From Strigamia acuminata (lineage: Eukaryota): a stretch of DNA of 64,000 nt. The stretch spans positions 30,814,001 to 30,878,000 of the forward strand of contig OX442314.1 of the NCBI GenBank assembly GCA_949358305.1, given 5' to 3'. Shown here in pieces: positions 1-64,000 of this stretch. Numbering within the stretch: position 1 is the stretch's first letter; each line of letters opens with the position of its first letter. A program made the translations under genes and the position numbers. A model generated the notes under the pieces. It was not told the DNA's origin, made no database searches, and saw only the letters and a list, made by a program, of their open reading frames with translations.

Positions 1-2
1 GT

Positions 3-131
3 CTGAATTGGTGCATTCAAAACAACGCTAGCTGCACGTCCAACAAAAACGGCTGTTGCTCCGGATCTTCTTGCCAATGCAACAGCGATAACCAGGACTG
101 CAAGTGTTTGCGCATACCACGACTACCGTAA
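3..131 (+). CDS. Terminal exon of an agatoxin-like (ICK/knottin) peptide; 5' part lies outside the window
   Basis: Translates LNWCIQNNASCTSNKNGCCSGSSCQCNSDNQDCKCLRIPRLP*. Framework C-x6-C-x6-CC-x4-C-x-C-x6-C-x-C matches arthropod agatoxin-like peptides. AATAAA at ~156. Too short for the ORF track. Confidence 0.85.
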   Translation: MNWCIQNNASCTSNKNGCCSGSSCQCNSDNQDCKCLRIPRLP

Positions 132-335
132 GAAGCACACACCCGCGAATTTCCTAATAAAATATTAAAATATTTTTTTTTCAAAGCTGTATTCAACAGA
201 ATGTTTCGTGCCAAAGTCGACCTTACAGCTGCTGCACGGGTTTCACATGCGTATGTGAAGATAATAGGCGAAATTGCCTTTGTAATGTACCACCACCACC
301 AACACCAATACCGTAAACGATTTATATTAGATCTA

Positions 336-1253
336 CCTAGGACGATCAACTACAGGACTTCACATCTAGCACAATTTAATTGTTAGACTGTAATGCGATC
401 CTGTCTTGTGTTCGTGGCGCCATCCGGCCAAAACGATGCAAAATGACGTTACTTTGCGGGCAAATGGCGGACAACTGACATCCCGCATTTACATTTTTGG
501 CGAACGTTATAACTACAGTTCAATTTTATTTAACGTTTGATTTAAAATCAATAGAAAGTTTGCGGGATGCATTTTTCCCTTACAGTTAAAGACTATACGG
601 TATGAAAATAGTGTAAGGGAAAAATGATAAATCAAGTTTTTGCGGGCTGCATTTTTTCCTTATCACTACACTATTTCAGCCAACTACTGACAGTTAGTAA
701 TTTTGGACCTAAAAATTCAATTTGAGGACGTAAATGTGCAAATTTCTGCATAAAATTCGATTATTATGCCTACAAAGTATGGTTTTGGGCCTAAAATTCA
801 ATTTAGGGCCTCACTTATCATTCAATCTACGTACCTATGACTGTGATGTGTTTGATCGGGACAACAAAATATTCGCCATTTGCAATGGGCGGAGCTAACA
901 ATATAGTGTTCTCAATTCTGATTGGCTGCGCTATATTTTAATTTAGTGTTGAAAACGATACACTAAAGACTTTTCCCTTACAATATGGCACTAAAATAGT
1001 GTAACGTAGAGAAAAATAAGGGAAAAATGCATTCCGCAAACTCTCTAATACCTAAAAATACAGTAAATAATTTTCAGGCATTGTTTTTAAATCAAAAGTT
1101 AAATAAAATTGAACTATATTGATAACGTCCGCCAAAAATGTAAATGCGGGATGTCAGTTGTCCGCCATTTGCCCGAAAAAAGTTCTAAAGATGCGGGATA
1201 ACTTGGATTTCAAAAAAATGGCGGATGTGACGTCCTGTACTGATCGTCCTAGG
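336..1253. mobile_element. Non-autonomous TIR element (MITE)
   Basis: Terminal inverted repeat CCTAGGACGATCA...TGATCGTCCTAGG. Inner inverted arms ~457-548 and ~1086-1175. ATCTA directly repeated at 331-335 and 1254-1258. Confidence 0.8.
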
Positions 1254-1298
1254 ATCTAATTTCTGCAAAAATAGCAAACAATCTGCTTTCTGTTTCAG

Positions 1299-1449
1299 GA
1301 AAATGCCCTGTCTTCTAAGAGATGCAAAGTGCGATCCTAATGACGACCGCTGCTGTTGTACCGATCATTGCATCTGGCTGCCGTTATATAAGAGTTTCGG
1401 ATGTAAAAAAAAACCTTTAAGTTCTTGGAAACCTGGTTGTACAGATTAA
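1299..1449 (+). CDS. Terminal exon of a second 8-Cys knottin-like peptide
   Basis: Acceptor TTTCTGTTTCAG ends at 1298. Reads KMPCLLRDAKCDPNDDRCCCTDHCIWLPLYKSFGCKKKPLSSWKPGCTD* (C-x6-C-x6-CCC-x3-C-x10-C-x11-C). AATAAA at ~1481. Confidence 0.7.
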
Positions 1450-2270
1450 TGATTCTATTCCACACTTATTGTGACATCAAAATAAAAATGTATGCCTAAG
1501 CATGTATTTGTGTGAGATTATTTGTTTAAAGTCTGGCTTAATGGGTTTTACGAGTCACTGGCCATAAATAATAATAATAATAATAATGAATTTGAAATTA
1601 TTCACTTACTAATGCAAAAATCATTTTCCTTTTGTTTTCTTTTCGTTTTTATTCTTGTTTTCGATCAATCGATGTGCAATCAGTTCGTCTCTAAAACATG
1701 TTCGTCACCAAATGCACTTTTCCTTCCCTCATAAATTGGCCATCGACTCGTCGTGTTCATGGTATGAGTGATTCTGTTCAAGCCTTATTGTGAGATCGAA
1801 ATAAAATGTATGCCCAACCATGAATTTGTGTAAGATTATATTTGTTTATAGTTTTGTTTGATTGGTTTTATACAATCTGAAATCATTATTTTCAAAATTT
1901 CATTCCGTTATAATTATAATACACCGAATTTAGGACTTCGTCTCAGAACGAAATCGCAGAACAAAAAGTATTGCACCAAAATTACATTTTCCTTATATTA
2001 CTAAAATTGCGAAATAAAATATGAACATTTTTTATTTCTTGCAACGCTTTGACACAATTAATAATCATCTTTTTATAACTTAATTTCAAACCAAAATTGA
2101 GTTTGATCGGAACTTGCATAGTAAATAATAATAAATGACATTGAAATCATTCACTTACCAATGCAAAATACCATTTTCCTTTTGTCTTCGTTTCGTTTCC
2201 GTTCATTTAAAACATGTTCATCATAAAACGCACGTTTCCTAACCTCATAAATTAGTCATCGACTCCTCGT
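1450..2270. repeat. Diverged local tandem duplication of the knottin 3' flank
   Basis: ~1450-1530 recurs at ~1770-1850, and ~1565-1755 recurs at ~2120-2270. Confidence 0.65.
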
Positions 2271-2794
2271 TTCGCTCCATAAATCACACGTTTCGCCCCA
2301 TAAACTGGTCATCGATTCCTCGTTTCGCCGTAACAGCAGCCATTTTTCACGTAACGTCACATCGTGCTCACCCTGGTGCCAAAATTATGTAGTCACTAAA
2401 CATAAAAACAAAATAAATACAAAATAAGTGAATAAGTGGAGGAGGCCAAGAAATTTAAATAAACATTTAAATTTGATTTTCAATTCTATTAATTTTCGTG
2501 TAATTTTGAATATTTCCACAAACTCCGCACAAAACCTTCGCTGCATTGCACAAACAAAAACCAAAGTGCTTTTCTCCCATTTTCTTACATAAACACGAGA
2601 TTAACATATGATGTCACCGAACGACTTTTTCGATGCATCGACATGAATAATCGATAAATTCAAAACGTTGACATTGAAACTCAGTCCCAAAACTTCCTCT
2701 TACGACTTCACACCACGACCCATCTCCGAATAAGGATTAAAACAACCAAAACTTGAATTTTAATCAACTCGTAAAACACTAAACTCAACAAACA

Positions 2795-3486
2795 ATGACC
2801 GGATTCGACCCAAATTCGCTTTCCTACTGGACACACAACACACGGCAAGAAGAAGCAGCAGAAACGAGTGAAATAAACGCCCAAAATCAACACGAAAAAC
2901 CGTGCCACCGTCATTCAGACGCAATTAGTTGGTCAAGATGCCACGACTGTGATCGTCTCTTCTGCTACGCTTGCTCGGCCGATCACGATTTTCTATTCGA
3001 GGATCACTTTACCACGAATTTTAACGAACCCTTGTTAGACTCGACTCATGTTTCGCTTCTGCAAATCCGACGCCAATTTTTGCGGGAAATTCTCCAGCAT
3101 ACGGTTAATAGAAATCTACTTAGACAATTAGCCGCCATGTCGAAAATCGGCCGAGATGTCGAAAGCGAGTTGCGCACAATGGGGAAACTCGTGCGGATGT
3201 TTATTAGGAAAAACTACACGCGTTTAGTGACTGATTTTAAAAGTGTTGTGATGCTTGAGAGTGAGTTTAGTTGTGAAAAAAATAAATAATAATGAATAAA
3301 ATTTTTAATTTTATATATTTTTTCTATTTAGTTGCCGCTTTGGAGTGGCATTTGTTTGAAATTCGAAGTTTGTTAGGACGTTCGCAGTGCCCGGATGTTG
3401 GTAATGAGAAACGGAGAAACGAAGCGTGTGTAACTGATATGGAAGAAGCAATTATCGCGTATAAGGATGTTATTCAGAAATCGTAA
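2795..3486 (+). CDS. B-box zinc finger plus coiled-coil protein, 2 exons (2795-3260, 3332-3486), 206 aa
   Basis: CHRH-x7-CHDC-x4-CYAC-x3-H-x6-H is B-box type 2-like. The phase-1 intron GTGAGT...TTTAG (3261-3331) joins the two track ORFs in frame. Confidence 0.7.
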
Positions 3487-3904
3487 ACGAAGTTGAAACA
3501 CTTGAAACATTACTACCCAGTTTGTTATTAATTTTATGTAGACTTTTTTTTTACGTTTTAATATTTTACAATGAAAATTCGACGTTTAAAACATTACAAA
3601 TAAAATGAATTGTCTTTTGGCAGAAAAATGAAAATCAAACGTACATTTTAATTAATCTCGCATTACTTTCAATGGGGTCACTAAAAAATCTGTGTCCTCT
3701 ATGTCCCAATCCACTGCAGGAAAAAATTTGCCATTTTACACGACACTTCTTACTTTGTCCAGGACTTCTCATCCGCCATTTTTTTCAGACAAACCTCGAT
3801 TATCTGAACAGCATTAGGCAATTTTTTATCATTTTTGGCCGATTCTTATCGGTTTTTTAATCAATTTTTAATGTTCTCTTTTTCGATTTTCACATACCGT
3901 ATTT

Positions 3905-4520
3905 TTAACCGGTTTTTAATGTCTTTAACCGGTTCTTAACCGGTTTTTAATGTTTTTAACCAGTTCTTAACCGGTTTTTAATGTCTTTAACCGGATCTTA
4001 ACCGGTTTTTAATGTTTTTAACCAGTTCTTAACCGGTTTTTAATGTCTTTAACCGGATCTTAACCGGTTTTTAATGTTTTTAACCAGTTCTTAACCGGTT
4101 TTTAATGTTTTTAACCGGTTCTTAACCGGTTTTTAATGTTTTTAACCAGTTCTTAACCGGTTTTTAATGTCTTTAACCGGATCTTAACCGGTTTTTAATG
4201 TTTTTAACCGGTTCCTAACCGGTTTTTAATGTTTTTAACCGGTTCTTAACCGGTTTTTAATGTTTTTAACCGGTTCCTAACCGGTTTTTAATGTTTTTAA
4301 CCGGTTCTTAACCGGTTTTTAATGTTTTCAACCGGTTCTCAATCGGTTTTTAATGTTTTTAACCGGTTCTTAACCGGTTTTTTAATGTTTTTAGCCGGTT
4401 TTTAAATGTTTTTAACCGGTTTTTAATGTTTTTAACCGGTTTTTTAATGTTTTTAACCGGTTTTTAATGTTTTTAACCGGTTTTTAATGTTTTTAACGGA
4501 TTCTTAACCGGTTTTTGATG
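3905..4520. repeat. Minisatellite of ~31-bp units built on the palindrome AACCGGTT
   Basis: Tandem TTTTAACCGGTTCTTAACCGGTTTTTAATG with variants. Confidence 0.95.
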
Positions 4521-4720
4521 TTTTTTTGTCAACTTTTATCCATTTTTGGTCGGCTTTAATGCTTTTTAACAATATTTCAATGAATTTTTATTTTCACATT
4601 CCTCAATAATCGAGGCTTTTGATTAATTTGATTGAATTTATTTGTTAAAAATAGATAAAGATATAATTTCAATGGTGTAGTTGAAGATACTACACTATAA
4701 AAAAAGACATGATTTTTTTT

Positions 4721-5168
4721 TCATTCGCATGTACAGATTCCATCGCGCCATCCATGTTTGGTCATCGTTGTATTTACATACGTGTACAGAGTTGTCTTCT
4801 TATCACCACGAGACGACCAGCACGTCACATATTTGCAAACATTTTGCAATGTTTGTTCTTTCGTTTCTACAACAAATAGATAAAATATAATATAATGTAA
4901 TATAATATACCGGTAATATAATACCACAAAATGTATGGCTCATTGCACCAAGCATGTCCAGTTTGCATTTTGGATAAAATTCTTCCCATGTCCCATGGTC
5001 AGTTTGGCCAGGAGTGTTGAAAACGTTTTCACAGTAATGATCCGCATCATTACAAAGGGCGACTAATTTCCAATTTTTTTCCAACTCTGCTTTAATTTGA
5101 TCTTGGCTCTCTGCATTCATGCAGCAAGAATACAAACTCAAAACGAAACAAATAACCAACAGCCTCAT
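4721..5168 (-). CDS. Secreted 8-Cys protein, copy A; exons 5168-4925 and 4866-4721, 129 aa
   Basis: Signal peptide MRLLVICFVLSLYSC; 58-nt GT-AG intron; spliced C-terminus ETKEQTLQNVCKYVTC...WRDGICTCE*. Seven paralogues in the window. Confidence 0.85.
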
Positions 5169-5419
5169 CTTGTAACAGCAAGTTGAAATGAATTCAGATG
5201 ATAGTGTAAATGTAGATAAGCGTAGAGCGTATCCTGTATAATTAATTTATATTGCTTTCCAAACAATAACTACATCCCATAAACCCCACATTAATTAAAA
5301 CAATCAATAAAATTAATAGAATCCGGCTCCATTACATTAATTAATATAGAATAACACTCTTCATATCTCAACTTTAACTTGATGCAGACTCATGTTTCGC
5401 TTCTGCAAATTCAACGTAT

Positions 5420-6330
5420 TCTTGCCTCCCTTAGCAGGTCCTTACATTTCTACAGGGGGTTAGGAACCTGTAACGATGCCTTCGACCACGGCTTCTGTGT
5501 CTCCCTGTTCTGACGCAGTGCCACAAGCATGCTTAAGATTCCAACGTGATTAGCACCCACAAGGGTGTTAAATCTGTCACGCCATGACTCCACGAGATTG
5601 CTCGTTCTCGGCTCACCCTCATGATACAATTGGTAGCAACTCCAGAGCTCCGGTGGGAAAAGTGGCGTGGCACATGTAAACAGGTTTTGACGACCTAACA
5701 TCAAAAAAATAAAGTTGAAAAATCGTTTAAGAATGTGCGGGAGCTCACATTGTGCGACCGCCATGTTTAATATCGGTAAAACATACGACAAGACACTGTT
5801 TGAGGCTAATTGCCTCCAAATCATGGCAATGGTTTTAAAGAGAACAAATCAATGTTTATTATGCATTGATTTGTACTTTACAAATCAATAAAACAAATCA
5901 ACTATCGTGTCGTAAGCAGATGACAACGTAAAATGACAACACATGCGTGTTTACAAATAAATGCAACTGTAAATCGGTTATAACATCAGGGTACGTGTTC
6001 AAACAGAATTACAACACGTTAGAACAGTTTAATAAGTTACACACGCATCTACTATGTTTACCCGGAAACACATGGGAAAAGATTAAATGATCGATCGTTC
6101 CACAATAACATGTTTCATTGCGTCTGACCTTGCCAAGAACATAATTGTTCTCCCACCACTGCAAAAGACCAGCTGCACTTGGGCTGAACAGTGGCTTCAA
6201 CTGTCATTACTATCATTACTATCATTACTCAGTGTTCAATTGATTGTGTATTCTCGTTTTATTACATTCTTCATTTATTACAAGTCGATTGACTACAATG
6301 TTAAAATTGCTCATCTTCCGCCTCACAATT
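5420..6330 (-). mobile_element. Degraded Mutator-like (MULE) transposase fragments
   Basis: FPPELWSCY...PRTSNLVESW..RFNTLVG..H and WWENNYVLG resemble the C-terminal part of MULE transposases. Fragmented by stops and inserted sequence. Confidence 0.7.
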
Positions 6331-6578
6331 GAGGGGATGTTGGAGTGTCTGTACTCCATTCTTTAATTGTCATTTCCTGTTGATTTGTGACGCTACCTTT
6401 GCGCAGCGCCACCTGTGTTAACTTTTGACTTAATAAATTCACTTATGCAAATATGTCCGCCTAGTACGTATCGTCCATGTTTCAACAAACACCAATCTTC
6501 ACTATTACGAATAAGAACACAACACTTTGAAAAAATACTTTAAAAAAAAGATTATAAAGTTTATTTGTAGATAATCAC

Positions 6579-7902
6579 CTAGGCAGTTGCCGGATTAAAT
6601 CCTGTATATTCCGGCGTGTATCTAACAGCAACTTCTTTCTTAAACCCATTCCAAAGACGCCAATTAACCATAATTTGTTTCGATCTCCATAAAGCTTTAG
6701 CTGTATTTACAACTAACCCTCTGCGTAAAGCGAAGGCGTTGTTGAGCACATAGAACTTATAACCTGCTTTCACCATTTCGTAGACCTGCAAATAGAATTA
6801 TTATTCACAGTATTTAAAAACTCATTTTAAATTAACATTAAGCTTTACAGTAAGCCGTCTGAAATCCTAAAATCCTCAAGATTTAGCAGTCAATAACGTG
6901 TACCTGAGAACTACGTGTGAATCCATATCCGACGAACCTTTCGTCGTGCGGCGGCACCGGGTCCGCGGACACATAAAACGGTTCGTATTTCATCTCGTAC
7001 TTCATCTCGTACTCGGTGACCCTATAGACCGCCATCATCTTACGCGCTTCAGGGATCTTCTCCCATCGAGAATAGTTCGTTGCATACTGATCAGACTTCA
7101 AAACCACCCTGTGGAGTGGCTGCGCTTGCTGTTTCTTCACCAGCTCAATCAAATCACTTTTGGTCAATGGCAATTGAGTAAGGTTCTCTTCGATCTCGTA
7201 CGTGGGCACCACGAACGCGCAGCGGGCGCACAGGTCGGGTTTGCTCACAAACTGCGCGAGAGAGAGCGCGAGTCCACGTCGAGGGATGATGTGCACATCG
7301 ATCAGGAAGACGTACGGCGACTGACAGTTCTTGCGGGCCACGTTGTGCACGTGGTTTTGCGGGTAGAGCATCGTGTCACGCCACTTCAACATCGAGAGCG
7401 GGCGCAGTTTGAGGACCCGCGTTAAACTCTTGCTCGGCTGATTGCAATTTAACCAGAATGGTTTGTGGTACACGCGAAAATTGGGGTCTGGGCGCCGGTC
7501 GACGGGATAGACCAAGTGGAACGACACGTTGTCGTTGACGGCTGGGAAACAGTTTTGTAAGAACGCGATGTAACGAAGAGCTAAGAAGAATTCATAGTCG
7601 GGCGCGAAGACGGTCACGCTCACCGGGCCCTGCCACTCGGTGGCCACTTCGCCCAGAGTGGACAATCCGTCCAAGGGCGTGTGCGTGGCCAGACACACTG
7701 GACTCGTGCTCACTTGGCCCCATTTTTTGCCCACTATTAGGAAATCGTGTATTTTGTAACGACGGCTGGCGTCCATTCGGCCGACGGTCGAGCGGGAATG
7801 AGTCACGTTCGAGTTGTGGTTCATGTTGCAGATGATCAGTGTACTGATGAATGTAATCACGACGGCGCATGGTAGTGGCCAACGACGAAAGATCCCTGGA
7901 CA
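6579..7902 (-). CDS. B4GAT1: Beta-1,4-glucuronyltransferase 1-like (GT49); exons 7902-6904 and 6785-6579, possible first exon 8053-8036 (MKPHRI)
   Basis: Motifs W.GPVSVTVFAP, YPQNH..NVARKNC, CAFVVPTYE, YEPFYV, PPHDERFVGYGFTRSSQ|VYEM..AGY.F.VLNNAF. N-terminal hydrophobic anchor. Canonical splice sites. Confidence 0.85.
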
Positions 7903-9558
7903 CTAGAAGAGTTGGAAAATTTTCATAAATATCAATCAAATAAGTCCAAAAGATAAATGTGAGCTTGTGCATGTGAGTTTGTTATTGTGATTAGTATTGC
8001 TATTTCTTAATATTTGTAAATAAATATTTATGTACGATTCTATGTGGTTTCATAATTTTCAATAGACTTTGCTGGTACTGGCGTGATCGCACAAGCTGGC
8101 GTTGATCAACGACGATGCATTGATGGCGGACTTAGCGGTAGCAACGAGTTGTTCGATTGTACCGGATCCGACGTAGACGTACTGATTAAATCGAAACAGA
8201 AATTCTCAACGATCCTCTTCGTGCGACGTCAAAATCAGAAACTTGTAACCGATATTTGTGTGATATATCTAAGGGATCGCAACTGGCTGTGGATGTGAGC
8301 AGAAAAAGTAGAGACATATTCGCGATATTAGGGTTAAGCTGGCAATTCGTGCCAATTATCCCCAATAGGTGGAAACTACTATTCCCGTGTAAATTAATTA
8401 ATCGGGTTTTAATATCTTGTTATTGGAGTGTTTTACACTCCATTTCTTTCTGTTTGATATTTTGTGACGCACGTTACGTCGTGTTCCTGCGTGCGAAAGC
8501 GCATGTTGTGCCACCTATGTTTCTTATGCAATTTGCATAATGCAAATAAACATTCATGCACATTTCCCTACAACAACTGCCTCGTGTCTAACTCCAATCC
8601 TACTGCAATCCAACTCCATCCAAGTGCATCCAGCTTCCATCGGTGCAATCAAGTTCTACAGACACTCCAGTTATCAGCTGCCTCTATGCACTGATTACTT
8701 ACCCGCAGCGCAATGCATTTGGTGCAACTTCTCGCACTCCTTGTGCGCTTGTTGCGGTCCCCCGCAGCCAGTTGGAGCTGCTGGCCCTGGAAGTGATCAA
8801 TGGGCCCCGGAAGGTCAGAAGTGGCGTGAGCTCTGTAGAGATCCATATTTGAATATTATTCATCCATTTGTTTCGAAAATGTTGGCATTTAGGGAAGGAA
8901 TACAATAACAATATCTTTAATTAAAATAAATACAAGTACGTGAACTGTAATTACAAAATAAAAGTGGAAACCCAAAATTTTACAAATTATTATTACAGGA
9001 AATTCGAAATTATCACGACAAACTGATATTATTTCGTTCTTCTGGAGTGGCAGATGAGGTAGTGGTGGTGTACCGCTTATGAGAGTACTTTGAAACAATA
9101 CTGGAAAAAAAATTATAAAGTTTACTAGTAGTTATTGATTATCAGCTCGGTCGTAACATTTGAGAACATTAAATTGTAACTGCTTATCCGCCTAAGAATG
9201 ACCAGCATCACTGACACACTGCCCAATAGCCCCGAGGACTGACCTCGTGAAGAAAAGGAAGAAGCTGAATGGTTTATTGAGTGGACAGAAGAGAGCGAAG
9301 AGCTCAGTATTGTGATGTTGGATTCGCCACAGTCTTCACGAGCGACCCAAATGGGCCGAGGTAAGTACGACAGAATAGTAAAGCATACCAGCCGCGTAAC
9401 CCATGCGGATTACAAGTACCTCTCTGTGCGTGACGGGTCGGTTGCTGTGTGGCGTGCCCAAAAGACAGAATTGTATTTCTTTTAATTGTGTTTTTCAGGG
9501 AAAATATTCCAGGAGCAATCTGGATAGACCGTTAATCTTTTCACCTTGCATTGGCAGT

Positions 9559-9750
9559 TCAAGTGGCCTCTTTCGTGCCGAAGTATCTCACAGCAACTTC
9601 TTCCTTAAACCGATTCAAACGAAACCGATTATTCATATTTTGTTTCAATCTCCATGTAGGTTTAGTTGAATTTATAAGTAAGCCTCTGTGCAAAGCGAAG
9701 GCGTTGTTGAGCACTAAAAACTTATAACCTGCTTCCACCATTTCGTAGAC
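9559..9750 (-). pseudogene. B4GAT1: Orphan last exon of a B4GAT1-like paralogue
   Basis: VYEMVEAGYKFLVLNNAFALHRGL with acceptor and ~55 nt of intron similar to 6786-6840. No upstream exons found in the window. Confidence 0.75.
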
Positions 9751-10546
9751 CTGCAAATAGAATTATTAGTCATATTCATAATACTTAAAAACTCATTTTA
9801 AATTAATGTTTTTTAAATTTCCGCCCTTGTCTGCGCTTTCCCTTGTGGCTCATTAGGGTTTCTCCATGTCGGGACTTTTGCTAAAACCAGTATTTCGATA
9901 TTCAATATTAAGAAAACCGGTAAACCGGTATTTTCCGGTAATAAAGTAAAATAAAACAGCTGCAATGTTAAGTATTTTTATTTTAATTGTAATGTTTTAA
10001 TGGTAATTTTTGTTTATTTCTATTAAATATAATTTTGAATGGGTTGTAGGAGCTTGATAAATGTTAAACTTGAAGTAAATAAAAGTTATTCAAAGTTTAC
10101 CAATTAATTTCCAAAGTTCTCTGGATACAAATGATGTTTCTTGAAGTCAAGTTGAATGTTGAAAATGGCGTTGGAGTTTCAAGGAAGCACGACCACACAG
10201 TTTAAGGTATAAAAGTACACTAACTTTATTCAATTCAAAAAGGTAACAAGTGATGCAAATTGTTGGTTTAGAATAAATACTCAATCATTGGAAATATCAA
10301 CAAGATGAATATGTCGGCATTTTATTCCAACTCGAACAACACTCTCATTACAATAACTACATCGGTTGCACTCCATTCTTGTGCAATCTCGTACGTCAAC
10401 AATACATCAATTAATACACTTAGACTATAACACTTTGTGATAAAAACATATCTACAAATCCCCTTCTTTTTACACAAAGTAAACAGCATTTAACAGACAA
10501 CAAAAATAACCCAAAAAATCGAATTTAATTAAATTCTTTCTTCTCT

Positions 10547-11362
10547 TCAATATAAACCCATTCCCTGCACACATTTGAGTAAAATCGGTCCGCTGAGCGG
10601 TTTGGTCAGCGCGTCCGCTATCATCTCCGTCCCGGGGATGTGCTCAACCCGTATATGGTCCGTCTCCACTCTCGCCTTAATGAAGTGGTATTTGCGATTC
10701 AAATACTTGCTTCTCACGCGTTGGATTCCGTCTTGTAACATCTGTACCGCCGCTTGGTTGTCGTTGTAGAGTTTGACATCTTTGTTAAATGTTGCGCCCA
10801 AGTCCTTCAAAACGGATTTCGTCCACGTTAAATCTCGTATCGCATCCGAAATGCCATCGAGTTCGCTCTCGCATGATGATTCGGCCACGTCGCCCTGTTT
10901 TCGACACTTCCAATTGATTAGCGAATCTCCATCTTTGACCACGTATCCCGTAAATGTCCGTGCGTCTGCCGTCGAATCCCAGCTAGAATCGGCGTGCGCG
11001 TATAGGCATGATTTTTCTTTCCCGTAATGCAACTTGTAGTTCTGCGTCCCACGGATGTAACGCAGTAAACGTTTGGCCGCAGCAAGGTGGATATCCTTCG
11101 GATCCTTATTAAATCTCGAGAGAGAACTGACTGGATAACTCAGATCAGGTCGTGTGCTTGTTGCCAAATACATCACGCTGCCTATTATTTCTTGATACAA
11201 AGTCGCATCCACCGGCGGGCTATCTGCAAACTCTTCCAGTTTCAGTCCCAGTTCGCACGGTGTGGCGTTTGCATTACATTTGTCCAAACCAAAACGTCGT
11301 AGCACCTTTTCGGCGTATTTGCGTTGAAAAAGTCTGATTTCGTTTTTGTCTCGTTCGATTTC
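10547..11362 (-). CDS. Copia RT C-terminus and RNase H
   Basis: YQEIIGSVMYL, TRPDLSY, ADSSWD, SSCESE, DNQAA, ADALTKPL. Continues in frame from GLEI at ~17010. Confidence 0.9.
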   Translation of the reverse strand, partial: EIERDKNEIRLFQRKYAEKVLRRFGLDKCNANATPCELGLKLEEFADSPPVDATLYQEIIGSVMYLATSTRPDLSYPVSSLSRFNKDPKDIHLAAAKRLLRYIRGTQNYKLHYGKEKSCLYAHADSSWDSTADARTFTGYVVKDGDSLINWKCRKQGDVAESSCESELDGISDAIRDLTWTKSVLKDLGATFNKDVKLYNDNQAAVQMLQDGIQRVRSKYLNRKYHFIKARVETDHIRVEHIPGTEMIADALTKPLSGPILLKCVQGMGLY

Positions 11363-11363
11363 T

Positions 11364-14300
11364 TATGACGGTTTACAATGGCTATAAATGCCTATTTTCT
11401 ATCAAGAAAGCGCTGTTGCGCCAATATGATGGTATTTTTACAATATTCTGTGTAAAACTGATAAATGTCTAGAATAAAGTCATTTATGATGTTTCAAATA
11501 CAAAGATGTTCGTTTATTAAGAATAAACACTAATTTCCACATGATACTAAAGTATCACGGCATAATTACGAAGATTCGTCTGCTAAAACCCGCATTTGTC
11601 AATGCTCCATATTGCCACTAGATGGCGCGATCGCAATTAGCGATAAATTCGAATACGAACTTGAAAACCTCATGATTAAATATAAACGTATATTTAATCA
11701 AGTGAATAAATTGTGTTAAATATTAATATAAATATATATTAAATATCTGACATTGTTAAATACAATGTAACTTCCATTTCTGCGGGACAGAATGTTTAGC
11801 GATCAATCGGTCAACCGATCAATCTGATTGGTGGAACCCATTTCCGGTCCTGGGTATCCAGTTCCGGTTGTAACAAGGATTAGCATAATTTGCATAAATG
11901 CTCCTCCGTATCCACTTCCGGTGATACGGGATTGGAGGGATTCGTGGAACCCATGTTCCAATTGGATGACTGGATTAATCCTTAAATCCAGTCAGGTTAT
12001 ATAAACCCAAACAATCGGCCATTCCGCAGCTCTGTTTGATTATTTTCTGTTTGGTATTGTTACTTAAGAAATATGATTCGTTGTTCACGTAAAAAAACCT
12101 TTTGGTTCTTTGTTGATTTATTCACAAAGAACCGTTGCATGATTCTACAGAATCATGCCACCGCCGGCAATTGAAGTCGAAGTGCTGGGATTATTATGTT
12201 GCATAAATGTTACAGTCTACGGTTGCGACGCCGAAGGAGAACCCGCCGTTGTGCAATTCAGTATCCTCCGGACAGGACCAAGTTGTCTTTTTCGGTATGA
12301 ACGTATTCCGTTACCACGAGTAGCATCGGTATTGTTGAGAATTGGTTCCTTCACCTGATGGTGCCAAAGCAGTCTGTTTTACAGTAACCACGAGTAGCAC
12401 CAAGTGTTTGGCAAGCTGATTCTCATGGTATTCGATGCCAAAGTAGTCGGTCTATTATTAGTACCGCGAGAGATAAAACTGCTGTGCGGAGCCGCGAGCT
12501 ATCGACCCCTGTGTACGTGGTGCCGTCAATCGCTAGACGAACGACCGTGCTGCGACGCCGGGGACGCTTGATACCGTTCTGCATGGCAAGGCGTATAAAT
12601 CTTTCGACGGCAATTGTGTGTTGCGACGGGAAGCCTAATCTTCATTTTATTTATAACAGCTAAATATTAACTTGGCGACAAGTTGATTAACCAAGTCAGA
12701 AGACTTAACTACGATCACGATTACATCAAGACGCAAATGTAACCGATAAGTTGACGACAACTTATCCACAAAATATCTGAATAAGAATTCACAACGATAT
12801 GAATTAAGTATAATTCATAAGCGGAATATTGATAAGTAAATGAATACATTTACTTACACCAATATCCTCCCAAAGTTGTGGCGGTGCAGACAAAGTCAAC
12901 CGCAATGCTCAGATCATTCGATTTATCGACGTGCGATAATTTACACAGCGAACCAAGGAAACCAGCGAAGCCATATCGGGCTCCAGGACACAGCCATCCG
13001 GCTTAGATGACATCTGTAAACCAGGTCGAGCGATGGGGAAACCGCTCCCTTATCCCAGACACGTAATGATATTATTTTAGGACCAATTGGCCTATGCTTT
13101 GTATAGTTTAATAGTCAGTTAACTTGCCAAATGTTGGCATTAGTCTTATGTATAATTTAGCTCACTGCATATTGTTTGCCAACAATAAATTGTCTTGTAT
13201 TTATCTCGTATTGTATTCACTGTTATTTATCGCGATCTCTTCCCGGTACCATTGTTAAATGGGAGTTGTGGTCGTCACCGTCACACGTGGAGGTCCCACC
13301 GAGATTAGGTTGCAATTAAATTCGATTGAATTGCAACAGTGAATATTGGAGATAAATATTTAACTAAAAGATTTAAGTTAAAAATAGACAGATTAAATTT
13401 TCAGTTTATATTTCCATGTGAAGAAGTTAAACTGATGAAATAGAAATACGTAGTAGATTTTCCTTCATTATTTTCGTTTGAAGATTTTAGGGATTTCAAA
13501 GACTACCACCTAATCTCACACGTGGAGGTCCCACCGAGATTAGGTTGCAATTAAATTCGATTGAATTGCAACAGTGAATATTGGAGATAAATATTTAACT
13601 AAAAGATTTAAGTTAAAAATAGACAGATTAAATTTTCAGTTTATATTTCCATGTGAAGAAGTTAAACTGATGAAATAGAAATACGTAGTAGATTTTCCTT
13701 CATTATTTTCGTTTGAAGATTTTAGGGATTTCAAAGACTACCACCTAATCTCACACGTGGAGGTCCCACCGAGATTAGGTTGCAATTAAATTCGATTGAA
13801 TTGCAACAGTGAATATTGGAGATAAATATTTAACTAAAAGATTTAAGTTAAAAATAGACAGATTAAATTTTCAGTTTATATTTCCATGTGAAGAAGTTAA
13901 ACTGATGAAATAGAAATACGTAGTAGATTTTCCTTCATTATTTTCGTTTGAAGATTTTAGGGATTTCAAAGACTACCACCTAATCTCACACGTGGAGGTC
14001 CCACCGAGATTAGGTTGCAATTAAATTCGATAGAATTGTAAAAGTGAATTTTGAGATAAATATTTAACTAAAAGATTTAGTTAAAAAACAGACAAGTTTC
14101 AAACCATGTTTATTTTCTTGAGAAACACCAAAACAGTCCTTTAACTAGGAATTTCGGAAGTTATAGACCTATCACACGATCACTGAAATAGGTTGCAAAT
14201 TAATTCGATCGAATTGCAAAAGCGAATCTTGAATCCGATATTAACTAAAAAATTTTAGTTAAAACAGACAAATAGATTTTCAGTTTATATTTTCATGTGA

Positions 14301-16807
14301 AAAGTTAAACTGACGAAATGGAAACGTTTAGTGAACTCTCTTTACTATTTTCGTTTGACAATTTAAGGAATACGAAGTATTTTAAATAAGAAATCAAAAA
14401 AGTTTCGAGTGAAATAAGAATACAGATATTTTTTTTCGAAGTTTGTTTTATTTCGAAAAGCTAAAAACATACAAGTTTAGAAGGCGGACTTCTTACGAAT
14501 TTATCTTTCCACCTGAAAAGTTAAAACGAAGAAAACACCGCAACTATTTGGAAATATTTACAAGAAATTAAGTTTCTTGTAACTGTACGTCGACACCGAT
14601 AGCCAGCGACCACGCGCCATAGCAATACGCGTCGATCTCCGTATCAAACGCAGCAGGGAAGCTACTCAAACCTTCAACGCAAGGTGCGAACGAATGCTTG
14701 GAAATTATGGCGGACAACAGATAAAAGACAGCGGAGAAATGTTACAGAAGGTTCGTAGAGATTTATTTAAGTGTCGCGAACTAATTTTTCCACTGCCATC
14801 GGTACCAAAGATAATTTAGTTGTTGGAGAAAAACAACACACTCCATTTCGCAGAAAAGATTTGCAAATCGAAATGAATATTACCTTTATTTGAAGGAATT
14901 AACTATTTTCACAAAAAGTACATTTTTTCCTTCGGGACAATGGAAATTAAGAAAATATAAAATGGCGGCGAATGAAGTTGCCGACCACGTAGAATAGTAT
15001 TTTTTACATTGAAAGTTACGAATCACGAAAAACGCTTTCCCTCGGAAAAGTAAAAGGATTTCATTCAATCTTTCCTTTCGGAAATTTAACAGTGTTTTAA
15101 GTTTCCAACGATATTTGGGTCTCCCAAATTTTGAGAATTTCTAAATGAAATTTAGCTGTTTGAAAAACAACGAATATTTTTAGTAATCTAATCGGACATT
15201 TTCCCACATGATTTCTTAAAACCGGAATAACAAATCCATTTGTGGCTATGAACTTTGCCACATGAAATATTTACGGAGCGAATATTTTTTGATTGGATTG
15301 AAGCTTTAAAAATCAGATAGCTGATTTAAACGAAGAAAATAAGTTTCAAAGTAATTATTTTTCTTTCGGAAAAATCAAATAAATCACCGCTGATGAAAAG
15401 TTGTATTTTTCCATTCGAAAAAACTAAGAATTGCACAAGATTTATCTTCTATTTTGAACATAGATTTTATTCGGAAAAGGAAAGATTCTAGATACATTAT
15501 TTTTCTCTAAAAATTAAGAATTTAGTCAATTTTCCTAAAGGTTAATGGAATGTCATCATATATTTCGTTCGTAATTTACGTGTTAAAGTTTAATCAGAAA
15601 AACGATTGAATATGTTTTATTTGCGATAAGTAAAAGAAAGGTTCTTTAAAAATGGAATTTCGATGCAAATCCCACAGTAAAGGGAATGTTATGTGTGAGC
15701 AATTAACGAAAAGTTGGAATAACTTCATTTTATTTCATTCAAAAGTAGTTGTGAAAAATCAATTTCAAATATTTTTCAAAGAAAAATTATTTTTATCGGA
15801 AAAAAGTAATTTACATGTCCTCGCGCGGACCGAGTAGTAAACTGCTTAATTGTGACATCGATACTGTTATTGTGTCACGTGTTATACGGAATTCCAAACC
15901 AGTGAATTACGAATTTTGGCGCGATAGGAATAGAAGTTTGACAGTGAAAGTTCTCCAGATTTGTCTTTTCATTTGAAAAGTTCAAATTGAGGAAATGCTG
16001 CAGCAGATGAAGGTATTTACGACAATTGAGATTTAAATATTCTTTCATTCAAAAGATAAAAGATCTCTGCAAAAACATCTCGTTATTAGAGATAAGGGGG
16101 ACGAAAATTATTAAAACGAATAATCAAAGACACGTCCTTCGTAAATATCGCAAAGGAATAACTAATTGTGAAAACAATTGTCCGCTCAGGAAAAGTGGAA
16201 TTTAGCTAGATATTTTCTTTCGAAAAATCAAAGCAATTGTCATCAAAAAAGAAAGATTTGATGAATAATTTTTACCCAAAAGTCTAAAGGATTGTCGAAT
16301 AGTTTTCTCCCGAAAAACAAGTACACATTTGTACCAATAACTTTATCGTTTAAAGTAAAATTTCGAATATTTTCTTTTGGAAGATTAGAGAATTAGATAA
16401 TTTTTCTCGCAAAACAAATTTAAAGAATTTTAACGAATTTTTATTTGTTAAAAAAATTTGTTAAAAAAGGGGGAGATGGATGGTGAAAATTTATTTTTTC
16501 ACACTCGAAAAATGGAATTTAAACCCGAAAAAGTAAAGACTTGGTCAAATTATTCTTCCTATTGGAAATGAATACACAATGTTGGGAATCGAAAATAGAT
16601 TTCAAATTACAAAGGAATGATTATTTGAACGATAATTGAATAAGAATAAGAAAAATTGAGAGTTTGAGAAAACTTTATTAAAGTTGTGGTTGTAACGATA
16701 TCACACACTAACGGAATAATTAAAAGAAAAATATTTTTTGAAGAAAAGTTATTTAATTATTTGGATTGGTAAAAATCCCAAAGTTCAAGAAGATTGAAGT
16801 AAGTTTA
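11364..16807 (+). mobile_element. Degenerate LTR element inserted in the Copia RT: ~1.9-kb LTR (11364-13285), tRNA-Gln PBS, decayed AT-rich internal region running into the gap
   Basis: Starts TATGACGG and ends CCGTCACA. TGGAGGTCCCACCGAGATT at 13288-13306 is complementary to the tRNA-Gln 3' end. Homologous to ~26010-28132. No intact ORF. Confidence 0.75.
13281..14370 (+). repeat. Tandem 235-bp repeat containing the PBS (three apparently identical units plus diverged copies)
   Basis: TCACACGTGGAGGTCCCACCGAGATTAGG at 13281, 13516, 13751 and 13986. Diverged copy at ~14170-14370. Confidence 0.92.
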
Positions 16808-17007
16808 NNNNNNNNNNNNNNNNNNNNNNNNNNNNNNNNNNNNNNNNNNNNNNNNNNNNNNNNNNNNNNNNNNNNNNNNNNNNNNNNNNNNNNNNNNNNN
16901 NNNNNNNNNNNNNNNNNNNNNNNNNNNNNNNNNNNNNNNNNNNNNNNNNNNNNNNNNNNNNNNNNNNNNNNNNNNNNNNNNNNNNNNNNNNNNNNNNNNN
17001 NNNNNNN
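16808..17007. other. Assembly gap (200 N)
   Basis: Run of N. Confidence 1.
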
Positions 17008-20000
17008 TCGATTTCTAATCCCAGAATGTACTTTAATTCGCCCATGTGAACTAATTCGACAAATTTCCCCAATTGTGCCATTTTCTCGTCTCGAAATTTA
17101 GCGCTAGAGCTGGCTGTGACGAGATCGTCGACATAAACTCCCATCATTATCACGCCTTGCTGACTTCTGCATATATACAGGCAAGGATCGTCCGGTGAGC
17201 GCTCAAATCCGCACTTTGTCAGTACCTCGTGCAACTTCTCATTCCAGCAGCGCCCGGATTGCTTTAATCCATATAAACTCTTCTCTAGTCTGCATACGCA
17301 ATCGCCCTCTCCAGTCTCGAAACCCTTTAGTTGCTCCATATATATCTTCTCCTTCAGTTTCCCGTGTAAGTACGCTGTCTTAACATCGTACTGGTCCAGA
17401 AGTAAGTCCTCTTTGGCTGCTACATTCAACAGTGTTCTCAATGACTCTATTCTGACCACTGGTGAGAATGTCTGATCGTAGTCCATTCCCGGTCTCTGTC
17501 CGCATCCGACCGCTACAAGTCGGGCTTTGTATCGAATTATCGAGCCGTCGGCATTTGTCTTTATGCGAAAAACCCATTTTGATTTAACTGGCTTTGCATC
17601 GCTAGGTCGCGGCTCTATTTTCCAAACTTGATGTTGGTGCATCGAATCTATTTCTTCCTGCATGGCCTTTCGCCATTCGTTTGCATCATCCGACGCCATA
17701 GCCTCTTCATAGGTGTTCGGTGTAAACATTATTTCCGCCATCAATGCCTGCTCTAGGATTTTTCTTGAGTGTCGTGCTCCTCGGTGTCGCGCTCCTCGTT
17801 GTCGCGTTCCCCGTTGTCGCAGTGCTTGCTCTCTAATCCTTGTTGAGCGTCGCACTCCTCGCTGTTGCAAATTCGCTTCGGTTTCGTCTATACGAGCTTG
17901 CTTGTTTGCTGCTAGCACTTCCTTGGTGGCGCCCGGCCTCCGTCCTCCCCTCCGAGCGGGCAACTGTTCCGGTACTGGAGCCACAATGGGTGGGTCCGGT
18001 TCGTCTATGTCTACATCCGGAGCAAGTTGTTCGATCGGTTGAGGCGGTGCTTCACCAAGGTCGTAAACAACGTCTAAATCCATCTGTTCTTAGGATTCAT
18101 CCGTCCGGTCAAGGTGAGTATCCCCCAATCGTGACTCTTCAAAAACTACATCACACGATTCTGTGATTTTCCCTGTGTCTCGCATAAATATCCTGTAGGC
18201 TTTCCTTTTAGTCGAATAACCCACTAGTATGCCTTCTCTGGTTTTGTCTTTCAACTTGTTTTGTCGAAATTTTGGTTCTAGTACGTGAGCCACGCATCCA
18301 AAGCGTCTCAAGTAGCTAACGTTGGGTATTCTCCCCTTCCAACGTTCGTAAGGCGTCTTGACGTGTGTACTCGTCTTGCACCTGTTGCGTAAATGAGCAG
18401 CTGTCAGAATAGCTTCGCCCCAAAACTTCTGTGGCAACTTTGAGTCCACTAATAAAGTTCGCATCGCTTCTGTCACGGTCCTATTCATGCGTTCTGCGAT
18501 CGCGTTGCTCTCGGGTGAGTATGAGGTGGTCAGTTCGTGTAAAATCCCCTTCTGAGTGAAGTATTGTCCCAAACTGTCATTCAAAAATTCCCCGCCATTG
18601 TCCGACCGTATTCGCTTCACCAATCGCCCCATCTGCAATTCAATATGCGCCACGAAGTCTTTGATTGCGGTCCCAGCTTCACTTTTAGTGCTCAATACTC
18701 TCAAAAATACCATTCGGCTACAATCATCAACCATAGTTAGCACATAACGCGCTCCCCCTAATGTGGGTACGGGCATTGGCCCCATCAAATCAACATGAAT
18801 TAATTCCATTATCTCTTAGGATTGTTGATATGAAACAGCACGTCGTGGAACCCTTGTCATCTTCCCTTTCACGCATTCCATACAAGTCTCATCTGGCAAT
18901 TTTTCATCCCAATTCAATCCTATTACAAGATTCTGACTTTTCATGTCTTCCATATTTTTGAAGTTTGGATGTCCCAATCTTTGGTGCCATAAAGTCCGTG
19001 TCAAACATTGTGTCGTACACGCTACCTCGTTAACAGGTTGTATGTGGTTGGCTTCATTGTATATCGCCCCAATCATAAATTTATCGTCAACACGCTGTGC
19101 CCTCATCACGTGATTTCCATCTTCATCTTGCACGTTGGCGCACTGTCGTGTAAACGTCACCGTCAACGCAGCATCGACCATCTTCGGAACAGATAGTAAA
19201 TTCGTCTGCAGGTTCGGAATATAGAGCACGTTGCTCAGACGTAACGTGTTCCTCGAAACGTCTTCTGTGACACGCATCTGCCCCCGTCCTGGTGACTTCG
19301 CTTCTGCCTCACTTGCCAGTCCGACTTTTTGCGGATATGACTCGAAAAACTCAAAATCATCTTTGTGTGATACCATGTGACTTGTTGCCCCTGAATCCAG
19401 AAGCCAGTCTTCAAGTTCATCCGGCGTTTCCTCATCGCTTTCCCGCTCAACAGCTTCATTAATCGCCAAAACTCTCGCTCCACACGAATATTCCCGTGGC
19501 TTGGGTGTTGGTCGCACCTCGCTTTGTGCTGACTGTTCATTTGTCCTATTTCCGCCACGTCCTCTGTTCGGCGTCCTTGTGTTTGTTGCGGTTCCACGTG
19601 GATTTGCATTTCCGCGCGTTGGATCACCCGTTTTACTTTTGGACCAACAGTCCTTGGCGTAGTGTCCAATCTTGTGGCAATTGTAACATTCAATGTTACA
19701 TTTCCCCCTTTGTCGAGTTCTGTACGCATTTTCGCTTCCATTTCCGTCGTGACTTTTCTTCTTTGCCCGCTGTCTTTCCTCTTCAAATCTCAAAGCAGTT
19801 CGAGCTTCACTCAAAGTCAAATTGTTGTTTTGTCCCTCAAAAATTCGCACATTGTGCTCAAATTCAACTCGCAGCCCTCGTGCTACGTAACTTAGCATCT
19901 CCTGATTGCTATATATTTTCCCAAGTTCCGATGCTTTGGTCTTTATTGCCTCTGCACGATTTATGTACGTATCAATCGTTTCTTTCTCGTTCATCTTGAG

Positions 20001-20384
20001 TTGCGCTAATTCTATGCCGCATTTGACCACTTCAAAATCGTTCTTTGGTCCCATGTGAGTCTCAATCGTTTCCCACAACTTTTTGGCGTTCGTTTCCATG
20101 CTGTAACGCACTCCTTGTTCCGCTGAAAGTGACAGCATCAAGATCCCCATGGCCTCGTCATTCTTCTGTTCCCAATTCTCCCAAATTGCCCTCATCTGGC
20201 CGTAATTTGCCTGTCCAAGCCGTCCTTTCTCCGGTTCGTCGTTCACGATCACCATCTTCCATAGGCCTTTCATCTTTAATACTGCTCGCAATCTCATCTT
20301 CCAGAGAAAATAATTCCTATCGGTCAACCTCTCGACCGTCGTTGATGAGGAGGAAACGTTCACAAATGAATCCGCCATCGCCAT
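17008..20384 (-). CDS. Copia gag-protease-integrase-RT polyprotein in one frame, with two in-frame TAA stops (18818-18816, 18092-18090)
   Basis: CYNCHKIGHYAKDC zinc knuckle, WLLDSGATSHM protease, LWHQRLGH...CMEC, RSDNGGEF, AERMNRT, YKARLVA, DVKTAYL, LYGLKQS, YVDD. Confidence 0.93.
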
Positions 20385-21801
20385 CTCTTGTCGTAACTCG
20401 TAGCAGACGACAGAAATGCAAAACAGGAATTAATTTCACGCCAAATATTTTCAAAACTTAGTGACACTAATAACTTGCGCTTTCCCAGACTCAGCATTCA
20501 TTCTTTCATCGCCATAATCGTAAAACCTCTCCTCTGCTACCACTTGTTGGTTTAGAATAAATACTCAATCATTGGAAATATCAACAAGATGAATATGTCG
20601 GCATTTTATTCCAACTCGAACAACACTCTCATTACAATAACTACATCGGTTGCACTCCATTCTTGTGCAATCTCGTACGTCAACAATACATCAATTAATA
20701 CACTTAGACTATAACACTTTGTGATAAAAACATATCTACACAAATGACGAGTTCGAAGAACCAATCACAAGCATTTACAAGATGGCGAAATGCAAATGAC
20801 GCGCTCGAATGACCAATGACGAGCGCATCACAATTTAGGGGACCTTAACATTCCTCAAAGGATTAGTATTCTAACATTCCAATTGTAAATGTAAAGTCAA
20901 AACACTTAAGTGGAAATAAAAGACATATTATAATGAATGATAAAACATAAATTCAATATTTAAAAATCACAAATTAAAATGGAAATATAAATTCAACAAT
21001 ACAAATCAAATAATACAACTAAACACGATTATTAATAAAGAACAACAATTTACTCGTAAAATCACCCGATTTTCACACTGCCGGGCGGGGATCACTTGAT
21101 TCTACTTCCAAACGCACAAGACGTTGTATCGGTCGACGCAAATGTTCTCCATTAGCGAGCACCATCTCACATGACCTGATTTTATTATCTTGACCCCGCT
21201 TAACTTCGACCACTCTACCCATTTTCCATTTTAGACGTGGTTTAAATAGCTCTTCAATCATAACGACGTCGTTCAACTGGAGTTCTCGCACACCTGGTTT
21301 GCCCGTTTGAATCTTCAGATCCGTCAAATACTCCCGAGACCAACGATTCCAGAATGAGAGTAATACGCGTTGTTGGTAGCGCCATTGTCGAATGAATTGC
21401 TTCTGAGTCGGTTCGAGGCTGTCTGATGCTCCCGAGTCGGGTAGGTGAGTCAACATCACACCGGTCAGAAAATGTGCGGGCGTGAGTGGCTCAATTTCGT
21501 TTGGGTCGTTGTATACATATGTGATCGGTCTGCGATTTATGACTGCTTCGGTTTGCACAAGAAACGTTCCGAGTTGGTAAAAGTTTAAGTGCGCCGAACC
21601 GATAGCTTTTCTTAAGCATCTCTTGACCGTTTGCACCATCCTCTCCCAGAACCCGCCCCACCACGGTCCATTCTCGACAATGAATCTCCATTCGACTCCC
21701 TTTTGGGCCAAATAATTTCGAAACGTCTCGTCCTTCGTGTGGTTTAAGAGTGAAGCTAGTTCTTTGTGGGCTCGGTGAAACGTGGTCCCGTTGTCACTAT
21801 A

Positions 21802-23020
21802 CAGGGTGAACCAAAAGTCTGTTCCCCTCAAATATTTCCTGAGCAATTGCATCTAGGCCAACTTTGATGAAGCGATCGTATAGGAAGTTGGGTGAGAGCA
21901 ATCCAATGATGTCGTCAAATTTGACCTTGAAGACCATTTTCAAGGTCATTCACTTGCTAACTTCTAAACTAATCAGGTTAGAGCAAAAAAGTCAATTACA
22001 AAGTTGTAGAGCACCATCAAATTAGTACTATCCAACTTATCTCAGTCATCTTAAGTTAAATTTTTTCTTTCAAAAAAGGAGACAAATCAGAAAAAAAATC
22101 AGCAAAGTGAAATTTTTTAACCCTCGGAGGCATAAGGATAAAATGTGCCGTTCTGGTTTAGCCATTACGGATTTATGGACAATTTTAAGTCGATTGGTTA
22201 AAGCGCCATGTAGTTTGTTTTTAGTTCGGAACTAATTTTATTGAGAACGTAATGCCTAAACAATAAAAATAAATAGATTTGAGCCATCTGGAGGTGGTTT
22301 TAATCACTACTGGTAAATGCGAAAAGCTGTTCACTGAAGCGCTGTTTACAAATACAGCAAAGCCAGCTTAAAAGTTATGCTGGAGTTTTAAGGGGCAGAA
22401 AATTTCCAAGTTGAATATTTAATTAAATAAATGATGAATCATTACAAATTTCACCCGAGATTTACTTTATTATCAGATCAACAAAGTCACAAATTTTCAG
22501 CAAAAAAAAATCATAGAAAAAAAATTTTCCTATTCAAGAAAAAGCTTGTTCATAAATCCGTATAGCCAAGGGTTAATCTTGTGATAAAATAATTATTGAG
22601 GCATTAAAAAAAGGCAGTGGTTTTTCTTGTTTACTTGCATAATGATGCACATTTGAATACGTTTATTTAAGTAATTCAGTATTTTTGTGATAGAAATTTA
22701 AGTTTTGTCACAATGGCTGGCTTTATTTCAGCTGATTTGTCTCCTTTTTAAAAGGAAAACATTTAATTTAAGATGACTAAGATAAGTTGGATAGTACTAA
22801 TTTGATGGTGCTCTACAACTTTGTAATTGACTTTTTTGCTCTAACCTGATTAGTTTAGAAGTTAGCAAGTGAATATCCTTGAAAATGGCCGTCAAGGTCA
22901 AATTTGATGACATCATTGGATTGCTCTCACCCAACTTCCTATACGATCGCTTCATCAAAGTTGGCCTAGATGCAATTCCTGAGGAAATATTTGAGGTGAA
23001 CAGACTTTTGTTCCACCCTG
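21802..23020. mobile_element. Tc1/mariner-type non-autonomous element with long (~270 bp) TIRs
   Basis: TA|CAGGGTG...CACCCTG|TA. Arms ~21802-22090 and ~22735-23020. Removing it restores RGFGTCVYSDN of the BEL integrase. Related ends at ~33700-33940 and ~35457. Confidence 0.9.
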
Positions 23021-23039
23021 TATACACAGGTCCCAAAAC

Positions 23040-24205
23040 CTCTGGTGTCAAAATTAAGATTAAAAATTTAAAAAACTGTCAAATAAATACATGGGTGGGT
23101 GATTGTTAAAAAGCAGGTTTCTGAAAAGAGAAATGATTAAAAATGATTAAAAAGTAGAAAAAAGTATAATTTTTACAATACCTACTCTTTCATTTAAAAT
23201 TTTTGGATTCGATTCCACCCGTTTCTTCAATTGTGCTGATAAATTATGAGTTTTCTGTTTTTCTTTTTTCAACTCTCTTTTTGCGTCCGCCAATTTTTTC
23301 TGAAGTTGGCATTTCAAGTAAACACTTTCAATTACCACATTGCCTGCGTGCATTTGAAGTCTTTCGATTTTTTTCCAACAATAGTTTATCATTCGCCTCT
23401 TTGGCGAATTGTCGCTTGTATTCTCGGACGGTGTTCACAAAAACTTCGATTAATCTCGGGACATTTCTGATCGCTATTTCTTGTGATCACTTGGGAATCG
23501 TTCTTGCTTCAGGCAATCGTTTAAATTCGACTTACCCGTGGACTGGTTCCAGTTCCAGCCCGTCAAAGGTTGATTGCAGTCGGCCGCCCCGCACATTTCG
23601 GTCGGCAATCCCTGGTCTTGTTTATAATATATACAGGTTCTGGTGTCAAATTAAAAATTTAAAAAACTGAAAAGAAAAATGATTACAAATGAAAAAAAAG
23701 TAAAATAAAGTATACCGTATTTTACCGAATAAGAGCCGCCCTCGAATTGTAGCTGCGGCTTATGTTACGTTCAATGAACGTAACATTGAAATTGGCCACT
23801 ATTTGAAATAAGAGCCGCCCCAGATTTGGAGCCGCGGCTCAAAGTGGTAAAATACGGTAATTTTTACAATACTTACTCTTTTATTTAAAATTTTTGGATT
23901 GATTCCTTCAGTTTCCTTAGTTCAGCTGCTAAATTGTGATTTGCTTGTTCTGCTTGCTTCAACCTTGTTTTCAGGTCTGCCAATTGTTGCTTAAGTAATT
24001 TAGTGTAAATATTTTCAATTGTCACACGGACTACATTAATTTCAACTCTTTCAATTTTTTCCAACACTATTTTATCATTTTCCTCTTTCTCTTATTGTCG
24101 CTTGTGCTCGCGGACGATGTTTATAAAAACTTCAATTAATCTGGGGATATTTCTGATCGCTATTTCTTGTGATCACTTGGGAATCGTTCTTGCTTCAGGC
24201 AATTG
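23040..24205 (-). pseudogene. Two tandem, decayed copies of an unknown coiled-coil coding segment
   Basis: ~23040-23520 and ~23640-24205 align (IAIRN.PRLIEVF...LEKIER...QLAD). Stops and frameshifts present. Confidence 0.45.
23715..23857. mobile_element. Short pogo/Tc1-type MITE
   Basis: TA|CCGTATTTTACC...GGTAAAATACGG|TA. Internal AATAAGAGCCGCCC repeated twice. Confidence 0.8.
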
Positions 24206-24242
24206 TTCTTGGGAATCGTTCTTTTTTTTTTCTTTCTTTTTA

Positions 24243-24376
24243 GAACGATTCCCAAGGATTCGCCTGAGGCAAGAACGATTCCCAAGGATTCGCCTGAGGC
24301 AAGAACGATTCCCAAGGATTCGCCTGAGGCAAGAACGATTTCCAAGGATTCGCCTGAGGCAAGAACGATTCCCAAG
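24243..24376. repeat. 30-bp minisatellite (~4.5 copies)
   Basis: AAGAACGATTCCCAAGGATTCGCCTGAGGC in tandem. Confidence 0.95.
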
Positions 24377-24516
24377 CATAACCATTGAGACAAAGTTTGG
24401 GTTTTCCTCTGATAGTCTTTTCCATGCCATTGTGTGTCCCGAATGCCGCCTGAATGCCTGCCGGCCGAATGCCTGTCGCCCGAATGCCGCCCGAATGCCT
24501 GTCGCCCGAATGCCGC
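24377..24516 (-). mobile_element. MULE-like end: CCCGAATGCC repeats followed by a FLYWCH-like start
   Basis: Short GAATGCC repeats at 24438-24515. The minus strand reads MEKTIRGKPKLCLNGYA. Confidence 0.5.
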
Positions 24517-25413
24517 AAGAACATTTTCAAATTTCCCAGAATTTCACATTCGATCGCCTTTAGTGGACCGTAACGCTACGGTTTTTTTACCAAATAAAAA
24601 TACAAAAAATACAGGGTTGCGCAGATCTTGATTTCCAATCGATTGGGCTTGGTTCCAGAATTTTTGGACCTCATTTCCATACAGTAAACATATAAAAACG
24701 AGTCGCAACAAAAAATTTGGCATCCATTGTAGCAAACGGAATCTGCCAGGTGGCGCTCCGGTTTGCTTAAATTTCGCAGTAAATCAGCATTTATCATTAA
24801 TCAGCTTCCTTTTAACTACTTTTAATATCAATATTATTGTTATATTTGGAAAGTAGACCAAAAACTGTATCAGAAAAGTCTACTTTCCAATCTTATGATT
24901 AGTTTTTTAATTCATTTTTTAGGAAATTAAACAAACGGAAGTTGAACCACACAAATGTTCTAGTGAAGTTAAATAAAAGTCTTTAATAAAATAAATTGTC
25001 TTTTTGAAGAAAATGTAAATCAGTCTCGCTTTACTTTCAATGGGGTCACTAAAAAATCAGTATACAATTTGCCATTTTAGGACACCGGTTATACAAACGT
25101 TCGATTATCCGAACAGTTTAGGCGATTTTTAATCGATTTTTGACCAATTCTTATCGGTTTTTTAATCAATTTTTAATGTTTTCACATATTTTAAACCGGT
25201 TTTTAATGTTTTTTTGTCAATTTTTATCCATTTTTGGTCGGTTTTAATGCTTTTTAACAATATTTTAATGAATTTTTATTTTCGTATGCTTGATTTTGTA
25301 TGTTCGATTATCTGAAAAATTCGGTTTTATGAACACCCAAGATACAGATATACTTTCAATGGTGTAGTTGGGGATTGAGTAGACTACACTATAAAAAAGG
25401 CAGGATTATTTTT

Positions 25414-25864
25414 TCATTCGCATGTGCAGATTCCATCCCGCCATCCATGTTTGGTCATCGTTGTATTTACATAATTGTACAGAGTTGTCTTCTTATCACC
25501 ACGAGACGACCAGCACGTCACATATTTGCAAACATTTTGCAATGTTTGTTCTTTCGTTTCTATAACAAATATATAAAATATAATATAATGTAATATAATA
25601 TACTGGTAATATAATACCACAAAATACATGGCTCATTGCACCAAGCATGTCTAGTTTGCATTTTGGATAAAAAACATCCCATGTGGGGAGAGCGACAGTA
25701 TTGTCAGGAGTGTTGAAAACGTTTTCACAGTAATGATCCGCATCATTACAAAGGGCGACTAATTTCCAATTTTTCTCCAAATCCGCTTTAATTTGATCTT
25801 GACTCCCTGCATTCGTGCGACAAGAAGACAAACTCAAAACGAAACAAACAATCAACTGCCTCAT
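25414..25864 (-). CDS. Secreted 8-Cys protein, copy B (intron 25560-25617)
   Basis: Close paralogue of copy A, intact after splicing. Confidence 0.85.
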
Positions 25865-26009
25865 CTTGTCACAGCAAGTTGAAATGAATTCAGATGATAG
25901 TGTGGAGCGTATCCTGTATAATTAATTTATATTGCTTTCCAAACAATAACTGCACCCCATAAACCCTACATTAATTAAAATAATCAATAAAATCAGAAGA
26001 ATCCGATCA

Positions 26010-28132
26010 GTTACGTACGGCAAATCAATTGAGGGGGGGAAGAATCTCGAAATAATCCTAGATCTTTCGTTGGAAATTCATTCCCCCTGGATTGAAATGA
26101 TTTTGTGATATTGTGTTGTTGTGTTGTGTGTATTTTGTGTATGTTCTTTTGGTTAACCATTTGGTTTCTAGTTGATTTGTTTGCAAGGAACCGTTGCATG
26201 ATTCTACAGAATCATGCAGTCGACCAATTGAAGGTGCAGGGCTGGATACTAATGTATACCTTTGGTATATAAACTTTAATTATTTTGATTACTAAAGTTA
26301 GAATAATCTCTTTCTGTCTCAGAATATCAGTGTTGTATCTCGTTCATCAAATCGCGAACTAGTTTAAGTTCGCGTTTATCACCATGTGAACTAGTTCACA
26401 TTTGCGTTCAGTTCACTTTTTTTCAAAGTGAACTAAGTTCTAGTTCGCGAACTTGAACCAATAGTTCAGTTCACTTTTCAAATTTTTTTTTTAAAAAATT
26501 GAAACGTTTTTTTTATGTTTTGTTGTATGCAGATGAAAAAAAAAAACACTTTTTTTTGTAAAGCAGTCGTTTTCATTGCTTTTAATGATGAATACGGCTG
26601 ATTTTGCCGTTTTCGTTGTAAAAAGTGATCAAATTGAATGTGTTGATGATGAAAACGTCATGAAAACGTTTAAAACCAATGCAAAAAGTTACGTTTTTGC
26701 GAAGTTTTCATCATCAAACATGGTGAACGCGAACTTTGTTCTAGTTCATTGTTAAAAGTGAACTAAGTTCGTTTTTTCCGTTCACTTGTAAAAGTGAACT
26801 AGTTCCCGTCCTTAGTTCGCGAACTAACGAACTTAGTTTGCGTTCGATACAACACTGCGAATATGGACAGATTTCCAATATTCATTTATGATTAAATCAT
26901 TATTATTAATTTCTTTAAATTAGTCATTGATAACTTCTAATGACAGACTCTTTGCATTTCCACCCACATTAAAAACAGTAATAATGTTAGCATCATCACA
27001 GGTATATTCTTGCAATTTTTTCAGCTGACCAAGCCATGTGTTTACATAACTTGGTCAGCTGAAATTATAAAAGATGTTTGAAAACTTATGCAGGAGAAGA
27101 TTAATTTAATTTTATAAAAGGAACATTTCATATGCTTATTCTTTGACAAAGGTTTTGCCATAAAAAACATCAAAATGAATCAAATTGTCAATTTTAGATT
27201 GTTGGTTTTCACTATTCCTATTCATTTTGCCAGAGAAGTTGAATGCAAAATCGCAACATCTGGTGTGGATTTTGTGCGTAAACATGACGTCATTGCGAAA
27301 CGAGCCTCGGTTTCGCGTACCATTACAGTTGGCCCCCTTTTCTCATCCTTCTCTTCTATATCCTTGCTGCTACGCAGGGGACACTTGATACCGTTCTGCA
27401 TGGCAAGGCGATTCTATCGATGGCAATATTGTGATTGCGACCGGAAGCCTAATCACTATTTTCATAGCAAACAATATGGACAATAAATATTAACTTGAAT
27501 ACAAGTTAAACAATTAAGTCAGAAGACTTAATTATATTACATTGAACCCAATGTAACAATAAATTCGAGACAATTTATTGACGAAACATCTGGAAGGAAT
27601 CACAACGTTACAAATTAAATATAATTCGTAATTGGAATATTGATAAGTATATGAATACATTTACTTACACCAATATCCTCCCAAAGTTGTGGCGGTGCAC
27701 GAAAGTCAACCGCACCGCTCGGATCAATCAACCCATCGACACACGATGACTTACACAACGAACCAAGATAGCCAAGCAGACCCGGACTCGAGAACGCAGC
27801 CAGACCGGCCCCAATGACATCTAGTATACCTGGTCGAGCGGTGATTCAGACCGTTCCCGAATCCAGGACCCCAAAGACACGTAATGATATTATTTTAGGG
27901 CTATTTACAGCCAACTTACATATAGTTTAGAAGTGATTTCACTTGCCAAATGTTGGCATTAGTCTTATGTATAACTTAGTATCGATTCTATTGTTGGTAA
28001 CAATAAACTGTAGTGTTTTGATAACTCTCTTGTCTTGTATTTAACTCTTGTAATTATTCACTGTGAACCAACCTTTATGCGACTTATACCCGGTACTAGC
28101 AAAGCTAGGGAGTTGTGGTCGTCACTGTCACA
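26010..28132 (+). mobile_element. 5'-truncated solo LTR of the family at 11364-13285, with internal insertions
   Basis: 26125-26235 matches ~12125-12185; 27380-28132 matches ~12560-13285. Ends GTCACA with no PBS following. Confidence 0.75.
26328..26857. mobile_element. hAT-like MITE
   Basis: TIR CAGTGTTGTATC...GATACAACACTG; many GAACTAGTTC/GTGAAC subterminal motifs; imperfect GAATAT flanking repeat. Confidence 0.75.
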
Positions 28133-28567
28133 GGATGCCTGTTGCCCAAATATTTTCAAATTTCCCCCTGAATTTCCCATTCGATCACCGACTTTGGTGG
28201 ATCGTAACGCTACGTTTTTTTGACCAAATAAAAATATAAAAAAACAGGGTTGTGCAGATTTTTAATGTTTTCACATATTTTTAAACGACGTTTAATGTTT
28301 TCTTTGTAAATTTTTATCCATTTTTGGTCGGTTTTACTGCTTTTTAACAATATTTTAATGAATTTTTATTTTCGTATGCTTGATTTCATATGTTCGATTA
28401 TCTGAACAATTCGGTTTTATGAACACCCAAGTATCCGAAATCAGTTCGGATAATCGAAGCTTTTGATTGATTTAATTGAATTTATTTGTTAGAAATAGAT
28501 ATAATAATTTCAATGGTGTGGTTGGGGATTGAGTAGACTACACTATAAAAAAGGCAGGATTATTTTT

Positions 28568-28991
28568 TCATTCGCATGTACAGGTTCCATTGTGCCATCC
28601 ATGTTTGGTCATCGTTGTATTTTTATACGTGTACAGAGTTGTCTTCTTATCACCACGAGACGACCAGCACGTCACATATTTGCAAACATTTTGCAATGTT
28701 TGTTCTTTCGTTTCTATATCAAATAGATAAAATATAATATAATGAAATATAATATACCGGTAATATAATACCACAAAATGCATGGCTCACTGCACCAAGC
28801 ACGTCCCGTTTGCATTTTGGATAAAAAACATCCCATGTTTTGAAAATGTTTTCACAGTAATGATCCGCATCTTTACAAAGGGCGACTATTTTCCAATTTT
28901 TTTCCAACTCCGCTCTAATTAGATGTTGGCTTACTGCATTCGTGCAACAAGAAGACAAACTTAAAACGAAACAAACAATCAACAGCCTCAT
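28568..28991 (-). CDS. Secreted 8-Cys protein, copy C (intron 28714-28771; short variable loop)
   Basis: Paralogue of A and B. The in-frame stop lies inside the intron, so the spliced product is intact. Confidence 0.85.
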
Positions 28992-30064
28992 CTTGCAACA
29001 GCAAGTTGAAATGTATTCATATGATAGTGTCGATGTAGATAAGCGTGGAGCGTATCCTGTATAATTAATTTACATTGCTTTCCAAACAATAACTTCATCC
29101 CATAAACCCCACATTAATTAAAACAATCAATAAATTCAGAAGAATCCGGCTCCATCACATTAATTAATATAAAATAACACTCTTCATATCTAAACTTTAA
29201 CGTGATGCAGACTGATGTTTTGCTTCTGCAAATTCGGCGTAACGATGCCTTCGCCCGGGCTTCTGTGTCTCCCAACGTGATTAGCACCCACAAGGGTGTT
29301 AAATCTTGTGACCAGCTGCCCCCGCAGACTGATCACTCACCTGCAATTCCCGCTGGGGTGTCCGTTTTTCCGAATTTGATGCGCCATGGAAATCCCTGAC
29401 GCAAAACCGCCCAAGAAAACGCTTCGTCGCCCGCACAAACAAATCCAAATACACCCAATCATCGAGGAACCTCCTAACGACAAAATGGTTTTCGAATTTG
29501 GAGAAAAACGCGTCCAATTGGCGCTCAGTCATTTTCGAAAGCAAAAAGTAAGTTATGGCCGGATTTGTTATGAATCCAGATAAAACGATATTAGGTTTAA
29601 TACAAATCAATGCGTCCTCGCCATAGTACATTAAGTGGATAAGTGAGGAAAAAACACAGGAAGGATGTTCGCTCCAAATATGGTAGGAGCGTCCCCAAGT
29701 AATATAAAAAACTCAAACTACATAGATTACACAACGACATCAAGTGGTGATTTTTACACCAAATATTCTCAACAGGATTGGTTGCTAGCGGCAAATCGTT
29801 AATTGCGTCCACGCATTCGTCTCTTTCCTCGTGCATTAACAGCGTGCATTAACTCTCCTTGTTGATGGTTTGGAGTAAAATATGTTTAAATTACGAAATT
29901 AACCAAATGAACGAGTAGAAGATGGTATACAAATATACAGTATAAACCTACAAATAGAATGTGTGAAAAATGATTCGAAAAGAATTAATTTGTTTATTAT
30001 ATTTAATTAACATTCATAAAGTTTAAAATAAATAAAAATTAGGGAATATTTTTGTGAATCCCCA

Positions 30065-32098
30065 TCAATTCGATCTACAACTTGACAGTTGCAATCGTCC
30101 GATCAAATTGATCTTTCCTCGTTTCTCAACTTTTCCATTCCGAACCAAACCAAACTCGTCGTTTATCCAAAACCGCGTGTCCTTTTCCAACTCCGACGCC
30201 GACTTAACATTCGGACGACACACCACAACACCCACCGCAACCAACGACCACATCGTTCTCCTCAACTCCGCCTCGCACAGCTCGGTTGCCAACCCAAGTT
30301 CCCCGAACGAAATCAGCTCGTGCGGACGCTCGTTCCAAGCGAACAGCACCGTCACTTGAAAACACGTCACCTCCAGATCGAACTTGCCCACCGAATTGGC
30401 GAACGAAATCGTCCCAGTCGACAACTGATGCTGCCAAATAAGTTTCCTCCTTGGCTCCTGGTGCTGCTTCTTATAGAAGACCTCCATGTCGGAACAATAT
30501 CTCCCGAGCTCGGCCGGCAACGAAACCGGAACCACTTCATTATTCCGATCCCACGCGGAAGCGCTGAAAACTTTACTCGAAAATTTAAGATCGCAGCGGT
30601 CTCGCCGGAAGTCGTGATTTAAATCGCGGCTGCTTTTAACGTCGCGCAACATTTGCTTAAACCTGAACAGGTAATCGGACGACATTCCAATGTCCTTCAT
30701 GTTTTCGACCACTTCCGCCTCCATCTCGATGTCCGCCGACGTCTCCAAGACCAAACGCCTCGTCAAATGCGACTTGTAGAATTTCATGAAGACGTTTTTG
30801 TTGCCTAAATATTTCAGCAACGAAATCACGTCTTTCAACTTGCCGTCGATGTCTCCGGAAGTGAGTTTCTTGCGCAGTTGCGTCCTCCGCAACAACATGT
30901 CGCAAAAATTGGCCAAAAACTCCGCACATTGGCTGCAATCGTTGGTGATTGTCTTGAACGCTTTGTCTCGCGACGAAAGAGCTCTCGGGTCATTTTCATA
31001 CGCCACGTCGACCAATCGGTTGAACCTGTGGAACAGATCCAGCAGTCGTTGCACGTATTTCGCGCTATCCTCAAGAACACTTGCGGACATCTCCGCCAAG
31101 CACACGTCCACAATGGGCTCCTCTAATTTCGCGAGCATTGCGGTGCAGTCATCGGGCATTAGACTCATCAATCGATACATAATTTGCAGGTTTTCGGCGT
31201 CGTTTTGCTTCACCATCCCGGCAAATTGCGCTAAGATGGTTTCTTTAAACGGAACCACGAATAGATCGCCCCAAATACTCGTCAGCGCTTGTTGCGAGGC
31301 GTCGTCCGATTCCAAATACTTTTTTCCTCTTTCAGCTTCTTCTCTGATCTTCAAATCCGCGTATTTCATATATTCCTCGACTCCGTTCGTCGCCAAGTAC
31401 TCGGGCGCTTTAACGAGGTAAAAAGCATTTGTGTTCGCTACGTAATCTTTCTCGAACAGTTCTCGATAAACGGACAAATGGTGGTTCCCAAAATTGCTTA
31501 AGTTGAGGTTCGGTTCGTCCAATCCTAACAGTCGCTGAAGGTCGGGGGAAATCTCGTCTTCCGCTACGGTCAGAAGTTGAGCGGCGTTTAAATCCACGTA
31601 GGATTTGCGTACTGCAATTACCAATTGCAATTCGCACACTTCCCCGTTTCTCTCCTTTTCAATTAATTGAGTAACGACTCGTTGTAAATCCTGCTTAAAT
31701 TTTGACAACACGCAATTATTCCAACCATTTAGCATGATCCTGCAAACTTTGTCGCGATTTTGGTCGTATTTCGACCGAATTTTCGTCGGCACGGGGCGAA
31801 TTACTTTTGCCAAACGGTTGCAGGCTTCGTTAAAATTCTTCCATTCATGGATGTATGCTTTGACGAGTGCTTGGGCCTTTCGACGCGACAGTCGTCGTCT
31901 TGCGAGCCGCATCGCGGTCGAAACATCTTCTCGGAAGGTTGCGTACATTTTTATTTCTCCGTCTTCGTGGGAATGAACTGCATGCGCCGTGGCAACGAAT
32001 GCCTGCCATTTGACCTTAGAAATTGGTTTGTTCCGAAGAATGCGGACAGTTTCGATATGAATGGTTTCCAAGAGCGAGTTCAAATTTGAGACAGACAT
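30065..32098 (-). CDS. CUL5: Intronless, diverged cullin-5-like protein (677 aa) lacking the C-terminal neddylation domain
   Basis: LANFCDMLLRRT.L.KKLTS, HLTRRLVLETSAD.E.E, GKFDLEVT.FQ..VLFAWNERP, ELRRTMWSLVA and KRGKINLIGRLQL are CUL5-specific. Stop follows 6 codons later. Confidence 0.88.
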   Translation of the reverse strand: MSVSNLNSLLETIHIETVRILRNKPISKVKWQAFVATAHAVHSHEDGEIKMYATFREDVSTAMRLARRRLSRRKAQALVKAYIHEWKNFNEACNRLAKVIRPVPTKIRSKYDQNRDKVCRIMLNGWNNCVLSKFKQDLQRVVTQLIEKERNGEVCELQLVIAVRKSYVDLNAAQLLTVAEDEISPDLQRLLGLDEPNLNLSNFGNHHLSVYRELFEKDYVANTNAFYLVKAPEYLATNGVEEYMKYADLKIREEAERGKKYLESDDASQQALTSIWGDLFVVPFKETILAQFAGMVKQNDAENLQIMYRLMSLMPDDCTAMLAKLEEPIVDVCLAEMSASVLEDSAKYVQRLLDLFHRFNRLVDVAYENDPRALSSRDKAFKTITNDCSQCAEFLANFCDMLLRRTQLRKKLTSGDIDGKLKDVISLLKYLGNKNVFMKFYKSHLTRRLVLETSADIEMEAEVVENMKDIGMSSDYLFRFKQMLRDVKSSRDLNHDFRRDRCDLKFSSKVFSASAWDRNNEVVPVSLPAELGRYCSDMEVFYKKQHQEPRRKLIWQHQLSTGTISFANSVGKFDLEVTCFQVTVLFAWNERPHELISFGELGLATELCEAELRRTMWSLVAVGVVVCRPNVKSASELEKDTRFWINDEFGLVRNGKVEKRGKINLIGRLQLSSCRSN

Positions 32099-32359
32099 GT
32101 CGAAATGGAAACACAAATTCAAAGTTTAGATGATTGGGATAAGGTAGATGTGCCACATATATAGTCGCTTTGATGCGAACGTTATTCAAACGTAAAATGG
32201 GAACGTCTGTCGAACGATGCAACCGTACATTTATTTATTTTTTAAAATTTATTTTGCTGATTATGTTTTTTTTTTGTTATTTTCTTACTGCTGCACGTGG
32301 GTACAACGTCGACTGGGAAAACGTCACGATTTTTACGAGTAGGTGGAGGATGTATACAT

Positions 32360-32660
32360 ACGTGATTCATACAAGCTCCCCCATCGCTTCACTGCAGCGC
32401 ATCAAAGTAATTTGGTGTTTTTGAGAGTAAGCAATAAATTTAATTTGACCAATCAGGGTGAGACTAACTTTTATTTTTATTTTTTGTTAAAAAATGGTTA
32501 CAATTTTGGTTGCATTCTTTATTGTTTATGCCACTTTATTCCAGTCTGTATAAAACTTCAAAAGAAGAATCAAAATTTCTTCATTGACCACGGTAGTAAA
32601 AACAAACGTTTCATAATCATTACATTCATTTAGATGGTAAGACGTACAGTAAAAATCATT
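32360..32660. repeat. ~300-bp segment duplicated at ~36150-36450
   Basis: AAGCTCCCCCATCGCTTCACTGCAGCGCATCAAAG...ACAGTAAAAATCATT present in both. Confidence 0.85.
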
Positions 32661-33008
32661 TATCATCAGTTTCGACAGCCCTGGCTTTTATCCGGATGGA
32701 GACCAGCAGGCCCGGTGCAATTAACATCCCCGTATCTTGGATAAGTAAGAATATTCTCTCGCATTCACCAAATCCTCGAACGACACAAGCACTCAGAGCG
32801 CTGCGGTTCAGGTTCACGTTGCTCAGTAAAATCAGCATTTATCATTAATCAGCTTTCTTAACTATTTTTAATATCAATTTTATTGTTATAATTGGAAAGT
32901 AGACCAAAAACTGTATCAGAAAAGTTTACTTTCCAATCATATGATTATTTTTTTGGGAAATTAAACAAACTGGAAGTTAAACTACAAATACAAATGTTCT
33001 AGTGAAGT

Positions 33009-34335
33009 TGTGACGGTTATAAAACTGTATAATTCGCGATTTACCGCCAGATGGCGCTATTTGAACTAAAAGTGTGTTTAAAAGTGTGTTTAAAAGTGTG
33101 AATCCTATTTAATTATAAGAATGTGTTGTTAAACATATTATTTCGGGTTGAATAACTCTAAAACATCTTTTATTAGTTGATATTGATTCCATTGAATCAA
33201 TATTCCATTAATAACCGTAATAATGTTTACCTGTTAAAGAGAACCAATTGGGCTCTTTCGGACCTAGTCTTCTGCAAGGTCCAGACTCGCTAATCCCAAA
33301 GTGACCTGCGAATCCATGGATTCTGATGTCCGATTGGTTATCACTAATCCTTCTGTTCTCCGGAATATATAAGCTCTGGTTTTCCACCAGATCTTCGGCT
33401 TGTTTTGTTTTTCTGTTTGGTTTCGTACTGTTCATTAAAGCATTTTGGGCCCCGTCAGTAGATTACCGTGTACCGGTAGTTGACTCTGTTGTATTTAGTG
33501 TTATCACGCGGGAAGGCTAACCCGGACAATAAATCCTGGTCTTTGGGATTCCGCTTTTGCAATCTAATTAATTACAAGACACCGCACTCGCGACCCAACT
33601 GATCGTCATCGCTCTTAGCATTCGGACTTTGGGCACCACCTGGTTCCCTCGCGACCCGAAGCCCGATATGACTATGTGGCGGATGGAGGCGTAATTATCA
33701 GATAAGTTGGATAGTACTAATTTGATGGTGCTCTACAACTTTGTAATTGACTTTTTTGCTCTAACCTGATTGGTTTAGAAGTTAGCAAGTGAATGACCTT
33801 GAAAATGGCCTTCAAGGTCAAATTTGATGACATCATTGGATTGCTCTCACCTAACTTCCTATATGATCGCTTCATCAAAGTTTGCCTAGATGCAATTGCT
33901 GAGGAAATATTTGAGGGGAACAGACTTTTGGTTCACCCTGTAGTTTCTAGTGTTGATCGAATCTTGTTTCCATTGATTGAATAATCGATGGAGTTATATC
34001 TCGGTAAATGCGGAGGAATCTCCGCATCTTCGTGCATTCTAGCCACGTGGTCGAATACGACCACGACCACGTAACGTTATTTGTGACGATGCCGCGAAGC
34101 CAGCCCTATCCCTCGGCCCGCCCCGGACATCCAACCAGATGTTGCCCCGTTGTTTCACGTGTATTTAGAACCCGGACTCTTGTTAATAAACAATACTAAT
34201 TATCGATATTGTATTGTAAGTTATTCATATTGTATTTTCACTTAGCACGCACACCTGTAGTTTATAGCTTATTTCGGTAGGTTAGGCTTATCTCATATTT
34301 TACCTAGAAAAGGTAGAAAAGGTAGAATCGTCACA
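33009..34335. mobile_element. Solo LTR with a 4-bp TSD, containing one arm of the 21802-type element (~33700-33940)
   Basis: TGTGACG...CGTCACA flanked by AAGT on both sides. The empty site is visible at ~24955-24980. Confidence 0.88.
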
Positions 34336-34847
34336 AAGTTAAATAAAAGTCTTTAATAAAATTAATTGTCTTTTGGAAGAAAATGTAAATCAGTCTCGCT
34401 TTACTTTCAACGGGGTCACTAAAAAATATGTGTCCTTTATATCCCAAAATTTGCCATTTCAGAACACCGGTTATCCGAACAACTTTAGGCGATTTTTAAT
34501 CGATTTTTGACCAATTCTTATCGGTTTTTTAATCAATTTTTAATGTTTTCACATATTTTTAACCGGTTTATAATGTTTTTTTGTCAATTTCTATCCATTT
34601 TTGGTCGGTTTTAATGCTTTCTAACAATATTTCAATGAATTTTTATTTTCGTATGCTTGATTTCATATGTTCGATTATCTGAACAATTCGGTTTTATGAA
34701 CACCCAAGTATCCGAAATCAGTTCGGATAATCGAAGCTTTTGATTTATTTAATTGAATTTATTTGTAGAAATAGATACAGATATAATTTCAATGGTGTAG
34801 TTGGGAATTGAGTAGACCACACTATAAAAAAGGCAGGATTAATTTTT

Positions 34848-35304
34848 TCATTCGCATGTGCAGATTCCATCGTGCCATCCATGTTTGGTCATCGTTGTAT
34901 TTACATAATTGTACAGAGTTGTCTTATTCTCACCACGAGACCACCAGCACGTCAGGTATTTGCAAACATTTTCCAATGTTTGTTCTTTCGTTTCTATAAC
35001 AAATAGATAAAATATAATATAATGTAATGTAATATACTGCTAATATAATACCACAAAATACATGGCTCATTGCACCAAGCATGTCCAGTTTGCATTTTGG
35101 ATAAAAAACATCCCATGTGGGGAGAGCCACAGTTTTGTTAGGAGTGTTGAAAATGTTTTCACAGTAATGATCTGCATCATTACAAAGGGCGACTAATTTC
35201 CAATTTTCTTCCAACTCCGCTCTAATTTGATGTTGGCTGTGGAACTCTGCATTCGTGCAACAAGAAGACAAACTCAGAACGAAGCAAACAATCAACAGCC
35301 TCAT
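34848..35304 (-). CDS. Secreted 8-Cys protein, copy D
   Basis: Same two-exon structure; C-terminus ETKEQTLENVCKYLTCWWSRG...WHDGICTCE*. Confidence 0.85.
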
Positions 35305-36960
35305 CTCGACAGTGTAGATGGAGATAAGCATGGAGCGTATTTTGTATAATTAATTTATATTGCTTTCCAAACAATAACTACATCCCATAAACCCCACATT
35401 AATTAAAACAATCAATAAAATCAGAAGAATCCGGCTCCATCACATTGATTAATATACAGGGTGAACAAAAAGTCTGTATCTTTACTTAATATTTTTGAAA
35501 GTGCTGACAATGCATCTGATCTAATGATGGCAAAGTACTCGTTCACAATTAACTCCTCGTCGCTGAATCGATGTCTTATCGGACTCAATTCCGCACTTCG
35601 TCTTCTCACTCGATCCGTCTCGGCCAGCTTGCGGCTCTTAGGCCGCAACGTTGTAACGTGACAAATTCACGAAATCTCTCCTCAACAGTCGTGTTGAGAC
35701 AAGATGACTCTAGCTGGAATTTTCCTCTCAGCTAGACAATTTCCCACCCAACTTGCAGTTGGCAAGAATAAAATTCCCGTGTCACAGTTGTGGTGACACA
35801 AGAAAGCTCCCACAATTACTTTGGTAATTGTAAGAAAAGAGTCTCAATACTCAGACAAATATCACAAAATCTACTTGAAGAATTCTAGGTTTTCAGGGGT
35901 AAATTTTCATGACTCGTTTTGCTCACTTGTCAGTTGGATTCAGACTGATTCTTTTCTGCTTTCTACAGGAAGCGTTTCCTGTTTGAGAATGCTGTGGGCT
36001 GGTTTCCTTGGCGACCACCCACATATTCTCCCGTTGTTTGACTTCCTTGTCTAGACACATGTATAAAAATAAACTCAAAAAATAAAAATAAAATAACTTT
36101 TTCAGACTCATTTCTGATTCTTCTACTAGTGACCACTAGGGTCACTACAACGTGATTAATATAAGCTCCCCCATCGCTTCACTGCAGCGCATCAAAGTAG
36201 TTTGGTGTTTTTGAGAGTAAGCAATGAATTTAATTTCACCAATCAGGGTGAGATTAACTTTTACTTTTATTTTTTGTTAAAAAATGGTTACAATTTTGGT
36301 TGCATTCTTTATTGTTTATGCCACTTTATTCCAGTGGGTATAAAATTTCGAAAGAAAAATCAAAATTTCTTCATTGACCACAGTAGTAAAAACAAACGCT
36401 TCATAATCATTACATTCATTTAGATGTTAAAACGTACAGTAAAAATCATTAAATCTTCCAATTACATAAATCTCCAAACCAGCTGTGGCAAAGTTACTTC
36501 GCGGACTAGATATTCACTTATCTTGGTGGAGTCAATAAGAGGTGCAAACTTTTTAAAGACTCGCACAAAAAAACAGTTGAAAAACTTTTGTAATACATAA
36601 ATCTTTTGAACTGTTTTATGTTTTATCTTCAAAAAAGGAAGACTAAAAACAAAAACAACTTTTAAAAACCAATTTATTGTGCAAATAGGAATTATTAACA
36701 AGTTTTTTTGTCAAACCGGTTCTTAATGTTTTTAAACGATTCTTAACCGGCTTTTAATGTTTTTTTGGTCAATTTTTATCCATTTTTGGTCGGTTTTAAT
36801 GCTTTTTAATAATATTTTAATGAATTTTTATTTTCAAATACCTCAATAATCGAGGCTTTTGATTGATTTGATTGAATTTATTTGTCAGAAATAGATACAG
36901 ATATAATTTCAATGGTGTAGTTGAAGATACTACACTACAAAAAAAGACATGATTTTTTTT

Positions 36961-37412
36961 TCATTCGCATGTACAGATTCCATCGCGCCATCCATGTTTG
37001 GTCATCGTTGTATTTACATAATTGTACAGAGTTGTCTTCTTATCACCACGAGACGACCAGCACGTCACATATTTGCAAACATTTTGCAATGTTTGTTCTT
37101 TCGTTTCTATAACAAATAGATAAAATATAATATAATGTAATATAATATACACGGTAATATAATACCACAAAATACATGGCTCATTGCACCAAGCATGTCC
37201 AGTTTGCATTTTGGATAAAAAACTTCCCATGTGGTGGGTTCGGCATTTTTGTCAGGATTGTTGAAAAGGTTTTCGCAGTAATGATCCGCATCATTACAAA
37301 GGGCGACTAATTTCCAATTTTTCTCCAAATCCGCTTTAATTTGATCTTGGCTCCCTCCATTCGTGCGACAAGAAGACAAAATCAAAACGAAACAAACAAT
37401 CAAAAGCCTCAT
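36961..37412 (-). CDS. Secreted 8-Cys protein, copy E
   Basis: Same structure. A 1-nt insertion confined to the intron shifts only the unspliced ORF. Confidence 0.85.
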
Positions 37413-37925
37413 CTTGTAACAGCAAGTCGAAATGAATTCAGATGACAGTGTAAATGCAGATAAGCGTGGAGCGTATCCTGTATAATTAATTTTTATTGCT
37501 TTCCAAACAATAACTACATTCCATAAACCCCACATTAATTAAAACAATCCATAAAATCAATAGAATCCGGCTCCATCACATTAATTAATATAGAATAACA
37601 CTTTTCATATCTCAACTTTAACTTGCAATTATTTAACTATTTTATTCATTCCTAGCGTAGAAAAATTTCCCTTCAGTTTAGCTGTTTTAATTTTATCTAC
37701 CAGGTGGCATTAAAATCCATTGAGATTCAATGACGTCAATCTTGACCCGGTCTCCCGTCTTGCCCTAACAACAGTATTAAAAGATAGACCGGGCAAATAA
37801 TGATAGATAAACTTAAAACAGCTAAACTGAAGGGAAGTACGACTGTGTGTTTGTTGATAAAAATTTGACTTGTAATTTATTTCAAAATCAGAATAAAATT
37901 TAAATGTCTAATGATCCAATAATTT

Positions 37926-38396
37926 TCAAGGATAGCACGCTAGAAGTGATTGAGTCAACCTCTGTAAGGTGCTGTTTAGCATGGCCTTTCGTTGCAATTG
38001 ATTAGTTTGATTAGGTCGATCCTTGCTGAAGTCTATTAATTGTTTTGCAATGAGAATTTGTTGATACAGATAATCAAATTCCAGGGAACCTGGTTCGTCA
38101 TTCATATCAGCCCCACACTCCCGGCAGATGTCACCCGCGACTGAATGATGCAAACAATTTTCAAAGATGAAAATCATATTACCCGACTCTAACATTTCGT
38201 AATTTGTCTTTAATGTCTGGACAATTGTTCCTGCCACGGTCGATTTATATTCTTTCTCCGACATTTCGTTAGGTAATTGGTACGAAAACAAAGTCATCCC
38301 CACGGAGATTTTGTCACCATTTTCAACGTTCCATTCGATAAGCCTCGCGCATGCGTATTCGGTAAAATAAATCGTCGTAGTGTTCTCGGCTTCCAT
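37926..38396 (-). CDS. FCP1/CTDP1 N-terminal-domain-only protein, copy 1 (156 aa)
   Basis: RLIEW.V..G...(lipoyl-like)...KSTVAGTIV...ENCLH..V.GDICRECGADM resembles the CTDP1 N-terminus. No DxDxT phosphatase or BRCT domain. Short helical tail. Confidence 0.75.
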   Translation of the reverse strand: MEAENTTTIYFTEYACARLIEWNVENGDKISVGMTLFSYQLPNEMSEKEYKSTVAGTIVQTLKTNYEMLESGNMIFIFENCLHHSVAGDICRECGADMNDEPGSLEFDYLYQQILIAKQLIDFSKDRPNQTNQLQRKAMLNSTLQRLTQSLLACYP

Positions 38397-39090
38397 TGCA
38401 AAGATCAGCGGGGTAATGACTTTGTTCGTGCAGAACGTTTGTTCATATAGTACGATGTATTATTTAAAACGTGTCGTTTACGTTAGTTTGAGAACGTCCT
38501 GTCTACGTAATCAAAATCAAAGATGAAATTATCCAACCGCGGAATGTTGACGCCAGGTTTTCCCACTACCCGCATAAGCAAAATATTTGAAGCCGAGTTT
38601 GAAGCAGATGCGAAATTAAGAATTAAATAATTCCTAATATGTTAAATTATGATGTTTGGATCCAAAATGTTGTACTTACAGTTTAATTACGACACAACTG
38701 GTGGCTTGTTTGTTCTTCGTTCAAATGCAGGTCCGCCTAAACAGACAAAGGAGGGAGACTATCGTGCTTCCATCTTGCTTTTCAAAGACGTTACTAAAAG
38801 GTGGATGTGTGAGGCGGCAAATTTAAAATGTATTTCAATTTAATAAATCACATTATCGTGTAGAAAACCCGACAAATGTAAACAAACTAGAGAAAATTTA
38901 CTTTAAACAAAATCAAAAAATCATCACAAAATAGTACTAAATAAAAGAATTGAAAATAAATTGATTATTATTACAAAAACAAAAAAAAAATTTAAAAAAT
39001 CCAAATATCAAGAAAAATGCGAAACACTGGACTCACACTACGGCATGAAATCAAATTAAACTTATTTCTACACATTTGTCACAACAATTT

Positions 39091-39603
39091 TCAACTTTTT
39101 AAACGTTGCCTTTGCGGAGCTCCAACTAGCAGTGATTTCGTCAACTCACTAATCTCTTGTTCATAACCTTTTATGGTGCGGTTTAATATTGCCTTTCGGA
39201 ATAACTTATCAGTTTGATTACGTTGATCCTTGTACATATTCACCAATTGTTTCGCAATCAGAATTTGCCGGTTAATATAATCCAACTCATGCAGCCGACT
39301 TATCTCATTCACATCGACCGCACACTCCTGGCAAATGTTACCGATGACTAAGCGATGCGAACAATTTTCCAACACAAAAATCACATTCCCCGCCTCTAAA
39401 ATCTCGTCGTTTGCCTTCAGTATGTTTACAATTGTTCCAGCGACGGTCGACTTGTACTCCCTATGAGTTGCTTCGTTAGGTAGTTGGTAGGAAAACAGAG
39501 TCGTCGTCCGCGAAATTCTGCGACCACATTCGACTTGCCATTCAATTAGCCTCGCCAGCGGGTGTTCGAGAAAATGAATCGTCGTAGTGTACTCGAGTTC
39601 CAT
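39091..39603 (-). CDS. FCP1/CTDP1 N-terminal-domain-only protein, copy 2
   Basis: Paralogue of copy 1 with CSH..VIGNICQEC and a coiled-coil-like tail. Intact single-exon ORF. Confidence 0.75.
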   Translation of the reverse strand: MELEYTTTIHFLEHPLARLIEWQVECGRRISRTTTLFSYQLPNEATHREYKSTVAGTIVNILKANDEILEAGNVIFVLENCSHRLVIGNICQECAVDVNEISRLHELDYINRQILIAKQLVNMYKDQRNQTDKLFRKAILNRTIKGYEQEISELTKSLLVGAPQRQRLKS

Positions 39604-40759
39604 CGCAATCATCAACGGCGTGACTGTCAACGTTTCGGTCTGTTCTCGGCTGATGTATTAGTTCGGAAGTATCATCGGTATTTTCTCGTTTTCTTTTATT
39701 ATCTTGGATTTAATCGGGAGCGCACGTTACCAGCCGGTCATACATAAGAACAAACTATGATATTTTCGTTTCGGTTGTTGGAAAACCTGATACGGTAAGC
39801 GGAAAACCTGATTGTTTTCGATAGCGGATCACGATTAAATGTGAAATACTTTCAAAGTTCAGCTGCAGATTGTTATCGTTTTTATATCTGGACAACACTA
39901 ATTCACGTGGAATGTGATAAATATTTGTCAACTCTGTTTTTATTCACTCATTCATTGCTAAATTTCCTAAATTTCCCTCTACGTAAATGCCTAAAATAAG
40001 TTTAAACACAGCACAGTGCTAACTTTCTACTTTTTATTCATTTTTACAATGATATCTGTCTTGAAATTCGAGAATATTTACAACTTTGAAAGCCTTTTCC
40101 AGCAGGCTAAAAAGGTTACAGCTAAGGGGTGCTGGGTCCGCTGCAGTCGGGTTTTCTCTTTTGCCATCACTTCTGACGTCATCTCCGCCATTGCTCTCAC
40201 TGTCGCCGTATTCTTTTAACTTACCATTGAATTTAAATGGAATTTGATGACGTTTTCTACAACCTCCATCACCCTGAGCGACCTGCTTGTTTCCCGGAAC
40301 TCCAGCCGCGCCTTGCTGCGAGTGCACGACGACGATCGAGCAGAGAACGTGACTAAATTCCTACAATTGGACAAATGTTTAAAAAATGTGTGAAATATTT
40401 TGTCACTAGAAATCAGTACTTACGTACATGCCAATAGTTTATAATTTAAAATGCACACATAAAGTTTATTAATAAATATTACATACAAGAGATTAAATAT
40501 GAATGAACTATAAAATTGGAATGTAATGACGCTTTGATGCATTAAATCGAAATGCAAACACTCCAGTGAGAATTTATATGTTAAAAAATACAGGAACTCA
40601 TCAAAAGTGTTCCTGATTTGTGTAAAAGCAGTTTGTTACAGCCAAAAACGTCAATAAATACATTTATAACAAATTATCATTCCTTCAAAACCTTTTATTA
40701 CATTTTTTAATATTTTTTTAATTTGGTGCCATTCAGCATCCCATGTTTGGTGATCTTTG

Positions 40760-41305
40760 GAGGTGGTGGAAATGTTATGGTTTGGGGTGCATTCCGCTGC
40801 ACGGGAAAGACCATCTTTGCCTTTATTTCTGGTAGGATGTATTCTGATACGTATTAAAATGTGTTTAATTCCCATTTAAAGCCCTGGATGATAAGAATTC
40901 CTGGACAAAAGGCCATCTTTCAACAGGTAATGCTCCCATCCGTGTATTCAAGGCAACATTGGTGGGAAGAAATTAATCAAATGGTTCTACAAAAACTAAT
41001 TGATGGGATGAAAGATTGAATTTATAGACTAATTGAACATAAGGGAGGTATCACAGGGTATTGAAAATGTATAAATCTGCAATTTTTACAATGAGTGATA
41101 ATAATTTTGTGCAAGTAAAAAAAGTAAAATATCTACAAATGCCAGAAATTTCAATATTTAAGTAAAATATTACTGCGTAGCAGTGTAAATAGAAATATTA
41201 TTTAATAATAAACATGATTTCATTGTAATTCCTCGTCATTATCATTGCCAACACAACAATTGGGTAAATTTTAACACCGTGATAATTTTTTTGTGAGCAC
41301 CTTAT
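40760..41305 (+). mobile_element. Highly degraded Tc1/mariner remnant
   Basis: VMVWGAF, IFQQ..AP and KGGITGY* fragments. Confidence 0.65.
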
Positions 41306-41725
41306 ATAACATTGATACATGGTAGCGCCCTCTGATGCCAAATTATTACACTACTGTGCGTATGAGCGAGTGCGACGTTGCTCTAACGAACATAGAACAA
41401 GTAAAAAAAATAAAAAATATATTTATGTAACAAAAAATAAATACAAAAAAATTCAAAAAAAGAGATAAGATGACAGAAAAACGAAATGTTGAGTTGAACA
41501 AATACCGGTATTTAGGTCTGTCGTAAGACGCAGAACAGGAGGTTTAGAAGCACCAGTAATGTCACTTCCTCCATGATTGATGAGCTTTGATTTGATTTTA
41601 TTAATTTTTTATACAATTATAAAATTCAATCGATTTATACATATTTTTATTTTAAATAGTAAAAATTTAACAAATACGGTATACAGAAAAGGTCAAGCAA
41701 AAATTATAAATCAGCAACACAGATC

Positions 41726-43740
41726 TTAATTATATCGTCCACCTCTACCTCTACCACGTTTTCTTGAACCCTCCTGATCGTCATTCTCCCAATTCCTTTT
41801 ATTATTATTACTTTCTCTCGCACGAAAATTCCTCTCGTTACGAACAACACGGTTATCCGAACGACCTCCACGGCCACGATGTCTCAACCGCGGGAAATCA
41901 CTACCTCTCTCATTACTCCGCAAATCATTGTCGCCAAACGACTGTCGATGGTCCATTTGAAGGAATTGAAACCTTTCAGGAATATCCCTTTGCTGGAACT
42001 GAAATCCATCTTGATGACGACGGAAATCGGGATTTGGACCTTCCGGTCTCAGCCACACAGCCGGCATTTGTCGATCCGTCGGCGGTAAACCACGAAAATC
42101 GCCACGACGTCTCAACCGCGGGTCTTCATTCCGTGCACACAACTCACTTCCTCTCTCATCGCCAAACGACCTTCGGTGGTCCATTTGATTGAATTGAAAC
42201 GCCTCTTTAGAAATATCCATTTGTTGGAACTGGAACCCATCTCGAGGACGACGGAAATCGTCATTCCCACCATCAGCTTTCCGCACAAACAGCCGCCATT
42301 TGCTCACCAGTCGTCGGCGTAGCAAGCAGCGGCGTTTTATGTTCCACCGGCCGCATCCACTCCTCTTGAAACTCGCGCGCAATTGGCTTCGAGTACGGCA
42401 CTTTGACCTGCAAATCCGATTCAAAATGGCGTGCATCGACCACCGGCGCTTCCACCACTTCATCTTTCGTTTCTTCTGGACTCATCGCGTCAAATTCCAA
42501 CCCCGGAATCGCCCGATCGGACTCTCTAAATACCGGTTCGTCATTCTCAGACACAACAGCTGTCGCGGCAGAATTCGTGTTGTATTTGTCCTGCATTTTA
42601 TCGCCGGGCGAATTCCTCGTCCAGAACTTACTCGAGTGATCGTTCGACCCGGAACACAAGATATGTCCGACCGGATGCCACGCCAGCGACCACACGATGC
42701 CGTCGTGCGCGTTCTCCATCGCCCCGACCTCCGATTCGGCGCCCACGTTCCAGAAGAGCACCGCGCCGTCCGACCCGCCGCTGCAAAACAACGTCTCGTG
42801 GATCGGATGCCACGCGAGACTCGACACCCCCTTCTTGTGTCCACGAAACGTGCGCACTTCCGGACTCGCCTTGCGCACGTCGAACAACTTGATCAGACCG
42901 TCTCTCGACGCCGTCAACAACCAATTCCCGTTCCGCCGCACGTCCATCGCGGCGCTTTTGTGCGAACGCAGCGTCGCCAAACACCGCCCGCTCTTCGGAT
43001 CCCAGAACTTGACCGGCTGCTGGCCGTCCTTGCTGCCGGACACGATTATCGCCTTCCGCGGGTGCCAGTCGACGGCCAACACGTCGGCGCCGTGGCCGCG
43101 CAGAATCCTCTCTTCGACGCACTGCTCGAAGTCCCAAATGCGGAGCGTCTCGTCGTCCGAACACGACGCGAACTTGGTGTCGTTCGGACAGAAACTGAGC
43201 CCCCGCAACGCCTCCTTGTGCGCCTGGAACATCTTGACGTTGTTCATGTTGGTCTGCCAGTATTTGGCGTATCCGGCGTGGTCGCCCGTCACCATCCACG
43301 TGTCGTTGTGGCTCCAGACCATGGCGCGGACGGGCGCGTCGTGCGCTTGGAGGATCGTTTCGAAGTTGAAGGTTAGGCCGTTCCAGAGGGTGAACTCGCC
43401 GCTGGACGCGCCGGTGACCAGGCGGCGGCCTTCGGGGGTCCAGGCGACGCAGTTGATGGGGCAGCGGGTTTTGTTGGTAGCGGCGCGGACGAATTTGGTC
43501 GTGACGGAGTTGGTTGGGTTGTGGGTCAGGTGCGATGGGGTAGGAGGTGTCGGGCTGGATGCAGTGTTGGTCGCGGTGGTCGCGCTGCCACACGCGGGCG
43601 AAGAGTTGGTTGATTATGGAGGAGTTGTAGTCGACGGTTTTACGTACGACGGCTTTTCGGAGACGTTTGCCGTCGAATTCTGTGGTTTGCGCGGGGAAGT
43701 TTGATGCGAATCGCGGTTGGGTGGGCGGAGGGGTTTGCAT
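41726..43740 (-). pseudogene. WDR33: Intronless WDR33 (Pfs2) copy with a frameshift at ~43535 and probably a second near 42290
   Basis: FDGKRLRKAV.RKTVDYN in one frame. TTKFVR..TNK..CP...[35 protein letters not shown] and the WD40 repeats through SKFWTRN.PGDKM.D.YN in another. Arg/Gly/Asp-rich tail in a different frame from the WD40 region. Confidence 0.88.
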
Positions 43741-45389
43741 CTTAGATGGATTTGTGTTTTCAAGGATTAGTGGATGGTATTTAAAGTATTGAGCGTGTGT
43801 TTGGCGTTTTGGAGAACGTACATATGACGTAAGGTTGAAAAATCAAAATTACCACCGATGTTTGGTACGGGGTTCACGGCTCGGTGAACACGAGTTTCTT
43901 CTGAATATAGAAACAATCTCGATACTGTATTTTCCGCAATCAATCGATTGAATTTAGTTTTTTCGACGGATATTAAGAAATTTAAAATTTAAATTTAAAA
44001 TTTTTAAGAAATCATGTGCACGTCAATTAATCAAGTCATAATTAACGGGTCCTTTAATTCTTGTGGCACAGGGCCTCAAAAGTTCATAAAATGTGTGATT
44101 CGAAGTGCGAAAAACAATAGGCGCATTTATAAAATTATTTAAATTTGTTTATATTTTTAAATGTAAAATTTAACGTGCAAAATTTAAATTTAAAAAATAA
44201 AAACAAGCTGCCAGACAGCTGAATACGTGGCAACAACACAACAAGAATTTTAATGCTAATAATTTCCAACTATAACAAAACAGAAACACAGTATGGAGTA
44301 GCATCTATCAATTTCTTGCATTTCAATACTCCAGTCACTTCCATACATTGTCGTAACGTTTTGCGCACTCCTATCTTGCGTTTTCAATTAACTAATACGT
44401 TGTGTCGTGATGGGACCTCGTCATACTTCTTTAAAGACAAAATTTCAATAAAAAACCTACTACTTTCCACTAAAATACTTACTGCACTTTCCAGAATTAT
44501 CTTGTTTCGTCACCCATATCTTTTCCTTTGAACATTCGACGACCTTAGCAAGCACTTTCATTTCTGTATCACAATAATAATGAATAACCGTTCCGACTCC
44601 CCATAATAAGCCATTCCAGTCCCGATGCAAGGCTCCAGAGGCTGGTGGGTCTTCGCCTAAACAACTCGTCGGCTCTGTACCAGTCAAAAATGAATTAACA
44701 TTAAATTCGTACTGCCCCGTAAGGCTACACGCATTTAGGGACAACAACTTTTGCGAATGGCATTTTTTTTTCTTATTTATTTTATTTTGGTTTGTAAAAT
44801 ATATAGTTAATTAATTATTCTAATTTGAAATTGTCATTGTTATTTGCTTTTTGAGTGCGACATTCAAGACCAGCTCCCGAGAGATATTTATGGCGTTTAA
44901 TTAATGGATTTGAAAGTTGTCCGTAAATGTGTAAGGCCTTACACGACAAGGGTTTATTTTTCCTTATGCATCGAAGGGTTGAATGGAAACTTACCTGGAA
45001 GCTTTTCCTTAAATATTCGTCTTCCTTTTTCGTCAAGTCCGCAGACGTGGAACTTCCTAAATCGTTCCGTCCACTCTCCGTTACCTTTACATTTGACTTC
45101 AGTTGCAACAGGTTGGTCTCTTTGATCACTGCACGTATAGCGCACCACTGTGCCACGAGTACGTGTTCGCCCGTCCCAATGTGAGCGTAGCAGTTCGTAG
45201 GTAGGTGGATCCGCGGAGCAAGTTTTTTTTGCAGTCCCGAATAAGCGGCTAAGACCTTTAACAAGAAATTCAATTCAAATGAGTGGTGGAGCCATTAATG
45301 GATTTAAGCTTTGAAAGAAAAAATGCGTAACAATATCTCGTGCAGTGGCGTATCGACTGATCTTTGCACAAATGGATCCCCGTGAAAGA

Positions 45390-45760
45390 ATTTGAGAGTT
45401 TGAGAAAGTTTGCGAAAACTTTGAGATAATTTAAAAAAAATTTGAGAAAATTCGCGAAAAATTTGAGAAAAATTTGAGAAAAATTTGAGAAAAATTTGAG
45501 AAAAATTTGAGAAATATTTGAGAAAAATTTCCGAAAAATTTGAGAAAAATTTGAGAAATATTTGAAAAAAAATTCCAAAAAATTTGAGAAAAATTTCCGA
45601 AATTGTCGGAATGGTTAAAATTTAGCAGAAAATTTTCAAATTTTTAAAATTTAGCAGAAAATATGTCAATATTTAGCCAAAATTTGTCAAAATTTTCAAA
45701 ATGCATCAAAATTTTGTACAATTTTTTTAAATTATATCAAAATTTTCAAATTTTCTCAGT
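45390..45760. repeat. Low-complexity 11-bp satellite (AAAAATTTGAG)n
   Basis: Direct inspection. Confidence 0.9.
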
Positions 45761-45915
45761 TTTCGCAAACCAACCGTGTGTTTTGATGTCATTTTATGCG
45801 CAACAATGGAATGCTACAGACTGCTGACATTGTTCCAATTCGAATCCAAACGTGAATCGAGTTGTGGGAACTCGATTGACGAACGGAGTTGTTGGGCGCA
45901 CGGAACGGAGTTTAG

Positions 45916-45980
45916 TGTTCACACCAATCTTGGATCTAGATCGGCAGCTTTGGATGAGATCCAAAAGCTTGGTGTGAACA
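45916..45980. mobile_element. 65-bp micro-MITE with TGT...ACA ends and 4-bp TSD
   Basis: TIR TGTTCACACCAA/TTGGTGTGAACA; TTAG on both sides; related copy at ~62140-62203. Confidence 0.8.
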
Positions 45981-46580
45981 TTAGTCGCTTGTGATCCACA
46001 TCCTCACCTCCTACGCCACTACACAAATTCAACACATTCAAGCCATACTTTCGTCTTCTTCTTTACTCACTTGTCAGCGTCACCACAGAAATCATGGCAA
46101 CAAGTACAACGACCAAAAGTATCCCGACAATACCTGCCCATTTAACAGCCGGTCTCTTCACCCTATTTTTGTTCGAAGCATCTCCGGGCTTAGGCGATCC
46201 TGCACTAGGCGATTCCGGATCAGTTTGTTCCGACGTCCCAACAGCAGCCATTGCTTCCAACGTCTATCGACGACAACAACACGAATTAGAATGCTCGCGG
46301 ACCACGTCTGCCATTGTTGGTGCCATCACGCGTGACGTATGTTTTTCACGTTCGTATTTTTCTCTTGAATTGTCGACATGATATTTCATTCTCTTTGTTT
46401 CCTCGTTTTGAATGAACAAGAATCAAAAGCGGTCGATTTTCTTTGTTGTTGCCTTACAATCATAGTAATCCAACTAATCTCCATTTCCGCCGGATATTAC
46501 ATGTATGAAAGTAAGAAATCGTGCGAATAAAAGTGATATTTTGACATCAATATACGTATTTTAAAACAGCTTACTTCATA

Positions 46581-46799
46581 TGCATGGGAGAGCCGCCCGC
46601 CACGCCAGGCCTGTTGTCGGATTGGGATGGATTCAAACGTTACTCTGGACTTGTTGTCAACTATCGATGCAATTCGGAGAATCAACACGAAGTGGTACAG
46701 ATTGTCGATTGTGTTGGTGGAGAGTGGCAGATTGTCATGAAGAAATCGGGACTGTGTGCAGCAGGTGCACACGCAGGTGAAATACAGAACGTCTTATGA
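46581..46799 (+). CDS. Isolated sushi/CCP-like domain segment, opposite strand to the neighbouring gene
   Basis: CMGEPPATPGLLSDWDG...GLVVNYRC...DCVGGEW...GLC has the same spacing as the domains at 44480-45220. Gene context unclear. Confidence 0.5.
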   Translation, partial: CMGEPPATPGLLSDWDGFKRYSGLVVNYRCNSENQHEVVQIVDCVGGEWQIVMKKSGLCAAGAHAGEIQNVL

Positions 46800-47139
46800 T
46801 AAACGATTAGTGCTTTCAAGATTTCGGTTTACGAGTGGTTGTTTGTAACAAGATTAAGTTGTATTGATGAAAATTAAAACTTATCGAGTCCATATATAAG
46901 ATAAAAATATGTAGAAGCAGTCGGCATTAACCATTTATTTTATATACACCGGTAAAACATTTTTAAGTATGACTGCGTGTGGTCTGTGGTTAACCCTTTC
47001 AATGTTTTCGTTTACACAAGCACTAAAAACCGGAACTTTGATTGCACCTATTATTGTAAAGATAATCTACACATGAAATACCAAAATGCTGCAAAGTGCG
47101 TAAAATCCCTTGCAACATCAAAACAACAGCAGTCACAGG

Positions 47140-47196
47140 TAATAACCATAACCAAAACCAAAACCATAACCATAATCATAACCATAACCATAACCT
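47140..47196. repeat. (ACCATA)n hexamer microsatellite
   Basis: Direct inspection. Confidence 0.9.
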
Positions 47197-47275
47197 TATT
47201 TATTTTAATCATCAGCAGAATTTTCATTAAATGCACTTTACAAAATGTAATAATATCATTTGCAAAGCAATAGCA

Positions 47276-49726
47276 CTATATGTTTTTTGTTTCAGCTGAG
47301 TTTGCCTTGAATGCAGCATGCACATAAACCGATTTCCTTTTCGTCGATGCAAAACGAGTGTTCATCGTTCTGGGCATGGATGATCTTAATTTCCTCCAGA
47401 AGTAAGGCTTCTTGGCTTCAACATATGTCGTCAACGTTATGAATGATTTGAATTCCTGATCGATTTTGGACAAGTCGGGAACTTCGTCTGGCACAACTGC
47501 GATCACCCGACGCACTTTATCTTGGAGCGCCTTTTGGTAAGCGATGTCGAACTCCAAACGACTCCACGAACTCTTCAAATAATTGTCAGTCAACACTATG
47601 ATGGTCCGTTTGCTGCTTTCCACCGGTTTTACTATCTGATCCGTTATAAATTCACCCGCGCCCCAGTCCCGGTTGTGTAGACACAGTTTGTACGAAGGAT
47701 TGCCTGTTTCCAGCCCCGGGACGAGGAAGTCCACGATCCAGTCTTCGTCCTCGCTACTGTACGAGACAAATGCGTCGTATGTTTTGTCTGCATCGATGTC
47801 TTCTTCGGTCACAAATCTCAAACAAATTCCTTTGGAGAACATGTAGTAGAAAATTTCTGATTTATACTTGTAGGAGAGTATTGTAAACACACTAAGTAAA
47901 ATTAAAATTGCAATAACTGGTAGTAAAAGGAATAACAAATTAAAACTTTTACAAATTCGATCAATATCAGTAATATCAGTAAAATTGTAATGTATATTAT
48001 CTATCATACAGGTTAATGTGTTTTTATCCTCAAAAGGGTGAGATTTGAGCACACGTTTACTCATTTCATAGTCACATTTCCATGAATTATTCGATAGCTT
48101 GAGTTTTTCCAAATTTAACAAACTCGCAATTTTATCGTCGAATTTGCTGAGGGAGTTGTTGTTTAAATGCAGAACGGCCAAGTTTGGCAATATAGGCATA
48201 TTTTGTAACAATTTCAACCTATTATACGAGAGATCTAACATTGTTATCTGCGACCAAATTGGATCATGTTTTTCTGGTAACGAGGAAATCTTATTTCGGG
48301 TTAAATTTAAACAAACAGCAACTGCTGAACCATACGAATGTATTTTGGGGAAACGAGTCAAGTTGGAGTTAATGCAAGCAATCGACACATGTAGTGGGGC
48401 ATCGAGGTCATCAACACTGCAGTAACATCCAAAAGGACAATTTTTAGGATACTCACAATACAAGTTTTTAACCGTTAGCAGAGATGTCCCATACATTTTA
48501 AGTGGGTTGGAACAGGAATTGTTTTCTGTGTTAAATCTGATTGTTGCACTCTGATTGCGCAGATACTTGATGATGTTTAATCTGCAGTCGCACACAAATG
48601 GATTGTGAGACAAGTCAAAATCAACTAATCCGGTGTTACGTATGTGAATAATTTCAAAATTGGTGAAATTGACATGGGCAATTTGATTGTGGCTCAAAAT
48701 AACTTGAGAGACGCTTTGAAATGCTGTCAGATCATTGTCATCTAATTTGCTAATATTATTAAATGAAATGTCAATGCTTTTGGTTACACTATCAAACATG
48801 CCATGGCGAATTTCATGTAAGCAGCAATTAGAACATTTATAGTTTTTTATGTACTGGCCAACTTCTGTTTCAAAAAGAACTTTGTACATTTTAGGACAAT
48901 TATTTGACATATCTATTGTCTCAGCATTCGTTATGAAACTTGTAGGAGGAAGCTCTATATATTCAAAATTATTATTTCTCAGATCAAGATGGACTGCAGA
49001 ATCGTGGGGTGTGGACATTTGCTGAATAAAGCTTATCGAATTATCAGTTAATGTGATGTGTTTTAGCTTTTCGCAAAATTCAAGTCCACTTAAAAAAACG
49101 TTAGTGATGTTATTCGAATTAAGACGTAGCACTTCCAGTTTATTTGTGAAGCTGACCAACAATTCAAGATTTTTAATTTGATTGTGGCTGAAATCAATCT
49201 CCACAATAGCTTTGGAAGATAAAAACATATGTTTGGGTATGTCATGGAGTTTATTATTGTTCATGTAAAGTTTTCTCAGAAACCGATTTTCTGACAACAG
49301 GTCCTCGGGTATAGATTCGATGGAGTTGTGAGATAAGTCTAGCACTTCCAAATATTTCAAATCAACTAATAAATCTAATAACGGTAATAAACTCAGATTA
49401 TTATGCAATAAGTTGAGTTCCTTTAGGAATAATGTTTGGTTGAAATCGCTCCTTGAAACAACACCAATACGGTTGTTACTGAGATCATAACTCTCTAAAG
49501 AATTAAAGTTATATATGACACTGGGTATATGAGTGAATTTGTTAAAACTTAAATCTAATTGATGTAAATATTCCAGATTGCTAATGTTGCTAGTGAACGA
49601 CACTAAACAGTTGTTGCGCATTTTTAATGTTGTTAACCATTCTGGGATTGCATTAAACATTGTGGACGTATTAATGCTATTAGTTGTTTTTAAGGGATTG
49701 GTGCAGAAATTCAATATCTCAAACAT
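47276..49726 (-). CDS. Intronless Toll-like receptor, multiple-cysteine-cluster (protostome) type; N-terminus uncertain
   Basis: Many LxxLDLSxN repeats, NPFVCDC, CPFGCYC, NSWKCD, a TM helix, and a TIR domain (YDAFVSYS, LCLHNRDW, SKRTIIVL, W.RLEF, FWRKLR). Confidence 0.93.
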   Translation of the reverse strand: MFEILNFCTNPLKTTNSINTSTMFNAIPEWLTTLKMRNNCLVSFTSNISNLEYLHQLDLSFNKFTHIPSVIYNFNSLESYDLSNNRIGVVSRSDFNQTLFLKELNLLHNNLSLLPLLDLLVDLKYLEVLDLSHNSIESIPEDLLSENRFLRKLYMNNNKLHDIPKHMFLSSKAIVEIDFSHNQIKNLELLVSFTNKLEVLRLNSNNITNVFLSGLEFCEKLKHITLTDNSISFIQQMSTPHDSAVHLDLRNNNFEYIELPPTSFITNAETIDMSNNCPKMYKVLFETEVGQYIKNYKCSNCCLHEIRHGMFDSVTKSIDISFNNISKLDDNDLTAFQSVSQVILSHNQIAHVNFTNFEIIHIRNTGLVDFDLSHNPFVCDCRLNIIKYLRNQSATIRFNTENNSCSNPLKMYGTSLLTVKNLYCEYPKNCPFGCYCSVDDLDAPLHVSIACINSNLTRFPKIHSYGSAVAVCLNLTRNKISSLPEKHDPIWSQITMLDLSYNRLKLLQNMPILPNLAVLHLNNNSLSKFDDKIASLLNLEKLKLSNNSWKCDYEMSKRVLKSHPFEDKNTLTCMIDNIHYNFTDITDIDRICKSFNLLFLLLPVIAILILLSVFTILSYKYKSEIFYYMFSKGICLRFVTEEDIDADKTYDAFVSYSSEDEDWIVDFLVPGLETGNPSYKLCLHNRDWGAGEFITDQIVKPVESSKRTIIVLTDNYLKSSWSRLEFDIAYQKALQDKVRRVIAVVPDEVPDLSKIDQEFKSFITLTTYVEAKKPYFWRKLRSSMPRTMNTRFASTKRKSVYVHAAFKANSAETKNI

Positions 49727-50853
49727 GTCAAATTCATATTCTTCGAACAGTTATAATTTGAATGAAATATAATAAATGACAGAAGTTAGGAATTAATGAC
49801 TAGAATTAATGGTTAGTAAGCTAGAAAATAGGAGGAAATGAAGATATTTCCTTTGTTCGCTCGGAACAAAGAATTCGCTACCGGTTGTTGAGCGCGAAAA
49901 ATTGGCGCGCAACAAACGGTGTTTGTAAATGAATTAAAATATACAATTTCTTCCGTGGTGACTATTTATTTAATAAAAACACATAAAATTACTAAATAAC
50001 GACTCAGGGTCACCACAAATGTAAAAGCATCGCGTAGGTAAAGAATTACTGATGCCTGATCCTGGTCTGTAAGAAGGTCGTGGAATGTTACTGACGAGAC
50101 CTGCTCAATCGCATTAAATGATCTCTAACTTTACTGCTATCAAATTCAACACATGCATTTTCAAATTCTACATCTGCATTTTCCTTATAAGCATAAGAGT
50201 AAGGATAAGGATAAGGATCCGCTCCTGCGCCAAAGTCGACGCCATTAATCACTTCTTTCGCTGATCCGGAAGTAGATGTAGATGGCGGAGGTGTATCGTC
50301 ATAATAACGACTGCGTGATCTTGATCGTGAATTATTCCTTATTGGTGATCTCGATCTGTGAACATTTTCTCTGGTCAGTCGCGCATTTTCTCTGCTCAAA
50401 CGATCATTTTCACTGGTCAGTCGCAACAGCTGTTCTTCTAACTGACTGTTAACAACTTTTTCTCCTCTTTCCCGAGCATCGCAGGAAAGCGTCACGTTGC
50501 ACCAACGTGCACCGTGAAGCGAAAACGTGCAGCGCACGATTGTTGTAGTATTTAACCTGTTCAACAATACCAATTGATATCATTGTTTCATTCACCTTTG
50601 CCGCTGTTGCACCGTGATTGTTTCTAACCGTTTTTGTCGTCGTCCGCGTGATTTTCTCCAATCGTTTTTGCCGTCGTCCGCGTATCTATTCCTAAAAGAT
50701 GGCTTCCTCCTTAACACGAATTCTTTCCCAGGCTAAAATCAATTCTCGGCAATGGTACGACGGTCAGAAATTTATATTTCGGGAAGGATATTCAGTTAAA
50801 ATATCTTAGAAATGTACAAAACCAACGATAATCGAGAATTTAAATGTATACCA

Positions 50854-50973
50854 TATAAAGTGAGGTAAAATAAAAGAGTCAGGTAATTTCTCAAATCATA
50901 TACTCTCTCTGTCGGGGAGTATGTGATTTGAGAAATTACCTGACTCTTTTATTTTATTTTACCTCACTTTATA
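50854..50973. repeat. 120-bp near-perfect palindrome/hairpin
   Basis: ~55-bp arms, short loop, one 5-nt slippage indel, two T:G mismatches. Confidence 0.92.
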
Positions 50974-51168
50974 AATTCACTTGTCTAGCTAAAGCCAAAC
51001 TATCTCGCGCACAATAAGATAGGTAATATGCATTCGAAGCAGTGGAAACAAAAAGTATGTAATAAATTTATTATCAAATCAAAATCTAACTATTTATTTA
51101 CCGTAATGAAATAAAACTTCAATACAATTGATATCAAATCTAAATTCAAAATTTTCCCGTCACAAGTA

Positions 51169-53832
51169 CAACCCAGTTGCAAAAATATACAATCACTCCA
51201 TCTTATCAAATAAAGTGCTTTTTCTTTTGATCACTGTGTAGTTATGAAATAGAAAAATTATCTGAAACCAACTAAACTAGGTAAATTAAACTCTCCTCTT
51301 TCAGTGGAAAAAAAGTTTTTAACAATAATTGCGTTTCTTTCGCCACCGGAAGTGACGTCAAAAACGTCATTATTTCCGAAAAGAAAGTGGCCAAAGTTAT
51401 TTTAGCCAAAGGTAGCAATTGGCTTACTTTTCTTCCTTTCACTTTTACTTTCGCGATCGGCGCATGCGCATTAGTCATTTGTCAGCCAAACCAACAATCA
51501 AGTAAAGGTTTATAACTTGACAACGTATAATAGTAAAACATCATTTTTAACTGAAAAAACGTTCGTTTTTATCGAAAAAAACGTTTATTAAACTCAAAAC
51601 TAAAGAGGAGAAGTCAGTCTCTGCCTGCGTGAGAGTTAGCACTTCCGGAAGTGTAACTTTTTGTGTAATTCCGGAACCGGAAGTGCGTCATTTTTTGTGA
51701 TTTTTTTCCCGGAAGTGGCGCCACCTGTTGGCGGTAACTTCTGGTAAGAAATTTTAGTCACGGTTGTGGGAAATATTGAATATTTTAAAAATCTGAGTGT
51801 ATATTCAGATTCCCAGGGTGTGTTTTTGGGCAAAAAAAGGAGAAATAGAGATCAAACAGCGGGTAAAAAGGTAAAACAGCTGGTCTTTGCAGGTGTTTGC
51901 GGGTCTGGGTTGGTGTTTGCATGTCTGGGTGGGTGTTTGCGGGTCTGGGTGGGTGTTTGCGGGTGCTGGCGGGTGATGGCTGCATTGGGGTTTGGGTTTG
52001 GTTTGGGCCAAAATTGTATTGGCTGCATTGGCGTTGGGTTTAGGTTAAATTTTTGGTTTGATTGTGTTTGGGTTGTTGTTGTGTTTTATATTTTATTGGC
52101 CCGATTGGCGTTGGGTTTGGTTGTGCGTTGGTGTGGTTTTAGTTTGGGTTTGTATTATTGTGGTTTGGGTTGGATTATTGGTTTAGTTTTGCAAAAATGT
52201 ATTTTATGATTTGGCAGTATACATTTGTCTGATCTATGGCTTTGCGGGTGAACAGCTAGTTAGTTACTAAAAACTGGATTCGTGTATATTAAAACCAGAT
52301 TAAAATCAGATTACAGCATGCTAAAACTAGAATTTGAGCATGTGCAAACCAAAGGAAAGTAACAACAAGTAAGTTCATTCATTCTAAAGTGCCTTTTCTT
52401 TCTTTGCCAAAGTAAGAAAAGGAAAGATTTTTCTTTCCTTTCGCAAATTGAACGCACTTAATTTTCAAAATACATCAAAAGTTATCTGTATTTTTGTAAC
52501 TGTAATACATTTCAAAATAATCCAATCAGCTCATTCGAGTTTCAAAAATATACAATCAGTATACAAAATGTTTTTAGTTATTGATGTCATTATAAACAAA
52601 CTGTAAATAAATTGTAAGGAGATATGCAAATTAACTAATACAGACTGATTTGACTGAATGGAGAAGTTAATCGAGTTCCAAACTGTTAATCTAACTTGAA
52701 CTCAATCATGGGAAGAGGAAAAACAACCAGTAAAGAAATACGTGAATTAATCATAAAAAAACATTTGAAAAACCAATCAACAAGGTCTATAACTTCGGGT
52801 TTAGATGTCTGCCAAAGTGTGGTGGTGGAAATATTAAAAAAATGGAGGATAACAGGGACATCTTCACCTTCAAAACCACTTGGAAGACCAAAAATTACTA
52901 GTAAAAGGAATGATAAAGCATTAAATTGAGTGCTAACAGGAAAAAGACATGCCACTACACCTGAAATTACCGTTGAATGGGAAAAAATTATCGGCAAAAA
53001 GGTTTCTGATGCCACAACACGACGACGACTCAGAAGCCTGGGTTATGGTTTTTACCATGCAAAAGAAAAACCTCTCCTTACAAAGTTGCACATTACTAAG
53101 CAAAGAAAATGGGCTAATGAGCACAAGGATTGGACAATAGATGAATGGAACAACATCATGATGAATCCAGATTTTGTGTTTGTTAGGGTGATGAACGAGG
53201 AATTGTTGTGCGCAAAAAAAACTGTAAAATTTCCACAAAGTGTAATGATATGGGGGTGTAGACCAGTTAAATTTTATTGACAAGACAGCGCTTCATGTTA
53301 CACTGCCCCATGTTACACTGCCCGATCAACTACAAACTGGTTAAATGGTCATAACATCAAAAAGATGCAAAACTGGCCACCAAATAGTCCAGATCTTTCG
53401 CCAATCGAAAATGTTTGGGGAATAATGAAAAAAAAGGTTCGACTGCGTAAACCAACAACCAAAGCTGAGTTGTGTAGTGTTTTAAAAGACAAATGGAACA
53501 AGATTACACCTGAGCAATATTCTAAACTTGTATTATCCAAGCCTGACCGTATGAAAGCTGTTTGTAAAGCTAAAGGAGGAAATACAAAGTACTGATTGTA
53601 TATTTTTGAAACTTGAATGATCTGATTGGATTATTTTGAAATGTATCACAGTTACAAAAATAAAGATAACTTTTGATGTGTTTTGAATATTGTTAAAAAC
53701 TTTTTTTCCATTGAAAGAAGAGAGTTTAGTTGGTTTCCGATAATTTTTCTATTTCATAACTACACAGTGATCGAAAGAAAAAGCACTTTATTTGAAAAAA
53801 TGGAGTGATTGTATGTTTTTGCAACTGGGTTG
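51169..53832 (+). mobile_element. Tc1 transposon with long IR/DR-type TIRs and a pseudogenised transposase (52708-53595)
   Basis: TA|CAACCCAGTTGC...GCAACTGGGTTG|TA. MGRGK...GRPKITS, SVMIWGC, WPPNSPDLSPIENVW, KGGNTKY*. Stop at ~52928, frameshifts and deletions. Confidence 0.92.
51328..52462. mobile_element. ~1.1-kb insertion splitting the left Tc1 TIR
   Basis: TIR homology to 53590-53832 stops at ~51328 and resumes at ~52463. Imperfect inverted ends TAATTGCGTT / AACGCACTTA. GT-rich repeats at 51880-52190. Confidence 0.65.
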
Positions 53833-53966
53833 TATTTACTTTAACAATATCAAAATTAATTTAAAAAAATTGATAATTACAAAAAAAATTAATTTAATTT
53901 ATGAAATTAAATTTAACTTACTACGCTTGATTTGTCACAAAATTTCAAATTTCTTAAACGTGATCT

Positions 53967-54464
53967 TCATCTTTGCGACGCTCTAGCTACAAATGATTCT
54001 GTCAAATCGCTTATCTCTTTTTCATACCCTTTTATGGTGCTATTTAAAATTGCTATTCGTATCAACTCATCCGTTTGATTACGTTGAATCTTATACATAC
54101 TTACCAATTCTTTCGCAATCAAAATTTGTCGATTAATAAAATCCAACTCATGCAGCCGAGTTATTTCATTCATATCGACCGCACACTCCTGGCAAATGTT
54201 ATCCGCGACTGAAAGATGCAAACAATTTTCCAACACAAAAATCTCATTCCCCGCCTCTAAAATCTCGTTGTTTGCCTTCAATATCCGGACAATCGTCCCC
54301 GTAACGGTCGACTTATACTCCCTCAGACATCCTTCCGCAGGTAATTGATAAGAAAACAAAATCGTATCCCGTGAAATTTTGTTACCACATTCAACTTTCC
54401 ATTCGATTACTTTTGCGTACGAGTGTTCGAGAAAATAAATCGTTGTCGTGTTTTCGAGTTCCAT
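53967..54464 (-). CDS. FCP1/CTDP1 N-terminal-domain-only protein, copy 3
   Basis: Close paralogue of copy 2; intact ORF. Confidence 0.75.
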   Translation of the reverse strand: MELENTTTIYFLEHSYAKVIEWKVECGNKISRDTILFSYQLPAEGCLREYKSTVTGTIVRILKANNEILEAGNEIFVLENCLHLSVADNICQECAVDMNEITRLHELDFINRQILIAKELVSMYKIQRNQTDELIRIAILNSTIKGYEKEISDLTESFVARASQR

Positions 54465-54704
54465 TGCAAAGATCAACAGTGTGAATAATGACTTCCAAGG
54501 TTCCGACGGTCTTATTTATATCAATAAGCTATAAGTAACGTCTTATTTACGTTTGTTTACAACGTTTTGTGTACGTAACCGCGATCAAAGATCCAAATGT
54601 TTGAATCTTTGAACCTCGCTGCACTGCGCTTCATTCTTTGCAGTTCTTTAGCATAATTGTAATTTTTTTTTATACAAATAACATATTTTCAACTAAATTT
54701 TTAA

Positions 54705-57700
54705 TCAAACTTTATTTATGTAATGCATTGACGCATTTCTTGCCATTAAACAATACAAAACTGCATCGTGGATTGTAGGGAATATGCATGAGTTTGGAGC
54801 CTTGGTCTCAAATTTCGTGTGTTTCAACATATCTAAAACCGGATCTGCAGAAATAATTATCAAAAACAACTCATAAGTCATTTAAACCTTATAAGAGAGA
54901 TCGATTTTTTACCTTGGCACGCTGCAAGATGAACCGAAACGAATTCACCTTGGTAGTCTACGATAGTCTACAGAAAAGAGAGAAAATAATTTTATTTTTC
55001 ACAATTTCGTGCAGTTTCACCTCGTGAAGAGTTGATAAACCACTTAAATCAATGTATGGACACCCAGAACAGTCCAGAATGATAAACCGAACTAAATCCG
55101 CAAAATATATACTTGGTCTTTGTTCACTAGCATGAACTGTCAGCTAAAAAATCAATACAATATTTAATTACAGTAGTAATTAAATTGTAAATACATTGTT
55201 AACTTACACGTCTACTTCTTGATTCCTTAGTCAGTCTTTTAGCAAAAATAAATAAATAAATACGTTACAATTTCAATTTTCAATTCTGATATTAATTGTC
55301 TCACGTTGTAGTTACATCAATAAGATCATGTAAACGACTCTTGAAATATTGTCTATTTGCAAAGTGAATAGGTCCATTAAATCTAAATATTTTTATTCCT
55401 GGAATTGACTTTACCTATTAAAATAAAACAAATTAAAAATAAATTCAATTTAAAATGATAAAACGACATACTTTTGTGTACTTTAAAATATCAACATATA
55501 TATCTGTATCGGGAATAGCTCCAACCAAGCACGCCTGTGGTCTAAATGTAAACATTTCAATTACACATACACAAATGACAAAAAATTGACACCACGCACT
55601 CGGTAAACTGTATTTTGAAAGCTCGGATGTTCATGGTTCGTAGAATAATCGTAAATAACGAAAACGCTATCCCGATGAACAAACCATAAGCCGTGCCGAC
55701 TAAAAACACTGAAATGAATGACACCAGCCAAACCAACTGCAAAACAAACAATTATTAGCACATATTAAACCAAAATCTGTCTTTATTTCAACATACGGCA
55801 TCCAAAATTGATAATTTCCACGCCAATATCAAATCCTTAATTTGGAAAAACATTCCCTGCACGGCGGCCATTACTATTGCTCCTAAAATGCACTAAAACT
55901 TGCATAATTTTGCTTGTCGATTTCTGCTGTGTTTGCACACTTACCGTTGGCAAATCTCGAAGTAAAAATCCAACCCAAAGCAACACAGCTAATATTATCC
56001 AACACGAGATAAAACTAGCAAGCTTAAAAAGATTTTTATTTAAAATTAAATATTGTACTGTATTGATATATATTTGTATACCTGGGTTCTGCAACCTGCT
56101 TTTTCTTTCACTAACGTCCTTGCTAAGGCCACACTTACAGGAAAAGAAGAAAAGAATGAACAAAAGACATTGGCAGTGCCAAGTGCAAATAGTTCCTACT
56201 TTTCCAAAAAAAGATAAATTCAAGATTTTGTTAATTTTGTCCGGGACTATTTATTGACATTCACCTGATTCGCGTACACTCTGTATTTATATTTCTTCGC
56301 GAAAATCAAACCCATTGAAAACGATACGACATACGAAACAATAGCTATGGGAATGCTGTCAACAATAATGCCTGGCATGATGTTGAAATCAGGGACACGT
56401 GGGGCTAATAACCTAAATCAAAGCAAAAATAGATTTGTGCGCACAAAACGTCTAAAACATCAAAGTTACCCTGCATGAATTTCTCCAACAATCTCCACAT
56501 TATGCACTTCATTGAGTTTGATGAAATGTGAGATTAATGTAATAACAATCACCTGCAATATATTGCAAACTATATTTTTCAACAACCTCTTATTTCTGTG
56601 TACAATTCTTACAATAGTCAGTTCCATTGGAAGTGGCAGTCCAGTTTTCTTTTTAAAATGGCCAACATCACAATTCATAGTAAAAATGAGCAAAGTCAAT
56701 GCAATCACAGATATCGAAGCAGTGACATAATTTGTCTCCGGTAATTTCTCACACACCTGATAATAAACCTAGAAAGCAAAAAGACATAATCAGCACCACA
56801 ATTGACAACATTTCAAGCCAAAAATACTTCCCAACCTTAAAAATATAAAAAATACCTCCTTTCGCACTTATTTTAACCCCTAAAAGAAGTGGTACTTGAC
56901 TAGTAAACACGTGACATGCTGCCCCAGTTGTGAACCCACTTACTAACGTCTCAGACATGAAGATACTCAAAGCACCTAACTTGAGGATGCCTAAAACTAA
57001 CTACACCATTAATCCAGATCACATTTCTGCGCCGAAACCACTCCGATGTTAACTTACATGCATTATGCCCACAATGAAACACATTGCAGTCAACATTTGG
57101 ATTTTTTTAAATTCGTAATCTTTATCTTGGTCGTTGGTTTCCTCCGAAGTAACATTGGCAGGTGCAGGTGCAGGTATGTGTTTGTTAACAACCGTGCCCA
57201 TCATTAAACACAAAACGGAAAAAGCACCTGTGATTAATTAACTGGTCAATTAATTAACTACAACTATGCTTATTGATTGACATTACCCACAGAAACGTGG
57301 CGGGATGAGCCGAGAATTGTGTAAATAAGACAAGAAAACAAACACGTGTATAAACCGTAGACGGGCAGAACTTGCGCTAATAGAGCGTACGCCATTGCTG
57401 AAAAACAAATCAATTAAAATTAAAATCAATAGAAATTTTTTAAAAATCAATATAAATGAAAAATGATGGAAATAGTGAAAATTTTAGAAGGTTGAAATAC
57501 ACACCCGTGACAAATTTTTTAAAAATCAATATAAATTTTTTAAAAATCAATAAAAATTTTTTTAAAATCAATAGAAATTTTTTAAAAATCAATATCAATT
57601 TTTTAAAAATCAATATCAATTTTTTAAAAATTCAATAAAAATTTTTTAAAATTCAATATAATTTTTTTAAAATTCAATATAATTTTTTTAAAATTCAATA

Positions 57701-58255
57701 TAATTTTTTAAAAACCAATATATATGTTTTAAAAACCAATAGAAATTTTTTAAAAATTAATACGTGCCTTGAGGAACTCGCAAAACTCCAAGTGTAATAC
57801 CACCGATAACATCCGCCAAAATATCCTGTTTCCAGTTATAATGTCTCAGCCAAACCAAAATTGGAATTCTCGCTTGAACGTATTTTCTAATTTGCGCCAC
57901 AGTTATCACGGGTGTGTAGTCGCGAATATCAAAACCTGTTGTCAAGAGTTCATAAAATAATTAATCAATGGTTTTACCATATAAAATCAACTATTATTCA
58001 TTATTTTACGGTAAGGTTCTTTGTCCACAAAATTATTTTCCAAGCGAAAACTATTCAACGTAAAAGCTTGCCTGTCAGGCACATGAAACGTCGGTTCTTC
58101 TCCCGGTTGCGTCCTGAAATACCCGGGCAGACCAGGAATCACTCCTGATTGATCACTTGCATCGACTACATTCAAAATGACTATAAATTTACGAAATTTT
58201 TAAATTAAATTAAATTACCGCTCGAAGTTGCCTTGTGTACTGACGGTGTGTGCAT
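54705..58255 (-). CDS. SLC26/SulP anion transporter (prestin-like) with STAS domain; many short exons, first exon tentative
   Basis: DILADVIGGITLGVLRVPQ, MAYALLAQV.PVYGLY, GSSRHVSVG, LVSGFTTGAACHVFTSQ, ELFALG.AN, IILDCSG.PYID.SG, FPTIHDAV. Canonical splice sites. Confidence 0.92.
57405..57760. repeat. Intronic AT-rich ~22-bp satellite
   Basis: AAAAATCAATATAAATTTTTTT-like tandem units. Confidence 0.9.
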
Positions 58256-58646
58256 TTCAACCGTTTATTCACGCAGCTGGAAATCGAATGTTTTGCTATG
58301 CAATATGCAATATGTAATAACAATGGATTAAAGAATGCTTGAAAAAGCACACATTGAATGACACTATCAATAACAAAACCTAGAACCCGATAAATAACAC
58401 CCGATGCGTACAACCAAAGTCCACACAAAATATTAAATATCGGCTCAAACAACGTGCTCAGCCAGACAATTCAACTATAAATAAAAAAAATAATTTCATT
58501 TACGTACTAGAATGTATTTGTTTGATTTCATAGACGTAACAATGCACTTAGCACCTATTATTGCAAGAAATGACAAACAAAACAGCGCGAGCTCGATTAT
58601 TTCCCACGTTTTGCTCGTTCGTCGCACGAATTAATATTAAAACAAG

Positions 58647-60301
58647 ATGGGGTTTTTCGTGTCTGTACGTCGTATGTTTCGGCGTCCAGTCCGTAAAATC
58701 GACTACTGGATGGACGGCCTTGCCAACAAATACTTAAACATGATAACAACATCGACTTACTTCGAAATTGCTTGCATTTCCATTCTCGCCATTGACGCAT
58801 TGAGCACGTGCATTTCAATATCAAATAAACAAACCGACAACATGGGTAAACAAATAATAACAACATCAAGCAGAAAACTCATAAAATTACCTCCAAAAAT
58901 CAGGTTACATGATCGTCACCTGCATATTCTACGGCTTCTACATGATCGAATTCCTGCTCCGCTTCTGCGACGAGCTCGGGAGCGTCTGGCACAGTCGGAT
59001 GAACTGCTTCGACTTCTTCATCCTGATTCTCATCTGTTTCCAACTGAGCGAAGGATTCATCAAAAACCCGCTGATGTATTACGCCCACCAATTGGTGAAT
59101 TTGCGATTTCTTCGCCTCTTTCGTATTTCCAAACACGTGGAAGGTCTTGGATTGGTGACGCACGCTTTGATGGACACAATAGTCACGTACGCACTCAACG
59201 TCTTCATTTTGCTGCTCATTTTCATCTTTTTGTTCGGCGTGATTGGCAAACATCTGTTCGGTTGGACTCAGAACGAGGCGCAGGATATGGAGAATTGGGG
59301 CAGTCTGGCTAAGACATTTTTCCCGCTCTTTGCGTACACCACTATGGACGGATGGCGGTTTTTCCACGACATTCTGGAAGAAAAGGGGTTTGTTTACATG
59401 TCGAGGACGTTTGGAATCGCGTTTATACTGATTGTCAGTTTTGTCATCATGACTTCACTACGGGCGATTGTAATTAGCAATATAAACAGAATGAAACAGG
59501 AGCTTATGGAGAAGATTGCGGTGGAAAATGAGCAGAGAATCTCGAGGAAACACGAGAAGTTTATTAAACAACAGCACGAAATAGTCAATGAAATGATCAG
59601 GCGACAGGTTGCAGTAAGGGAAATGTCCAATTTGTTTTATTCTTGCATAAAATTGGTTTTTATTGGTTTTTTATTAGTTTAGATTGTGTTTTAATTGGTT
59701 TTTGTTGTTTTTTATTGTGTTTTATTGTGTTTTACATGTTTTTATTGTGTTTTATATGTTTTTATTGTGTTTTATATGTTTTTATCGTGTTTTATATGTT
59801 TTTATTGTGTTTTATATGTTTTTATTGTGTTTTATATGTTTTTATTGTGTTTTATATGTTTTTATTGTGTTTTATATGTTTTTATTGTGTTTTATATGTT
59901 TTTATCGTGTTTTATATGTTTTTATTGTGTTTTATATGTTTTTATTGTGTTTTATATGTTTTTATTGTGTTTTATATGTTTTTATTGTGTTTTATATGTT
60001 TTTATTGTGTTTTTGTTTTTTTCAGGGGGAATCGGATACTTTTGAGAAATTGTCTAAAACGTTTATCCAAGAGGAGCTGTCGCACAACGATATAGTCATC
60101 TGGCGAGACATGTGTGGATGGCCTTTGTGGATTTTTAGTTTATTTCAGACTTTGGATTACGAAGATACTGTATCGTACCGTTTACAGCAATTTCATTACG
60201 AGATGGGAACAGTGTTGCTTAGATTGCTCGAAACGGGCGAAGAATTGGGACCGTTGGTTCATCCTCCCAAGCTGTCACGCACTCGTGTTCCTCACCGATG
60301 A
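58647..60301 (+). CDS. CATSPER3: Cation channel sperm-associated protein 3; exons 58647-58845, 58904-59613, 60026-60301 (~394 aa)
   Basis: Single 6-TM domain; S4 RFLRLFRISK; pore NWG.L...FF.LF...TMDGW; SR.F.I.FILI.SF; C-terminal LSH.D and TLDY.DT...LQ...YE match recalled CatSper3. Exon phases are compatible. Confidence 0.88.
59690..60015. repeat. Intronic 20-bp satellite (TTTATTGTGTTTTATATGTT)n
   Basis: Direct inspection; about 15 units. Confidence 0.97.
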
Positions 60302-60781
60302 ACCGAATTAATAAAGTTATAAAATGAAGTTCCCATTTTCGTTTTATTTAATTATTTATTTTGTTGTAATGAAAAAAGTCAAGCAGAGAGTTACTGTTGG
60401 GCGACCAAAAGTCATTAACTTACCATAATTGTTAATGCATGATGCTGACTTGTGAGCAAACCCTTACAATTGGAAAACTTGTTCAGGTAAGATAAAACCA
60501 CATTAAACAATACTGGCAAAGGACGCGATATAGGTAATAAACTTCCTGCATAAACCTATGGCACGCCAGACTCCAGTAGAGTTTCTTTGGTTGGTTGAAT
60601 TTTTTATTGTTTATAAATACGTAAGAAGAATTTAAAATATAATCTAGAGGAACCTTTTATAACTTAAGCATTGAATAGCAGCCATTGTTTTGGAGTACTA
60701 ATAAAAATAAATGCCCCATTAATGAAAAGGATAAAGGTTTTTACGATATCAAATGTCTTCGTCTCAATCAGTTGTTATGAC

Positions 60782-61881
60782 ATGAAATTATTTTTCCTTT
60801 GTTTCCTTTTGGTTTTTACATATTGCGATTGCAAAAAGGCTGCACAAAGCGAAGCCAGCATTCTATCCGATTTAAGGGTAAATTGGGCCCATGTGGCTAC
60901 TTGTGAACACACGTATGCCATCTGTGAAAATCATTTCGTCAAAGGCACTTTTAAACTTGTTCAACCTAAAATAGCCATTACAAAGTGTGTGATTATGTCG
61001 TCGCGCCAATTTCGTAGCTGATCATTTTGTCGGAGTTGGCGGAAGAAGAGTTAGTATATCCGATGAAGGTAGAGATGTTGGTTAATGATGCTTTGCAAGG
61101 TAGTGTGGCGAAACAATCTGGAGACAAAATGATCTGGAGACAAAATAATCTGGAGACGAAATGATCGGCGACGAAATGACCGGTAAAATTAGCACAAAAT
61201 AAACTAACCAGTTTTTCCATAGGAAGCCGAAGAAAGGATCAAAAGGTGGCGGGAAAAAAAAAGACAAGAAACCAAACAGCAGGATACTAACTGGTCGGCG
61301 ACTAACTGAACAGCGACTCCATGAACAACCACTACCTGTACAGCGACTACATGAACAGCGACTACATGAACAGCGACTACATGAACAGCGACTGCATGAA
61401 CAGCGATTGCATGACCAACGATTGCATGAACAGCGACTAAATGAACAGCAACTGCATAAACAACGACCAAATGAACGGAGATCAAATGACCAACAATTAA
61501 ACGACAATCGACTAAAGGCGCAGCAACTAAATGACCAGCGAATAACTAACCATCGAATAAAGGAGGAGCGACGAAATGGCCTAAAAGGCCGAAGTGCTCC
61601 GAAACAAACGTGGGAGGAGTTTTACCCTATATGTACGAGACAATACTCAGGTGGTAGTTTGATATTTTGTGGTAAGTTCAATTCGCACACTTTAAATAAT
61701 TTGAACGAAAATTGAAACTGGGCACAATAACATTGTAATGATCTATTCTATATTGTTTATTGCAGAAACGAAAGAGCAACTGCTGAAAAACATCTGCAAA
61801 TATCTAACATGCTTTAATCGAAGTGTAATAGAAACAACAAAATTCACTTATAAAGATGAAAGCTGCACATGTATTACTTAA
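60782..61881 (+). CDS. Secreted 8-Cys protein, copy F, with a long Lys-rich and (EQRLH)n insert; probable exons 60782-60984, 61223-61671, 61766-61881
   Basis: Signal peptide, NW...ATC......C, TWEEFYPIC, FC|ETKEQLLKNICKYLTC...SCTCIT*. The first donor (GTGTGT) is tentative. Confidence 0.7.

Positions 61882-64000: not shown

What the first reader, a model, noticed from the sequence alone, without database searches (positions are those of the whole stretch)
30065..32098. Intact CUL5 retrocopy ending just before the neddylation (WHB) domain, with a diverged N-terminus
Seen: a 677-aa open single-exon ORF, conserved up to KRGKINLIGRLQL and then stopping, with no WHB-like sequence downstream. The N-terminal adaptor-binding region is much more diverged than the core. 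Known: the WHB carries the NEDD8 acceptor lysine, and its removal has been shown to relieve cullin-RING autoinhibition in vitro. Inference: a NEDD8/CSN-independent or dominant-negative cullin with new substrate adaptors.
Basis: partly seen in the sequence, partly recalled or inferred. Interest (0 to 1): 0.72.

Follow-up and report, generated by a model that had tools for sequence, protein, structure and literature searches.

The report
Natural neddylation-free cullin-5 lineage in centipedes
This likely centipede gene is an intact cullin-5 copy that stops exactly where the NEDD8 on-switch domain begins, as does a distant Strigamia relative, and it likely encodes a ubiquitin-ligase scaffold that would work partly without its usual activation signal.

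Summary
Observation confirmed. An intact single-exon 677-aa CUL5 ORF (30065-32098, minus strand) loses homology at the human CUL5 695/696 equivalent. No WHB lies anywhere in the window.

It is not a fresh retrocopy. It groups with a diverged CUL5 paralogue clade of the centipede Strigamia maritima (100/99). One member, T1J7E6, is only ~40% identical, yet ends at the same motif and lacks the same 28-residue linker. Unnamed proteins of two further lineages also end there.

The break matches the engineered CUL5(1-696); H29/WHB deletions partly activate ARIH2 without NEDD8 (PMC8460447). In eight WHB-less proteins the NEDD8-docking residues are eroded (5 of 24 kept, 13.1 expected), while the ARIH2-groove arginines persist. 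Sequencing runs show several copies with the same stop and a synonymous excess (14 of 31); broken copies exist too.

N-terminal divergence is real but clade-wide, so not tied to WHB loss.

Best reading: a selectively kept, neddylation-independent CUL5 scaffold with changed adaptors (0.5). Rivals are a CSN/RBX/ARIH2 decoy or a decaying copy. Expression and binding are untested.

The parts
30065..32098 (-). Single-exon ORF, 677 aa, WHB-less CUL5 paralogue
31709..32098 (-). Cullin repeat 1 (aa 1-130), adaptor-binding end; strongly diverged
   Evidence: 24-29% identity to 12 homologues; 22 of 56 near-invariant columns kept
31967..31972 (-). S43/H44, in place of human L52/W53 at the adaptor-binding end
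   Evidence: L in 68 of 71 and W in 70 of 71 canonical CUL5; L52/W53 critical for Vif binding (PMC7354603)
31502..31588 (-). In-frame insertion of about 30 aa (aa ~171-199), low pLDDT over most of it
30932..30937 (-). Site of the 28-aa deletion of the linker between N- and C-terminal halves (aa 388/389); same deletion in Strigamia T1J7E6
30086..30934 (-). 4HB plus alpha/beta and WHA (C/R) domains, the RBX-binding half; keeps R447 (=R460), R405, K410, R653, K662; G599 replaces NEDD8-contact E617
30083..30097 (-). Gate/groove loop R668-S672 (human 691-695), the last homologous element
   Evidence: an 83%-alike paralogue contig leaves the window sequence at 30084 and goes on in frame
30065..30082 (-). 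Five-residue tail (SCRSN) and TGA where helix H29 and the WHB would begin
   Evidence: same stop in at least three other 3'-end versions in runs X1/X2
29993..29998 (-). AATAAA 67 bases after the stop, possible poly(A) signal (weak: 1.8 per kb per strand across the window)

Best explanation
The ORF is an intact CUL5 paralogue that lacks helix H29 and the WHB, and it likely encodes a selectively kept cullin scaffold that is predicted to bind an RBX RING protein and to support partial ubiquitin ligation without neddylation.

Shown: the fold, the exact end at the gate/groove loop, the lack of a NEDD8 lysine, membership in the Strigamia paralogue clade, a second Strigamia protein with the same two losses, and several copies with the same stop.

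Inferred: (1) The C/R domain still takes the RBX strand. (2) With H29/WHB gone, the RING and the 4HB groove are no longer blocked, so ARIH2 or an E2 can work at a basal, NEDD8-independent rate, as with the engineered CUL5 deletions. (3) It cannot be switched off by deneddylation, so control would fall on expression and copy number. (4) The changed helix-2 surface recruits receptors other than the canonical ELOB/C-SOCS box ones. (5) The clade probably arose by retroposition or intron loss, lost the WHB once or twice by deletion or nonsense change, and now turns over by DNA-level duplication and loss.
For: Break position: it equals the lab construct 1-696 and the start of H29 (697), and H29/WHB deletions raised ARIH2-mediated ubiquitylation above unneddylated CRL5 (PMC8460447; mapping).

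Second Strigamia protein: T1J7E6 (P0205, 658 aa, ~40% identical) ends GRLQFSR and has the same linker deletion. Both lie in one clade with four WHB-bearing Strigamia paralogues (100/99); a WHB-less pair is not rejected (p-AU 0.238).

Other lineages: P0216 (cluster of three 691-aa members) and P0232/P0237/P0238/P0267 end within 0-3 residues of the same motif and fall outside the Strigamia clade.

Residue test: the NEDD8-docking stripe E617/L621/E624 is kept 5 of 24 times in eight WHB-less proteins against 13.1 expected from their background (p 0.0007). In eleven diverged WHB-bearing controls it is kept 23 of 33 times against 24.0 expected. R460/R691 positions are R in 13 and K in 2 of the 15 filled positions.

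Selection among copies: 14 of 31 listed base differences in the ORF are synonymous, against 22-30% expected (p 0.003-0.052, rough omega 0.34-0.52). Ten of the twelve listed indel rows lie in the 185-base 3' flank; the two in the ORF part sum to 3 bases in one contig. A neutral ORF of this size stays open in 3.3% of simulations at 4% divergence without indels and in none with them.
Against: No expression data and no binding test exist.

The C-terminal half has diverged faster than in WHB-bearing paralogues (4HB: 53 of 89 near-invariant columns kept against 67-70), which also fits relaxed constraint.

The best tree does not make the window ORF and T1J7E6 sisters (84/86 for the alternative), and exclusive shared residues do not decide (16 vs 19 vs 19).

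T1J7E6 is a database model whose DNA I could not inspect. The unnamed proteins are calls on contigs, and eight relatives end at an intron read-through ('LW|VS'), so false ends exist in this data set.

The stripe statistic treats related proteins as independent (5 of 8 belong to one family), and the window protein itself keeps 2 of 3 stripe residues. R460/R461 probably also serve CSN binding (K441/R442 of Cul2; correspondence inferred), so their conservation does not single out ARIH2.

The variant list is a best-supported subset, unphased, and mixes close copies with ~83% paralogues; the first subset alone gave 4 of 12 synonymous, as neutral.

Broken copies exist: a 791-base deletion removing the start in X1 and a net 7-base gap in an X3 contig. 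In the paper, deletions did not reach the neddylated activity level.
Confidence: 0.5

Rival explanations
1. Functional decoy: the protein is expressed and kept by selection, but acts by soaking up CSN, RBX2 or ARIH2 and so tunes the full-length CUL5 paralogues, without ligating ubiquitin itself.
For: Truncated Cul2/Cul3 bind more CSN2/CSN5, even without substrate receptors (PMC3237615). The adaptor end has lost L52/W53, while the 4HB arginines are kept. WHB-bearing paralogues exist in the same clade.
Against: The whole helical N-terminal half stays intact and well folded (pLDDT mostly above 85 in residues 11-100 and 221-400), which a pure sink would not need. WHB-bearing paralogues have an equally changed N-terminus, pointing to new adaptors rather than none.
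Confidence: 0.18
2. Decaying or relaxed duplicate: this copy is a recently multiplied, untranslated or unselected member of a birth-and-death family, and the clean ORF reflects recent copying.
For: Most copies in X2 differ by only 1-3 bases per 100-130. Broken copies exist. A neighbouring intronless WDR33 copy has two frameshifts. Near-invariant residues are lost faster than in WHB-bearing paralogues. The first variant subset was neutral-like, 4 of 12 synonymous.
Against: The same end and linker deletion occur in a protein only ~40% identical. There is a synonymous excess overall, and indels crowd the flank rather than the ORF. All length changes against homologues are in frame.
Confidence: 0.18
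3. Non-catalytic receptor scaffold: like CUL7, it is not neddylated and brings substrates to a neddylated full-length cullin.
For: CUL7 is a precedent for an unneddylated cullin coupled to CUL1 (PMC9507964 abstract). Full-length paralogues coexist in the clade.
Against: CUL7's RING is constrained, whereas loss of H29/WHB frees it. No bridging domain is seen in the ORF.
Confidence: 0.09
4. The truncation is apparent only: a distant exon supplies the WHB, or the assembly is wrong here.
For: No RNA data and no whole genome were available.
Against: No WHB in 30 kb downstream. Contigs of two studies carry the same stop and flank. There is no consensus donor site at the break, and intron read-through products of canonical CUL5 break elsewhere (P0003 and P0100, 22 residues later).
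Confidence: 0.05

Closest known systems
Cullin-5 (CRL5 scaffold: CUL5-RBX2-ELOB/C-SOCS box, with ARIH2)
   Same: Cullin repeats, 4HB, alpha/beta and WHA domains; 42-45% BLAST identity to canonical CUL5; ARIH2-groove residues kept
   Different: No H29, WHB or NEDD8 lysine; L52/W53 replaced; linker deleted; 30-aa insertion; intronless and multi-copy
Engineered CUL5(1-696) and H29/WHB deletions (PMC8460447); C-terminal deletion mutants of Cul2/Cul3 (PMC3237615)
   Same: Same end point as 1-696; cannot be neddylated
   Different: Natural, diverged throughout, and with a changed adaptor end; activity not measured
Strigamia maritima T1J7E6 (UniRef name Cullin-5, 658 aa)
   Same: Same end motif, same linker deletion, same clade
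   Different: Only ~40% identical; sister relation unresolved; no 30-aa insertion
Strigamia maritima T1IRX8, T1J995, T1J146, T1J697
   Same: Nearest sequences (48-51%); equally diverged N-terminus
   Different: All four keep the WHB (HMM scores 135-142), the linker and the E-L-E stripe
CUL7 (CRL7-FBXW8), and APC2 and CACUL1 (the last two recalled, not tested)
   Same: Cullin-family proteins that work without neddylation of their own
   Different: CUL7's RING is constrained and it couples to CUL1 (abstract); by recall APC2 keeps a WHB and CACUL1 has only a short cullin part

Membership tests
Cullin-5 family | Cullin repeats plus cullin homology (4HB, alpha/beta, WHA) with CUL5 as best match | tested here: met
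Cullin-5 family | C-terminal H29/WHB with the NEDD8 acceptor lysine (K724) | tested here: not met
Cullin-5 family | Adaptor-end residues L52/W53 | tested here: not met
   S43/H44 against L 68 of 71 and W 70 of 71; role from a passage on Vif binding
Cullin-5 family | ARIH2-groove residues R460, R691, K418, K423, K676, K685 | tested here: met
   R447, R668, R405, K410, R653, K662
Cullin-5 family | Binds RBX2 through the intermolecular C/R domain | not tested
Cullin-5 family | Ubiquitin ligase activity | not testable with these tools
   needs reconstitution
Strigamia diverged CUL5 paralogue clade | Groups with T1IRX8, T1J995, T1J146, T1J697 and T1J7E6 | tested here: met
   100/99, long-branch caveat; 35 residues shared with at least 3 of 4 paralogues and absent from 8 canonical CUL5, against 25 the other way
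WHB-less subclade with T1J7E6 | Sister relation of the two WHB-less proteins | tested here: inconclusive
   best tree separates them at 84/86; p-AU 0.238 for the pair; shared end and linker deletion
Processed retrocopy | No introns where the parent has them | tested here: met
   single ORF; canonical homologues show intron read-through ends
Processed retrocopy | Poly(A) remnant and target-site duplications | tested here: not met
Pseudogene | Frameshift or premature stop inside the retained part; dN/dS near 1 | tested here: inconclusive
   no break in this copy; 14 of 31 synonymous among unphased differences; broken sister copies

The most novel reading that the evidence does not exclude
Animals have repeatedly evolved neddylation-independent CUL5 ligases by cutting the protein at the gate/groove loop. 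The Strigamia lineage and at least two unnamed lineages would each have converged on the engineered CUL5(1-696) design, shed NEDD8-docking residues, kept the ARIH2 groove and gained new adaptors. That would make a class of CRL that runs outside the NEDD8/CSN cycle.
Probability: 0.4. Interest if true: 0.85.

Novelty: new variant of a known kind. Interest (0 to 1): 0.72.

Why it matters
Neddylation is treated as the obligatory switch of cullin-RING ligases, and WHB-less cullins appear in the papers I read only as laboratory constructs. A natural, selectively kept and apparently recurrent version would show that cells can tolerate and use a cullin outside the NEDD8/CSN cycle. It would also give natural sequences for testing the allosteric model of CUL5-ARIH2 activation, namely which changes stabilise the open groove without H29 or NEDD8. 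Such ligases would be predicted to resist neddylation inhibitors. My searches found no report of them; subscription papers are mostly not covered.

Tried and rejected
Whole genome: none held, so paralogues and synteny could not be read directly.

Expression: no RNA holder listed. Run X6 covers only flank repeats. Neither says anything about expression.

Close orthologues: none above 51% identity among near-length proteins; the best short fragments reach 63% over small conserved stretches. None of 7 window proteins is in the collection by exact match.

WHB remnant: an alternative-frame stretch after the stop looked by eye like the WHB end but scored nothing; rejected as AT-rich chance.

Fresh-retrocopy hallmarks: none found. 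Truncation by polyadenylation in the conserved intron was rejected, because read-through products break 22 residues later.

Rows dropped: of 147 representatives, 67 reach query position 640 and 19 of those lack a WHB. I looked up 10 of the 19 and used 7 in the stripe test. P0246 is marked partial, P0247 ends where canonical read-through artefacts end, and P0241 has a 27-residue tail. The other nine were not used; several look like intron read-throughs or other cullins. P0215 was kept although it ends about 15 residues early.

Profile search with WHB-less proteins gave no named relative.

Trees: fell back to the quick tree; one search is quick, with long branches meeting.

Copy number: summed depth was not used as a count.

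Atlas look-up of a neighbouring peptide did not complete. Earlier findings: three look-ups, nothing. Duda 2008 and Yamoah 2008 were not held, so they are cited only through other papers. No complex prediction was run.

Full report
OBSERVATION. The window holds one open frame of 677 aa at 30065-32098 on the minus strand. Pfam finds only Cullin, residues 19-649. Human CUL5 is the best solved match, and the alignment runs to the GRLQLS motif, human 691-695/696. The AlphaFold model from a 76-row alignment has mean pLDDT 79.8 and matches CUL5-RBX2 first. WHB tails from 118 of 120 homologues find nothing in six frames of the window (best E 0.07 by tblastn, 0.82 by HMM). Residues 1-130 are 24-29% identical to 12 homologues, against 55-66% for residues 561-671. 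There are also an in-frame insertion of about 30 residues and a 28-residue linker deletion.

WHAT IT IS. The nearest proteins are four diverged CUL5 paralogues of the centipede Strigamia maritima (48-51%), all with a WHB. A search of 1.84 billion representatives, screened for proteins that reach the end of the core without a WHB (19 of 67, from 147 screened), gave a fifth: T1J7E6, 658 aa. It ends GRLQFSR and has the same linker deletion, at only ~40% identity. All six form a clade (100/99). The best tree puts the two WHB-less proteins on successive branches (84/86), but their pairing is not rejected (p-AU 0.238). So the WHB was lost either once, long ago, or twice at the same point along with the same linker. 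Both readings imply selection, if the T1J7E6 model is right. The window's organism is therefore likely a centipede near Strigamia (inference from the tree).

COPIES. Contigs from three runs of two studies cover the gene in many versions, 80-100% alike. Besides the window's, at least three 3'-end versions keep the same TGA. One X2 contig differs at 7 of 73 flank bases and at none of the last 29 coding bases (26 on the ORF side of the stop, short of the tool's 31-base bridging rule). One X1 contig at 83% likeness leaves the window sequence at 30084 and continues in frame (LQLSTDGGE by hand translation), which places the break after S672; the contig ends before any WHB could be seen. Of 31 listed base differences in the ORF, 14 are synonymous against 22-30% expected (p 0.003-0.052). 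These are the best-supported rows of longer tables (752 and 48 rows not shown), unphased, and I left out five rows around one 3-base gap. The first subset alone was neutral-like (4 of 12). Ten of twelve listed indel rows lie in the flank. Broken copies also exist, and a neighbouring WDR33 copy is frameshifted. This fits a birth-and-death family with some constrained members.

RECURRENCE. Unnamed proteins outside the Strigamia clade end within 0-3 residues of the same motif: P0216 (three 691-aa members) and P0232, P0237, P0238, P0267. Their last residues differ and mostly do not fit a GT donor read-through (inference). Eight relatives do end at a read-through upstream, so caution is needed, and their taxa are unknown. 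A test on residues named in the literature supports real loss of neddylation: the NEDD8-docking stripe E617/L621/E624 is kept 5 of 24 times in eight WHB-less proteins against 13.1 expected, and 23 of 33 times against 24.0 in eleven diverged WHB-bearing controls. The rows are not independent, and the window protein keeps two of three.

HOW IT LIKELY WORKS. In PMC8460447 (passages) H29 spans 697-725 and the gate/groove loop 691-695. NEDD8 activates CUL5 by moving H29 and the WHB away, and deletions of them, with 1-696 among the constructs listed, raised ARIH2-mediated ubiquitylation above the unneddylated level but below the neddylated one. The ORF is a natural equivalent of 1-696 and keeps R460, R691 and the four basic groove positions. 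I infer an RBX-bound scaffold with a free RING and an accessible groove, active at a basal rate and not reversible by deneddylation. Truncated Cul2/Cul3 are reported as constitutively active and bind more CSN (PMC3237615, passages), which also opens the decoy reading. At the adaptor end L52/W53 are replaced by S/H (role from a passage of PMC7354603). The WHB-bearing paralogues are as diverged there, so new adaptors are a clade trait. RBX binding, activity, adaptors and expression are all untested.

ORIGIN. The gene is intronless while canonical homologues show intron read-through ends, so an old retroposition or intron loss is plausible. No poly(A) tract or target-site duplication remains. Copies share flanks, which points to DNA-level duplication since then.

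COMPARISON AND NOVELTY. It belongs to the CUL5 family by descent but fails two defining features of CRL5 scaffolds (WHB lysine, L52/W53). CUL7 is an unneddylated cullin of a different design (PMC9507964, abstract). Searches for cullin with Strigamia, for naturally truncated cullins (no hits) and for paralogues lacking the winged helix, seen as listings only, showed no such report. The Strigamia genome paper's main text has no 'cullin'; its supplements were not read and may list the family. Also seen: passages of PMC8418054, PMC4878873 and PMC11779939 and listings.

VERDICT. Real feature, new variant of a known kind. Odds: neddylation-independent ligase scaffold 0.5, decoy 0.18, decaying copy 0.18, CUL7-like receptor 0.09, artefact 0.05. 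Interest 0.72.

Noticed in passing
window 41729-43740 (-): Intronless WDR33-like copy (WD40 by Pfam; gene name recalled) split over three frames by two frameshifts.
   Followed up: partly
window 4803-5168, 25496-25864, ~28500-28900, 34930-35331, 37107-37535, 62581-62931: Repeated family of small cysteine-rich ORFs with a signal-peptide-like start; five units are 85-93% alike. No Pfam hit for the two tested. The copy next to the cullin has an internal stop. The cullin sits between two units. Function unknown; venom or defence peptide is a guess.
   Followed up: partly
window 37926-38396, 39091-39612, 53967-54464 (-): Three related 156-173 aa ORFs (72-80% DNA identity) that resemble the N-terminus of the FCP1/CTDP1 phosphatase (recalled; no Pfam hit for the one tested) without a phosphatase domain: a second family of truncated duplicates.
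   Followed up: no
window 47276-49726 (-): Single-exon LRR-TIR Toll-like receptor, 816 aa.
   Followed up: no
window 6883-7824 (-): Single-exon Glyco_transf_49 ORF of 313 aa.
   Followed up: no
window 58647-59682 (+): Ion_trans domain in two overlapping frames; CatSper-like by recall, not tested.
   Followed up: no
window 10260-20740: Copia-like LTR element with identical 197-base terminal repeats and the window's only gap, 200 N at 16808-17007; gag-pol reads in several separate ORFs.
   Followed up: no
window 32355-32660 and 36146-36450: A 306-base stretch upstream of the cullin recurs 3.8 kb away at 94% identity.
   Followed up: no
runs X1/X2, loose ends at window 30170, 30735, 30829: Loose contig ends translate by hand to stretches like the WHB-bearing Strigamia paralogues, so the organism has further, more distant CUL5 paralogues.
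   Followed up: partly
proteins P0238, P0247, P0241, P0267: Members of the unnamed diverged CUL5 family also lack most of cullin repeats 2-3, giving shortened scaffolds of 451-551 aa.
   Followed up: no

What the first reader, a model, noticed from the sequence alone, without database searches (positions are those of the whole stretch)
37926..54464. Three genes encoding only the FCP1/CTDP1 N-terminal module fused to a short coiled coil
Seen: three intact single-exon ORFs (37926-38396, 39091-39603, 53967-54464) with the lipoyl-like fold pattern and C-x-H...C-x2-C, followed by a shared LD[YF]..[RQ]QILIAK.L helix. There is no phosphatase motif or BRCT. They are clearly diverged from each other yet all open, suggesting selection. 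Known: FCP1 is the RNA polymerase II CTD phosphatase. Inference: non-catalytic microprotein-like competitors or adaptors at Pol II. I know of no described family like this.
Basis: partly seen in the sequence, partly recalled or inferred. Interest (0 to 1): 0.78.

Follow-up and report, generated by a model that had tools for sequence, protein, structure and literature searches.

The report
Centipede phosphatase-less FCP1 front-end gene family
Three intact reading frames, likely from a centipede, encode only the front domain of the RNA polymerase II phosphatase FCP1 joined to a predicted long helix; they show purifying selection and have a relative in a Strigamia maritima record, so they are likely enzyme-less regulators whose binding partner is untested.

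Summary
Residues 1-~103 are the FCP1/CTDP1 N domain: best full-length match is Strigamia maritima FCP1 (E 3.6e-32, about 50% identity), the predicted fold is lipoyl-like, and all four CHCC ligands are kept. There is no DxDxT motif, and no FCP1 phosphatase or BRCT exon was found in the window. dN/dS is 0.30-0.42, tail included. A fourth member with the same tail sits inside a S. maritima record named P450 (T1JDH6). The four form one clade, sister to S. maritima FCP1, on branches about 7-8 times longer. The 55-70 residue tail is predicted as one helix, and one copy lost exactly one heptad; coiled-coil pairing is not shown. Conserved FCP1 residues in the zinc loop have eroded, including the position spaced like the important fission-yeast Tyr105. 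That favours a re-purposed adaptor over a plain competitor of FCP1. Expression, splicing and Pol II binding are untested. No description found in 10 literature searches. A real, undescribed, lineage-restricted truncated-paralog family; function inferred.

The parts
37926..38396 (-). g1: 156-aa ORF, FCP1 N domain plus helical tail that lacks 7 residues (one heptad) present in g2, g3 and the S. maritima copy
39091..39603 (-). g2: 170-aa ORF (173 aa from ATG at 39612), FCP1 N domain plus helical tail
53967..54464 (-). g3: 165-aa ORF, FCP1 N domain plus helical tail; AlphaFold2 model mean pLDDT 92.7
54225..54464 (-). g3 residues 1-80: predicted lipoyl/biotinyl-like (barrel-sandwich hybrid) fold; no lipoyl-type acceptor motif in the central hairpin
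   Evidence: (Z 12.8, rmsd 2.4, 80 aligned to 3crk_C)
54183..54224 (-). g3 C-x-H-x7-C-x2-C putative zinc knuckle (same motif in g1 at 38115-38156 and g2 at 39322-39363)
   Evidence: motif described in PMC4436666
53970..54173 (-). g3 tail, predicted single helix 98-164 (g1 37929-38105; g2 39094-39312); homologous to the tail of S. maritima T1JDH6; origin unresolved
54099..54104 (-). GTAAGT donor-like hexamer inside the g3 tail (GTGAAT at the same place in g2, 39238-39243; absent in g1); the sequence after it is still under coding selection
54505..54594 (-). Upstream element of g3 shared with g1: four ACGT cores at -112, -101, -88, -77; candidate promoter
   Evidence: 62 of 84 aligned bases identical, z 6.8 against 300 shuffles
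38437..38526 (-). Upstream element of g1, ACGT cores at -112, -101, -87, -76 (and -42); not shared with g2

Best explanation
These three ORFs are truncated duplicates of the FCP1/CTDP1 gene under purifying selection, which keep its N domain but no phosphatase, and they likely act as nuclear adaptors in which the N domain would dock on transcription machinery while the predicted long helix would pair with itself or a new partner. Shown: FCP1 ancestry, one origin next to S. maritima FCP1, loss of catalytic and BRCT parts in the ORFs, selection on both module and tail, and a tail shared with the S. maritima copy. Inferred steps: (1) the 5' part of FCP1 was duplicated once in the Strigamia lineage, by retrocopy or partial DNA duplication (not resolved); (2) the sequence after the zinc knuckle became a ~65-residue helix; (3) local duplication gave g1, then g2 and g3; (4) fold and zinc ligands were held while the zinc-loop surface and the charge changed, so binding specificity likely shifted from that of FCP1; (5) the protein would sit at or near FCP1's N-domain docking site and bring a different partner, or a second copy, in place of the phosphatase. 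Identity and selection: about 0.9. The adaptor-at-transcription-machinery mechanism: about 0.4.
For: HMM search of 1.84 billion representatives: the top two hits are S. maritima T1JDH6 (profile positions 1-154, E 2.8e-33) and S. maritima FCP1 T1IZ83 (1-103, E 3.6e-32). An FCP1 HMM matches residues ~3-103 at 66-78 bits. Tree of 25 N domains: truncated clade 98/91, with S. maritima FCP1 100/100; branch 0.084 for FCP1 against 0.58-0.72 for the copies. The 45-row mixture-model tree has the same shape with weaker support, 90/88 and 91/98. dN/dS 0.36-0.39 in the module and 0.24-0.48 in the tail. The tail matches the S. maritima tail without gaps over 36-52 residues, p <= 0.0004 against 5000 shuffles. 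g1 lost exactly 21 nt in frame. W22, Y39, G56 and the four CHCC ligands are kept in 4 of 4 copies. Shared upstream element in g1 and g3. Literature: the fission-yeast N domain and each CHCC ligand are essential, and the authors propose that it targets Fcp1 to Pol II (PMC4436666, abstract and passages). Mammalian CTDP1 lacking residues 2-133 fails to keep RPB1 stable (PMC11880454, section 9).
Against: No RNA, protein or binding evidence. The N domain's own partner was unknown in the paper read (PMC4436666), so the docking site is assumed. Zinc-loop residues P84 and M87 are lost in 4 of 4 copies, A92 in 3 of 4, G95 in 2 of 4. Position 87 is spaced like S. pombe Tyr105, whose change to alanine makes cells sick, and it is Ala in g1 and g3. 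Net charge of residues 1-100 moved from +2 in S. maritima FCP1 to -6 to -10. These changes could mean that polymerase binding is lost altogether. Point mutations in the FCPH or BRCT domain abolish CTDP1 binding to RPB1 (PMC13443452, passage), so an N domain alone may not hold on. The heptad pattern is modest: 50-58% hydrophobic at the best a/d register against 33-38% overall, with no null test. The helix rests on few true tail homologues, and A2 aligned FCP1 residues under it. The S. maritima member is known only as part of a gene model named P450.
Confidence: 0.42

Rival explanations
1. Plain dominant-negative competitor (microProtein-like): the free N domain occupies FCP1's own docking site and lowers CTD dephosphorylation; the tail only stabilises or dimerises it.
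For: The whole N domain is kept, from the start codon to just past the zinc knuckle, with all four ligands. The N domain is essential and non-catalytic (PMC4436666). The cut point is close to the mammalian 2-133 deletion boundary.
Against: A competitor should keep the parent's conserved surface, yet the copies keep 15-18 of 26 conserved positions against 23 of 26, and the zinc loop and charge changed. The tail is under selection as strong as the module.
Confidence: 0.17
2. Fully re-purposed protein: the fold and zinc site serve as a stable head on a helical stalk with a role unrelated to transcription, such as a structural or decoy role in germline or immunity.
For: About 7-8 times the parent's rate; eroded functional loop and acidic shift; neighbours include a Toll-like receptor, a CatSper3-like channel sequence and repeated secreted-peptide genes.
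Against: No alternative partner is indicated by any search. Neighbourhood is weak evidence in an animal genome. The S. maritima copy ends in a basic KRRR patch that looks like a nuclear signal (reading from my own knowledge).
Confidence: 0.25
3. The ORFs are first exons of longer spliced genes that continue into a phosphatase or another domain.
For: g3 has a perfect TTG|GTAAGT and g2 has TTG|GTGAAT at the same codon. Short database hits that look like genomic FCP1 first exons also stop matching soon after the zinc knuckle.
Against: g1 has no GT there. After the site, dN/dS is 0.23 (95% CI 0.08-0.56) for g2-g3; for pairs with g1 it is 0.47 and 0.58 with intervals that include 1. That stretch also aligns without gaps to the S. 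maritima tail. tblastn with 23 FCP1 C-terminal parts gave best E 0.039, and an HMM over 3244 stop-to-stop segments gave best E 4.2, with 38 kb of downstream DNA in view for g1. g2 lies 0.7 kb upstream of g1.
Confidence: 0.06
4. Formerly functional, now silent copies (young pseudogenes) in a region rich in intronless duplicates.
For: A frameshifted intronless WDR33 copy and a C-terminally cut CUL5 copy lie nearby. No expression data. None of 4 exact ORF translations looked up is in the 15-billion-protein collection.
Against: All three frames are intact at dS 0.5-0.76, with dN/dS below 1 in every whole-ORF pair. Neutral survival is under 1% per ORF. The upstream element is conserved.
Confidence: 0.09
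5. Unrelated lipoyl/biotinyl carrier proteins, or captured viral genes.
For: Weak Pfam Biotin_lipoyl hits, E 0.004-0.04, below the cut-off. The best solved-structure matches are lipoyl and biotinyl domains. Atlas hits of 0.82-0.85 are bacterial lipoyl clusters. Two viral lipoyl-domain models match at E < 0.001.
Against: Those matches are 10-24% identical, against about 50% to S. maritima FCP1. The CHCC knuckle is an FCP1 feature. No PDB sequence covers the FCP1 N domain (hits start at residue 122), so fold searches could not return it. No relative in viral contigs.
Confidence: 0.01

Closest known systems
FCP1/CTDP1 (S. maritima T1IZ83; S. pombe Fcp1 N domain aa 1-139)
   Same: Whole N domain with the CxH-x7-CxxC motif; 49-55 identities in 101-102 aligned residues; one clade with the S. 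maritima protein.
   Different: No FCPH catalytic domain, DxDxT, BRCT or acidic C-terminal part; eroded zinc-loop surface; a helical tail in place of the phosphatase; several copies; much faster evolution.
S. maritima UniRef T1JDH6, residues 181-376 (record named Cytochrome P450)
   Same: Same N domain plus same tail, E 2.8e-33; similarity extends to the three codons before the ATG.
   Different: About 39% identical to g2; longer proline-rich, basic C-terminus; recorded as fused to a P450 fragment, likely a gene-model artefact; never named as FCP1-related.
microProteins (single-domain truncated paralogs such as Id or LITTLE ZIPPER; recalled, no paper read)
   Same: Small, keeps one non-catalytic module of a multidomain parent.
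   Different: 156-173 aa, carries an added selected tail, and inhibition of the parent is not shown.
Moonshiner, the germline TFIIA-L paralogue recruited by Deadlock in Drosophila (PMC12658099, passages)
   Same: A paralogue of general Pol II machinery re-used through a new partner: the model for the adaptor reading.
   Different: Different parent; Moonshiner's tissue and partners are known, while none is known here; no homology claimed.
Lipoyl/biotinyl carrier domains (PF00364)
   Same: Predicted fold, Z 12.8.
   Different: 12% identity in that match, below the Pfam cut-off, no acceptor motif, followed by a zinc knuckle.

Membership tests
FCP1/CTDP1 phosphatases | N domain with CxH-x7-CxxC motif | tested here: met
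FCP1/CTDP1 phosphatases | FCPH/NIF domain with DxDx(T/V) | tested here: not met
   no motif in 3 of 3 ORFs, no Pfam NIF hit, no catalytic exon found in the window
FCP1/CTDP1 phosphatases | BRCT domain and acidic C-terminal region | tested here: not met
FCP1/CTDP1 phosphatases | Association with RNA polymerase II | not testable with these tools
   no centipede Pol II subunit sequence was in hand; needs pull-down
Lipoyl/biotinyl carriers (PF00364) | Barrel-sandwich hybrid fold | tested here: met
   predicted model
Lipoyl/biotinyl carriers (PF00364) | Pfam cut-off and acceptor-lysine motif (DKA/MKM, motif recalled) in the hairpin | tested here: not met
   14-17.5 bits against cut-off 22.1; hairpin sequences lack the motif
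microProteins (definition recalled) | Homologous to one module of a larger multidomain protein and lacking its effector domain | tested here: met
microProteins (definition recalled) | Interferes with the parent or its complex | not testable with these tools
   needs expression and binding assays
Coiled-coil proteins | Heptad repeat with helix-helix pairing | tested here: inconclusive
   long helix predicted, one-heptad deletion, modest a/d enrichment; no dimer model obtained
Retrogenes | Loss of the parent's introns | not testable with these tools
   the parent's genomic sequence is not held; several short hits hold the whole N domain in one reading frame, so lack of introns here does not prove retroposition

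The most novel reading that the evidence does not exclude
The first family of free-standing FCP1 N-domain proteins: centipedes cut the essential, structurally unsolved targeting module off the CTD phosphatase, remodelled what followed (possibly the start of the catalytic domain itself, ending at a decayed DLDQT) into a long helix, and use it as a tissue-specific adaptor that brings a new partner to RNA polymerase II in place of the phosphatase. It would also be a natural stand-alone construct for solving the N domain's structure and finding its partner.
Probability: 0.3. Interest if true: 0.78.

Novelty: new variant of a known kind. Interest (0 to 1): 0.56.

Why it matters
The FCP1 N domain is essential in fission yeast and needed for Pol II stability in mouse cells. 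Yet no solved structure covers it, and its partner was named as an open question (PMC4436666). Here evolution has kept that domain on its own, under selection, in at least four genes. Comparing what the copies kept (core, zinc ligands) with what they lost (zinc-loop surface) separates fold residues from candidate contact residues, and it gives small natural constructs for structure and pull-down work. If the copies bind Pol II, they would be a new way to tune the CTD phosphorylation cycle without an enzyme. The limit is range: so far they are seen only in Strigamia-like centipede sequence.

Tried and rejected
Word-indexed protein searches found nothing at E <= 0.01: A1 near length (926 candidates), A1 longer (7996 scored), A4 near length (1372). 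They also missed the known hits P0001 and P0002, so they are weak evidence on range. No related locus in metagenome contigs (182 pattern matches, 0 confirmed) or viral contigs (32, 0 confirmed). No RNA runs could be obtained, so expression and splicing are open. The first fold from 3 sequences was unusable (pLDDT 42.5). Tail as decayed FCP1 sequence: Smith-Waterman p 0.74-0.95, HMM p 0.13-0.84, hhalign probability 0.1. A gap-free profile slide put the best register at S. maritima FCP1 residue 117, lining up L-N-x-T with L-D-Q-T: p about 0.03 for all four tails, 0.05-0.37 for single tails over all registers, and p 0.56 against the S. maritima protein alone. The block was anchored by eye, so this is a lead only. 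Tail alone: one weak Pfam hit (Whi5, E 0.089, below cut-off) in 3 tails; Atlas gave no feature hit and only generic helix matches for the S. maritima tail. A recalled likeness of that tail to LINE ORF1 N-termini found no support in those calls. The bacterial promoter scan does not apply to an animal gene. Earlier findings: none by place, sequence or words. Literature: 10 searches. No listed title or abstract start describes a stand-alone FCP1 N-domain gene, and none of the 20 listed rows holds FCP1 or CTDP1. Only listings were seen for most papers. Four older papers were not held, among them those on Fcp1-Rpb4 binding and elongation stimulation, which may map N-domain contacts. No supplements were read; the crosslink table of PMC13443452 may bear on N-domain contacts.
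Full report
Observation. The three intervals are closed on the plus strand and open on the minus strand: g1 156 aa, g2 170 aa (173 from an upstream ATG), g3 165 aa. They are 56-75% identical to g3 and are the only copies in the window. Each has C-x-H-x7-C-x2-C at residues 81-94 and no DxDx[TV]. Pfam gives only sub-threshold Biotin_lipoyl hits, plus one sub-threshold HydF hit in g1.

Selection. Nei-Gojobori dN/dS is 0.30 (g3-g2), 0.42 (g3-g1) and 0.38 (g2-g1) at dS 0.51-0.76; 0 of 1000 bootstraps reached 1 for any whole ORF. The module gives 0.36-0.39 and the tail 0.24-0.48. Simulated neutral decay left 0.4-0.9% of 3000 ORFs stop-free. Because all copies share the truncated form, this selection most simply acted after truncation. 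g1 and g3 also share an upstream stretch at -130 to -41 (62 of 84 bases, z 6.8) with four ACGT cores at matching offsets; g2 does not share it (z 0.1 and 1.2).

Identity. A profile search of 1.84 billion representatives gave 49 hits. The best two are from the centipede Strigamia maritima: T1JDH6 over profile positions 1-154, and FCP1 T1IZ83 over 1-103. Of the 49, 23 carry the NIF phosphatase domain and 4 are true lipoyl proteins, best E 2.1e-9; 42 carry the CHCC motif. T1JDH6 is named P450, but residues 181-376 are a fourth family member. Its tail aligns without gaps to all three window tails (p <= 0.0004), and the likeness extends to three codons before the ATG, so the fusion is likely a gene-model artefact. 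The other short hits look like FCP1 gene fragments; none of the 15 tested shares the tail (scores 10-24 against 46-66). The organism is therefore likely a Strigamia-like centipede (inference).

Origin. In a 25-row tree the four truncated proteins form a clade (98/91) sister to S. maritima FCP1 (100/100); four FCP1 rows with the motif were not used as full-length rows there (P0001 entered as the truncated copy; P0031, P0045 and P0048 were left out). The 45-row mixture-model tree agrees with weaker support (90/88, 91/98). Bootstraps had not fully settled in either. Since the split, FCP1 changed 0.084 per site and the copies 0.58-0.72. Retrocopy versus DNA duplication cannot be decided without the parent's gene. 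Intronless CUL5 and WDR33 copies nearby make retroposition plausible.

Structure. With a 45-row alignment AlphaFold2 gives mean pLDDT 92.7, pTM 0.62: a beta fold at residues 6-80, the knuckle, then one helix 98-164. The beta part matches lipoyl and biotinyl domains (Z 12.8, rmsd 2.4 over 80 residues, 12% identity). No PDB sequence covers FCP1's N domain, so fold searches could not name it. g1 lacks exactly 21 nt in the tail, which would keep a coiled-coil register. The a/d enrichment is modest, and no dimer model was obtained.

The tail. It has no convincing Pfam or Atlas match. Local alignment and HMM tests find no link to the FCP1 segment after the knuckle. MAFFT and a gap-free profile slide nevertheless place it on FCP1 residues 117-158, with L-N-x-T over the catalytic L-D-Q-T: p about 0.03 for four tails together, mostly not significant singly, and anchored after the fact. 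This is a lead, not a result.

Splicing. g3 has a perfect donor-like GTAAGT in the tail, g2 a weaker one, g1 none. Past that point g2-g3 dN/dS is 0.23 (0.08-0.56); pairs with g1 are 0.47 and 0.58 with intervals that include 1. The stretch is conserved in the S. maritima protein. No FCP1 catalytic or BRCT exon was found in the window by tblastn with 23 queries or by HMM over 3244 segments. Onward splicing is unlikely but is not excluded without RNA.

What was kept and lost. Of 26 N-domain positions at least 70% identical in 23 FCP1 rows, the copies keep 15-18; S. maritima FCP1 keeps 23, and the range among all FCP1 rows is 15-26. Core residues and all four zinc ligands are kept in 4 of 4. P84 and M87 are lost in 4 of 4, A92 in 3 of 4 and G95 in 2 of 4. 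Position 87 is spaced like S. pombe Tyr105, the one non-ligand residue of ten tested whose alanine mutant was sick (PMC4436666, passage). It is Ala in g1 and g3. The module's net charge went from +2 to -6 to -10 in the window copies. Either the contact surface was retuned, or that loop packs on the catalytic domain and became dispensable.

Mechanism. The N domain and each CHCC ligand are essential in fission yeast, and the authors suggest it targets Fcp1 to Pol II, partner unknown (PMC4436666, abstract and passages). Mammalian CTDP1 without residues 2-133 does not keep RPB1 stable, and CTDP1 chromatin binding falls after RPB7 loss (PMC11880454, section 9). Against a lone N domain binding well, FCPH or BRCT point mutations abolish RPB1 binding (PMC13443452, passage). 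I commit to a non-catalytic nuclear adaptor: the N domain docks on transcription machinery with shifted specificity, and the helix pairs with itself or a new partner (0.42). Rivals: a role outside transcription (0.25), plain competitor (0.17), silent copies (0.09), first exons (0.06), lipoyl or viral protein (0.01). The nearest functional model is Moonshiner, a germline TFIIA-L paralogue recruited by Deadlock (PMC12658099, passages); this is an analogy only.

Novelty. These are not members of the FCP1 phosphatase family (catalytic and BRCT features not met), nor lipoyl carriers. Truncated paralogues re-used as regulators are a known kind. A stand-alone FCP1 N-domain family was not seen in the listings of 10 literature searches, and the one database member is mislabelled. 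Papers seen: PMC4436666 (abstract, passages), PMC11880454 (passages, section 9), PMC13443452, PMC13336285, PMC4244043 and PMC12658099 (passages). Verdict: real, undescribed and lineage-restricted, with function inferred; interest 0.56.

Noticed in passing
window 30065-32098 (-): Intronless 677-aa cullin-5 copy (E 8.9e-156 to human CUL5) that stops at about residue 698 of 780, so it would lack the C-terminal region that carries the Nedd8 site (location recalled); a second truncated housekeeping duplicate with an intact frame.
   Followed up: partly
window 41726-43740 (-): Intronless WDR33 copy (E 3.8e-134), 55-56% GC, with frameshifts and an early stop; looks like a decaying retrocopy of a Pol II 3'-processing factor, between g2 and g3.
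   Followed up: partly
window 58647-60301 (+): CatSper3-like ion-channel sequence (best PDB match E 1.3e-27) spread over different frames and interrupted by a tandem repeat; introns or breaks not resolved.
   Followed up: partly
window 47276-49726 (-): Single-ORF 816-aa Toll-like receptor (LRR and TIR domains); a TLR expansion is reported for S. maritima (PMC4244043, passage).
   Followed up: partly
window 4803-5168, 25496-25864, 28719-28991, 34930-35331, 37107-37535 (-); 60722-61021, 62581-62931, ~63630-63950 (+): Two tandem families of small cysteine-rich ORFs with hydrophobic, signal-peptide-like starts, probably multi-exon; 4 of 5 scanned have no Pfam hit and one has a weak sub-threshold hit; could be venom-like or immune peptides.
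   Followed up: partly
window 6883-7824 and ~9583-9806 (-): Glycosyltransferase family 49 (dystroglycan-type) ORF, E 5.4e-68, with a partial second copy.
   Followed up: no
window 10260-20740: Copia-type LTR retrotransposon (gag, integrase, RT and RNase H-like ORFs read from translations) with identical 197-bp terminal repeats and a 200-N gap at 16808-17007.
   Followed up: no
UniRef T1JDH6 (P0001): S. maritima record named Cytochrome P450 looks like a gene-model fusion: a P450 fragment at residues 96-158 and an FCP1-N family member from residue 181.
   Followed up: yes
window 2795-3289 (+): 164-aa ORF with a weak B-box zinc-finger match (E 0.13) followed by a helical-looking stretch.
   Followed up: no
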